A DNA stretch of 50,163 bases from a virus (lineage: Duplodnaviria > Caudoviricetes). Positions 1 through 50,163 of the stretch are shown here, in pieces. Made by a program: the position numbers and the translations under genes. Within the stretch, counting starts at the first letter, position 1, and each line of letters opens with the position of its first letter. The DNA lies in the IMG/VR virus record IMGVR_UViG_3300032335_001351, positions 1 through 50,163 of that record. One strand, written 5' to 3'. The notes beneath the pieces are model-generated. The model saw only the letters and a list, made by a program, of their open reading frames with translations. It ran no database searches and was not told where the DNA came from.

Positions 1-3000
1 CTCACTGAAGAAAGTGGTACCAGCGCCGTCAAAATCTGTAGTGTCATTGTCAAACAACGAAATAAGATACTGATTACCACGACTGGCTCCCACCACCAAG
101 TTATTGGCAGTGTCGTCAATATTGAGTGCGCCGCCAAACTCAGCAAATTCAGTGGGTCGTGGACTTTGAATATTTTGTGTCCAAACAAATGTGTTGAATT
201 CAAGATCTTGCCACAATGTAGCAGTTGACCCTGGCAGTACTGTGAGTAAATTGTTCAATTCTGCGGCTTGACGATTCAACACACTGAGCGTGAGCACATT
301 GTTGATAACAGTAGCTGTGACATTGGGCACGGTGTTGTTGATCACCGCAGCCAATCCAGTCAAAGTGTTGTTGGGAGACAACGGCACAGACACCAATTGG
401 TCATTGATTCTAATGTCAGAACCAGCAGTGAGCGTGGTAGCGGATCTCTGTGCTGTGGTTATACCGTATACACGACTTTGGTTGACCCAACGTTCAACTT
501 GACCGCCTTTGTAAATCTGCGCACTGCTCTGTGGTTCGCCCACATACAAACTACAATTGTTGAGACAAATATCAACTGCTTGGCCAAAATTACAGAATTC
601 AGCCAGTTCATATTGTCCAACAGTTTGCAGAGTTGATATTTGATTGGTTTCTATTTCAATAATGTCACCAACATTGAAATCACGATCAATAGTGATGTTG
701 TTGCCTGCCACAGAGAAGGTATTGTTGGCACCAACCACAGCATTGTTTTCATTGATTAAAAATTGACCGTTGACTGTTACCGACACTGGTTCAGTCACTG
801 ATCCCTGCACAGTGTAAGTTGTAGTAGCAGCATTGCTCACAATGAATTTTTGCACCATGCGATCATAAACATAAACTATACCGGCCTGTGTTTGACTGCT
901 CACAGTGGCATAGGGAGCACCTATTAGGAACTGTCGACCATCTGTGGTAATGCTGACACTGGCACCAAATCTTGCATCGCTGTTGATCGAAACCGGTGGA
1001 GTCAGTGTTGCCACATACTCAAAATAGCCCTGAGCCGTGACTGTTATCACTGCACCACTGGCAGGCACAGTGACAAACGTCAATACTCCAGTACCACCGT
1101 TGAATGTATAATCAATGTTGGGACGTTGGATTACGTCATTTACCCGCACAGTAAATGCATAGATGTTGTCAGCGGTAAACAACAATGAGCCTATGTCAAA
1201 CGTCGAAGCCAGTGCTGGAGGAGTATATGCAATAGTAAAATCCAGCAGGGTGCCACCAGCACCCACACTGGTCACTGTGAGAGTGATGTTGTTGGCTGGC
1301 GAAGTGCCGCCACCAAAACTGGCAGCAGCAATGGTAATGGTGTTGCCTACGTTGTAGCCTGATCCCAGCGAAGTTGCGCCCACTGTGCCACGATCGGGAG
1401 AAAGTTGCCCAACTTCGCCGCGGACTCTGGTAATGGTAAATTCAGCACCGACCCCTGATCCCGAAGTGGCGGACTGTGTAACATCATAGTAGGTTTCACT
1501 GTCAAGCGGTGTAAGATTGCGTCGTTGGATACTGACCAAACTGCCAGCTGCTGGCGCTGTGGACAATGTCACCGTGTCAAAAGCACCATTGATGGTCCAC
1601 TGTGATCCTAGAGTTTGAACTTGTCCGTCCACAGACACTGTCAACTGTGTGGCTGCATCAATTTGTATTGCATCGCCAATGTCAAACTGTGTTTGAGTTC
1701 CTGATGCAATCACACGCACAAATTGGTCTTGCCAATCCACACGCCCATAGACATGTGCTTGATTGAGGCCCGGGGCGCCAACACACAGCCAACGTTCGTC
1801 CAAACTCATGGCCACGCTGGCACCAAACTCGCCTGTGCCTGCGCTGGCACTGGGTGTGGTGCCTGGTTGTGTCAACAGTTGCCACACAGTATAGGGGTTG
1901 ACACCGGGTAAACCCAGAGCTGGATCTCGATAGATCACTGCTGCATAACCAGTGTTGGCAACACTGGTGCTGCCGTTGCTGCCTGGTGCACCAGCAGCAG
2001 CCCAAGTTTGATTGCCAAAATCAACACTGGTACCAAATCCCCGTGTGCCAGTGACTTCTATAGTCAACAGTGCATCACCGTCGGGTAGTGGACTGATGGG
2101 AGTGTATTGATCACTGTAATTTTTTACATAGGTATACACTGCACCATTGGCCACACTTCCGCCACTGCTGAATGCTGGACTACCTACCAATGCTGCCAGT
2201 CTATTCTGTGCTTGTGTTACCGAAGTACCGTATTGTTCGCTGATGGTAAACTGCTCAGGCTGCAAGGTAGTGACGTCAGAAAATACTTCTTGCTTTTCCA
2301 ACACTGTCCAACGATCATTGCCGTTGTTGTCTACCCATACTTTGGCACCAGGATTTATGTTCAGTGTGTACGGCAAGTTGAGCACATCACTGGCCTGGGC
2401 CACACGCATGGTCTGCAACGTAAATCCAATGCCTGAACCATCGGCTTGTGTTTGTTGGCCACTAAAAGTATACGCAATATTCACAGTGTTGATGTTGGCC
2501 ACTGACAACACATCATATACACCGTTGATGTAGTCTGTGAAGAATCTAATGATCAGTTTGTCGCCAGCCACAAGGTCATGTGGCTGGCTGAATATCACTC
2601 GACTAGTGCCGTCAAGATTATCACAAACGTGCTGTATTTGCCCTGGCACCGATTGTGCTCGGAAGATCCCCCAGTCATAATCGTTGACCTTGGCGACCCA
2701 AATTGCTGTTCCCACAGCTATCTGATCGAAGTTGGCTGCCAAGCTGTCATTGTTGTCAAGGCTGAACACTGTGATGTCGGCGTCTTCAAGATTCACATAA
2801 CCAGCTGTGGGCAATCCAATGTCAGTGGGCAGCGTTGTGGTTGTGGGAAGAATATCAGGCGAGGTTATGGGATAGCTCTTGCGCCAGATTTCAGTCAACA
2901 AAACAGTTTGGTCGGCCTGACTGGGTTCTTGTGGATCAACCACTTGTACTGTACTGGGATTGGCGTCCAAGAGAGCACGATTCAATCTCATCTCAAAGAA

Positions 3001-6000
3001 GCTGCGATTGGCGTTGGCGCCATAGGTGGCACGCTGGACTGCCCAGTTGTCGTAGATGTCATAGTCAGCGGCTTCTTTGCCAAGGTTGGCTTGGCTAAAC
3101 AACTCGGCTGCCAACACTGTGCCTTTGCTGCCCAAGAATTGACGATACACGTTGACTTGACTGACGTCATTGAGGTTGAGCGCTGCTAGATACTGTCGTG
3201 GGCGGAAGCCAATTAGTCCATAGCTCAAGAGATCGTTGTCAACTTCAATATTGGCTGTGTTGATGTTGTAGCTATTGATCAACTGATTGGCCTTGTTGGC
3301 CAAGTTGGGCAGCAAGCCTAGTTCAATTTGACTGTAATCACTCTGTGTCCAGTCGTTGAAATTGAATGTGGTGCTGGGCTGTACAATCTTGAGTGCTGAC
3401 CAGAACACGTTCTTGTAGCGAACAATTTCACCTTTGCTGTAAGTGCGCAGACCAGTCCACTCTTCAACGTTGTCTTGATTGAGAATAAATCCTGGTGCGT
3501 TGACACTGCCATCCCAGTCGGTGCTGGTGACAGCCACAAGATTTAGTCGGCTTTGGCGAACTCCAGTCACGGGTTGATAAATCAAGTCACCAAACACACT
3601 TTGATTGTCAAGCACAATCATGTGTTCGTAAGTGGTGAATTTGAGATCAACATAGTTCAAGGTCTGGCCGCTGAGTGGTTGTGCTTGGAATTCGTAACCG
3701 TTGCGCACAATGTTGAGGTTGCGTGTGTTGAGTTCACGACGGTTTTGATCCAGCACAAGGTTTTCTATGGTCTGTGCTTGAATGCTGTCAACTTGTCCTT
3801 GAGTGCTGATCAATTTCAACCCATCAGATGTGGGGTTGAGGTTGATTAGCGCATTGTCATCCCAGCCTTGAATACTCCAATACAAAAACTCTGTGGCCAT
3901 ACGGTTCCAGTCCATGACGTAACCATTGGCTATGTTTTCAAACTTCATGCCTTGGCGGGTCAAAAGTTGTCCGTAGCTCAACAAGAAATCGCACACTGCT
4001 GCACGATCTGAGAAGATAAAACCATAGGGCACTTGTACCACTGTGTTGGTATAGACTGTGGGCACTTGAACTGACGCACCAGGTATGGCAATGGTTTGTA
4101 GCACGCCAGTGGTGCGGCTTTGCAAGATACTGAAATAAGGTTTGATGGTGCTGTAGCCATACACAGCATAGCCACCTGGAACTTGTTGCACCACTACACT
4201 GCTGTAGTTTACACTGCCGTAGGGTTGATTTTTGTACAGCAACAGTGCATAGCTTTCGTCGGGAATCAGCAGTGCACTGTTGGTAGAATTTGGACTGGAT
4301 TTTTCAGTGTAGATCTTGATGTATTGCTTGTCAGAAAACGACGCCATGCGGTAGACAAGACGCACGTCAAGATTCTGCAATGCCACGGTGAGATCTTCAG
4401 TGCTGTCTAGACCACTCTGGCGATTAAAATCTACAATCCAGTCAATGTAACTGGCTTTGCTGACTCCGTTGCCATAAACTTCAACTCCGTTGGCATCCAA
4501 ACGGTAGCGATTATTGTAGAGATATTGCTGGTATTCTAAGTTATAGCGATAGAGATCACGGTCAGCAAACAATGCGTAAAATTTGGCCGGGCGTGTCAAC
4601 GCCAGCAGTCGCATCACAGCAAATGGGTAGCTTGAGCTGTTCCACCAAGCAGCTTCAGTGGGACTGCCATCACCAAGGCTCCAACTCTTGCGGAAAGTAG
4701 TGGAGTCAAAATTGCCCATGACCGAGAGATACGGGCTCAGCAGCGCACCTTCGCTGCCAGTGGGAATAACTTTGGTTAGGCCAGGTCGGGCAAATTGTGG
4801 TAGGAAATATGCACCAGCAGGATCGTCAACTTTGCCTAGCTCTAGGTCATCCCACAACACAAGGTTGTCAGCAGTGTATGGTGCTGTGCCATAGCGTGTT
4901 TCCCACCAAGTGGGCTTTTCACTGAATCCCAGCATCTCCCAAGGTGTGATTTGGGGCTGTTCAGTGTCGTAGAAAAAGCGATTGATGCCACGCCAGGCGC
5001 CCAGCAACGGGCCATTGTCTAACTTGTTGCGACTGCTGCTGTAGTTAAATGTAAACTCGTTGTTGGCGTTGTACACTTGGTCACGGTACTGTAACTTGTT
5101 CCAGTTAACCCAGCTGAGAAAGTCCACGCTGAGAATGTTGGTGACTTCTTGATAGTCGTAGCCCGTGTCACGGAACTGACCAGGCATGACATCATATACT
5201 GTGAGTGGTACTGGGTTGCCATCTAGTTTGAGGTTGTTGTAGATACGGCGCTCAAATTCCAACAGCACCTCGTCTCGAATGTCACCAAACGCCTTGGTAA
5301 AGCTGCCGTCATGTCCTATAATGCCCAGTTCAGTGCCATTAGTGGTTTTGCGTTCAACTATTTCAGGCAGCCATGCCGGATACAGACCCAATTTGGTAGG
5401 AGTGTTGGGCACAAAGCTACCATAAGTGGCTGCATATTCTTGCAGTGTGAGCACATCGCCTAGAGACAAATTCACCAAAACAGTGATGCGTGGGCCGTCA
5501 GTTGCCACCACATAGTCACGTCCACGAATCAGCAACACATTGTTGAGATACACATTCATGCCAAGATAGTTGGCTGACTCATAGTCATACACTTGCACTG
5601 TGTCAAAAGTGTCTGTGGTAATAAAACTCACAGTGTAAGTGGTATTGGAGTACACAGCACCAGCCGGAATCATGTCACTCCAGTAGAAAGGCTGACTGTC
5701 TATTTTGCCTTCCACTAGGTTCTGGATGGCTGTGTCTAGAATCTGCGACGGAGTTTCAAAATAAATGGTTTGCTGGGTAACTGAGTCCAGCACTTGTGCT
5801 TTGAACTTTTCATACTCACGACTGTTGAAACTCAAAGCACCAAAAATGTTGTACTGCTCGCTGCGCATGAAATAGCCAGCCAGGGTCAGTGGGGAGCTTT
5901 GCTGCAAGATCAACTGTCCGTAGGGCACAATATTGCCTAGATCTCGAGAGTTGTTGGGGCCGTTGATTTTTCCACTCAACCCATTTAAGTTTTGGCAAAT

Positions 6001-9000
6001 AGTTTCGTAGTGCTGACGTACTGTGCCCAACGTAAAGTTGGGACTGTTGCCATTGAGTGGGTTACTTTGCAAATTAACTGGTACTTGATAGAATGCCACA
6101 TTGCTGGTTTGATCACTCAGCACAGCCACTTCAATCACAGTGCCAGGAACATAGTCTTGACTCAAGGTAATGGTTGTGGTGTTGTCACCGCGCTCAATAC
6201 TGTATTGAGTAGGATCAACAAACTGAGTACCCACAAATAGTCTTACCGGGGGCACCACAGTGCCTTCGCTTACTCTCACATCTAGTTTGAGAATACGAGA
6301 TGAGAATTCAAATTTAAATTGTTGGCGTTCCAGTGTGGGGGTGGCCGCAGTCTGCCAACCCAACTGTCGTCGATACACTGTGCGTGTGCTGTATTCACGA
6401 ACTGATCCTGAACTGATGTCCTTGGTCACGCTGACGTTGTTGTCAACATAGAGAAATGTGTCAACATAGAGATTGTTGTCAAACACAATGTCGCCAACGT
6501 TGTCAATGTTGAGATACTCTAGGGGAATTTGCAAAATTGGATCTAGAATTCCTGTTTCTGCTTGAGCATAAGAAAACAACTTGCTGCCAGCAAATGTTGT
6601 GCTTTGATACACTGATTCGTCGCCAAAACTTACACCGTTGGGATCATACACATTGTACAGCGGAGCTTGTTGAACATTGGTTTTTTGCTGTGCCTGTTCC
6701 CACTCGCCGTTGTTGAACCAAAATGTCACACCTTTGAGAGTATCGCCATCAAGGCACACTGTACTTTGATCCGGCAATACTTCGCCATCAGATGCCAGCG
6801 TTAAATTGATAATGGGCTGTGCAATGAGTGGGGGTACAGTGTCAGGTGTGACAAAATTCACTGTCCAAATTTTGTTGCGCACGCTGGCATCTTCGTCAGC
6901 GGCAAAAATCACTCGCGATCCATCAACAAAGGTGTAGCCGTCCACAGCATAGCTGGTGCTGCCTTCAATGTTGCTGAAGGCGTCAGTTTCTTCAAAGTCA
7001 ATGATGTCAACTGGTTGCTTGCCTTGGGTGCCCATGTTCCATAGGCGCAGACCTGGGCGGAATTCAATGATGGGACGCTTGGCTCGTTTGAGATTGTCGT
7101 AAACCACAGGTACATTGTTGTAGCTGGCTGTGGCTTGAATCACATCAATGTGAAACCAACGATTGCTGCGAGCCCAGGCATTGAGGTCTGGGCTGGCGCG
7201 GTCAACTGTGAGGTAATCTAATTCTTCAGGTACAGGCAGACTGCTGTCATTTTGTTCTTGAACGTATGTTTCAGGCGTGACAAAATTTGTGACTGGCAAC
7301 AATTCAATCGCAGTGCCTACTCCGCTCACGTAGTATTGCTTGTCTTTGTATGATGCTGGCTCAATATCGCCACGAAACACTACCTTGAGTCCGTTGGTAA
7401 ATGTTACTCCATTGGTAGAGGTATAGTTTTTCTTGCCAATGACTTCTTCAATAAACAGTGTAGTTTCTTGGGTTTGTTCAATCAGTCTGATGCGGCCAAA
7501 AATTTCTGGGTCAATGGCATCTTGATACCACAAAGTATCAAGAATAGCTGTGAGTGGAGGAATCTGTTCAAAGCGTCCTTCAGCTGTTTTGTACCATTGA
7601 GTGTTGCTGTACTGATCTCCGTAGGCAATAGAAAACTTGTTCAAAGCCGGGATATCAGCTACTTTGTTCAGCACTATGTACTCTACGCCAGCAAAGTTTT
7701 GATATTGGATTTGATAAACTTGATAGCGATCTCCCACAGGAATATCTGTGACTTGACTGAATGGCAAACTATCAAAACTGCCAGGCAAGCCGTTGTTGGC
7801 TAAACTCTGTACCAAAGGATCAAACAGTGTGGTCACTTGCCAGCCGCCAGTTTCGGCGTCAACGTTAGGATCCGTGAACACAATGGTTCGACCGTTGAGA
7901 TTGGTGGTTCCGTCAATGCCATTGTATTCTAGCAAGAACTGCGCCACAGGCTGGTTGTTGACTTGATCAAACTTCAGTGTAGACAAAATATCCACAGAAC
8001 CAAAATTGTTCAAGGTATAGTAAAAATTCTGTGCAGTCTTGGATGGCACATTGAACGTGACTGTGCCTAGATCCTCACCGTTGTTGATCACACCAAACAC
8101 ATCTCGACTGCTGATGTTGGGGGTTGAAGGTATGACTCCTGACACGCCTGGATTGGTCTGAATCCAAAAACCTGGACCTGTGCCCGGTGTACCATCAACA
8201 ATCTCAATCACGCCCTGTTGCCCGCTCTGTGTTTCACTCACATAGTACAGAGTGTCTGGCGCATCTTGTGGCACCACAAAGGTAATCTGGCCAGTGTTGC
8301 TACCGTTGCGAGTAACACCGTTGTTGTAGGCATTGCCACGACCAGTCACAGGCTGAGTCTTGATCCAAAATGGATAAATGCCAGTGAGATTGAGGTTAAA
8401 AATGTAGGTATTGCCACGTTGCAAAGTCAACGTGGGATTGATTACGCCGTCAATGGTGTAGTTAAATGTGCCATTGTTGCGTACTCGATAGTTCACAGTG
8501 GTCTTGGTATTCTGTGCCACCTGGAATGTGTAGTTGCCGCCTCGCAAGAGATCAATAGTGGGATTCTCGCCTGGCACACCCGAGAATGTGTAAACTCCGT
8601 TTTCGCGTGTGACTTCAAAGTTGGCCTGGGACGGTATTGTGGTGGCCATGACTTCCACAACATCAGGGCCGTTGGGCATCCAGAAGTATTGATTGAAGTT
8701 TACAAAGGTGTCGTAATTGACAAACGGATCCCAACTGTAGAACTCGCTGACATACAGTCGGTCTGGTCTGTTGCCTTCACCGCCTTGATAACTCACAGCA
8801 TCGTTCATGCCTGGATAGGTCATGACGTCTCTCACTGTGTCAGTGTCGGGCTTGATAATGGCCACAGCGGGTTCAAGCTGATAATCAGCGCGAGTCTTGT
8901 CAATCTCTACCACATAACGATCATTGGGGTTGACGCCAGGACCTACTTGGCGGCCAATGTAGCCTTGAGTCTGCTTGAATCTTGGCTCTTGTACCAGCTG

Positions 9001-9084
9001 ATCTAGCGTGGCTGCCAAAAATTGACGGTTAGCATCGGTTTGAAAGATCTCGGGTAAAAAATCAACGGAACGTACTTGAGCCAT
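1..9084 (-). CDS. Giant virion structural protein (>3,028 aa, 3' end truncated by the window), probable baseplate wedge/attachment protein with FG-GAP-like beta-propeller repeats
   Basis: ATG at 9084, 2 nt after the stop of the gp6-like gene, reads MAQVRSVDFLPEIFQTDANRQFLAATLDQLVQEP. Spot-checked segments in this frame are open down to base 1 (...SLFDNDTTDFDGAGTTFFSE). Its absence from the ORF track fits a frame with no stop. Repeats such as GFGTSVDFGNQTWAAAGAPG and RFGASVSITTDGRQFLIGAP occur in 60-2260. Confidence 0.9.
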   Translation of the reverse strand, partial: MAQVRSVDFLPEIFQTDANRQFLAATLDQLVQEPRFKQTQGYIGRQVGPGVNPNDRYVVEIDKTRADYQLEPAVAIIKPDTDTVRDVMTYPGMNDAVSYQGGEGNRPDRLYVSEFYSWDPFVNYDTFVNFNQYFWMPNGPDVVEVMATTIPSQANFEVTRENGVYTFSGVPGENPTIDLLRGGNYTFQVAQNTKTTVNYRVRNNGTFNYTIDGVINPTLTLQRGNTYIFNLNLTGIYPFWIKTQPVTGRGNAYNNGVTRNGSNTGQITFVVPQDAPDTLYYVSETQSGQQGVIEIVDGTPGTGPGFWIQTNPGVSGVIPSTPNISSRDVFGVINNGEDLGTVTFNVPSKTAQNFYYTLNNFGSVDILSTLKFDQVNNQPVAQFLLEYNGIDGTTNLNGRTIVFTDPNVDAETGGWQVTTLFDPLVQSLANNGLPGSFDSLPFSQVTDIPVGDRYQVYQIQYQNFAGVEYIVLNKVADIPALNKFSIAYGDQYSNTQWYKTAEGRFEQIPPLTAILDTLWYQDAIDPEIFGRIRLIEQTQETTLFIEEVIGKKNYTSTNGVTFTNGLKVVFRGDIEPASYKDKQYYVSGVGTAIELLPVTNFVTPETYVQEQNDSSLPVPEELDYLTVDRASPDLNAWARSNRWFHIDVIQATASYNNVPVVYDNLKRAKRPIIEFRPGLRLWNMGTQGKQPVDIIDFEETDAFSNIEGSTSYAVDGYTFVDGSRVIFAADEDASVRNKIWTVNFVTPDTVPPLIAQPIINLTLASDGEVLPDQSTVCLDGDTLKGVTFWFNNGEWEQAQQKTNVQQAPLYNVYDPNGVSFGDESVYQSTTFAGSKLFSYAQAETGILDPILQIPLEYLNIDNVGDIVFDNNLYVDTFLYVDNNVSVTKDISSGSVREYSTRTVYRRQLGWQTAATPTLERQQFKFEFSSRILKLDVRVSEGTVVPPVRLFVGTQFVDPTQYSIERGDNTTTITLSQDYVPGTVIEVAVLSDQTSNVAFYQVPVNLQSNPLNGNSPNFTLGTVRQHYETICQNLNGLSGKINGPNNSRDLGNIVPYGQLILQQSSPLTLAGYFMRSEQYNIFGALSFNSREYEKFKAQVLDSVTQQTIYFETPSQILDTAIQNLVEGKIDSQPFYWSDMIPAGAVYSNTTYTVSFITTDTFDTVQVYDYESANYLGMNVYLNNVLLIRGRDYVVATDGPRITVLVNLSLGDVLTLQEYAATYGSFVPNTPTKLGLYPAWLPEIVERKTTNGTELGIIGHDGSFTKAFGDIRDEVLLEFERRIYNNLKLDGNPVPLTVYDVMPGQFRDTGYDYQEVTNILSVDFLSWVNWNKLQYRDQVYNANNEFTFNYSSSRNKLDNGPLLGAWRGINRFFYDTEQPQITPWEMLGFSEKPTWWETRYGTAPYTADNLVLWDDLELGKVDDPAGAYFLPQFARPGLTKVIPTGSEGALLSPYLSVMGNFDSTTFRKSWSLGDGSPTEAAWWNSSSYPFAVMRLLALTRPAKFYALFADRDLYRYNLEYQQYLYNNRYRLDANGVEVYGNGVSKASYIDWIVDFNRQSGLDSTEDLTVALQNLDVRLVYRMASFSDKQYIKIYTEKSSPNSTNSALLIPDESYALLLYKNQPYGSVNYSSVVVQQVPGGYAVYGYSTIKPYFSILQSRTTGVLQTIAIPGASVQVPTVYTNTVVQVPYGFIFSDRAAVCDFLLSYGQLLTRQGMKFENIANGYVMDWNRMATEFLYWSIQGWDDNALINLNPTSDGLKLISTQGQVDSIQAQTIENLVLDQNRRELNTRNLNIVRNGYEFQAQPLSGQTLNYVDLKFTTYEHMIVLDNQSVFGDLIYQPVTGVRQSRLNLVAVTSTDWDGSVNAPGFILNQDNVEEWTGLRTYSKGEIVRYKNVFWSALKIVQPSTTFNFNDWTQSDYSQIELGLLPNLANKANQLINSYNINTANIEVDNDLLSYGLIGFRPRQYLAALNLNDVSQVNVYRQFLGSKGTVLAAELFSQANLGKEAADYDIYDNWAVQRATYGANANRSFFEMRLNRALLDANPSTVQVVDPQEPSQADQTVLLTEIWRKSYPITSPDILPTTTTLPTDIGLPTAGYVNLEDADITVFSLDNNDSLAANFDQIAVGTAIWVAKVNDYDWGIFRAQSVPGQIQHVCDNLDGTSRVIFSQPHDLVAGDKLIIRFFTDYINGVYDVLSVANINTVNIAYTFSGQQTQADGSGIGFTLQTMRVAQASDVLNLPYTLNINPGAKVWVDNNGNDRWTVLEKQEVFSDVTTLQPEQFTISEQYGTSVTQAQNRLAALVGSPAFSSGGSVANGAVYTYVKNYSDQYTPISPLPDGDALLTIEVTGTRGFGTSVDFGNQTWAAAGAPGSNGSTSVANTGYAAVIYRDPALGLPGVNPYTVWQLLTQPGTTPSASAGTGEFGASVAMSLDERWLCVGAPGLNQAHVYGRVDWQDQFVRVIASGTQTQFDIGDAIQIDAATQLTVSVDGQVQTLGSQWTINGAFDTVTLSTAPAAGSLVSIQRRNLTPLDSETYYDVTQSATSGSGVGAEFTITRVRGEVGQLSPDRGTVGATSLGSGYNVGNTITIAAASFGGGTSPANNITLTVTSVGAGGTLLDFTIAYTPPALASTFDIGSLLFTADNIYAFTVRVNDVIQRPNIDYTFNGGTGVLTFVTVPASGAVITVTAQGYFEYVATLTPPVSINSDARFGASVSITTDGRQFLIGAPYATVSSQTQAGIVYVYDRMVQKFIVSNAATTTYTVQGSVTEPVSVTVNGQFLINENNAVVGANNTFSVAGNNITIDRDFNVGDIIEIETNQISTLQTVGQYELAEFCNFGQAVDICLNNCSLYVGEPQSSAQIYKGGQVERWVNQSRVYGITTAQRSATTLTAGSDIRINDQLVSVPLSPNNTLTGLAAVINNTVPNVTATVINNVLTLSVLNRQAAELNNLLTVLPGSTATLWQDLEFNTFVWTQNIQSPRPTEFAEFGGALNIDDTANNLVVGASRGNQYLISLFDNDTTDFDGAGTTFFSE

Positions 9085-9086
9085 GT

Positions 9087-12000
9087 TTAGATTACTCCAC
9101 TACCAGGGGCAGTGCGAAGATTGGTGCTAGTCAATGCTTCAATCACTTCAATGTTGTCAATAGTGGCAGCATTGGCAAAAATTTCACTGGGTTCTGAGCG
9201 TATCTCGTAGAGGTCGCCAAAACTCTTTTGCGGATCTAGAGGTACCAACACTACGGAACTGATAATGGTACCTAGAGTGCGGTGCAGATATGCTGCTAGT
9301 TCGCTGAAGTAGAATGTGTCGCCAAAGTTCCACTTGTCAATAGAAAAATAATCATTCATGGCTGCAATTACCGAGCTCTTAATTTCACTGGTGCTGGCTG
9401 TGGATCCTTGCGCACGAATCACTTTGATTGTGGCACGAAGTTCTGTGGCGGCCTTGGCACCAAACAGTGGCTTAAAAAATACTGAGTTCAATACAATATT
9501 GTCAGAAATCATTTTGTAATTTTGCAAACCTTGATAGGCTGTGTTGAGTTCATCAATGGTGGGCATGGCAGGTTCTGGCACTGTGCCTGTGGTATCTCTA
9601 ATCCAATTTTGATAAGCAGTGTAATATTCCTGTGTGACCACATAGAGATCAATGATGTTGGTGGTGCCTGGGTCAATTCTATTGGTAAGTGGCGCATTGT
9701 GACGATATTGGTAGTACAGCGCCTGACGTCCAGTACGGGCAATCCACTCAGTGGTCAGAACCAAGGTGCGAACTCCAGTTGCATCAATCAAAAGCTCGTA
9801 GAATGCGCCAGGGTTATTGACCTGACTGGGGTTTTGATTGTAGGCATAAAAGATCTGTCCAGGAGTATACTCAGTTTTGACCACTTCAATAGCATTTAAA
9901 GTAGCATACTCGCTGTTGACACGATCAGGTTCAACCAAGAGATATCGCTGCAAATTGTCAAAGTCCACAGTGCGTTGCAAGAAAATCAGCTTTTCGTTAG
10001 GGTTGGTATCTGGGTCCACGATCTCGTTAAAGAAGTCAGGGTTGTCTGGTATACCATCATTGTCGCTGTCTCGATAGCTCACCAATACTTGGAAATCATC
10101 TACATAACCGTCGCTTTCCACAGGCTGACCAATGATAGTGGTGTAGATGTCTGTGCCCAAGCTGGCAGCACTGTCAGGTTGTGAATTCATGGCCAACACA
10201 TTCACAAAGTCTTTGATCACTGTACCTGTGCGGCTATCGTACACTTGCTGATCATCATAGAAGAAGAATCGTGTCTGCAACACTGAACCAAAATAGTAGG
10301 CCAATCCACGGAAGGTCACAGTGTAGTTTTGATTCTGTACCACAAATTGTGCCATCCAGCTGGCATCAAGATTGGCGCCTGATGTATTGCCAGCGTACTG
10401 CTGACTCCAGGTGGCGTTGGCTGCAAGATTTTGCTGTGTAATGATGTACCAAGTATAGGGTGTACCAGTCACGCTGCCATCGTTGTCGTAGCCCAGTCCA
10501 AAGTTGCGGAACAGCACAATTTGTTCAGCAATTTGTTGTTCAATGCTCAATGGCAAATCTGTCACAAACAACGGAATAACAGTGTCAACAATGGCACCAG
10601 TGGGCACAAAATTGTTGATTGTGACTGGACCTTGACCGTTGGCTAGATTACCCAATCCGTTGTTGTAACCGGTATCAATCACTCGCAATGGCGATGCCCA
10701 AATTTCCAGTTTTTCATTGGCTCGTGTGGGCGTACCTTGTTGCAAACGATTGTTGCTGTCAAAATAATAGCCAGTGGGAGCCACAAACTTGATCAAGCTG
10801 TTGACCACAGCATAGTAGAAAGGATTTGTGGTGCTGAGTGTGGGGCCAATAGGAATGGGTGTTCCAGCAGCATTGCGGAAATAGCCCGTGGTTTCATTGG
10901 CCAGCGTGGTGCTTTGGTACCAGGTACTACCAGCTGTGATACCAGTGTTCACTGATTTGCGCGGAAAGTTTTCATAGTAAAACTGCAACATAGTGGGCAA
11001 CAACAATTGAGGTTGTACTTGATTGGTGATGAAGTCAGCAATCTCGTTGCGGTTGGTCCATGAGAACAACAGTGTGGGCAACACGTTGTTGCGCCAGATA
11101 GCACCATCGCTGCCAAAAGTGTTGGTTGAACTGTATTTGCCAGTATTGTCCACTAGATCAAGATAACGACTGGTGCCAATTGACGCACGGTTCAAGGCCT
11201 TGCTCTTGAGTATGGAATTGTAAGTGGTGTATGGGAAAAGGTTGTAGTCTTCGCCGTTGACCATGCGATTCTGTGTGTAGTAGCGAGCCGGAGCACGCTG
11301 TTTGATTTGAGCAATGGGTTCGCGAGCCTGACTGTTGCTCACAGGCTGCGTAATGCCACACACAAAAGTAATGGTTTCTAGGTTGCCTGAGCGACTGATG
11401 TAGCTGATGGGCAGAGTCACAGCCTGCATTTCTTCAGGGTTAATGATGTACTGCAAACCGTTGGAGGCACGAACATAGGCACGATAAGTGCCCACAGGAA
11501 TTTCACTAAACACACCGTCACCAAACACCATGGTGATTTGATCATTGGCTCGACTGGTCACAGTATAGATAGGGCGCAGAGTGGTGCCCAATTGTTCAGC
11601 TGCTGCTGAGTAAATGTTTTCTTGGTACAACCACTCACGTGCAACATTGCCCACGTTGTCTAGCTGAAACAACCAACGATCTTCGTTGTTGATCCCTTCA
11701 ATGTTGATATCCACAGTGCGGTTGGCAATGCGTTCAGCCAAGTTGAAATCTTGATTCTGCAATACACCTTGTTTGAACATAAAAAAGTAGCCAGTGTTGG
11801 CACTTTGGAAGCCCAACTGATCATTGCGGTACAGAATGTTGAAGGGTTGGTTGGGTTGTGGGGCTGGCTCGTACAAATAATCACGTCCCACTGCGGTTGA
11901 AGTCATGGCCTCAAACGGCATTGAGATTCCGTCCACTGTGGCGTTGTAGGGAATCACTGGCAGATAACCTGGCACAAGATTGACAGCATACTCATCAGTG

Positions 12001-12548
12001 CGCACACCAAGAATGTTTTGACGATTACCTGGACGACCCACACGCTGTGAGTTTACTAGCGCGGCGTTGAGTACGGCTGTGAATTGTTCTTGCCAGTCTG
12101 GATTGGTGGGGTCAGCCCAGTTCACTGTGACGTTGCTGAGATTCACGCCCTGGTAATCTTGAACTTGTTCAGTAGTGGTAACACTGAACACCTTGAGTAG
12201 GCCTTGTGCTGCGGTGTTGCGCTTGGCAGTGTAGCTCACAAGATTGGCCAAGCGAACCACTGAGTCACGTCGCTCGGCTGTGTCAATATAGTTTTCTCGA
12301 GTGTTGAGGTCAGTACGGAAGGCCAGGGCCTGTCCCATGAACGCAATTACATCCAGCAAAGCAATGAATTCTGACGACTCAATGTAGTCGTTGAATGTTT
12401 CAGGGTAGTACAAACGCAAATAATCAATAAAACTCTTGCGCAGAGTTTCAAAATCATAGCTTTGGAAATCGGCTTCGCGATAGGTTTGATAGATCTGTTT
12501 CCAGTCTTCAACTCCAAAGATTGCTGTTTGACGTGTGGTTTGTGCCAT
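9087..12548 (-). CDS. gp6: Baseplate wedge subunit (T4 gp6-like)
   Basis: 1153 aa. The N-terminus has DFQSYDFETLRKSFIDYLR...SEFIALLDVIAF...ENYIDTAERRDSVVRLANLVSY, and the internal EPIAQIKQRAPARYYTQNRMVNGEDY is typical of gp6/baseplate J. Adjacent to a gp25-like gene. Confidence 0.85.
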   Translation of the reverse strand: MAQTTRQTAIFGVEDWKQIYQTYREADFQSYDFETLRKSFIDYLRLYYPETFNDYIESSEFIALLDVIAFMGQALAFRTDLNTRENYIDTAERRDSVVRLANLVSYTAKRNTAAQGLLKVFSVTTTEQVQDYQGVNLSNVTVNWADPTNPDWQEQFTAVLNAALVNSQRVGRPGNRQNILGVRTDEYAVNLVPGYLPVIPYNATVDGISMPFEAMTSTAVGRDYLYEPAPQPNQPFNILYRNDQLGFQSANTGYFFMFKQGVLQNQDFNLAERIANRTVDINIEGINNEDRWLFQLDNVGNVAREWLYQENIYSAAAEQLGTTLRPIYTVTSRANDQITMVFGDGVFSEIPVGTYRAYVRASNGLQYIINPEEMQAVTLPISYISRSGNLETITFVCGITQPVSNSQAREPIAQIKQRAPARYYTQNRMVNGEDYNLFPYTTYNSILKSKALNRASIGTSRYLDLVDNTGKYSSTNTFGSDGAIWRNNVLPTLLFSWTNRNEIADFITNQVQPQLLLPTMLQFYYENFPRKSVNTGITAGSTWYQSTTLANETTGYFRNAAGTPIPIGPTLSTTNPFYYAVVNSLIKFVAPTGYYFDSNNRLQQGTPTRANEKLEIWASPLRVIDTGYNNGLGNLANGQGPVTINNFVPTGAIVDTVIPLFVTDLPLSIEQQIAEQIVLFRNFGLGYDNDGSVTGTPYTWYIITQQNLAANATWSQQYAGNTSGANLDASWMAQFVVQNQNYTVTFRGLAYYFGSVLQTRFFFYDDQQVYDSRTGTVIKDFVNVLAMNSQPDSAASLGTDIYTTIIGQPVESDGYVDDFQVLVSYRDSDNDGIPDNPDFFNEIVDPDTNPNEKLIFLQRTVDFDNLQRYLLVEPDRVNSEYATLNAIEVVKTEYTPGQIFYAYNQNPSQVNNPGAFYELLIDATGVRTLVLTTEWIARTGRQALYYQYRHNAPLTNRIDPGTTNIIDLYVVTQEYYTAYQNWIRDTTGTVPEPAMPTIDELNTAYQGLQNYKMISDNIVLNSVFFKPLFGAKAATELRATIKVIRAQGSTASTSEIKSSVIAAMNDYFSIDKWNFGDTFYFSELAAYLHRTLGTIISSVVLVPLDPQKSFGDLYEIRSEPSEIFANAATIDNIEVIEALTSTNLRTAPGSGVI

Positions 12549-12598
12549 TTTGGTCTAATGCCTTGTCGTTTATTTACCGACAAGCAAAAACGGCGTAG

Positions 12599-12976
12599 TT
12601 ATACGTAGCTGGCTCTACGTTGTTCAAGATCAAAGAACAATGCCAAACGTTCAGCGTCGGTGCTGGGCAACACTTCTAGTTCTAACTCAATCAAGATACC
12701 ATTGAGCTGCGGATATATCTGTACGTCTGTGATCTGTATGCGTGGGTCTCCGCCGGCCACACGCTGCACTTCGTTTACAATGTTGGTACTGACTTGCTCC
12801 ACTTGGTTTTCAAACAAGAAGTCCCACAGCACTGTGCCATAGGCTGGTCGTCCTGGTAACTGCCCTTGACGAATGTTAAAGGCATTGAGTAAGTCTCGTT
12901 TGATCAATTCAAACCCGGTAAGGGTAAACTTTTTGAACTGCCCTTGAGTGTTGAAACCAATGAATGTTTGCGCCAT
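12599..12976 (-). CDS. gp25: Baseplate wedge protein, gp25/GPW-like
   Basis: LIKRDLLNAFNIRQGQLPGRPAYGTVLWDFLFE...DPRI matches the gp25 pattern. The start is moved to MAQTF (12976), just downstream of TAAATA and clear of the upstream gene. Confidence 0.85.
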   Translation of the reverse strand: MAQTFIGFNTQGQFKKFTLTGFELIKRDLLNAFNIRQGQLPGRPAYGTVLWDFLFENQVEQVSTNIVNEVQRVAGGDPRIQITDVQIYPQLNGILIELELEVLPSTDAERLALFFDLEQRRASYV

Positions 12977-12986
12977 ACAGTATTTA

Positions 12987-14309
12987 TTAGCCCAATAAAC
13001 GGCCAGCAGCACCAGTTGCTGCACCAATGGCACCGGTTACTGCGCCAAGGGCTCCTTTGGCCGCTGCTGTGGCGTTGTCTACTGCTGCTGTGGCCAATGC
13101 AGCAGGATTTGGTACTCCGCTCAATGACGACAGTGCGCCACTCAAGGCTGGTATAGAACTCAGTGTGGGCAAAGACCCCAATGAGCCGCTGAGACTGCTC
13201 ACCGCTGAACTCACCGCAGCAGCCACAGACGACGGTGACGGTGCAAAACTTGGTACTGGTATCTTGGCACTGCCCAGCACACGAGTGGTGGCTGCATTGA
13301 TACCCAGTCGATTCACAGAATCCACAACGGCTGTGGGAATTTCTTCAGCTTTGAAACTATCAGGTATCTTGGCATTGGCAAGGTTTACACCAAATTGGGC
13401 ATTTTTCAATTGTGACAACACTTTGCTGGGATCCGGCAGTGAACTCAATGCGCCCTTGGCCAAGTCGCTGAGGGCTCCAGCTTGTCCAGCCAAACTGGCT
13501 GATGCTAGCCCCAATCCAGCAGTGAGTGAAGAGGGCAATCCTCCCAAGCTGCCTGACAGCTTGGTTACTTGTTGCAAACCGTTGTTCATCAAGGTTTGTT
13601 GAATGTTGTTTTGTGCACCAGCATTGTTCAGCAAACTTCCTATGTTTGTGATTCCATCTTTGCCAGTAAATGCTGCTGGACTTTTGAGCACTGAACTCAA
13701 GCTACTGCCACTGTCTACCAGTGCACTCATGCCTGGTTTTAGTATACCAGCAGATTCTAGCTGCGATGCATTTAGAGCAAAACTGCCAGCACCAACATTG
13801 CTCAATACTGAAGACGCTTGGCCAGCTAGATTTTTTGCTGTGGCCAAGGCCGAAGTCACTTCTGATGTGGCCATGTTGGCAATGGGGCCCACTGCTGGTA
13901 TGCTCTTGGCAAAGTTGGCAATGTTGATTTCGCCTGCAAGAGGCGTACTGCCTGCTGCTGTGGCCACTGAACTTGCTAGACCTTTTACTGTGGCTGTGGC
14001 TGAAGCCAGCGCACCTGATGCCAATGCTCCCACTTGTCCCACAGCGCCAGTGATGCCAGCACCCAAGGCGCCCACACGACCACTCAAGGCCTGGCCCACT
14101 TGCGAAGTGGCTGCTGACAGTCCTTGCGCGGCTTGGGTAGCAGCACTGATCACTGCACCAGGTTTGATGCCAGCAAAAGCACCAACATCCAATTGTTTTT
14201 CAAAAATTTGCCGAGCTTGTTCTTGAGTAAGGCCGGCTGGACCTTTGACTTCAATAGTGCCAGCTGTGCCTGGCGGTGCACCAGGAATGGTAAAAGTAAA
14301 TGTAGACAT
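12987..14309 (-). CDS. Ala/Gly/Ser-rich baseplate-associated hypothetical protein
   Basis: 440-aa low-complexity ORF whose start overlaps the gp5-like stop (TAATG); it lies between the gp5- and gp25-like genes. Confidence 0.75.
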   Translation of the reverse strand: MSTFTFTIPGAPPGTAGTIEVKGPAGLTQEQARQIFEKQLDVGAFAGIKPGAVISAATQAAQGLSAATSQVGQALSGRVGALGAGITGAVGQVGALASGALASATATVKGLASSVATAAGSTPLAGEINIANFAKSIPAVGPIANMATSEVTSALATAKNLAGQASSVLSNVGAGSFALNASQLESAGILKPGMSALVDSGSSLSSVLKSPAAFTGKDGITNIGSLLNNAGAQNNIQQTLMNNGLQQVTKLSGSLGGLPSSLTAGLGLASASLAGQAGALSDLAKGALSSLPDPSKVLSQLKNAQFGVNLANAKIPDSFKAEEIPTAVVDSVNRLGINAATTRVLGSAKIPVPSFAPSPSSVAAAVSSAVSSLSGSLGSLPTLSSIPALSGALSSLSGVPNPAALATAAVDNATAAAKGALGAVTGAIGAATGAAGRLLG

Positions 14310-15817
14310 TATCTTGCTACCAATTCTACTCCAGCCGGAACTGGGTCAGATCCTGGCGGGGGCGAAGAATCTCCTGATTCAAAACTGATTTCCACATCCA
14401 CACCAAGATTGTGATAAGGATAAGGTTCATGCGTGGGGGCTCGACTCACTATGCTTTCCAGTGCACCAACATCTTTGATCCAACCTTCGCTGTTGGTAAA
14501 CTTGGTATCGTCCAATTTGGTCTTGGTTATGGGGTTGGGTGCTTTCACTGTGCCGGCTGCTGGACCGTTGAGATCAATGCCACCGGCCTTGAACACCAGG
14601 CTGTCGCCACCGCCCCAGCTGCCACCAGCACTGTTGAGAGTCAATGTGCCGTCGGCTTTGACGCCTATAGTGCTTTTGCTGTACATAGTCATGGCTTGCT
14701 GACTGGTCATGGTCAAGGTAGTCACTGCTTCAATGTGTGTGGCAGCATTGCTTTTGATGCTGACATCACGTCCAGCAAACATGTTGATGTCGCGGTCTGC
14801 ATGCAAGTTGATATCGCCCTTGGTACGCAAGTTGATGCTGTTGGTAGCATACACATCCAAGGTGCCTTCTTGTCCCAGTTCAATCCAGGCTTGACCGTTA
14901 GCATGAATGATGTAGAGAAAGTTTCCAGTGTCGTTCAGTGTGATTTGATGTCCTTTGCTGCTGCGCAATCTCAATAGAGCATTGTTGCCTTCAAGGTCTC
15001 CATCATCCATGACCAGACTATGGCCGCCTACCCGACCAATCACTCGCACTTCGTCTGGTCGCACTGAACCACTTTGAATTTTCTGCCTAATGTCGTCGGG
15101 CTTGAGGCCACCTTCATAGATGGCTGTGCCCGGCGTAGAAACACCAAACACAGCACTGGGGGTTTCTCGTTGACTGCTACTCTGTATAGGACCGCGTTCA
15201 GGATCTTTGATCAGGCCTTGCTGGAACATGGCTCCAGCCACATAGCTTTGCACTGGTTTAGTTTTGTTATAGAACTGCGGGTCGTTGAAGTCTTTGATGT
15301 TGTTGATGTTGAGCTCGGTCACAGGCAGTCGTTCGGCCGAACCCATGTAGGCTTCTTGATTGGCGTTGGTGATTTTGTATTGGTCCGTTGCACCGATGGC
15401 TGGCACCATGTGTCCTTGTCCTGAATCAGGAATGACACCCACATAATATCCCAGTCTACGATCACCGTTGACAAAAAAGCACATCACAGTGATGCCAAGA
15501 TCAGGGGGAGTAAACCACATGCCATAACTGCACTGATTGCCTGGATACTTGCCCACATCTGAGTTGCTGCCTGAGGCTGTTGGAGGCGGTGTTGAGCCAA
15601 AAAACGGGCTGAGATAGCTCACTGTGACCCAGCGGCTGCTGTCACTCATGTCGCCGTCACTGAATGCTTCAATGTACACTTGCAGACGCCCTGACCGTGT
15701 GGGATCCACATTGTTCATGACAACGCCCGAAAACGGTCCTGGTTCAGTGGGTACACCACCTCGGTCCAATCGATAATTTTCTGGTAAACCGCGACTGCGG
15801 CTAATATTCTCTGGCAT
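14309..15817 (-). CDS. gp5: Baseplate central spike, gp5/VgrG OB-fold protein
   Basis: GVVMNNVDPTRSGRLQVYI and SYGMWFTPPDLGITVMCFF fit a Gp5 OB-fold. GHSLVMDDG / SSKGHQITLND and beta-helix-like repeats (INLRTKGDINLHADRDINMFAG) follow. Confidence 0.8.
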   Translation of the reverse strand: MPENISRSRGLPENYRLDRGGVPTEPGPFSGVVMNNVDPTRSGRLQVYIEAFSDGDMSDSSRWVTVSYLSPFFGSTPPPTASGSNSDVGKYPGNQCSYGMWFTPPDLGITVMCFFVNGDRRLGYYVGVIPDSGQGHMVPAIGATDQYKITNANQEAYMGSAERLPVTELNINNIKDFNDPQFYNKTKPVQSYVAGAMFQQGLIKDPERGPIQSSSQRETPSAVFGVSTPGTAIYEGGLKPDDIRQKIQSGSVRPDEVRVIGRVGGHSLVMDDGDLEGNNALLRLRSSKGHQITLNDTGNFLYIIHANGQAWIELGQEGTLDVYATNSINLRTKGDINLHADRDINMFAGRDVSIKSNAATHIEAVTTLTMTSQQAMTMYSKSTIGVKADGTLTLNSAGGSWGGGDSLVFKAGGIDLNGPAAGTVKAPNPITKTKLDDTKFTNSEGWIKDVGALESIVSRAPTHEPYPYHNLGVDVEISFESGDSSPPPGSDPVPAGVELVAR

Positions 15818-15828
15818 TGATTATCCTA

Positions 15829-18800
15829 TCAAGGGTCTGGTGGTGCGGGCTGATCTTGTGCTACTACCGGTGCTCCGGTTTGTCCCAGCTTGAGTGGGGC
15901 TCTAAAATTTATGCCGCCCAGCGTCAGGCCATTGCTGTTTGGCAGTTGTGGCGTGGTTTGTGGCAGCAAATCATAAGTGATACTGCCCAGTGTTCCTGGC
16001 ACAGTTGATGGCTGTGATACTGGTGACAGTGCGGGCAAGCGCAGTCCAATCTGGCCTGACAATTGCGGTTGAGCAAAACCTGTGCCAGACCCCACACGCT
16101 GATTACCAGCAGCCAGAGCACTGTTGGCAAATAATTCTGTGGCATCTTCGTCGTCGCCAAAACCCACGCCTGATTTGGGTACACCAGGCGATGATGGTGC
16201 TTTGTTGTTGGTGACATTGGGTTTGGGGAAAATGTACAAAGCCCCGTGCAGCACTTGTTCAAACTTGCCGCCACGAAACTCGCTCACACATCTAGTGGCT
16301 TGATAGATATAGCTTTGAGTGGGCTGGCGATCGCCAGCAGGCTTGGTAGCCTTGCTGTAGGGATCAGCCACACCAGTGGCCATGTTGTAGTCTTCAGGAC
16401 GTTGCCAGGCAATCTCAAACATGACCTGACGACTGTCAAAATTTATAGTTCCGTCTGGAAGAAACGGGCTGTAGCTCCAGGTCTTGGGATCAAGACCAAA
16501 CGCCTGACTGCCTTGTTGTATCCAGGCTGGATCACCAATGATGCGTACTTGACATTCACCCAAGCTGGAAGGATCATACAGATACTCTGCTGCCGACGCT
16601 TGAATTTCTTGGCCACTGCCGCCAGGTGCTTGTGGCGCTCCTGCACTGTTTTCTCGACTGCGCGGTGCATAGTTAAAGTAGGGTATGTGCAACATGCTGC
16701 TGGTAAACAGTTTGCGAATGTTGGCAGCATCGTTTTGTTTGGGATTGTCTCCACTCACTGTGATATGATAGAGATAGTTGAAGTTGGCAGTGTAGTCAAC
16801 TACTGACGTATTTTCGCCTGTGAACCAATACTTGTAGCTTTTGTGAAGGCCTTTGAATTTGGGGCGAGGGAAAAATCTTGAGAAGAAATTTGTAACTGAC
16901 ATCTTGCTCACAATGTACTTGATATTGTAGGCATAGTCGTTGCGCAGTTCGTCATATTGGCCTTGGCGCACTTCCATGGTGATCTGATACCAATTCATTT
17001 CTCCCACCAGGCGGTCCACATCACCGGGGTCGCTGAGGCCAGTGGTCACATCGTTTTTGCTCAAGGCCTGATTGTAGATATAGCTGCTGTTGCGTATGGC
17101 CAACTCAATGGTTTGGCTGATCTGTTGTCCAGCAGTGATGGCAAACAAGCGAGTGTCGTAGTCTGTATAGAGTTTTTCTTGTAGTTTTGAATCAGGATCT
17201 TGTGCCAAGGCCATGGGCACTTGTGTCTTGTCTTTGATCTGACCAGGAAGAATCAACTGTGCTGCGGCAATGTCCTCAGCACCAGCAGCAAATTCTATGT
17301 CATATGCATCAGCCACGCCATATACACCTTGCTTGACCAAATTTTGCATGTGTTCGTTGATGGCAGCCATAAGACCTTGTGGCACAGCACGTTTGTTGGG
17401 TGCTGTGTTGGCCTTGGCCGGCGCTGGACTGCCTGCTGGAGTAGCGCCAGAGGCAGTGCTACTCTGCCCCGGAGCAGCCGCGGCTGCTGTGGCTGCTTTG
17501 GCATCACCAGCCAACAGTTTGCCCACAGTGGTACTGGCCAGTTCAACATCAAATGGCACAGTGCCACGACGACTATTGAGTCCCACAATTTGCCCCACAG
17601 GGGCGCCCACAAAGTCATATGTGACCAGTTTGCTGCTGACACCAAAATTGATGTCTTGAATTAGGAATGGAATGTATTTTTCAATCACGGCGCCGCCGGG
17701 GCCACCAGCACGCACTGGTGACACTAGACTGCCCCCTGAATCATACCCATAGAATCTAATGGCCATGAGATACACACAACTCACATAGTTGACTTCGCCT
17801 GCAGAATTTTTTGGTGCAAAATCTTGCACAGCTTGATGCAGTCGATCAATCAAGGTAATTCCATTGGGCTCAATCACTGTGAATTTGATTTCGCTGACCA
17901 TGTGTGCGGCTGTGGTAACTTTGCCTGGCAAAGCGTTGTCTATTGTGACGCTGTCAATGTAGAAGTCTAGATCAAATGCAGGATTGCGACCAGCGTTGGG
18001 GCCGCTAGCGTTGGCTTTGTTGTAGGCTGATCCTTGAAATCCGCCTTGGTTTACTGGAGCGCCACCGCTCTGGAACAATAATTGGTAACCATTGATGTTG
18101 GCTCGTCTTGACGCTACCATTTGGTTGTACTGCTCATTGGTCACCAGGTAAACTGACGCAGACCACGTGTAACTGGCATAGAGATCCAAGGCGTTGGGCT
18201 GTGGTGTGACTTGATCGTCATTGCCCGCAGCATTGACCGTGGCCTGAGCTGTGGTGGTGCTGGAGTTGGCTGCATCGTCATTGGTGGGCGTGCCTGGATT
18301 GGTGGGTGCAGTAGTGGGACCAAATCTAGTAGGACCAAACGCTTCAGCATCGCTTCTAGCTGCTTCTTCCGCGGCTATAGCAGCATCCTCGGCTGCCAAA
18401 ACTCCAGTAGGATCCTGTGGCCCACGAGACAATCTATCAAACACTGACACGTCGTCATCACCAAAGCCTGGCGCTGGCCTTGGGCCTGTGCTGACTTGAT
18501 CTTGTCCGCCAGTAGCCTGCGTATTTGTGGTTGTTCGAACAGGATCATCAGTGCCACGGTCAACATCGCCTGTGGCTGATGTGGACGTTGGAGTAGCAGT
18601 GGTGGGTGTAGTGGTAGCTGGCGGAGTGACAATGCGTCCATCAGACGTAATCTTTTGAGTGGATGGGCCATCTTCATTGACCACTTGCTGACCAGCTGAC
18701 TTGACTGGCTCAGGCGGTGTAGGACCAAATGTGGTGGGGCCAAATGCTTCAGCATCGCTCTGTGCTGCTGCTTCTGCAGCTGAAACGCCTGCAGGCGGCA

Positions 18801-19083
18801 GTGTTAGCGGCGCAGTTGAGCTGGTCTCACTGGCTGTGACTGTGGCTGTAGCGGCGTAGCTGAAACGCTCTGGTACATTACGTCTGTTGAATCCAGGCTG
18901 TCCTGGTTCTTTGTTGCTAATGATTTTAACATTTACTGTCAAAGGACCAAACGTTGTTTTGCTCCCCCCGCCAAAGTAGGCTAGAGCCTGAGCACGACCC
19001 TGTGCAACTGCCGCAGCTTCAGCAGCTTCGGCTGTGGCGGCAGTAACAGTATTGACAAATTTTTCAACTGGACTAACGGCCAT
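15829..19083 (-). CDS. Large baseplate hub-like protein with low-complexity N-terminal repeats
   Basis: 1084 aa between the gp53- and gp5-like genes. It contains IKFTVIEPNGITLIDRL, VRIIGDPAWIQQ and YQATRCVSEFRGGKFEQVL, reminiscent of gp27/hub-type folds. Confidence 0.65.
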   Translation of the reverse strand: MAVSPVEKFVNTVTAATAEAAEAAAVAQGRAQALAYFGGGSKTTFGPLTVNVKIISNKEPGQPGFNRRNVPERFSYAATATVTASETSSTAPLTLPPAGVSAAEAAAQSDAEAFGPTTFGPTPPEPVKSAGQQVVNEDGPSTQKITSDGRIVTPPATTTPTTATPTSTSATGDVDRGTDDPVRTTTNTQATGGQDQVSTGPRPAPGFGDDDVSVFDRLSRGPQDPTGVLAAEDAAIAAEEAARSDAEAFGPTRFGPTTAPTNPGTPTNDDAANSSTTTAQATVNAAGNDDQVTPQPNALDLYASYTWSASVYLVTNEQYNQMVASRRANINGYQLLFQSGGAPVNQGGFQGSAYNKANASGPNAGRNPAFDLDFYIDSVTIDNALPGKVTTAAHMVSEIKFTVIEPNGITLIDRLHQAVQDFAPKNSAGEVNYVSCVYLMAIRFYGYDSGGSLVSPVRAGGPGGAVIEKYIPFLIQDINFGVSSKLVTYDFVGAPVGQIVGLNSRRGTVPFDVELASTTVGKLLAGDAKAATAAAAAPGQSSTASGATPAGSPAPAKANTAPNKRAVPQGLMAAINEHMQNLVKQGVYGVADAYDIEFAAGAEDIAAAQLILPGQIKDKTQVPMALAQDPDSKLQEKLYTDYDTRLFAITAGQQISQTIELAIRNSSYIYNQALSKNDVTTGLSDPGDVDRLVGEMNWYQITMEVRQGQYDELRNDYAYNIKYIVSKMSVTNFFSRFFPRPKFKGLHKSYKYWFTGENTSVVDYTANFNYLYHITVSGDNPKQNDAANIRKLFTSSMLHIPYFNYAPRSRENSAGAPQAPGGSGQEIQASAAEYLYDPSSLGECQVRIIGDPAWIQQGSQAFGLDPKTWSYSPFLPDGTINFDSRQVMFEIAWQRPEDYNMATGVADPYSKATKPAGDRQPTQSYIYQATRCVSEFRGGKFEQVLHGALYIFPKPNVTNNKAPSSPGVPKSGVGFGDDEDATELFANSALAAGNQRVGSGTGFAQPQLSGQIGLRLPALSPVSQPSTVPGTLGSITYDLLPQTTPQLPNSNGLTLGGINFRAPLKLGQTGAPVVAQDQPAPPDP

Positions 19084-19086
19084 GGT

Positions 19087-19386
19087 TTAGAATCCCAGTG
19101 TGCTGCGCAAGGTAGACAACTTGGGCAAGAATATGGTTCGTCCCACAGCAAAGTCCAAGGGCGGTGCTGTGAGTGTGTTGGGGTTGCGCTGATAGAACAC
19201 CCACCACAGTGTGGGCGTGCCGTAGAGGTCATAGGCCAACATGTCGGGCCTGTACTGGTAAGTGAGATTGATCTCAAACGACAAGTCATCATCCTCTTTG
19301 GGAATGACACGGTTTTCCATCACATCAAGATAGAACTGTGTGACCGGAGTGTTGTAATAAGGACTGGTGGTATCGTACGTGGCCAT
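19087..19386 (-). CDS. gp53: Baseplate wedge protein, gp53/LysM-like
   Basis: 99 aa with the motif YQYRPDMLAYDLYGTPTLWWVFYQRN...IFLP. Confidence 0.8.
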   Translation of the reverse strand: MATYDTTSPYYNTPVTQFYLDVMENRVIPKEDDDLSFEINLTYQYRPDMLAYDLYGTPTLWWVFYQRNPNTLTAPPLDFAVGRTIFLPKLSTLRSTLGF

Positions 19387-21305
19387 TACCAGTAACCTCC
19401 CTTGAGCAAGTTGCCATTGGCAAAATTCTTGAGTGAAAATTCACGACTCATCTGTGCACGACTCTGTACTGGTTTCAGCACCAGTTGAATTTCCATCTTG
19501 GTGGGCACATAGGTACTGCGCACAGTGTTGTTGACGCCACCAGTGACTGGTCCAGGTGCAGGTCTTGTGGGTTCAGCGCCAGGGAATCCCAGCAGCTTGC
19601 TGGCAAGTAATCTGGCAGTGGTTCCCAGCAAGCTGCTGCCAGGAAAACTTTGCGAAGCTTGAGCTCGACGATTCAGCAAGTTTACGCCATAGTTGTTGAA
19701 ACCTGTGGCACGAATGTAGTCTACATCAGCTGGCAAGTTGTAGCTGAACTGGCTGAGCAAGCAGGCATGACCGTTGAACTGATATTCACCTAGACCAATC
19801 AGGTACACCAAAGGCGGCGGTGTGCCACGCTGTGCGTCCTGGCCATAAAACATCTTGGTGACTGAACGGAAGAAATGTATCACAGCCAAAAGATACTGAG
19901 CTTCGCGTGTGTCCTGTGCTGTGAATGTGGCGGTAATGTTGATGTCGCCCACAAAACTACCCTTGTAGAAATAGCCGCGATAGTTGCTGTGTGTGAGCTG
20001 TGTTTCATCATAGCCAGCATTGTAACTGGTGCTGATTTGTGGTGTGTAAGGAAAGATTACGCCATTGGCATCTTGCAGGGGTTTGAGTATGGCATTGTTG
20101 TCATCTTCGTAAAGATAGTTGGCACCACCGGCCAGCACCAAGCGCACACGCCAGTCTTGACTGCTGGGTTCTACATAGCGAGCCCGCAGCGTGGCCTGTT
20201 GATTGGCAAACACCTTGAATGAGTCACGTTGACTGATATCTTCTTCCGCTTCGGCGGCACGATACAGTTGACCATTGCGGAAAGTGTTGCCCAAACTGTC
20301 AGTGGTAAATTCTTCTTGATCGTTGCCAAATCCTGTGCCTGGCGGTGGCGGTGTAGGACCAAATGTGGTGGGGCCAAACGCTTCGGCATCACTTTGAGCA
20401 GCAGCTTCCTCTGCTAGAGCAGCATCTTCAGCTGCCAACACACCTGTGGGGTCTCGCACTGTTGCTAGGCTGCCAAATGCGTCAGCGTCACCTTGTGCTG
20501 CTTGTTGTGCTGCAATGGCAGCATCTTCTGCTGCTAGTACTCCTGTGGGATCTGCCACTGCTCGATTGATTCTAAATGCGTCAGCGTCATCTTCTGCGGC
20601 TTGTTGTGCTGCAATGGCAGCATCTTCTGCTGCCAACACACCTGTGGGGTCTCGCACTGTTGCTAGGCCGGCAAATGCATCTGCGTCACTTTGTGCTGCT
20701 TGTTGTTCAGCTATGGCAGCATCTTCTGCTGCCAACACACCATTGGGGTCACGTACTGTAGCTAGTCGATCAAACACTGTGGTGTCACCATCGCCAAAAC
20801 CTGTACCAGTGGCCACATTGGCTGGTGCACCTGCTGTGACAGGTGTGATAGGCGGCGGTGGATCTGTGACATTGGGTGGTGTGACAGACACTGGCTCTGT
20901 GCCTTGACCTGTGGGCGGAGCAGCTTGAGCTGACTCTACCTGTGCTTCAGCTTGTGTGAGCTGCCTTTGTGCTACAACAACATTGGACTGTGCTTGAGCT
21001 AGTTGATTTTGGTCGCGGGTGAGTTGTAGTTGGGCAGCACCAACTATGCTTTCCAAACTGCCTATACTGAAGTTTAGAAATTCCAGTCTTTCTGTGTCCA
21101 AAAACGCTGTTGGACTACTTTGCAATTCCTGGAGTTCACGTTGTCTAGATTGTAGCTGCTGAGTTGCGCGAGCCAAATTTGTCTGCGCATCGCCAACTCT
21201 ATCAAATGCTGTTAATTGGGCCACTCTTTGTTCAGCCTCCCGCAGATTCTGTCTAGCAGTCGACGCCTGAATCAGTGCCGTGAAAAGATTGTTGGGGTTG
21301 GTCAT
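19386..21305 (-). CDS. Tail-tube initiator/baseplate protein with N-terminal coiled coil and 33-aa repeats
   Basis: The C-terminal domain GVIFPYTPQISTSYNAGY...THSNY...ITATFTAQ...GTPPPLVYL resembles tube-fold baseplate proteins. The N-terminal half is Gln/Ala-rich with repeats. Confidence 0.65.
   Translation of the reverse strand: MTNPNNLFTALIQASTARQNLREAEQRVAQLTAFDRVGDAQTNLARATQQLQSRQRELQELQSSPTAFLDTERLEFLNFSIGSLESIVGAAQLQLTRDQNQLAQAQSNVVVAQRQLTQAEAQVESAQAAPPTGQGTEPVSVTPPNVTDPPPPITPVTAGAPANVATGTGFGDGDTTVFDRLATVRDPNGVLAAEDAAIAEQQAAQSDADAFAGLATVRDPTGVLAAEDAAIAAQQAAEDDADAFRINRAVADPTGVLAAEDAAIAAQQAAQGDADAFGSLATVRDPTGVLAAEDAALAEEAAAQSDAEAFGPTTFGPTPPPPGTGFGNDQEEFTTDSLGNTFRNGQLYRAAEAEEDISQRDSFKVFANQQATLRARYVEPSSQDWRVRLVLAGGANYLYEDDNNAILKPLQDANGVIFPYTPQISTSYNAGYDETQLTHSNYRGYFYKGSFVGDINITATFTAQDTREAQYLLAVIHFFRSVTKMFYGQDAQRGTPPPLVYLIGLGEYQFNGHACLLSQFSYNLPADVDYIRATGFNNYGVNLLNRRAQASQSFPGSSLLGTTARLLASKLLGFPGAEPTRPAPGPVTGGVNNTVRSTYVPTKMEIQLVLKPVQSRAQMSREFSLKNFANGNLLKGGYW
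20347..20770 (-). repeat. Four tandem ~99-nt (33-aa) coding repeats DP(T/N)GVLAAEDAA(I/L)A..AA..DA(D/E)AF
   Basis: Visible directly in the protein and DNA. Related copies occur at ~18320-18470 and ~18713-18790 in the neighbouring gene. Confidence 0.9.
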
Positions 21306-21366
21306 CGCAGTTTCCTATGTGTGTATTTACGCCTAGCAAAATCGGCTAACATTATACACAGAAAGG

Positions 21367-21399
21367 TTGACTTTTGTCGTTTTTCTGCTACAATAAATA
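21367..21399 (+). promoter_or_regulatory. Sigma70-type promoter overlapping a late TAAATA motif upstream of gp55
   Basis: TTGACT (21367-72), a 16-nt spacer ending TGC, then TACAAT (21389-94). TAAATA is at 21394-99 and SD AGGAG at 21406-10. Confidence 0.7.
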
Positions 21400-21420
21400 C
21401 TGTTTAGGAGAACATCCCCC

Positions 21421-22320
21421 ATGACCCTAGTGGCCAAGCCCGCGGCTCGCGTGAATTATCTCAACAATCGCGACATACTCAAAGAAATACATCTCAGCAA
21501 AAACACCTACTGTTGGTACCGTGATCGAGTCTTGGATCACCAATATGATTTGATTCTTCCCAGCATTGATCGGATCAACGTTCGCACCATAGTAGAGGCA
21601 CGCAAAAATCGTGCTGACCGTATCAAGCGTGAAACTGGTGAGGTCATTGATCAAAAAAAGATACCCAATACAGACTTGGTGTTTCGCATTACAGCATGGG
21701 ATCACATTCCCAAGGCACCCAAAAAGCTCACCAAGGCCGAAATCAAGCGCCGCAAATTGGAAGAGATTTTAGACATCGAAGACACTCCTGAAGAAGACGG
21801 TCTAGAAGAATTGCTGGATGTGCCAGTACTGGACACTGCACATGTGAGACTGAACTTTCCACCGTTTGAACACTACAGACTGGACGACCAAAAGAAACCC
21901 TATATTGTGGGACGCAGTCATTGGCGTGGTGATTTGGCCACAGGAGAATTCTGTCGCGAACACGGCAACATGACTCGCAAACTGGCTCAGATGTTTATCA
22001 AACTGTGCGAACGCTATGCCACTCGCTCAAACTGGCGTGGTTACACCTACAACGAGGAAATGCGTGGACAAGCTCTTCTTCAACTTAGTCAAATTGGTCT
22101 ACAGTTTGACGAATCAAAAAGCCAAAACCCGTTCGCTTACTATACCGCTGCGATCACTAATAGTTTTACACGCATTCTTAACATTGAAAAGAAAATGCAA
22201 AACATACGAGATGACATCCTGGAGATAAACGGACTTAACCCAAGCTGGACCCGCCAAAACGCTGGCGGTCGAAGCATGGCCGACTTGAGCGGTCCGGTTG
22301 TGAGCAGCCTGGATGATTAA
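21421..22320 (+). CDS. gp55: Late-transcription sigma factor (T4 gp55-like)
   Basis: NYLNNRDILKEI and NWRGYTYNEEMRGQALLQL...FDESKSQNPFAYYTAAITNSFTRILNIEKK; upstream of gp47/gp46 as in T4-like phages. Confidence 0.88.
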   Translation: MTLVAKPAARVNYLNNRDILKEIHLSKNTYCWYRDRVLDHQYDLILPSIDRINVRTIVEARKNRADRIKRETGEVIDQKKIPNTDLVFRITAWDHIPKAPKKLTKAEIKRRKLEEILDIEDTPEEDGLEELLDVPVLDTAHVRLNFPPFEHYRLDDQKKPYIVGRSHWRGDLATGEFCREHGNMTRKLAQMFIKLCERYATRSNWRGYTYNEEMRGQALLQLSQIGLQFDESKSQNPFAYYTAAITNSFTRILNIEKKMQNIRDDILEINGLNPSWTRQNAGGRSMADLSGPVVSSLDD

Positions 22321-23200
22321 ACAAACCACAGTGATTGTGTATCCAGGTGGGTGCTATGGTACCTATCTTGAATGGTGTTTGTCTACTTTGACCAACAGCA
22401 AACACATACAGTCACCATTCAATGCCAATGGCAATAGTCATAATTTCCATGGACACCAACTGTTTGACATACAAGGTTGGCGTAGATATTGTGATGGGCA
22501 GCAAAATTATAAATTTGTAAGATTACATCCAAAAACGGAAGCAAGTTACAGCATAAAACATATTATCTTCGAAATAGCCAGTCAAGCACACAAAGTCATA
22601 TATTTGTACCCAACCAAGTCAACGCTGCTACTGAGTCTTAATAACTATTTCAATAAAATTTGGGATAATTGGTTTTCACAGGTTTTGAGTGCAACCGTAG
22701 ACATCAACAAACTCTACACCAATTGGCCTGTCGCAGCTGACACGCCAATAGAACAAATTAACCCTTGGATACTTCGAGAGTTTTGTAGCTTTTATCTAAT
22801 GCCAATGTGGCTGGATCAGATTGGTTGGCATGACTTGCCATGGCAACATCCAAATGTCATGACTGTCACTATTGAAAAATTATTAAGAGAGTTCTCTGCA
22901 TCGTTGGCCGACATTCAAAATTTTTGTGAGCTAGATTTTGAACGGCCAATTTCCACTCTGTTGCCATACCATGATCAAAATCTGCAATTGCAAAAATATC
23001 TAAATCACGATAAACTATGCAACAGTGCGGTGGAAGCAACTTTGGAAGGTAAAAACTTTGATTGGCAACCGTTGGGACTATGTAGCGAAAGTTGGGTACA
23101 ATGGCAGTTGAGAAACCAGGGCTACGAGATTCAGTGCAACGGGCTTGACACATTCCCCACAAATAGTTTACAATTGAAAAAACTACTTTATCCAGTATGA
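22313..23200 (+). CDS. Hypothetical protein, possibly P-loop/sulfotransferase-like
   Basis: 295-aa ORF overlapping both neighbours; N-terminal VIVYPGGCYGTYLEW; visibly more AT-rich than the core genes. Confidence 0.7.
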   Translation: MIKQTTVIVYPGGCYGTYLEWCLSTLTNSKHIQSPFNANGNSHNFHGHQLFDIQGWRRYCDGQQNYKFVRLHPKTEASYSIKHIIFEIASQAHKVIYLYPTKSTLLLSLNNYFNKIWDNWFSQVLSATVDINKLYTNWPVAADTPIEQINPWILREFCSFYLMPMWLDQIGWHDLPWQHPNVMTVTIEKLLREFSASLADIQNFCELDFERPISTLLPYHDQNLQLQKYLNHDKLCNSAVEATLEGKNFDWQPLGLCSESWVQWQLRNQGYEIQCNGLDTFPTNSLQLKKLLYPV

Positions 23201-24210
23201 ACTTATTCCGCAAAGCTGCTATATTCACAGACATCCATTTTGGGCTAAAGTCAAACAGTGTAGTTCACAACGAAGACTGTTTGGCTTTTGTAAAGTGGGC
23301 CACAGCCAAGGCGCAAGAAGAAGGCTGTGAAACCTGTTTGTTTTTGGGCGACTGGCACAACAATCGAGCCAGTCTCAACATTGTCACACTAAACTACAGC
23401 CTACGGGCACTGGAGCACATGAATGATAATTTTGAACATGTTTACTTTATTCCTGGTAATCACGATCTGTATTATCGCGACAAACGCGACATTCAAAGTG
23501 TGGAATGGGCTCGTCACCTCCCCAACGTGGAAATATGTAACGATTGGTTCTCTAGTGGCGATGTGGTTATTGCTCCTTGGCTGTGTGGAGACGATCACAA
23601 ACGCCTAAGCAAGATGTCTGGGCAGTACTTGTTTGGACACTTTGAATTACCCGGATACCTCATGAATGCCATGGTAGAGATGCCAGATCACGGGGAACTG
23701 CAACGAGATCATCTTGGGGGATTTGGTCATGTGTACACTGGGCACTTCCACAAGCGACAGACTAAAAAGAATATTACCTACATCGGTAATGCGTTCCCTC
23801 ATAATTATGCAGATGCTGGCGACGACGAACGGGGACTCACTGTGTTGGAGTGGGGGGAGGCACCTAAATTTCATGCTTGGCCTGATCAACCCACCTATAG
23901 AGTATACGGACTTGCCAATCTTATCGACAACGCTGCGACGCTTCTTAGAGCCCGAATGCATGTACGTGTCAACTTGGACATTGAGATAAGCTACGAAGAA
24001 GCCAATTTTATCAAAGAAACTTTTATCCGAGATTATGCTCTGCGAGAGATGAGCCTGATTCCCAACAAAACTGTGGGCGTTGAAGAAGATCTTGCCCCCG
24101 GTGACGTCAAATTTGAGTCAGTGGATCAGATCGTGGTAGACCAACTCACTAATATTGAAAGCGAGTTCTACGACAATCGCCTGTTGTTGAAGATTTACCA
24201 GAATCTATGA
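23197..24210 (+). CDS. gp47: Recombination endonuclease subunit (gp47/Mre11/SbcD)
   Basis: Metallophosphoesterase motifs DIHFG, FLGDW, GNHD, GHF, GHFH. Confidence 0.92.
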   Translation: MNLFRKAAIFTDIHFGLKSNSVVHNEDCLAFVKWATAKAQEEGCETCLFLGDWHNNRASLNIVTLNYSLRALEHMNDNFEHVYFIPGNHDLYYRDKRDIQSVEWARHLPNVEICNDWFSSGDVVIAPWLCGDDHKRLSKMSGQYLFGHFELPGYLMNAMVEMPDHGELQRDHLGGFGHVYTGHFHKRQTKKNITYIGNAFPHNYADAGDDERGLTVLEWGEAPKFHAWPDQPTYRVYGLANLIDNAATLLRARMHVRVNLDIEISYEEANFIKETFIRDYALREMSLIPNKTVGVEEDLAPGDVKFESVDQIVVDQLTNIESEFYDNRLLLKIYQNL

Positions 24211-24935
24211 AAATCTACTTCAATGGTTGCAGCCACACTTTTGGCGATGATCTTGCTGATCGAGCTCATGCTTGGCCGGCTCGTGTTGCTGCGGCGTTGC
24301 AGAGTAAATTTGTCAACGATGCTGTGAGTGGCGGCACCAACGACAGGATCTTGTATAGAACTGTTAAGTTTGCCCAGCAATTTGACTTTGTATGCATAGC
24401 CTGGACCTACACTTCACGATTTACTCGATATAGATCTGACAACAACCATGATGTTAACTTCAACGCTCAAATGACTCATAGCATGTACGGTCAGGCCACT
24501 GAGTTTCGCGACTATGGTCGATTGCACTATACTTTTTGGCACAACGAACTTTACAATTTTAAAATTTGGCTACAAAATGTTGTGCTGTTGCAAAGTTATC
24601 TAGACAGCATCAACCGGCCTTTTGTTATGATTAGTGCAGATCACAATCATATTAATCGGTGGGCTTCAGATCGTGATCAGTTCAATTCCAGTGTAAAATC
24701 GTTAATAAACTTTGATCTGATGTCAGACCAGCAGTTAGATGACGAACACTGTGAAATTCAACGTTTACTGGATCAAGTTGATCGACAACGTTATTATGGT
24801 TTTGGTCATTGGTGGATAACTCAGCTGCATGCGCACTATCCAGTTGGTAACACATCACATCTCCAAAAAGCTGGACACCAAGCCATAGCAGACTATCTAT
24901 TATCACATGATTCATTTCAAAACGCTAACTGTTAA
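24207..24935 (+). CDS. Hypothetical protein, SGNH-hydrolase-like
   Basis: KIYFNGCSHTFG, VNDAVSGGTNDRI and C-terminal HLQKAGHQAIADYL resemble SGNH blocks. Confidence 0.65.
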   Translation: MKIYFNGCSHTFGDDLADRAHAWPARVAAALQSKFVNDAVSGGTNDRILYRTVKFAQQFDFVCIAWTYTSRFTRYRSDNNHDVNFNAQMTHSMYGQATEFRDYGRLHYTFWHNELYNFKIWLQNVVLLQSYLDSINRPFVMISADHNHINRWASDRDQFNSSVKSLINFDLMSDQQLDDEHCEIQRLLDQVDRQRYYGFGHWWITQLHAHYPVGNTSHLQKAGHQAIADYLLSHDSFQNANC

Positions 24936-26670
24936 AAATTTCATGAGTGTGGGCAATGCCACACAAGGAGTGCACTTTGATCGTCAAGATCTAACCTTGG
25001 TCTTGGGCGAAAACCTTGACCTAGGCGGTGACGGCAGTCGCAACGGCACAGGTAAAACTACTATCATCAATGCACTGAGTTATGCTTTGTATGGCAATGC
25101 ACTTAGCAACATTCGCAAAGACAATCTAGTAAATAAAACCAATGCCAAGCACATGTTGGTAAGTTTAGATTTTGCAGTGGGCGATCGAGAATATCGAATC
25201 GAGCGTGGGCGCAAACCTAACGTGCTGCGATTTTTTGTCAATAACGAACAACAAGCTGTAACTGACGAAGCTCAGGGCGACAGCCGCGAAACTCAGGATG
25301 CTATTGAACGTATATTGGGCATGAGTCACGACATGTTCAAGCATGTGTTGGCCTTAAACACTTATACTGAGCCGTTCTTGAGTCTTAAGGCCAACGAGCA
25401 GCGAACCATAATTGAACAACTGCTGGGCATTACTCAACTCAGTGAACGTGCCGATCGCATCAAAGAACTCAATCGTGAAACCAAAGATGGCATCACTCAA
25501 GAAGAAATGCGCATCCGGGCTGTGCAAGAAGCCAACCGACGCATTGAAGAACAGATTGAAAGCCTTCGAAAACGTCAGACCTTGTGGCTAAAAAAGCGTG
25601 ATGATGATGTGGCTCAGTTTGCCCAGGCCATTGTGGATCTTGAACATGTAAGAATTGAGGTTGAAATACAAGCGCATCGAGATCTCGAAGTATATCATGC
25701 CAAGAAAAAATCACGCGATGACATCAATCTTTGGTTGCGCAAAATTGAAAACGAAGATTCTCGACTTCAAAAGCAAAAACAACAGCTTGATCGAGATCTG
25801 CAAGAAATCAAGCAACACCGATGTTTTGCTTGCGGAACTGAAATACACGACAACAGCCTTGACACGGTGCGAACTGAGCGTGAAAAAACTCTACAGGACA
25901 TTGCACTGCAATTGCTGGCCAATGATACTCAGCGCACTGAGCACCAAACTGCACTGGCAGAGTTAGGCGAGCTGGGCTCTGCTCCCAAGGTGTTCTATGA
26001 CAGCTTGGAAGATGCGCTGAATCACAAAAATACTGTGGACAGTTTGCAACGCAACATGGAGAGTAGAGCCTCTGACGCCGACCCTTATGGTGAACAGATT
26101 GAAGACATGCAAGGACAAGCCTTGCAGGTTGTGAGCTATGACGTCATCAACGATCTCACCAAGCTGCAAGAGCATCAAGAATTCTTGCTCAAGTTGCTGA
26201 CCAGTAAAGATAGTTTTGTGCGCAAGAAGATCATTGATCAGAATCTCAGCTATCTCAACAGCAGACTTACTCACTACTTGGATAGAATTGGTTTGCCACA
26301 CACAGTAAAGTTTCAAAACGATCTCTCTGTCAGCATTGAAGAGCTGGGTCGCGAACTAGACTTTGACAACCTCAGTCGAGGTGAACGCACTAGACTGATT
26401 CTCAGTATGAGTTGGGCATTCAGAGATGTGTGGGAGAGCTTGTATCATCCCATCAATCTCTTGTTCATTGATGAACTCATGGACAACGGGCTGGACACAC
26501 AAGGTGTAGAAAGTGGGTTGGCTTTGCTGAAAAAGATGAGTCGTGAACGACACAAGTCAATTTGGTTAGTAAGTCATCGTGACGAGCTGGCCGGTCGAGT
26601 CAACAACATTCTCAAGGTTGTAAAAGAACATGGATTTACTAGTTACAGCACCGATGTTGACACAGCGTAA
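24907..26670 (+). CDS. gp46: Recombination ATPase subunit (gp46/Rad50/SbcC)
   Basis: Walker A NGTGKTT, coiled coil with zinc hook CFAC, signature LSRGE, Walker B LLFIDE, H-loop VSH. Confidence 0.95.
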   Translation: MIHFKTLTVKNFMSVGNATQGVHFDRQDLTLVLGENLDLGGDGSRNGTGKTTIINALSYALYGNALSNIRKDNLVNKTNAKHMLVSLDFAVGDREYRIERGRKPNVLRFFVNNEQQAVTDEAQGDSRETQDAIERILGMSHDMFKHVLALNTYTEPFLSLKANEQRTIIEQLLGITQLSERADRIKELNRETKDGITQEEMRIRAVQEANRRIEEQIESLRKRQTLWLKKRDDDVAQFAQAIVDLEHVRIEVEIQAHRDLEVYHAKKKSRDDINLWLRKIENEDSRLQKQKQQLDRDLQEIKQHRCFACGTEIHDNSLDTVRTEREKTLQDIALQLLANDTQRTEHQTALAELGELGSAPKVFYDSLEDALNHKNTVDSLQRNMESRASDADPYGEQIEDMQGQALQVVSYDVINDLTKLQEHQEFLLKLLTSKDSFVRKKIIDQNLSYLNSRLTHYLDRIGLPHTVKFQNDLSVSIEELGRELDFDNLSRGERTRLILSMSWAFRDVWESLYHPINLLFIDELMDNGLDTQGVESGLALLKKMSRERHKSIWLVSHRDELAGRVNNILKVVKEHGFTSYSTDVDTA

Positions 26671-27517
26671 CGTCAGCGTCCTGCATCTAGAGCCTACTAC
26701 AATTTGTCAGGCCAGATGTGCACTGTGCGCTAGAGAGACTGACAGCACATTTGACAAAAACACTCGAGTTCATTTGAGCATGTGGAAAATCTTTCAGGTG
26801 TTTGATGCTAACCGTATTACCCAACTCAGCAAAATGTTCATGTGTGGCAACTATGGAGATCCCGCAGCCGGGCGCTATACTCTCAACATCTACCAAACAT
26901 TTAGAAAACTCAATCCTAACATTGTGCTGGGTATGAATACCAATGGCGGCATTCGCAGTGCATTGTGGTGGCAGGAGTTGGCCCGCATCATGCATCAACC
27001 CCATGACTACGTGGTATTCAGCATAGATGGTCTTGAAGACACTAATTCAGTGTATCGACGCGGTGTGAAATGGCAGCTGGTGATGCGCAATGCCAAGGCG
27101 TTTATCAATGCCGGGGGTCGGGCGCACTGGGACATGCTGGTGTATGGTCACAATCAGCATCAAGTTGATGAGTGTGAGAAACTGGCTCGAAACATGGGAT
27201 TTTCTTGGTTTAGGGCCAAAGTGTCTCGTCGAGGATTCACACAAACTTTGCAAGCTCCACAGGGGTGGGTGCCAATGGTAAATCGTCCAGGGCGCATTAA
27301 CTGTCGAGCTCTCAAAGAACAAAGCATGTATATCAATGCACAAGGACAGGCAGCACCGTGTTGCTGGTTGGATCAAGATCCAACCGACACAGCACTAGTG
27401 CAGGCATCATGGAATACCAATCAACCACACTCAATTTGCAGCAACACATGTTCACTACAACCGCAAGGCAGCACACAGTTCGAAAGCCAATGGCAGCGTG
27501 AGATTGCATTTGAATAA
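26654..27517 (+). CDS. Radical SAM protein with C-terminal Cys-rich (twitch/SPASM-like) region
   Basis: CQARCALC (CxxxCxxC), GNYGDP, TNGG, FSIDGL and C-terminal PCCW...CSNTC. The start is probably MLTQR at 26654. Confidence 0.85.
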   Translation: MLTQRNVSVLHLEPTTICQARCALCARETDSTFDKNTRVHLSMWKIFQVFDANRITQLSKMFMCGNYGDPAAGRYTLNIYQTFRKLNPNIVLGMNTNGGIRSALWWQELARIMHQPHDYVVFSIDGLEDTNSVYRRGVKWQLVMRNAKAFINAGGRAHWDMLVYGHNQHQVDECEKLARNMGFSWFRAKVSRRGFTQTLQAPQGWVPMVNRPGRINCRALKEQSMYINAQGQAAPCCWLDQDPTDTALVQASWNTNQPHSICSNTCSLQPQGSTQFESQWQREIAFE

Positions 27518-27563
27518 ACATTTTATATCACTCACCAGCAGCAAGGACTAATTATCATGTACT

Positions 27564-27992
27564 ATGTCATGGTACTATCAAGGCAACATCATTGACACCT
27601 TGCCCGAAGATTGTGTGGGATTTGTGTATCTAATCACAAACCTCACCACAGGTCGCATGTACATAGGCAAAAAACTCGCAAAATTCTCTAAGACTACGCA
27701 ACGTACTGTCAAACTCAAGAACGGCAACAAACGCAAGAAAAAAATCCGCACCAAAGTGGATAGCGACTGGCGCAACTACTATGGGTCTAGCCCCGAGCTC
27801 ACAAAGGATGTGGAACTGTTAGGCAAAGAAAACTTCCAACGCGAAATCTTATTCTATTGCAAAAGCAAAGCCGAATGTTCATATATTGAAGCTAGAGAAC
27901 AATTTTCCCGACGTGTATTAGAATCAGCAGACTACTATAACGGGCACATTCAAGTGCGTGTACATGGCAGTCACATCATAGGCAAACTTTAA
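27564..27992 (+). CDS. Minimal GIY-YIG nuclease-family protein
   Basis: GFVYLITNLTTGRMYIGKK, YYGSS, conserved-type Glu (YIEAREQ) and YYN. It has a basic insertion KLKNGNKRKKKIRTK and no C-terminal DNA-binding domain. Confidence 0.85.
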   Translation: MSWYYQGNIIDTLPEDCVGFVYLITNLTTGRMYIGKKLAKFSKTTQRTVKLKNGNKRKKKIRTKVDSDWRNYYGSSPELTKDVELLGKENFQREILFYCKSKAECSYIEAREQFSRRVLESADYYNGHIQVRVHGSHIIGKL

Positions 27993-27994
27993 GC

Positions 27995-28421
27995 GTTCAC
28001 GACTCGCACAGGTCAATTTCATGTGCCTAGAGACAACCGGATAACAACGGGGACGGAAGACTCACTGCGCTGGTGAGCACTCAGCAACTATCCTTGACCG
28101 GACGACGATCGCAAGCATGCCTGCGGTTTTGCTGTTTGAACAGAATTTTATTAGGCGAAAAGACGCACGAGTGATCGTGCACGTTTGGGATTCACGCTAG
28201 CATGTGATTCACAAACCGCCGTTGTGACAAAGACTGGGATGGAGGTATCGGACAACCGCCTCTGCTAAACACCCTAATGCTAGTGACTGTGCTACTCGGA
28301 TGATGCCAATCAATCTTTGCCCTGAGCGGGCAAAGTGTGACCGCTTAATCTGGATGATAGCTTAGACGCTTCGCGATGCATATTAGAAAAAGAGTTGACG
28401 AGCAAAGCGAGTCAACAGAAC
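27995..28421 (+). ncRNA. Candidate large structured ncRNA (~430 nt) with several pseudoknots
   Basis: The only long ORF-free gap in the window. It holds many stems, a GNRA-capped hairpin (28165-80) and three loop-mediated pairings. G-U pairs favour the + strand. Boundaries are approximate. Confidence 0.7.
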
Positions 28422-28425
28422 TTCG

Positions 28426-29214
28426 TTAGAAGTTCTCAATCAGTGCTTGTGCAAATTGTTTAGCATATAGGGAATTTGATTTTGGTCCTGGATGACGACC
28501 ATCAGAATTTACATCAAACTGAAGTTGTCGCATTGATTCATAGAGATTCAACCATGCAGTTTGGTTTACATTCCCAACGGCTTGATATTGCTGGTGCATT
28601 TTGTCATAGAGTTTGAGTATTTCATTGTCGTCTCGATTGACTGCATTCAACAATTTTTGTGTGTAGTTAGTGAGTTGGTCTGGCAAAGTTGGTTTTTCCA
28701 ACTTAACAAAAAACTCTTGATCCCATGGACACATGCCATTGACAAATGCCAATTTGGTGTTTGTCAATCTTGCTAGCTGTTGTATAGAGTTGGAGTATTT
28801 AAGTATCTGTACAATTTCGTATTGGTCATGCGACAATGCAATAAATCGATCTTTGATGTCATTGAGATACTGGGTTGAATAGCTGATGTTGTTTAGCTTA
28901 TGGCCGTGGCCAGTAACTGGTCCAGCATTAAAACATTGTGAAGTTGTGTATAATTCAAAACCAACTTCAATTTCATATCTAGGAAACCCAGTCCACTGCA
29001 CAATGGCATACTCTACAGAATATGTCAGCAATGCACTTACAGTGTCTTGAAAAATCCCAGCATTGCTTCTGCCCCCAAGACTGACATTAATCAAGTTAGT
29101 GTGTGAGAAAAGTCTCTGATGTAACTGATTGACCCACAGTGCAGGGTCTTGTTTTCCTAGCTCAAGGCCTGACCCAGCTGTGAGCGAGCACCCTGAAAAC
29201 AGTGTGTAGCTCAT
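28426..29214 (-). CDS. Hypothetical protein, SGNH-hydrolase-like (resembles 24207-24935)
   Basis: TLFSGCSLTAG, INVSLGGRSNAGI and DGRHPGPKSN. The start at 29214 overlaps the upstream stop (ATGA). Confidence 0.7.
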   Translation of the reverse strand: MSYTLFSGCSLTAGSGLELGKQDPALWVNQLHQRLFSHTNLINVSLGGRSNAGIFQDTVSALLTYSVEYAIVQWTGFPRYEIEVGFELYTTSQCFNAGPVTGHGHKLNNISYSTQYLNDIKDRFIALSHDQYEIVQILKYSNSIQQLARLTNTKLAFVNGMCPWDQEFFVKLEKPTLPDQLTNYTQKLLNAVNRDDNEILKLYDKMHQQYQAVGNVNQTAWLNLYESMRQLQFDVNSDGRHPGPKSNSLYAKQFAQALIENF

Positions 29215-29546
29215 AGATTTTGATCTGGCCAATCTCTAAACAAGGCATGTTGGATGTTGCCTGACACAAACTGGTTGAATGATCGATGTTTGTCTTCCAG
29301 TTCGCCCTTGAGTGGGGCAACTCGACGAAAGGCCGAATCCATTTGACCCATGTCACGAAACTCCATGAGAATCATCCATTCTGGCATGTCGGGAATGGAT
29401 CGAAAACCCATTTTGCAGCGAGTGATTCTGTAGCTGTGCATTTTGTCCTCGCTCACCAAGTGATCAAAAAAGCTCTTCATGTTGTTGACCCAGTCAACAT
29501 CAGAGATGTCGCCCTCTTTGTCAGCCCAAATTGTATAGATATCCAT
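29211..29546 (-). CDS. Small conserved protein, DUF6614-like
   Basis: MDIYTIW...YRITRCKMGF...MEFRDMGQMDSAF...ALFRDWPD recalls DUF6614 (from memory, unverified). Confidence 0.6.
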   Translation of the reverse strand: MDIYTIWADKEGDISDVDWVNNMKSFFDHLVSEDKMHSYRITRCKMGFRSIPDMPEWMILMEFRDMGQMDSAFRRVAPLKGELEDKHRSFNQFVSGNIQHALFRDWPDQNL

Positions 29547-29980
29547 TATTTTACAGGTCCCAATATTTCAAAACCCTGCAAGTCTAGCATGTAGGGTTCA
29601 ACCGCTTCAAAATACATCCAGCGGTAACCGCGATCACGATAGATCGCGCACTCGTTCTCAATACTGCGTATGCCCAGTCTCAATCGGGAATTACGATAGT
29701 CCCAGGCAAAGTGATCACTCAAGATGTTTTCGTTGTCCCAGATCTGGTACATGCTCCAGGCCACCAGCCGATCTTGATCATGATAGCCAATGATTTCAGT
29801 GCCGGCTGCTGTGAGTCTGCCAGCAATCATGGGCATCACACTTTGAAAATGCTTGTGCACACAGTAGTCTCGATACACACGTTGCACGTCATTGACAGGC
29901 ACAGGATCCAGCAGTTGCCAAGGCACCTCGCTCACATACTGTGTTTGAGCAAGATCAATGCGACCAAACTGCCAGCTCAT
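29546..29980 (-). CDS. GNAT-fold protein resembling the C-terminal domain of Arg/Leu-tRNA-protein transferase (ATE/Bpt)
   Basis: GYHDQDRLVAWS...FAWDYRNSRLRLGIRSIENECAIYRDRGYRWMYF parallels the ATE_C pattern YDP...LG..SI..EI......G..Y.YLG. Confidence 0.55.
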   Translation of the reverse strand: MSWQFGRIDLAQTQYVSEVPWQLLDPVPVNDVQRVYRDYCVHKHFQSVMPMIAGRLTAAGTEIIGYHDQDRLVAWSMYQIWDNENILSDHFAWDYRNSRLRLGIRSIENECAIYRDRGYRWMYFEAVEPYMLDLQGFEILGPVK

Positions 29981-30480
29981 GTTCGTGGATCCTGGCGATG
30001 TTGAAATAGTGATTCAAGATAGTCCTTGGGCCAAGTGTCATAAAATCCCTGACGAGCCATTAGCCGTGCTTTGTGGTCAAGGTCAGCAAGTCCCTGCACC
30101 AAGGCCAGGGCATAGGTGCCTTGATTCATGATCACACCGTTGACATTTTCAACGTCTGTGGGATGGTCTTCTAGTGCCAAAAGATCATTGGTCAGTAAAA
30201 ATTCTTGATTGGCTTGGTCAATGGCATGACTCAACTGTGCATGCGAGCACTGCACAGGATCATACACATAGATCCAGACTTCGCGACCTTGCAGGCCAAG
30301 GTCAGCACGAATTTTCAAATCTTGCAAAGGATCAGTGCCCAGCACAATGGAATAGCTCTGTTTGAGTCGTGCTGACCGTGCATAGGGACAAGGTGGGAAT
30401 CCGCCCAGCACTGGGTGAGGAACCTCCAAGAAGTTGGTGATCCAAGATTCAATGTCACGAGTTACAGTAGCAATGTCCAT
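29977..30480 (-). CDS. Hypothetical protein, DUF1415-like
   Basis: WITNFLEVPHPVLGGFPPCPYAR and EDHP; coupled to its neighbours by TAATG/ATGA overlaps. Confidence 0.55.
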   Translation of the reverse strand: MDIATVTRDIESWITNFLEVPHPVLGGFPPCPYARSARLKQSYSIVLGTDPLQDLKIRADLGLQGREVWIYVYDPVQCSHAQLSHAIDQANQEFLLTNDLLALEDHPTDVENVNGVIMNQGTYALALVQGLADLDHKARLMARQGFYDTWPKDYLESLFQHRQDPRT

Positions 30481-30710
30481 TAGAAGAAAGGCAGTCCAGA
30501 TTTTTTGGCAGTTTCAAGATTTTCTTTTACAACATCGTTGATCAAGCGGCGCTCAGTGGTGCTCATGTTCATGACATCCACATAGCTGGCACCGCCACGC
30601 ATGTACCAGCTTTGCTTGAGAGCCTCCTGACGTATGCCATTGCATTCCTGTTCCAGCTGTTCAATCCAGCCCGAGATGCCGTCAGCGTCCAGGGTCAGGA
30701 GGCGGGCCCG
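30480..30710 (-). CDS. -1 frame extension of the gp26-like gene (76 codons)
   Basis: Reads RARLLTLDADGISGWIEQLEQECNGIRQEALKQSWYMRGGASYVDVMNMSTTERRLINDVVKENLETAKKSGLPFF*. It fills the gap exactly, has no ATG/GTG/TTG before MRGG and begins at the slippery T TTT TTC. Confidence 0.75.
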   Translation of the reverse strand, partial: RARLLTLDADGISGWIEQLEQECNGIRQEALKQSWYMRGGASYVDVMNMSTTERRLINDVVKENLETAKKSGLPFF

Positions 30711-31537
30711 AAAAAACTGGTCATGTCCAAGGTCAAGGGCTGATCGTATTCTTTGGTGCAGGCTGTGCAGGCAATGCGCATGGGTCGGAGATCAGTTTGG
30801 CGGCGCAGTTCAATGATGTGATCTCTGATGGTGTTGAACAGTCGACGATCACAGTTTTGCAAGAATTCTTCAATGTGTTGTGGATCCACCACAGTGCCAG
30901 TGGGAGTGCGTACTTCGGCAATGCTGTGCTTGAGTGCTTCCACAGTGAGTCCGCTGATCTTGCGCATGATTTCGTTGAGTCGTTCAATCTTGGTGTCTTG
31001 GTCAAGCTCACTGTTGGGAATCATCTGCAGGATTCGCTGTTCTTCAAACTGCAGGCTGCTGACATGATTGCTGTCACGATAGGTCATGGGCTGAAAAACC
31101 ACTTCCAGCTCACCACTGACAATGTGTTGTGCATAATCTGGGCAACGCTGTTGGTCCATCACAGTGCGCAGATCCAGTTCGTATTCGTCGGTGTTTTCAC
31201 AGCTGGGGCATGTGGTTTCTATAGGCATGTTGTGCCCATAACTGGCAATGCGAATAGCAGTTAGTATGGCATTGAGATCCACATTGGGTGCAAGCCAAGC
31301 GTCTTTGACAGCAGGCACACAGCTTTGAATCACTGAAATCACGGCCTGACCGTTGAACAGTGCGTCGGGTGTTCGATATGTAATTTCGTCTATGGCAGTC
31401 ATGGGCAGTACCGGCAACTCTCCGGTTTCAGGCATATCAATGCTGCCTTCGGGCCAATAACGTCCACCTGAAGGCAAGCGCAAATAAATGGCCGGCTGGC
31501 GAAAATACTGTCGTAGCGGGTTGGAATTAGCGGTCAT
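30695..31537 (-). CDS. Baseplate hub/tail assembly chaperone (T4 gp26-like)
   Basis: NPLRQYFRQPAIYLRLPSGG, PMTAIDEI, AIRIASYG and two CxxC pairs (CPSC, CTAC); ends ...SFFGPAS; divergent from the tape measure gene. Confidence 0.75.
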   Translation of the reverse strand: MTANSNPLRQYFRQPAIYLRLPSGGRYWPEGSIDMPETGELPVLPMTAIDEITYRTPDALFNGQAVISVIQSCVPAVKDAWLAPNVDLNAILTAIRIASYGHNMPIETTCPSCENTDEYELDLRTVMDQQRCPDYAQHIVSGELEVVFQPMTYRDSNHVSSLQFEEQRILQMIPNSELDQDTKIERLNEIMRKISGLTVEALKHSIAEVRTPTGTVVDPQHIEEFLQNCDRRLFNTIRDHIIELRRQTDLRPMRIACTACTKEYDQPLTLDMTSFFGPAS

Positions 31538-31547
31538 ACAGTCCCCA

Positions 31548-31565
31548 TAAATATATCTGTACTTA
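31548..31565. promoter_or_regulatory. Closely spaced, oppositely oriented late promoter motifs (TAAATA +, TAAGTA -)
   Basis: TAAATA at 31548-53 faces the tape measure gene. TACTTA at 31560-65 (TAAGTA on minus) faces the gp26-like gene. Confidence 0.55.
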
Positions 31566-31578
31566 TAGGCAGAAAACC

Positions 31579-34500
31579 ATGGCAGATCAAAATCAACAGA
31601 TGGCTGACATCATGCAACAGGTCAATTATGAACTGGAGCGTTATGGTCGTCTCACGGGCAGCACAGCCGACTCACTGCGAGATGCTCAAGTTGGAGTTGA
31701 GGGTTTTAGTCAAGCTGTTCGCAAAGTACCCATTGCGCTCACTGACAGTGTGGGCAAAATGGTCAAAACACTCAACACTGGTGAGCGTGGGGCCAAGGCC
31801 TACAATGATGCTGTGAGCAGCATGGCTGATGCTGCATCTGCTGCTACCACAGTGCTCACAGCCATGATTCCTGGCGGACCCATTGTAAAGATGCTGATCA
31901 TGGGTCTGGGCAAGCTGGCTTCGGCTGCAATCAAAGCTGCCAGCGAAGTGTACAAACTGGCCACAGAGCAGGCCGATCGGCAGTATGATGCCTATATGAA
32001 ACTGGCACAATCTGGTGCAGCAGCAGCAGGAGGTACTACCCAGTTTGCTCAACAACTACGAAAGTTGAGTGTACCGCTACAGGATCTTGACGGCTACATT
32101 CGCATGATTGGTGAAAGCAGTCAAGACTTGGCCTTGTTTGGCGGCAGTGTCACACGTGGTGTCGCAGATTTTGTTGAGCTGCGCAATGCCATGAAACCGT
32201 TCCGTTTGGAACTGATGAATCTAGGACTCAGTACTGAACAGCAGAACGAAGCTGTACTCAAATTTATTTCACTGCAAACTCGACTGGGCAATGCTGGTAG
32301 ACTACAGAGTCAGAGTTACGAACAAACTGCTGCTGCGGCCAAACGCTACATTGAAGAACAAGATGTCTTGACAAGACTCACAGGTGTAGAGCGCAAAGAG
32401 CGTGAAAAAACTCTCATGGATGCCATGCGCAACCAGCGTTTTGCTGCTACCTTGGACGACCTAGAACGACAGGGCAAAAAAGAAGAAGCCAAAGCCTTGC
32501 GTGACAGCATGGCCTTGATAGGCGAAACAGCTGGACCAGCCACAGCCAAGGCATTTCAAGATGCTGTGACTGGGTTCATTACGCCGGAATCACAGAAAAT
32601 CTTGATGGCATCACAGGGTGTGGTGCAAGAGCAAATTGCCTTGATCAAGGAAGGTCGTGTTAAAACTGACAAAGAATTTGCTGACAGCAACGAGCGCATG
32701 ATCAAGAGCTTGGGCCGCGCCAGTCAGGATTTCAATCAGTTGGCTCAAATTGGTATTTTTGACAAGATTTTTGGCCCGTATGAAGAAAGTCGACGAGCAC
32801 AACAATTCATAGACAAAAAAGATCAAGATCTTGCCACTCGTATTTTGAAAATACGCCAAGAACAAGCTGCACAGCAGGCGGGCCTTGACAACCGTTTGTT
32901 AACTTCAAACAAAATACGACTTAACCAGCTGGACACCCAACTCAACAAAGAAGAGCTGGTAGACAAGGCAATAGACACAGCACAGTCAGCGTCCTTGGCT
33001 CTCAGTGAAGCCATGTTGGCAGTGTCAGAAACTGCACTGGCGGCTGCCACTGGTCTGAGCGAGGTCAAGAAAGAAAGCAAAGGATTCTGGGCCAAAATCT
33101 TGGAATTCTTTGGCATCAGCACCGAAACTAGGCCCAAAACTGAACAGGAAAAGGCTTTGGAAGCAGCCGACGAGGCTGCACGCCAGGCCATGGAACGTGC
33201 CGAAGCTGAGCGCCGTGCCACTACAGAAACTAGAAAAGCAGCTGAATCTGCTCTAGACGCTGAGCGCAAACGATTTAGCAAAGCACAAGACGAAGTTGAT
33301 CGTGCCAAGGCACAGTTGCAAGGCGTTGGTACTCAGGCCGGTGTTAACTTTGAAGTACAACGTTTGCAACGTCTAGAACGTGTGGCTACAGAAAAACTTG
33401 AAGCAGCCAAAGCATCTGGAAAACCAGAAGACATTAAAAAAGCTCAACAAGAAGCAGATAGAACTCGCGCAAATCTACAAGCATCCATGGACGAGCAAGC
33501 CAGACTCCAGCGTATAGTGGCTGAACAAGTTCAAACTGTTGATGCTGCACGTCTAGAGATTGCAAAGCGTGAAACTGCTCTAGCTGAAGCTAGACGACTG
33601 GAAGCCGAAGCTCAAAAAGTTGAGGCCACTAAAACACGCGAACGTTTGCGAGTCCAAGCTCAAATGGGCATGGGTGGTGAGCGTCCTGATGCAGTAAAGG
33701 CACTGGAAGCTGATCAAAATCGACGCCGACGTGAAAAAGACACTGCTGATCTAAAAAAAGTAGAAACAACTCTACAAGGAGTTCGTGACACTATCCAAGG
33801 CAACAATGAACGAATAGCCAAATTAGACAAAACTCGAGACAAACTCCAGATTGAGCAGCTAGAAAGAATGAACGAGTCCATGACTCGACGCACACAAGAG
33901 CTTGAAGCTGAAGCTAATGCGCTGAAAGAAAAAATCAAAGCCAATCCGTCCCCAGTACCTCCAGCTCAAACTACACCTGCCGCTGCGCAACCTGGTGCAC
34001 CTGCACAACCTGCCGCTGCGCAACCTGGTGCACCTGCGCAACCTGCCGCTGCGCAACCTGCCGCTGCGCAACCTGGTGCACCAGCGCCCGCAAATCCGCC
34101 AAGTGCAGTACCAAGCACAGCTAGACCAGCCGCCCCAAAAACCAAACCCATGAAAGTGGATCAAGCTCAGCTTGAGGCCATGGGCCTACGTATCAAAAAA
34201 GGTGATGTGCAACGAGATCAGGGCGACATTGATCCTCGAGTGATCAAGTTGGCCAAAGACATACAAAACAACCTCAAGGGCTTTGTGCACTTTACTGGTT
34301 TCAACGACAATTTCCATCAAGAAAACGCCCCAGGCAGTCACACCAAAGGCCTGGCCATGGACTTTATCTTGAATCGCAAGCCCAGTGTGGAAGAAGGTAA
34401 AGATGTGGTTTCTTATCTCAAGGAGTTGGGCGCCAGCCGGGTCATTGATGAATACAATTTCCCCAGTGCCAAGAGCACTGGTGGACATTTTCACGCTGAA

Positions 34501-35352
34501 GTTGCTGCATACGCCAAAGGTGGCATCATTCCAGGACCCACTATTGCACTCATGGGTGAACGTCAACCTGAAGCAGTTGTGCCGCTGCCCGACGGCAAGA
34601 CCATTCCGGTCACTCTGGACACTGCACTGACCGACGGTATTGAAAAGCTGTCGGCCATACTCAGCACTACAGATCTGCAGGCAGCCAGTGCCATACGAGA
34701 AAACAACAATTCTGGTGCCAACACTGTGGTAATACAAAGTGGTATCAGTGATGCTAACACCTACTTGGCTGATGAAATAGAAAAATTCTCTAGAGTGTTT
34801 GGCAATATTCAAACACAACTTGGAAAAGATTTACCTGAAGCAATTCGACTCACACAGCGTGATGTCATGGCGCCTGGCGGCATAGGCGCCACTGTGGCCG
34901 GATACAATCAGTACACTGGCTACAACCAGGGTGGCATGACCACAGATTTGACCGCAGTAAAAGAAATTGCTGCCAGTCTGGGTGCGTTTGACCGTGCCAC
35001 TGAAACCATAACTGATCCCAACACCTGGCGACAAATTCTCAACACTGGCATTGCCACCAACATGCAGATTGGCATGGCTGAATTTGGCACCAAGATGATT
35101 CCAGGCATTGGCAACGAAATTGGTGAGCGCATCAAAGAAATAGTAGAAACATCCAACAATCAAGCCGATGTTTCTCAAGCCCTGCGTGCTGTGACTGAAG
35201 AATTTAAAACCATGATGCAAGGCGTAGTCAACATGAGTCAAGGAGATCCAGGTCGCACCATGGTACTACAGACTCTGTTGAGTGAACTCATCAAAGAACA
35301 GCGAACCAACAACGACATCACTAAAAAGATGCTGCAAGTGGCCCGCAATTAA
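31579..35352 (+). CDS. Tape measure-like protein with M15-type Zn-peptidase motif
   Basis: 1257 aa, largely helical/coiled. A Pro/Ala linker is followed by SHTKGLAMDF...GGHFHAEV and then GGII.GPT...GE..PEAVVPL. Confidence 0.75.
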   Translation: MADQNQQMADIMQQVNYELERYGRLTGSTADSLRDAQVGVEGFSQAVRKVPIALTDSVGKMVKTLNTGERGAKAYNDAVSSMADAASAATTVLTAMIPGGPIVKMLIMGLGKLASAAIKAASEVYKLATEQADRQYDAYMKLAQSGAAAAGGTTQFAQQLRKLSVPLQDLDGYIRMIGESSQDLALFGGSVTRGVADFVELRNAMKPFRLELMNLGLSTEQQNEAVLKFISLQTRLGNAGRLQSQSYEQTAAAAKRYIEEQDVLTRLTGVERKEREKTLMDAMRNQRFAATLDDLERQGKKEEAKALRDSMALIGETAGPATAKAFQDAVTGFITPESQKILMASQGVVQEQIALIKEGRVKTDKEFADSNERMIKSLGRASQDFNQLAQIGIFDKIFGPYEESRRAQQFIDKKDQDLATRILKIRQEQAAQQAGLDNRLLTSNKIRLNQLDTQLNKEELVDKAIDTAQSASLALSEAMLAVSETALAAATGLSEVKKESKGFWAKILEFFGISTETRPKTEQEKALEAADEAARQAMERAEAERRATTETRKAAESALDAERKRFSKAQDEVDRAKAQLQGVGTQAGVNFEVQRLQRLERVATEKLEAAKASGKPEDIKKAQQEADRTRANLQASMDEQARLQRIVAEQVQTVDAARLEIAKRETALAEARRLEAEAQKVEATKTRERLRVQAQMGMGGERPDAVKALEADQNRRRREKDTADLKKVETTLQGVRDTIQGNNERIAKLDKTRDKLQIEQLERMNESMTRRTQELEAEANALKEKIKANPSPVPPAQTTPAAAQPGAPAQPAAAQPGAPAQPAAAQPAAAQPGAPAPANPPSAVPSTARPAAPKTKPMKVDQAQLEAMGLRIKKGDVQRDQGDIDPRVIKLAKDIQNNLKGFVHFTGFNDNFHQENAPGSHTKGLAMDFILNRKPSVEEGKDVVSYLKELGASRVIDEYNFPSAKSTGGHFHAEVAAYAKGGIIPGPTIALMGERQPEAVVPLPDGKTIPVTLDTALTDGIEKLSAILSTTDLQAASAIRENNNSGANTVVIQSGISDANTYLADEIEKFSRVFGNIQTQLGKDLPEAIRLTQRDVMAPGGIGATVAGYNQYTGYNQGGMTTDLTAVKEIAASLGAFDRATETITDPNTWRQILNTGIATNMQIGMAEFGTKMIPGIGNEIGERIKEIVETSNNQADVSQALRAVTEEFKTMMQGVVNMSQGDPGRTMVLQTLLSELIKEQRTNNDITKKMLQVARN
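33976..34085 (+). repeat. Coding tandem repeats (PAAAQPGAPAQ)
   Basis: Repeated cctgccgctgcgcaa / cctggtgca units. Confidence 0.85.
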
Positions 35353-35368
35353 CGGTAAATATAACACT

Positions 35369-37159
35369 ATGGCACAACAACAAGGCTGGCGCAAATACTT
35401 CAAAGTGGCTGACACTTCGGGTGTGATGAGCCCTATCAATGGCAAAAACAGTTACGGCTTGCCGGGCTATGATCGCAACAACGGCAGCGCCGTGCAGGCA
35501 GATTTTGTGTTTCGCAACTATGCCAGCCGACTGCCCGAAGTGTATTCAGGACACCCCAATCGTATTGAACGCTACAACCAGTACGAAAACATGGACATGG
35601 ATAGTGAGATCAATGCTTGCTTGGACATCATTGCTGAATTTTCCACACAGTTCAACGAGCAGAATCTCACACCGTTTGACGTACAGTACAACGACAAGCC
35701 CACAGATCACGAAATTGACATTGTGAAAAAACAGCTACAGCAGTGGGTCAAGCTGAACAAACTGGATCAACGCATCTTCAAACTGTTCCGCAACACCATC
35801 AAGTATGGCGATCAGGTGTTTGTGCGCGATCCAGAAACATTTGAAATGATGTGGGTAGACATGAGCAAGTTAGCACGTATCATTGTAAACGAAAGTGAAG
35901 GCAAGCGCCCTGAACAGTATGTGATTCGCGACATCAACCCCAATTTTCAAAACATGAGCGTGGCAGCCAAGACCACCACAGACTACATGACCAACCCTGT
36001 GACCGGCACAATTTCAGGCTCAGCCAACTACACCATGCCCAATGGTGGCACAGGCGGTGGAGTGGGCAACAGTCGCTTCATGACAGCCATGAATGAAACC
36101 TGTATTGACGCCAAACATGTGGTGCATGTGAGTCTCAACGAAGGCCTAGATGTGTTTTGGCCATTTGGACGATCAGTGCTGGAGCAGATCTACAAAGTAT
36201 TCAAGCAAAAAGAATTGCTGGAAGATTCAATCTTGATCTATCGTGTGAGTCGTGCCCCTGAACGACGAATCTTCAAGATTGACGTGGGCAACATGCCGTC
36301 ACACTTGGCCATGGCGTTTGTGGAACGTGTAAAAAACGAAATGCATCAACGTCGTATTCCCACCATCACTGGCGGCGGTACCAACATCATGGATGCCAGC
36401 TACAATCCACTCAGCATCAATGAAGATTACTTTTTCCCACAAGGCGCTGACGGTCGTGGATCATCAGTAGAAACCTTGCCTGGCGGACAGAACTTGGGCG
36501 AGATTGACGACCTCAAGTACTTCAACAACAAAATGGCACGTGGTTTGCGTGTGCCCTCCAGCTATCTGCCCACTGGTCCTGATGATTCAACCACACAAGT
36601 CAACGATGGCAGAGTGGGCACAGCATTGATTCAAGAGTTCCGGTTCAATCAATACTGCGAGCGTTTGCAAGCACTGATTGCACAAAAGCTGGACGACGAG
36701 TTCAAGATGTTTCTCAAGTGGCGCGGATTCAACATTGACTCCGGCCTGTTTTCCATCAAGTTCAATGCGCCGCAAAATTTTGCCAGCTATCGTCAGAGCG
36801 AATTAGACAACGCCAGACTCACTGCTTTTCAAGGCCTGGAACCTTTGCCTTACATGAGCAAACGTTTCTTGCTGGAACGATTCCTGGGCTTGAGCGAAGA
36901 AGAAATTCGTCGCAACGAGGAACTGTGGAAAGAAGAACGTGACCAACCCGAAATGTCTGGAGCCAAGGGCAGTGATCTGCGCAGCATTGGCATCAGTCCA
37001 GGCAGCTTGGAGACTGACATTGAAACTGGTCAAGAAATTGCACAGATGGAACCAGCTGCTGCTGGCACACCCGGAGTAGATGCTGGCCTGGGCGCTGCGG
37101 CTGCCCCAGGTGGAGTGTTGCCAGCTTCGGGAACCGCTCCAGGCGGCCCCGCGGTATAA
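35369..37159 (+). CDS. gp20: Portal protein (T4 gp20-like)
   Basis: LEDSILIYRVSRAPERRIFKIDVGNMP, EDYFFP and VETLPGGQNLGEIDDLKYF...LRVPSSYL. The start is moved to 35369, after TAAATA (35356-61). Confidence 0.95.
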   Translation: MAQQQGWRKYFKVADTSGVMSPINGKNSYGLPGYDRNNGSAVQADFVFRNYASRLPEVYSGHPNRIERYNQYENMDMDSEINACLDIIAEFSTQFNEQNLTPFDVQYNDKPTDHEIDIVKKQLQQWVKLNKLDQRIFKLFRNTIKYGDQVFVRDPETFEMMWVDMSKLARIIVNESEGKRPEQYVIRDINPNFQNMSVAAKTTTDYMTNPVTGTISGSANYTMPNGGTGGGVGNSRFMTAMNETCIDAKHVVHVSLNEGLDVFWPFGRSVLEQIYKVFKQKELLEDSILIYRVSRAPERRIFKIDVGNMPSHLAMAFVERVKNEMHQRRIPTITGGGTNIMDASYNPLSINEDYFFPQGADGRGSSVETLPGGQNLGEIDDLKYFNNKMARGLRVPSSYLPTGPDDSTTQVNDGRVGTALIQEFRFNQYCERLQALIAQKLDDEFKMFLKWRGFNIDSGLFSIKFNAPQNFASYRQSELDNARLTAFQGLEPLPYMSKRFLLERFLGLSEEEIRRNEELWKEERDQPEMSGAKGSDLRSIGISPGSLETDIETGQEIAQMEPAAAGTPGVDAGLGAAAAPGGVLPASGTAPGGPAV

Positions 37160-37167
37160 ATACCCAC

Positions 37168-37386
37168 ATGATACTAAGCGAATTTTGGAAAAAAGATCCT
37201 GAGGCCTATCAGGACCTGTCGCAGGACAACAGTCAGCCAAGGCTGGGAGATCTGCGCAAGACTCGCCTCACTCTGCGTCAAATCAACAAGCTAAGACGCA
37301 TGAACGATGTTCGCGCTGTAGAATACAAAGAAAAACTTGAACAGATCCGCAAACAATACGCACCTCCTCCTGCTCCTGTAGCATAA
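37168..37386 (+). CDS. Small basic head-module protein
   Basis: 72 aa directly after the portal gene; preceded by TATAAATA (37155-62). Confidence 0.75.
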   Translation: MILSEFWKKDPEAYQDLSQDNSQPRLGDLRKTRLTLRQINKLRRMNDVRAVEYKEKLEQIRKQYAPPPAPVA

Positions 37387-37390
37387 TTGT

Positions 37391-37430
37391 AAAAAACAGC
37401 CTTTTTCTCTAGTTAAACGGCTGTTTTTTT
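37391..37430. terminator. Possible intrinsic terminator
   Basis: Inverted repeat AAAAAACAGCC...GGCTGTTTTTTT with a large loop. Confidence 0.5.
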
Positions 37431-37478
37431 GCCACCAGGGTAAATATCTGTACACTTTACCCTTATAGGAGTTTCCAT

Positions 37479-38345
37479 ATGAACCGTTTTGAACAGTTGA
37501 TCGAATATGTGATCAATGATGAGACCAAAAAAGCTGAAGAGCTTTTCCATGAGATTGTGGTTGCAAAAAGCCGCAGTATCTATGAAAGCATGATGGCTCA
37601 AGAAGCCAAAGAAGAAGAGCTTGATGAAGCTGCTGAAGAAGAGCTTGATGAAGCTGCTGAAGAAGAGCTTGATGAAGCTGCTGAAGAAGACATCGAAGAA
37701 GGCGCCATGGGCGGCGATGCTGCTGATGATCTCATTGACGAGATTGAAGCCGACGAAAGCCGTGACATGAGCATGGAAGCCGAAGAGGAAGAAGAAGAAT
37801 TTGAAATGGGCAGCGATGATGCTGGCGACAGCGAAGGCGGCTCAGAACCAGCGTCTAAAGACGACATCCTTAACCTAGAAGACAAATTGGACCAGTTGAT
37901 GGCCGAATTTGAAGACCTAATGGGTGGTGACGACATGGGTGGCAACGACATGGGCGACGGCGACGACTTTGGCGCTGACGAAGGTGGCGATGCTATTGCA
38001 GTCGACGACACTGAAGAAATGATCCCCATGGCCGAAGCAGTGAGTCTCAAAGCTGCCCCTAAGCCAACCACTAGCGAAGAAGGTGGCGTGAACAAAAAGA
38101 GTGTGGTAGCTGCCAACGCTGGCGCCAAAGGCCCAATTGGTAGCACTGTAAAGCCTGTGCACACTGGTGGCGAAATGGGCGGCAAACACGATGCTGCTGG
38201 CGCTTACAGCAATCAGACCAAAGATATCATTGGTGACTTCCAGAACAAGGCTGGCACTAGCATGAAAGGTCTCAAGACTGCTCCCAAGCCAGTGACTGGT
38301 CAGGCCAGTGGTGTCAACACCAAGAGCCCTGTGGCCAAGGCCTAA
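37479..38345 (+). CDS. Acidic prohead core/internal protein
   Basis: Very Glu/Asp-rich middle and basic C-terminus; lies between portal and protease; TAAATA at 37441 and SD AGGAG. Confidence 0.75.
   Translation: MNRFEQLIEYVINDETKKAEELFHEIVVAKSRSIYESMMAQEAKEEELDEAAEEELDEAAEEELDEAAEEDIEEGAMGGDAADDLIDEIEADESRDMSMEAEEEEEEFEMGSDDAGDSEGGSEPASKDDILNLEDKLDQLMAEFEDLMGGDDMGGNDMGDGDDFGADEGGDAIAVDDTEEMIPMAEAVSLKAAPKPTTSEEGGVNKKSVVAANAGAKGPIGSTVKPVHTGGEMGGKHDAAGAYSNQTKDIIGDFQNKAGTSMKGLKTAPKPVTGQASGVNTKSPVAKA
37611..37690 (+). repeat. Three perfect 24-nt tandem repeats (EEELDEAA)
   Basis: gaagaagagcttgatgaagctgct x3 plus a partial copy. Confidence 0.95.
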
Positions 38346-38351
38346 TACAAC

Positions 38352-38984
38352 ATGAAAACTCTTAGAGAACAGTTGACTTTTTCCCAAGCAAGAATCCAAG
38401 TCATGGAAGAGGCGGATTCTGCAGGGGGGAAAAATCTCTATCTCAAGGGCATCTGTATTGAAGGTGACGTGCGCAATGCCAACGAGCGTGTGTATCCAGT
38501 ACGTGAAATTGCCAAGGCTGTGAATACCATAAACAAGCAAATTACCGAAGGTAACTCTGTTTTGGGTGAAGTGGACCACCCAGATGATCTCAAAATCAAT
38601 CTGGATCGAGTGTGTCACAGCGTGGAAGAAATGTGGATGGACAACAACGCAGGCTGCGGCAAGCTCAAAATATTGCCCACTCCCATGGGCAACTTGATCA
38701 AAACTCTTCTTCAATCAGGCGTAAAATTAGGAGTCAGCAGTCGCGGCAGCGGCAATGTTGACGATCGAACCGGACATGTAAGTGACTTTGAAATAGTCAC
38801 TATAGATGTGGTTGCCCAACCCAGCGCACCCAATGCTTATCCTCGTGCAATTTATGAAGGTCTCATGAACATGAAGTACGGACATAGACTGTTGGAAGTG
38901 GCTCGCGAAGCTGGCAAGGACAACAAAGTAGAGAGATATTTGAAGGGCGAAGTAGTCAAGCTCATCAAAGATCTCAAAATCTAA
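38352..38984 (+). CDS. gp21: Prohead protease (T4 gp21-like)
   Basis: NANERVYP, LGEVDHP, ILPTPMG, GVSSRGSG and DVVAQPSAPNAY. Confidence 0.95.
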   Translation: MKTLREQLTFSQARIQVMEEADSAGGKNLYLKGICIEGDVRNANERVYPVREIAKAVNTINKQITEGNSVLGEVDHPDDLKINLDRVCHSVEEMWMDNNAGCGKLKILPTPMGNLIKTLLQSGVKLGVSSRGSGNVDDRTGHVSDFEIVTIDVVAQPSAPNAYPRAIYEGLMNMKYGHRLLEVAREAGKDNKVERYLKGEVVKLIKDLKI

Positions 38985-38996
38985 GGAGAATCTAGA

Positions 38997-40094
38997 ATGT
39001 TAGATGCAATCAAACCATTGCTAGATAGCGACCTGATCAACGAAGACACTCGTCGAGAAATCAACGAAGCTTGGGAAGCCAAGCTCAATGAAGCTCGCGA
39101 GCAGGTTCGTGCTGAACTCCGTGAGGAATTTGCACAACGCTATGAACACGACAAAACAGTGATGGTGGAAGCCCTTGATCGCATGGTAACAGAAGGTCTC
39201 ACCGCAGAAATTGAGCAAGTGAAGGCAGAACGCCAGGCACTAGCCGAAGATCGCGTCAAGTTTCAAACCAAAATGAAAGAAAGTGCCACTAAGTTTAACA
39301 GCTTCTTGGTAACCAAATTGGCTGAAGAAATTGGCGAGCTGCGCAAGGATCGCAAAGCACACAACGAAGGTCTAGAAAAACTAGAAGGATTTGTGGTGCA
39401 TGCACTGGCCCGTGAAATACAAGAGTTTGCACAAGACAAGCGCGAAGTGGTTGAAACCAAAGTGCGTTTGGTACGTGAAGCACGTGAAAAGCTCAACAGC
39501 CTCAAGGCACGTTTCGTCAAGGAAAGCGCCACGAAGTTGAGTCGAGCTGTGAGTCAGCATCTCAAGACTGAACTCACACAACTGCAAGAAGACATCCAAA
39601 TTGCTCGCGAGAACAATTTTGGACGTAGAATCTTCGAAGCCTATGCTGCTGAATTTGGTGCCACTCATCTCAATGAGAAAACCGAAGTCCGCAAGCTGCG
39701 CGATCTAGTGAGCAACAAAGATCGTCAACTGGCCGAAGCAATCAAACTCAGTGAGCGTGCAAAAACGCTGATTGAGAATAAAGAGCGTGAACTGCGCATG
39801 ATCAAGGAAAGCAATCAACGTCAAGATTTGATGAGTGATTTGCTGCGTCCCCTAAATCGGGACAAAGCCGAAGTCATGCGTAATCTGCTAGAAAGCGTAC
39901 AAACTGATCGTTTGAAGAACGCTTTTGAGAAATATCTACCGGCTGTTTTGGAAGACCGCTCAGCAAAAACTCGAAAAGTAATTGCCGAACAGGTTACCGC
40001 GGTAACTGGGGATAAAACTGTTCCAAGTAGTCAGCAGGACGAAAGCGATGCAAAAAGCAACGTGATCGACCTAAAGCGCCTGGCAGGGTTATAA
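38997..40094 (+). CDS. gp22: Prohead scaffold protein (T4 gp22-like)
   Basis: Coiled-coil protein between protease and capsid genes; SD AAGGAG. Confidence 0.8.
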   Translation: MLDAIKPLLDSDLINEDTRREINEAWEAKLNEAREQVRAELREEFAQRYEHDKTVMVEALDRMVTEGLTAEIEQVKAERQALAEDRVKFQTKMKESATKFNSFLVTKLAEEIGELRKDRKAHNEGLEKLEGFVVHALAREIQEFAQDKREVVETKVRLVREAREKLNSLKARFVKESATKLSRAVSQHLKTELTQLQEDIQIARENNFGRRIFEAYAAEFGATHLNEKTEVRKLRDLVSNKDRQLAEAIKLSERAKTLIENKERELRMIKESNQRQDLMSDLLRPLNRDKAEVMRNLLESVQTDRLKNAFEKYLPAVLEDRSAKTRKVIAEQVTAVTGDKTVPSSQQDESDAKSNVIDLKRLAGL

Positions 40095-40119
40095 AAGACA
40101 TATTTAGGAGAGACTTAAC

Positions 40120-41316
40120 ATGTCACAAGAACTACTAGAAAGTCGCTGGGGCGAAACCAAAGAAGCTCTGCTTGAAGGTTTGAACGGCACCAAGCGCAAC
40201 AGCATGAGTGTTATCCTCGAGAACACTCGCAAGTACCTGAAAGAAAACGCAAGTGCAGGTAGCACCGTTGCTGGCAACATTGCTACATTGAACCGCGTGA
40301 TTCTTCCAGTGATCCGTCGTGTAATGCCCACCGTTATTGCTAACGAGTTGGTTGGCGTTCAGCCCATGACCGGCCCCGTGGGTCAAATCCACACTCTGCG
40401 TGTACGTTACGCTCAGAGCTTGACAGACAACAGCTTGGCTCAGACTTCGGTCACAGCCGGTGAAGAAGCTCTGTCACCATTCAAGATTGCCACTGCATAC
40501 TCAACAGTGCCCCAGAATACTGCTACTGCTACCAGCTACACTGGTGGTGCTACAGCTACCATGGAAGGTACTGGCGGTAAGCAGATCTCTGTGCAGATCC
40601 TGAAGCAGGCTGTTGAAGCCAAGACTCGTAAGTTGCAAGCTCGTTGGACATTTGAATCTGCACAAGACGCACAAGCCATGCACGGTATTGACGTTGAAGC
40701 AGAAATCATGGCTGCACTGGCTCAAGAAATTACAGCTGAAATTGATCAGGAGATTCTCCTGTCCCTACGTTCTTTGGCTGCTACTGAGTTCACATACAAC
40801 CAGGCTACTGTATCTGGTACTGCTACATTCGTTGGTGACGAACACGCTGCTCTGGCTGTTCTTATCAACCGTGTTGCTAACCTGATCGCTCAGCGTACAC
40901 GTCGTGGTGCTGGTAACTACGCCGTTGTTAGCTCAGCTGCCTTGACTGTGCTCCAGTCTGCAACTACTTCAGCTTTTGCTCGTACCACTGAAGGTACTTT
41001 TGAAGCTCCTACCAACACCAAGTTCGCTGGTACCTTGAACGGTTCTATGCGTGTGTTCGTTGACAGCTATGCCAACGACACCACTCCTGTGTTGGTTGGT
41101 TACAAAGGTTCAAGTGAAGCTGACGCTCCTGCATTCTACTGCCCATACATTCCTTTGATGAGCAGCGGTGTTGTTCTGGATCCGTCAACATTCGAACCAG
41201 TCGTGAGCTTCATGACTCGTTATGGCTACATTGAGCTTACTAACACTGCTAGCAGCTTCGGCAACGCTGGCGACTATGTTGGTGAGATCGCTGTGTCTAA
41301 CCTGTCTTTCAGCTAA
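40120..41316 (+). CDS. gp23: Major capsid protein (T4 gp23-like)
   Basis: IRRVMPTVIANELVGVQPMTGPVGQI, VEAKTRKLQARWT, EITAEIDQEI, FYCPYIPL and FMTRYG. Confidence 0.97.
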   Translation: MSQELLESRWGETKEALLEGLNGTKRNSMSVILENTRKYLKENASAGSTVAGNIATLNRVILPVIRRVMPTVIANELVGVQPMTGPVGQIHTLRVRYAQSLTDNSLAQTSVTAGEEALSPFKIATAYSTVPQNTATATSYTGGATATMEGTGGKQISVQILKQAVEAKTRKLQARWTFESAQDAQAMHGIDVEAEIMAALAQEITAEIDQEILLSLRSLAATEFTYNQATVSGTATFVGDEHAALAVLINRVANLIAQRTRRGAGNYAVVSSAALTVLQSATTSAFARTTEGTFEAPTNTKFAGTLNGSMRVFVDSYANDTTPVLVGYKGSSEADAPAFYCPYIPLMSSGVVLDPSTFEPVVSFMTRYGYIELTNTASSFGNAGDYVGEIAVSNLSFS

Positions 41317-41338
41317 TCCACTACTGGATTACACATCC

Positions 41339-41361
41339 AAGGGCCCTTCGGGGCCCTTTTT
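41339..41361 (+). terminator. Rho-independent terminator after the capsid gene
   Basis: GGGCCC-TTCG-GGGCCC followed by TTTTT (cUUCGg loop). Confidence 0.9.
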
Positions 41362-41384
41362 CATGACCAGCTAAATATTGCACT

Positions 41385-41447
41385 ATGGACTTACTGCAAT
41401 TGTATTTTGATCCAGCCACAGGCGAGATTGTGTATTACAATCCTTGA
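41385..41447 (+). CDS. Possible 20-aa microprotein MDLLQLYFDPATGEIVYYNP
   Basis: Preceded by TAAATA (41372-77); ends 1 nt from the convergent gene's stop. Confidence 0.35.
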   Translation: MDLLQLYFDPATGEIVYYNP

Positions 41448-41448
41448 A

Positions 41449-42597
41449 TTATACTTTGAACCAACTTAAAAATTTAGCAATCTTGCCAGTGACCAAAGTC
41501 CAGTCACCGCGCTGAGGTTGTCTAAACAGTCTTGCACTGCTGTACCAAGGACTTGAGTCCTGATTCAATAACCAACGCCAGTCAGTGGCAAAAGCATTGA
41601 GCATGATCCAAGTGGGTCGGCCCAAGGCACCGCTGAGATGACTCACAGCAGTGTCAACACCTACCACAACGTCAAGATTCATCATCAATGCTGCGGTATC
41701 GTGAAACCCAGTGATGGCTCCAGGAAACAATTTCACACCAGCGTCAGCCAAGGCCTGGCATTCATCTTCTGTGGCATCAATTTGCAAATTGATCCACTCG
41801 TACTGTGGGTTGGCCCGTATCATGTCCAGCACCACTGGAAATGGCACGCTCTTGTGCTGATTGAGCCAACTATCTCTGCGCCCGCTCCAACTCAAGCCCA
41901 CACGCAATCGATTTTTTGGACCCAGCCGCTGTTGCCAAGACTTGACAAGGTCATCATGAGCATTGATATAACTCATGGGGCGAGCCATGTTTTCCAAGGT
42001 CACACCCAGCACACCAGGAACGCTCATGATGGGACACCAATAGTCAAACTCGGGCGGGGTCTGATCATAACCGCCTACCCACTGTATGACATCGCTTACT
42101 CCAAACAAGGGAATCAAACCATCAGTAACTTGTAACAGCACTCGTGCACCCATGACATGCAGGTTGTACAAAAATCTCACAAACTGGATGTTGTCTCCGT
42201 GTCCTTGTTCGCCCACTACCAAAATGGTTTTGTCTTTGAGATCTTGCCCTTGCCAGCGTGGTTCACTGTGCTGTGGCAGTGTACCAGCTAGGTGTTCGTA
42301 TTGCCAACGCCACTCATACTGAGGCCAGCCTCGAGCATAGTCTCCCATGAGCAAATAGGCCACAGCCAGGTTGAAGTGTGCTGTGATGTTGCTGGGGTCC
42401 AGCTCACGGGCCATTTCCAAAAATGGTATGGCACGTCGCGGGAAGCCCAACTCGCGAGTGACATTGCCATAGTTGTTCCAAGCCGCAGCGGCTGTGGGAT
42501 CAGCTACAAAAGCCATGGCATAGCACTGCAAGGCTTTTTCAGGTTCGTGTTGGGCTCGGTATTCATTGCCCTGATCGATGAGATGATTGATGTCCAT
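41449..42597 (-). CDS. TPR-repeat glycosyltransferase (GT9-like/GT-B)
   Basis: N-terminal TPRs (AAAWNNYGNV, AHFNLAVAYL), EQGHGDNIQFVRF, LDVVVGVDTAVSHLSGALGRPTW and DWRWLL...SPWYSSARLFRQ. Confidence 0.88.
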   Translation of the reverse strand: MDINHLIDQGNEYRAQHEPEKALQCYAMAFVADPTAAAAWNNYGNVTRELGFPRRAIPFLEMARELDPSNITAHFNLAVAYLLMGDYARGWPQYEWRWQYEHLAGTLPQHSEPRWQGQDLKDKTILVVGEQGHGDNIQFVRFLYNLHVMGARVLLQVTDGLIPLFGVSDVIQWVGGYDQTPPEFDYWCPIMSVPGVLGVTLENMARPMSYINAHDDLVKSWQQRLGPKNRLRVGLSWSGRRDSWLNQHKSVPFPVVLDMIRANPQYEWINLQIDATEDECQALADAGVKLFPGAITGFHDTAALMMNLDVVVGVDTAVSHLSGALGRPTWIMLNAFATDWRWLLNQDSSPWYSSARLFRQPQRGDWTLVTGKIAKFLSWFKV

Positions 42598-42647
42598 GTT
42601 GATATTTAAGAATCCTGGAGCTAGGTACTACAATTATGTGATCAAGC

Positions 42648-42737
42648 TAAATACTTGTCAACGCAATTCGGCGTTTTATGCGGATACCACCGCGTAGTGG
42701 CTAGAACCCACATTGGACTTCTTTAAGGAGAAAACAA
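42648..42737 (+). promoter_or_regulatory. Late promoter plus structured 5' leader with three hairpins
   Basis: TAAATA at 42648-53; stems AACGC/GCGTT, TATGCGG/CCGCGTA and GTGG/CCAC; SD AAGGAG. Confidence 0.55.
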
Positions 42738-43499
42738 ATGGGACGTCCTCTCAAAATACAAAAAACTAACAACAGCATTCCTACCGACGTTGGCTATCCC
42801 AACTTTGGCAGCTTGACTGCACCTGTGGTCAATTCAGCTGACACTCTCAGCAGCACTGAATTCTTGGGCGTGGTGGGTGGTGCAACCCCTACTGATACTC
42901 CCAGTGCTACTTTCCCCAGAATTGAAGTAATTGTAAACATTGCCAACCCTTCAGGCACAGGTCTGGGCGTGGCAACCGGTTACATCATCCGTCAAAAGGG
43001 TTCACACAAGTATCTCGTGGGCGACACTACCGGTGTCACTGACGGTAGCTTCTTGGTGGGACAGGCCTACCAAGTCACTGCTTTAGGAACAACCAATTGG
43101 CAAGCCATTGGTGCCGAAGCTGACATTGGCGTAGGCGGTGTTTTCACTGCCACTGGTGCCAACGGCGGCGGTAACGGAACTGCCAACAGCGTGGGCATCT
43201 GTGTGTTGGACGACGATGCAACCCCAGCAGCTGGCTTGATGGCCATTACCTTTACCAACACAGATTCTACTGCAACCACAGTGAGTAAGTTAACCAACAA
43301 ATTCCTGTTGGATTGGACTGGCGGCAGCGACTATGCAGCTACCAGCGTAGTGGGTGACAAGCGTTACTCAGCCAACTTCTTCACAGACGAAGGCACTGTG
43401 ATCAAGTCAGGTACCACTGGCGCTGCCAACACTGGCACAGTGGCCAGCGGTCAACAGAATCTGCTTGACTTGGCCATTGTTGACAACGTTACATCTTGA
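42738..43499 (+). CDS. Putative virion structural protein
   Basis: 253 aa, Thr/Gly-rich; begins MGRPLK; contains GYIIRQKGSHKYLV; strong SD. Confidence 0.75.
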   Translation: MGRPLKIQKTNNSIPTDVGYPNFGSLTAPVVNSADTLSSTEFLGVVGGATPTDTPSATFPRIEVIVNIANPSGTGLGVATGYIIRQKGSHKYLVGDTTGVTDGSFLVGQAYQVTALGTTNWQAIGAEADIGVGGVFTATGANGGGNGTANSVGICVLDDDATPAAGLMAITFTNTDSTATTVSKLTNKFLLDWTGGSDYAATSVVGDKRYSANFFTDEGTVIKSGTTGAANTGTVASGQQNLLDLAIVDNVTS

Positions 43500-43516
43500 T
43501 TTTGATGTAATCTCAC

Positions 43517-43545
43517 AGTCCTCCCTGCTACATACAGGGAGGATT
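43517..43545 (+). promoter_or_regulatory. SD-sequestering hairpin with TACATA in the loop
   Basis: AGTCCTCCCTG-CTACATA-CAGGGAGGATT; ATG at 43550. Confidence 0.65.
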
Positions 43546-43549
43546 TTCT

Positions 43550-44137
43550 ATGAGTAGAGCATTTGTTTTGGGCAATGGCCGCAGTCGACAAGGACTGGAT
43601 TTGAACTTGTTACAGAGCTTGGGCAACGTTTATGGTTGCAATGCACTGTATCGAGATCACATGCCCACGGTGCTAGTGGCCACAGATCGCCCCATTGCCG
43701 AAGAGATTCAAAATCAAGGTGTGCCTAGAAAAACTCGCTTCTATACTCGCAAGCCCATGCCTGGCGTTGGATCTCTGCGTGTGCCACAGCGATATTTTGG
43801 TTTTAGTTCTGGACCCATAGCCGCTGCACTGGCAGCACAGGACGGTGCCAGTGCCATATATCTCTTGGGATTTGACATGGGCGCCAGCGAAACTGGACAC
43901 TTCAACAATGTGTATGCCAACACGGAATTCTACAAAAAAAGCAGTGCTCAACCCACGTATTCAGGCAATTGGACACGACAGTTAGTTACAGTGATGCAAG
44001 ATTTTCCCGATCGTTCGTTTTTTAGAGTGTCAGGATCTTTGACCGCAGCCATAGACGAGTTCAAGCACGTAAAAAATTTGGCAACCATGCCCCTAGCAGA
44101 CTTCTTGGACCGAATAAATAACACAAAGGAACTCTAA
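43550..44137 (+). CDS. Hypothetical protein with glycosyltransferase/MptE-like Rossmann motifs
   Basis: AFVLGNGRSR, VYGCNALYRD, SSGPIA and IYLLGFDM. Confidence 0.65.
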   Translation: MSRAFVLGNGRSRQGLDLNLLQSLGNVYGCNALYRDHMPTVLVATDRPIAEEIQNQGVPRKTRFYTRKPMPGVGSLRVPQRYFGFSSGPIAAALAAQDGASAIYLLGFDMGASETGHFNNVYANTEFYKKSSAQPTYSGNWTRQLVTVMQDFPDRSFFRVSGSLTAAIDEFKHVKNLATMPLADFLDRINNTKEL

Positions 44138-47100
44138 ATGTCTACGGTCAAGCGATATACTGGCAATCTCACTTTTCAAGGCTTGACAGCCAACAGTGTT
44201 GTTTCGTTCAACAGCAATTCCAGCATCTTGATCAATGGCGATCTTGAAGTGCTGGGCAACACCACATTGAGTGGCAACATTTCGGGTGACAGCCTCAATT
44301 CTGGAACTACTTCTATTCAAATTCCAGTTCCGAGCGGCAATGCCAACATTACCATTGGTGGTGTTAGCAATGTGTTTGTGGTATCTACCACAGGTGCTGC
44401 GATCACTGGCAATCTTGCAGTTTCAGGCACACTCACAGCTGGTGCGTTTGCACCCTCTTCTCTCAGTGTATCAGGCAATATTTCTGGTACCAACGTCAAT
44501 GCAGCCGGCAATGTTTTCATCACGCAAAATGCCAGCGCCAATACCCCCACAGTGAGACTGACAGACAGCAACACTGCCGCTACAGCCAACACTGTGATTG
44601 GCAGCTATGAATGGTTTGCTACTGACAGTTCTGCACCTGGTGCTAGAGTAGTTGCTGCTGTTCGTGCCAACACTGTGGACACCGCAGGCAATGTTAGAGT
44701 TGACATCCTGACTGGCAATTCTGCATCACTGATTCAAAGTGTTAGTGTGTTGCCCAACGGCAATGTAGGTGTGGCCAATACTACTCCTGGACATCTTTTT
44801 AGTGTAAACGGCGCTGGCTACTTTGGTACCACAGTCACAGCCGTGGGCAACGTGGTTGGTGGCAACATCACCACTGGTGGTCAGGTAGCAGCTACTGCCA
44901 ACGTCACTGGCGGCAATATTGTCACAGCTGGACAAATATCTGCCACAGGCAACATATTAGGTGGCAACTTAGCCATAGGAGGCGCTGCTACCGCTGCCAG
45001 CTTTAGTGCATCAGGCAACGTATCTGCTGGCAACAGTGCTATTTCAGGCGTGGGAGTTGTAACTGGAAACATCACGGGCGGTAACATACTCACAGCTGGT
45101 GTGGTGTCAGCAGCTGGTAACATCACAGGTGGATCGTTACAGGTGTCAGGAACAGCCAATGCGGCCAGCTTGACTGGTGGGGTAGTGTCAGTAACTGGTG
45201 CTATCACTGGCGGTAGTACATTGAGTGTGCCTGGTAACATCACTAGCGGCAACGTGGGCACCGCTGGACGAATATCAGCCACTGGCAACATTGTCAGTGC
45301 TGGATTTTTTATTGGTGACGGTAGCCAACTCATCAACGTCACAGCCGCATCCAACGTCACAGTGACCACATTGGCCAATGGCACTACCAGCATGCAAATC
45401 TTGGGCAGCGGTGGCAACATTGTAGCCAACGTAGGCGGAACAACCAATGTGGCTTTGTTTACTCCCACTGGCATAGTAGTCAGTGCATTGTCGGCCACAG
45501 GCAACGTCACAGGTGGCAACATTGTCACATCAGGTGTGGTTTCCACATCAGGCAATGTACAAGCGGCCAATGTCAACGCTGGACTTGGAGCATTTACTAC
45601 CATAACTGGCAATGCCAATGCCACCAGTCTCACATCAGGCACAGTACCATCGGACCGATTAACTGGTACCTATGCTATTAACATTTCTGGTACAGCAGCC
45701 ACAGCCAACACCGTGGTTACTGCTGCACAGCCTAACATCACCAGCGTGGGAACACTGACTTCGTTGGATGTAACAGCCAACGTACAGGCTGGTAATCTAC
45801 GTACATCTGGACAAATATCAGCCACTGGCAATGCCACTGTAGGCAACTTGATAACTTCTGGATTGATTTCTACCACTGGCAACGTAACTGCAAACAACAT
45901 CAGTGTAGGATTGGTCAGTGCTACAGGCAATACACAAGCTGGCAATTTGATTACAGGCGGTATAGTATCGGCCACAGGCAACACTTCGGCTGGCAATTTG
46001 ATTTCAAGCGGCATAGTGTCGGCCACAGGCAACATCACTGGCAATGTGTTTTTTGGATCAGCAGCAGGTCTAACATCAATACCAGGTGGCAATGTCACAG
46101 GCACTGTGGCCAACGCCACTTATGCAGTAAGTGCTGGTTCAGCCACCACAGCTACCACAGCTACCACAGCTGGCACTGTTACCACAGCAGCACAGCCCAA
46201 TATTACTTCGGTAGGCACATTGTCAGGATTGACAGTGACTACAGCATCTAGTCTAATATCACAACCTGTGACGTTCACGCAAACATGGAACAATGCTAAT
46301 GCAATTTTCACTGCTGTACGAGTAGACGTTAATACGACAGCGGCCAGTGCCGCGTCAAGATTCTTGGATTTGAGAGACGATTCTTCAACAGTGTTGTTTG
46401 TTGGTATCAATGGCGTGATTGACACTATTGGTAACATTGTAACCACTGCCAATGTGTCAGGTGGTAATTTAATAATCAGTGGCGGCATATTTGATGCAAA
46501 CCAACTTGATATTCAAACCACGGCTGCTAACGCCAACATTGTACTCACACCCAATGGCACTGGTAATGTCAACGTTGGGCGTGTCAGTGCATCAGGCAAC
46601 ATCACTGCTGCTGCATATTATGGTTCAGGTGCAGGACTGACATCCATCCCAGGTGGCAACGTCACCGGTACAGTGTCCAGTGCAACATCTGCCACCACAG
46701 CCGGCACAGTTACAACTGCTGCACAACCCAACATTACCTCAGTGGGCACACTGACAGGGTTGACAGTGACCAATACCATCACTGGCAACATCACTGGATC
46801 AGCCGGATCAGCCGGTTCAGCCACCACTGCTGTCACAGCTGGCACTGTTACCACAGCAGCACAGCCCAATATTACGTCTGTGGGTACATTGACATCAGTG
46901 TCTGTGACAGGTAATATCACAGGTGGTAACATTGTTACTGCCAATGCCACAATCATTGGGTCAACCGGCACAATCAGTGCGCTGGGCAACATCACAGGTG
47001 GCAACTTGTCTGTGGGCAACGGCACAGTTTCGCTCAACAACATTGTCAACAACGGCGCCAATGCAACTGGTAACATTGGATCGGCAAGCAACTATTTTAA

Positions 47101-47506
47101 TCGAGTGTTTGCCACAGCTACCACAGCACTTTATGCTGACTTGGCTGAATATTATCAGGCTGATGCTGAATACGAACCAGGCACAGTTCTGGTGTTTGGC
47201 GGCAACAACGAAGTCACCATTAGCACCGCTACCGCAGATTTTAGAGTAGCAGGCGTGGTAACAACTGACCCAGCCTATGTCATGAACGCCGGGCTTGAAG
47301 GTGAATTTACAGTGGCTGTGGCCTTGCAAGGGCGTGTACCAGTCAAAGTTTTTGGTCCAGTCAACAAGGGCGACTTGTTGGTTTCAGCTGCCAATGGGCA
47401 CGCCAGCGTCAACAATCAAGCCACAGCAGGCACAATCATTGGCAAAAGCCTGGAAAACTTTGAAGACATTCAGGGCACAATTGAAGTGGCAGTGGGCCGT
47501 TGCTAA
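44138..47506 (+). CDS. Long fibre-like protein with (I/V)SATGN(I/V)TGGN repeats and a chaperone-like C-terminal domain
   Basis: 1122 aa, rich in G/N/T/S/A; four AAQPNITSVGTL repeats; C-terminal YADLAEYY...PGTVL...VALQGRVPVKV...IIGKSLE. Confidence 0.8.
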   Translation: MSTVKRYTGNLTFQGLTANSVVSFNSNSSILINGDLEVLGNTTLSGNISGDSLNSGTTSIQIPVPSGNANITIGGVSNVFVVSTTGAAITGNLAVSGTLTAGAFAPSSLSVSGNISGTNVNAAGNVFITQNASANTPTVRLTDSNTAATANTVIGSYEWFATDSSAPGARVVAAVRANTVDTAGNVRVDILTGNSASLIQSVSVLPNGNVGVANTTPGHLFSVNGAGYFGTTVTAVGNVVGGNITTGGQVAATANVTGGNIVTAGQISATGNILGGNLAIGGAATAASFSASGNVSAGNSAISGVGVVTGNITGGNILTAGVVSAAGNITGGSLQVSGTANAASLTGGVVSVTGAITGGSTLSVPGNITSGNVGTAGRISATGNIVSAGFFIGDGSQLINVTAASNVTVTTLANGTTSMQILGSGGNIVANVGGTTNVALFTPTGIVVSALSATGNVTGGNIVTSGVVSTSGNVQAANVNAGLGAFTTITGNANATSLTSGTVPSDRLTGTYAINISGTAATANTVVTAAQPNITSVGTLTSLDVTANVQAGNLRTSGQISATGNATVGNLITSGLISTTGNVTANNISVGLVSATGNTQAGNLITGGIVSATGNTSAGNLISSGIVSATGNITGNVFFGSAAGLTSIPGGNVTGTVANATYAVSAGSATTATTATTAGTVTTAAQPNITSVGTLSGLTVTTASSLISQPVTFTQTWNNANAIFTAVRVDVNTTAASAASRFLDLRDDSSTVLFVGINGVIDTIGNIVTTANVSGGNLIISGGIFDANQLDIQTTAANANIVLTPNGTGNVNVGRVSASGNITAAAYYGSGAGLTSIPGGNVTGTVSSATSATTAGTVTTAAQPNITSVGTLTGLTVTNTITGNITGSAGSAGSATTAVTAGTVTTAAQPNITSVGTLTSVSVTGNITGGNIVTANATIIGSTGTISALGNITGGNLSVGNGTVSLNNIVNNGANATGNIGSASNYFNRVFATATTALYADLAEYYQADAEYEPGTVLVFGGNNEVTISTATADFRVAGVVTTDPAYVMNAGLEGEFTVAVALQGRVPVKVFGPVNKGDLLVSAANGHASVNNQATAGTIIGKSLENFEDIQGTIEVAVGRC

Positions 47507-47507
47507 C

Positions 47508-47546
47508 AGTCTAGAGTTTTGGTAAATACACCAAGGACTCTAGACT
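47508..47546 (+). promoter_or_regulatory. Long hairpin with TAAATA at the loop and AAGGA in the 3' arm
   Basis: AGTCTAGAGTTTTGGT-AAATAC-ACCAAGGACTCTAGACT; ATG at 47550. Confidence 0.7.
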
Positions 47547-47549
47547 TTC

Positions 47550-48329
47550 ATGACTCAACAAATCATCAACACTGGCGCAGTGGCCAATGACGGCACAGGC
47601 GAATCTCTGCGTGCTGCGTTTGATGCAGTCAACAACAACTTTTCTCAAATCTGGGCAGCTGGTCCAGTCAGTAGCAATGTAGTCATTCGTGGCAACATAG
47701 TCACGGTTCTAGGTTACAACAACAATCTTACCATAAGCGGCAATGGCATTGGCAATATACAGGCCAATTCTACCATGGTTCCAGCTCAAGACGGAGTGTA
47801 TGATCTTGGTGCTGTGAATCGCAGATTCAGCAGTGTGCACGGTCAGTATTTTTACGGCAACGGTAGATTTCTTACAGGTATTTCAGGTGGCGGCTCAGGT
47901 GGCGGTCAAGTAACATTCAGCAACAGTGCACCCTTGGTGGCCAACATTGGCGACATCTGGATTGAAGCTGACACCGCAGTACAGTACATTTATTTCAACG
48001 ACAATACTTCAAATCAGTGGGCTGAAATGGAAGCCTATCAAAGCTTCAGCGCCGGCGCAGCGGATCTCACACAAGTTACCAGCAATGTATTGCCCGCAGC
48101 CAATGTTGCCTACAGTATTGGCAACAGCACCGCTAGATGGCAATCAGTTTGGAGTCAAAACGTCACATCAGGCAATGTCACTGCTACACGAGCACTGCAA
48201 GCCCCGGTGTATACCAGCAACACAGCAAGAAACACTGCAATCCCAACTCCGCAGTCAGGAATGTTGGTGTTGGTGGGCAACAGCTTTCAGGGCTACAACG
48301 GCACAGCCTGGGTCAATTTGAACAACTGA
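47550..48329 (+). CDS. Structural protein with T4 gp9/gp10-like N-terminus
   Basis: QQIINTGAVANDGTGESLRAAFDAVNNNF. Confidence 0.75.
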   Translation: MTQQIINTGAVANDGTGESLRAAFDAVNNNFSQIWAAGPVSSNVVIRGNIVTVLGYNNNLTISGNGIGNIQANSTMVPAQDGVYDLGAVNRRFSSVHGQYFYGNGRFLTGISGGGSGGGQVTFSNSAPLVANIGDIWIEADTAVQYIYFNDNTSNQWAEMEAYQSFSAGAADLTQVTSNVLPAANVAYSIGNSTARWQSVWSQNVTSGNVTATRALQAPVYTSNTARNTAIPTPQSGMLVLVGNSFQGYNGTAWVNLNN

Positions 48330-48330
48330 T

Positions 48331-49416
48331 ATGAGCGTACTAAATTTTCCCACAAACCCCACCATAGGACAACTCTACAGTTTTGGTGACAAAACTTGGT
48401 ACTGGACCGGTCAAGGCTGGCGACTGACTTCGCAAGGTGCCATCAACGGCATACCCATTGGCAACATCACGCCCAGCACTGGCGATTTCACCACGCTGGA
48501 TGCTAATCAAATTACTGGCAGCAGCCTAGACATCAGTGGCTCAGTGGCCACAGGCAATACTCTGGTACGCGGTACATTGGAAGTCATAGGCAATGCTGAA
48601 ATTGGTGGCGTGGTCACTGACGAGGTAGATGTTTATGGCAACGTCATAGCCAATTATATTGAAAGTCGCGGGGAAATGTTGGCCCCGGGCAACATTACAA
48701 CTTACGGTTATTTTGTTGGTAACGGTCGAGCACTGACTGGCGTTGTGGCCAGCTCAGGCAGCTACATTGAGTTTGGCAATACCAGTGTTAAAATCCCGTT
48801 TAACAATGCCAATGTTTTGGTATCCGTGGCCAACGTGGCCAACGTGGCAGTTTTTACTCCCACTGGTTTGCAAGTTGCTGCCAATATCACAGCCAATGTG
48901 GTACAAGCCAACACATTTGTTGGTAACATTTCAGGTAATCTAGCAGCCCCGGGACAAGACAAAGAAGTACTTTTCAATGACGGTGGTGTGGTCAACGCAG
49001 TGTCGGGTTTTCAGTTCAACAAAACTGGCAATGTGCTGTCTGTGGCTGGCAATGTGGTTTCCGGCGGCAGCTTTGTGGGCTCAGGCACAGGCCTTACTGA
49101 GACCATGGTCAACCGTGGTGGAGATACATCAAATTGGAATGTGCTGCTGCAAATGGGCACTTATACGGTAAATAGAACAAATTGGGGTGGTGTAACTGGC
49201 CCTCCTCTGGACAGTTTGGTGTATGTGGGCTTGCTTGAAGTCAAGAACAGTGCAGTAGCAGGAAATGTAGCTGTTTCCCAAACATTCTATCCAGGCACAA
49301 TTGATAATTTTGAAAATGTAAAAATTGAATTTACAAGAAATTATTGGGCAGGGGCCTGGACCCCATGGATAAAAATGACAAACGACGACCAGCAGATTGA
49401 TGGCGGAACGTTTTAA
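48331..49416 (+). CDS. Fibre-like protein with probable C-terminal knob domain
   Basis: The N-terminus is LNFPTNPTIGQLY...WYWTGQGW. The C-terminal WNVLLQMGTYTV...GLLEV...SQTFYP...FTRNYW..WTPW resembles pyocin-knob domains. Confidence 0.7.
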   Translation: MSVLNFPTNPTIGQLYSFGDKTWYWTGQGWRLTSQGAINGIPIGNITPSTGDFTTLDANQITGSSLDISGSVATGNTLVRGTLEVIGNAEIGGVVTDEVDVYGNVIANYIESRGEMLAPGNITTYGYFVGNGRALTGVVASSGSYIEFGNTSVKIPFNNANVLVSVANVANVAVFTPTGLQVAANITANVVQANTFVGNISGNLAAPGQDKEVLFNDGGVVNAVSGFQFNKTGNVLSVAGNVVSGGSFVGSGTGLTETMVNRGGDTSNWNVLLQMGTYTVNRTNWGGVTGPPLDSLVYVGLLEVKNSAVAGNVAVSQTFYPGTIDNFENVKIEFTRNYWAGAWTPWIKMTNDDQQIDGGTF

Positions 49417-49428
49417 AAAGGTAAAAAT

Positions 49429-50163
49429 ATGTCAAATACAGTGTTAATTAAACGTTCTAGTACCCCAAACGCGGTACCCGGAACAGCCAATCTGGCTCTA
49501 GGCGAACTGGCCATCAATACCTACAATGGCAGATTGTACACCAAGGTAGACACTGGTACAGCCAGCGTGTACGAACTCACGCAAAATCAGCCCATACAGG
49601 TCTTGGGCAATGTCACTGGTAACTCTGTCAACACTGGCAATGGCACCAGTAACCTAACTCTTACACTGACCACTACTGGAGTTGCAGCTGGCACATACGG
49701 TGGTACCAGTGGCGCAGTCAGCAACATTGGTGTGTTTACAGTGGACCAATATGGTCGAGTAACATCGGCCAGCAATGTACAAATCTCCACATCGGGCTTG
49801 GCCAACGGCACATCCAACATTCAAATTGCCAACAGTGGTAATATTTCAATCACTGTGGCTGGAACGCCCAATGTCACAGTGTTTGCCAACACTGGCGCTT
49901 ATGTTACGGGACTGTTGTCTGTAACTGGCAACATCACAGGTGGCAACATTGCCACTGCTGGATTGATCACAGCTACCAGCAACATCACTGGTGGCAATAT
50001 TGTTACAGCAGGGCAAGTTACAGCCACAGGAAACGTAGCGACTAGTGCCAATGTAATTGCTTCAGGTTATGCCAACATTGCTGGTACAGTCACTGCTGGT
50101 AACTTGGTCACAGCTGGACTAGCTTCAGTAACTGGCAACATCACAGGTGGCAACATTGCCACA
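49429..50163 (+). CDS. Fibre protein with Mtd-N-like N-terminus (truncated by the window)
   Basis: MSNTVLIKRSSTPNAVPGTANLALGELAINTYNGRLYTK, then GVAAGTYG...FTVDQYGRVTSA and GNITGGNI repeats; open to the window end and absent from the ORF track. Confidence 0.8.
   Translation, partial: MSNTVLIKRSSTPNAVPGTANLALGELAINTYNGRLYTKVDTGTASVYELTQNQPIQVLGNVTGNSVNTGNGTSNLTLTLTTTGVAAGTYGGTSGAVSNIGVFTVDQYGRVTSASNVQISTSGLANGTSNIQIANSGNISITVAGTPNVTVFANTGAYVTGLLSVTGNITGGNIATAGLITATSNITGGNIVTAGQVTATGNVATSANVIASGYANIAGTVTAGNLVTAGLASVTGNITGGNIAT

Follow-up and report, generated by a model that had tools for sequence, protein, structure and literature searches.

A conserved RNA-like element of T4-like phages that extends the Polynucleobacter-1 motif, carries a self-matching twin box and may act as an RNA-primed replication origin

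The Polynucleobacter-1 motif (Rfam RF01718) was reported by Weinberg et al. in 2010 (PMC2864571), where the rows of the supplementary alignment run to approximately 280 nt and the table marks the motif as probably cis-regulatory, no function being given there. Two described modes of R-loop initiation, together with a class of small DNA hairpins, provide the remaining points of comparison. For ColE1, the interaction of an rG stretch with a dC stretch is described as essential for R-loop formation (PMC4412123). Phage T4 is described as using several R-loop origins, with middle promoters that are shut off late, and its R-loop formation as being independent of specific sequences, the T4 origins sharing no motif (PMC3016281). 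DNA mini-hairpins are reported at the initiation (priming) sites of G4, St-1, alpha3 and RSF1010, such hairpins being very stable as DNA and much less so as RNA (PMC13037366). A literature search returned no paper on the replication origins of the jumbo phages considered below.

The window, that is, the whole 50,163-nt stretch of DNA that was analyzed, is part of a T4-like phage contig with gp46/47, late sigma factor, portal and capsid genes. An earlier sequence-only reading had singled out a long non-coding gap at positions 27993 to 28425, and this gap, at 433 nt, is indeed the longest between long open reading frames (ORFs) of the window, the next measuring 214, 140 and 132 nt. It is preceded by a GIY-YIG nuclease gene (27564 to 27992, plus strand) and followed by a convergent ORF, in a slot that is kept between the block of the SbcC-like gp46 gene (24907 to 26670, plus strand) and the convergent gp26 block. 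The apparent gaps in the first 1 to 9 kb of the window represent a single stop-free minus-strand frame of 3030 codons which runs off the end; this giant gene (1 to 9090, minus strand; at least 3030 stop-free codons off the left end) adjoins a baseplate wedge gene. Elsewhere in the window, an Rfam freshwater-2 motif (RF02980, 78 bits; 42659 to 42740, plus strand) ends where the ORF at 42738 has its start codon, a cassette of DUF6614/ATE_C-like genes occupies 29211 to 30480 (minus strand), and the 214-nt gap (30481 to 30694) follows a baseplate hub gene.

All 16 of the stem, loop and pairing strings that the sequence-only reading had quoted and that were checked are present where it had placed them. 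The single sequence gave fold z-scores of -0.25 (plus strand) and -0.32 (minus strand), with 17 long-range perfect 6-mer complements against 20.2 in shuffles and 4 7-mer complements against 4.9; pairings drawn from one sequence are thus at chance level, and it falls to homologues to decide between them. From approximately 1,400 viral stretches harboring a relative of the GIY-YIG gene, 80 were taken, to which 119 were added by RNA motif, and the 168 full-length copies (412 to 502 nt) were reduced to 108 below 93% identity, with a mean identity of 67%. Conservation extends to about position 28437 and collapses beyond it, and 90 columns of the alignment are near-invariant. Against a tree-based null, which was a home-made tree simulation and not R-scape, 50 column pairs reached E <= 1 in the 108 homologues, 36 of these being at least 80% canonical, and in a 30-sequence subset the supported helices displayed 326 cells changed on both sides, compared to 92 in shuffles. 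Judged from this alignment, the conserved element in the gap is real, measuring approximately 435 nt and displaying strong covariation. It is single-copy in five of five large aquatic phage records, and a blastn search of the gap against cultured phages returned one chance match.

The 5' domain of the element (28001 to 28137, plus strand) is Polynucleobacter-1. The RF01718 covariance model matched over its whole length (positions 1 to 141) with 89.7 bits (E 6.5e-18), well above the curated cut-off of 37, and the conserved stems and the 3' extension with its pseudoknot, as in the 2010 alignment, are present here. The novelty implied by the sequence-only reading therefore fails for the 5' two-thirds, on the Rfam search which that reading had itself put forward as the means of overturning it. 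The second structure line of the alignment in PMC2864571 contains a UUAGCGU/ACGCU pseudoknot, corresponding to 28197-203/28277-83 here, and about two-thirds of the element is, going by that supplement, already described in 2010, beyond what the Rfam model displays. The element is accordingly a member of Polynucleobacter-1, of which it is the full-length form. The structure lines of the model and of the 2010 alignment are without the twin-box domain, the tail, the 5' pseudoknot and the GUUGU/ACAAC pseudoknot, all of which are present here; in addition, the twin-box domain recurs behind other 5' domains that have no Rfam match. What is new here is the twin-box domain of the 3' third, the tail and these two pseudoknots, the 5' two-thirds having been known since 2010 as far as the alignment displays them. 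Besides RF01718, the Rfam search of the gap gave nothing of weight, and the same search of 12 divergent phage, 13 mixed and 5 cultured loci gave no new family, with RF01718 in locus L277 only. RF01718 is absent from the searched supplementary files of PMC10690425, a study of more than 10,000 candidate viral RNAs.

With regard to the fold, the earlier proposal of a large pseudoknotted structured element is borne out by the homologues, which preserve a conserved and covarying structure. Covariation supports the GCACA/TGTGC stem, the CTCAC/GTGAG stem, the CAGCAA/TTGCTG stem together with the enclosed stem at 28107-28128, and the hairpins at 28165-80 and 28183-216, while GAGGT/GCCTC and CTTTGCCC/GGGCAAAG retain their pairing and display little covariation. 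Among the five long-range pairings that had been proposed, the pseudoknot 28197-203/28277-83 is the sole survivor, again with covariation support. The remaining four fall away: the canonical fraction in homologues is 0.57 for the kissing loop GGTCAA/TTGACC, 0.61 for TGAGCGG/CCGCTTA, 0.70 for ACAACGG/CCGTTGT and 0.58 for the end-closing GACTCGC/GCGAGTC, and jointly they are paired in 58.9% of cells, compared to 58.2% in shuffles. In place of the kissing loop there is, by the alignment, an H-type pseudoknot at the 5' end (28001 to 28014, plus strand), in which GACT (28001-04) pairs with the loop GGTC (28011-14); it is 0.92 canonical, with 92.5% of cells paired in the 30-sequence subset, and its pair 28002:28013 covaries between GC and AU. 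The middle domain (28165 to 28283, plus strand) comprises the two hairpins already named, the helices 28236-38/28272-74 and 28242-46/28258-62, and two pseudoknots, of which 28197-203/28277-83 is in the 2010 supplement and 28221-25/28252-56 is absent from it. Three pseudoknots consequently stand, two of them not among the original proposals. In the middle-domain helices G-U far exceeds A-C, and this excess holds for the majority of helices as far as 28335 but is absent from the final two, indicating that the body is folded on the plus strand and that the tail is strand-neutral. Comparison of the homologues shows a covarying three-pseudoknot fold on the plus strand, from 28001 to about 28340. 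Within the known 5' domain, positions 28091 and 28103 display strong U-C/C-U covariation (59 versus 27 weighted sequences) and likely form a non-canonical pair.

Adjoining the middle domain are two segments of similar layout, box 1 (28283 to 28306, plus strand; GTGAC-N6-ACTC followed by GGATGAT at 28298-304) and box 2 (28337 to 28360, plus strand; GTGAC-N6-ATCT followed by GGATGAT at 28352-58), between which lies a hairpin (28315 to 28335, plus strand) that is 0.90 canonical with a variable loop. Box 1 is predicted to supply the RNA strand of an RNA:DNA anchor, for which the template strand of box 2 would be the partner. The sequence-only reading had reported a YYGGATRA motif occurring three times, and it is present at 28037, 28296 and 28350; the first occurrence is not conserved, while the other two represent the conserved twin box, so that the repeated motif was seen and its key role, along with the DNA-hairpin appearance of the last 70 nt or so, was missed. 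The twin 7-mers lie 47 to 58 nt apart and covary like with like, with three strong signals (28298=28352, 28302=28356 and 28304=28358), and all four like pairs (G, C, T and A) were seen at one twin position. The 7-mer is the same in both boxes in 97 of the 97 regex-matched sequences among the 108, and its twins are identical at 174 of 176 loci that are non-redundant by protein, the exceptions being one chance parse and one true discordance. When the 7-mer was omitted from the search pattern, the twins were identical at all 107 profile-confirmed loci among 119, whereas 11 chance matches to this pattern shared only 0 to 5 of the 7 positions; further sets obtained with the 7-mer omitted gave identity in 51/53 and 118/120 cases. 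These sets overlap one another and cannot be taken as independent. Discordant twins, with A/T at the last position of the 7-mer, occur at two phage loci.

More than 10 variants of the 7-mer were observed, including GGATGAT, AGATAAT, ACATGAA, GCATAAT, GTATGAA, GAATGAT, AGCAGAA and GTCGAAA, the last being found at L252 (2500-2650), in a phage without a GIY-YIG gene nearby and approximately 0.8 kb before terminase genes. On the protein tree, three positions of the box changed in 36, 16 and 19 steps, respectively, with a coupling of 1.0 as opposed to 0.25 to 0.38 for controls. No third covarying column was found in the RNA, the gene or the upstream DNA, no complementary copy of the 7-mer at a fixed offset, and no long match to the box elsewhere in three near-complete phage genomes. 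The comparison shows that the twin 7-mer must match between its copies, yet can be almost any sequence.

If the RNA of box 1 were to lie on the template strand of box 2, the combinations G/A and T/C (box 1/box 2) would form wobble pairs (rG:dT and rU:dG), and the reverse combinations would thus be mismatches. Beside the twin box, position +7 is G/A in 133 cases versus no A/G, position +8 is T/C in 24 (19 tree steps) versus one C/T, and the mini-box mismatches follow the same direction (G/A 9 versus 0; T/C 12 versus 0). Opposing instances are the flank positions -1 and -3, which are fixed as C/T, position -6 (C/T 38 versus T/C 0), the first base of the mini-box, which is A/G in 2 of 106, and one Rhodobacteraceae copy with A/G. 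Most mismatches beside the twin box would therefore fit pairing of RNA box 1 with template DNA at box 2, and we judge it probable from these patterns that such pairing takes place during polymerase passage.

The tail contains a GCGAAGC mini-hairpin on the bottom strand (28368 to 28374, minus strand; present in 72/108 homologues), followed by an A+T-rich spacer (28375 to 28393) which is of variable length in the alignments and possibly serves as an unwinding element. The middle hairpin (28394 to 28416, plus strand; GTTGAC-GAGC-loop-GCGA-GTCAAC) has a covarying stem and, according to the loop census, loops of the GNNA or GNA type, of which 43/108 are GNRA and 24 are not. It is followed by a terminal 8-bp hairpin (28417 to 28436, plus strand), which overlaps the convergent ORF at its stop (28426), is 97.1% paired with seven of eight pairs changing on both sides, and has a cGNAg (66/108) or cGNNAg (28/108) loop. 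The tail also gives a good fold when treated as RNA (z -3.3), and folding energy cannot here separate DNA from RNA. The tail is, as comparison of the homologous sequences shows, built of GNA/GNNA mini-hairpins on both strands, obeying the rules of DNA mini-hairpins.

The likely source of a transcript through the element is a late-promoter-like motif, CTAATTA (27548 to 27554, plus strand), located just before the GIY-YIG start. The sequence TAA[AGC]TA occurs within 70 nt of that start in 53/87 homologues, and many of the structural genes in the window have similar promoter-like motifs ahead of them. The product of the GIY-YIG gene is a single-domain, SegE-like nuclease (PF19835, E 1e-34; phrog_447; the latter carries the label "NAD synthetase", yet equals the GIY-YIG domain). 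Its structure model has a pLDDT of 82 and as best fold match, a weak one, the I-TevI catalytic domain; a fold search with the model gave no match at E <= 0.001, and a PDB sequence search gave chance matches only. Family match and modeled fold are common to this protein and SegE/I-TevI, from which it differs in standing alone, its 142 aa including a long basic beta-hairpin, and in its slot, which in relatives is occupied by EndoVII or RusA-like resolvases. A PD-(D/E)xK resolvase-like gene can substitute for it: among 491 redundant loci the slot contains the GIY-YIG gene in 315, the resolvase-like gene in 12 and both in none, and the resolvase-like gene is absent from three near-complete GIY genomes. 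Between gp46 and gp26, a resolvase is annotated in cultured PA5oct, RaK2 and BF, and an endonuclease in EJP2; a search for EndoVII gave no match, its positive control being equally silent. Comparison of loci shows the GIY-YIG gene to be, on gene content, a replaceable neighbor of the element, and its product is probably a junction-resolving enzyme which shares the operon and is not a dedicated partner. Being mutually exclusive with the resolvase-like gene in this slot, the phrog_447 protein may serve these phages as their junction resolvase. At several loci, the RNA is immediately preceded by a small QSregVF_b (PF12843) ORF (for example L005, 2430-2678, and L126, 1002-1214).

Beyond the aquatic phages, a search of GTDB with the twin-box pattern gave 21 loci, comprising 8 in Rhodobacteraceae, 8 on phage-like contigs in bins, 3 chance matches inside ORFs and 2 others (L217 and L220). 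Rhodobacteraceae integrase islands harbor the twin-box domain without a GIY-YIG gene; this version matched 4 of 351 genomes of the family, one of them weakly, and gave no match in plasmid records. Its twins match in 38/39 cases, under a search pattern which fixed all but one position. In these islands (L205-L210, L215, L224 and L582-L621), the twin-box RNA measures approximately 400 nt, is present in at most three copies per genome and belongs to no Rfam family. The islands are possibly satellites of T4-like phages.

Profiles of the element gave no match in cultured enterobacterial jumbo phages or in PA5oct, and the look-alikes of these phages are linked to it by layout only, namely, a twin, a hairpin between its copies, an A+T-rich stretch, GAG..CGA and a cGAAg tail. 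Matches to the EJP2 gap were found in 62 phage records; almost all of the 40 records listed have four to five such places each, and in the four genomes with copies placed, the copies are co-oriented and 43 to 112 kb apart. The enterobacterial repeat (L634-L663; EJP2, BF and three IMG/VR records) is a non-coding sequence of 600 to 700 nt, without annotation in most of the records, with four to five copies per jumbo genome. A YGTCAR twin was read in 21 of 22 look-alike copies (one by eye), the other remaining unparsed; the last position is AA in 10, GG in 9, GA in 2 and AG in none, and the first is CC in 20 and TT in 1. The five EJP2 copies read A/A, A/A, G/G, G/G and G/A at the last position. 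Copies within one genome bear different, internally matched twins; this points to a requirement in cis and would be left unaccounted for by a trans factor common to the copies. For PA5oct, Table 1 of PMC7318152 lists, from RNA-seq, ncRNA004 at 246116-246734 with 0.08, 0.03 and 0.02% of phage reads, highest early. Its end coincides with the last base of the second copy of a CATAAG twin, whose copies are separated by a hairpin, and a tail that is common to the gp46-side gap follows 52 nt later; this twin is a 6-mer and a single case, one of three such repeats in a 320-nt stretch. The gp46-side gap of PA5oct has no clear twin, and RaK2 and Atu_ph07 have no element at the gp46 locus.

On the evidence of sequence and layout, we lean towards the view that giant T4-like phages use the element as a replication origin that is RNA-primed in the manner of ColE1. 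Starting at the promoter ahead of the nuclease gene, transcription would proceed into the element, whose folded RNA would present box 1 for pairing with the template at box 2, over approximately 10 bp plus the GTGAC mini-helix. The persistent hybrid would displace the top strand over the A+T-rich spacer, the DNA mini-hairpins would fold and thereby mark the site for helicase/primase or restart proteins, and the RNA end near box 2 would prime leading-strand synthesis. The late-type promoter, as opposed to the middle promoters of T4, weighs against the origin reading. No strand-skew switch was found at the element in three of three near-complete genomes, as is expected for one-way or multi-origin replication, and this result lends the origin reading no support. 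Along most of these three genomes (G001 to G003), the GC skew at fourfold sites tends to be more negative in majority-strand genes than in minority-strand genes, a tendency that may stem from one-way replication or from gene class. Also weighing against the origin reading, a search for RNase H families gave no match in five of five genomes, for which reason the host enzyme or the phage 5'-3' exonuclease, the latter being present in all five, would be needed. More tentative, and held at somewhat less than even credence, is the broader proposal that an ornate primer-RNA family with a freely changeable 7-nt self-guide starts the replication of giant T4-like phages, as a module common to aquatic jumbo phages, to enterobacterial and Pseudomonas jumbo phages (there as several spaced origins) and to Rhodobacteraceae integrative elements, the last perhaps being satellites by which it is borrowed.

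The same self-pairing R-loop might, alternatively, mark packaging initiation, recombination or junction cleavage, or end transcription, a reading we deem unlikely although it would account for the late-type promoter, for the junction-resolvase-type gene that occupies the slot in every lineage examined, for the distant copy about 0.8 kb before terminase genes and for the Rhodobacteraceae islands, in which ATAAATA lies upstream in 28/31 cases, as a satellite might have it. The tail, however, matches the mini-hairpins of priming sites, contig ends show no clear pile-up (8/248 within 100 nt downstream of box 2, compared to 8 in the upstream bin), and PA5oct ncRNA004, going by the read fractions in PMC7318152, is highest early. 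Less probable still is a free structured RNA or ribonucleoprotein whose twin boxes form parallel like-with-like pairs or offer two sites to one protein or RNA partner. The rich covarying fold over approximately 340 nt is in keeping with it, as are the capacity of the tail to fold as RNA, the GNRA middle loops (43/108) and the precedent of other ornate phage RNAs, which are described as free RNAs (10.1101/2024.12.08.627333). It is opposed by the one-way G/A and T/C bias, and the differing paralogues within one genome argue against a shared trans partner. The occurrence of all four like pairs (G, C, T and A) is, moreover, hard to fit into one parallel pair geometry, and these pairs were seen at a single position.

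Two further readings seem to us highly improbable. That the RNA guides or scaffolds the GIY-YIG nuclease, in the manner of OMEGA or TIGR systems, is suggested by the tight linkage in the close clade, with an RNA match in 77/80 gene-defined loci and the gene upstream in 80/80 RNA-defined loci with room (119 examined), and by the lack of a separate DNA-binding domain in the protein. The gene is, however, missing at 10 loci where the element has 3 kb of room, it is replaced by the resolvase-like gene, whole ORFs can insert between it and the element, and cultured relatives (at most 50% identity) display no such gap in the four annotated of five fetched, the fifth being without annotation. No GIY-YIG residue tracks the box, the best column reaching 0.83 on six changes only and the medians (0.15 to 0.29) resembling those of controls, and no variable guide with a distant target was found in nearby DNA and three phage genomes. 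An obligate nuclease-RNA pair of this type is largely refuted by the gene-less loci and the replacement by a resolvase-like gene. Direct repeats bound the templates of telomerase- and DRT2-like reverse transcriptases, and this arrangement, along with the size, the pseudoknots and the 90 near-invariant columns, would be compatible with a ribozyme or with a reverse transcriptase template that permits jumps between the twin boxes. The mismatch direction is nevertheless opposite to that of repeat synthesis, the element is not inside a gene, and no RVT_1 match was found in five of five genomes (a control matched in 3/14). The likeness to large ribozymes that had been suggested finds nothing to point to it, and the accompanying statement that the element is not tmRNA, RNase P or a group I/II intron agrees with the absence of a match to any such family model or to known ribozymes.

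Should the origin reading be correct, an orphan Rfam motif, Polynucleobacter-1, would gain a function, the origins of these phages would be defined, and the ColE1 primer principle would be found to operate in large phages too, by way of an anchor that is flexible in sequence. RNA:DNA pairing in cis can, moreover, be flagged by like-for-like covariation in RNA alignments, a signal disregarded by ordinary structure screens, and the look-alikes in cultured coliphages and PA5oct render the twin-box reading approachable without the uncultured phage.

Compared to the described systems, the three tail hairpins follow the same loop rules as the mini-hairpin DNA GCGNNAGC/GCGNAGC of G4, St-1, alpha3 and RSF1010 ssiA, as given in PMC13037366; those sites are, as described there, primase sites on single-stranded templates without the upstream structured RNA that is present here. 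With T4 oriF and oriG, as described in PMC3016281, the element would have in common a promoter, a transcript and an A+T-rich unwinding region, as well as several origins per genome, and differs from that description in its conserved ornate RNA and matched twin behind a late-type promoter. In ColE1, the long folded transcript RNA II pairs through its upstream part with the template near the origin, so that a word occurs twice on the top strand, as it does here at the sequence level, and a hairpin motif lies downstream on the displaced strand, to which the tail of the element may correspond. In the ColE1 record, runs of G6 are found at 928 and 1175, and its only GAGC-N3-4-GCGA sequence (GAGC-GTA-GCGA), which resembles the middle hairpin, lies 157 nt after the second run; ColE1 is also described as having a primosome signal that is exposed after primer extension (PMC3167613). 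The ColE1 G runs are 247 nt apart, whereas here a mixed and changeable 7-mer recurs at 47 to 58 nt, no sequence homology between RNA II and the element is shown, and the host here is a phage of 250 to 350 kb. Rfam having returned no match besides RF01718, the element is not placed among ColE1 replicons. We propose, by analogy, that the element probably acts in the manner of ColE1 RNA II, although it is itself no ColE1 replicon.
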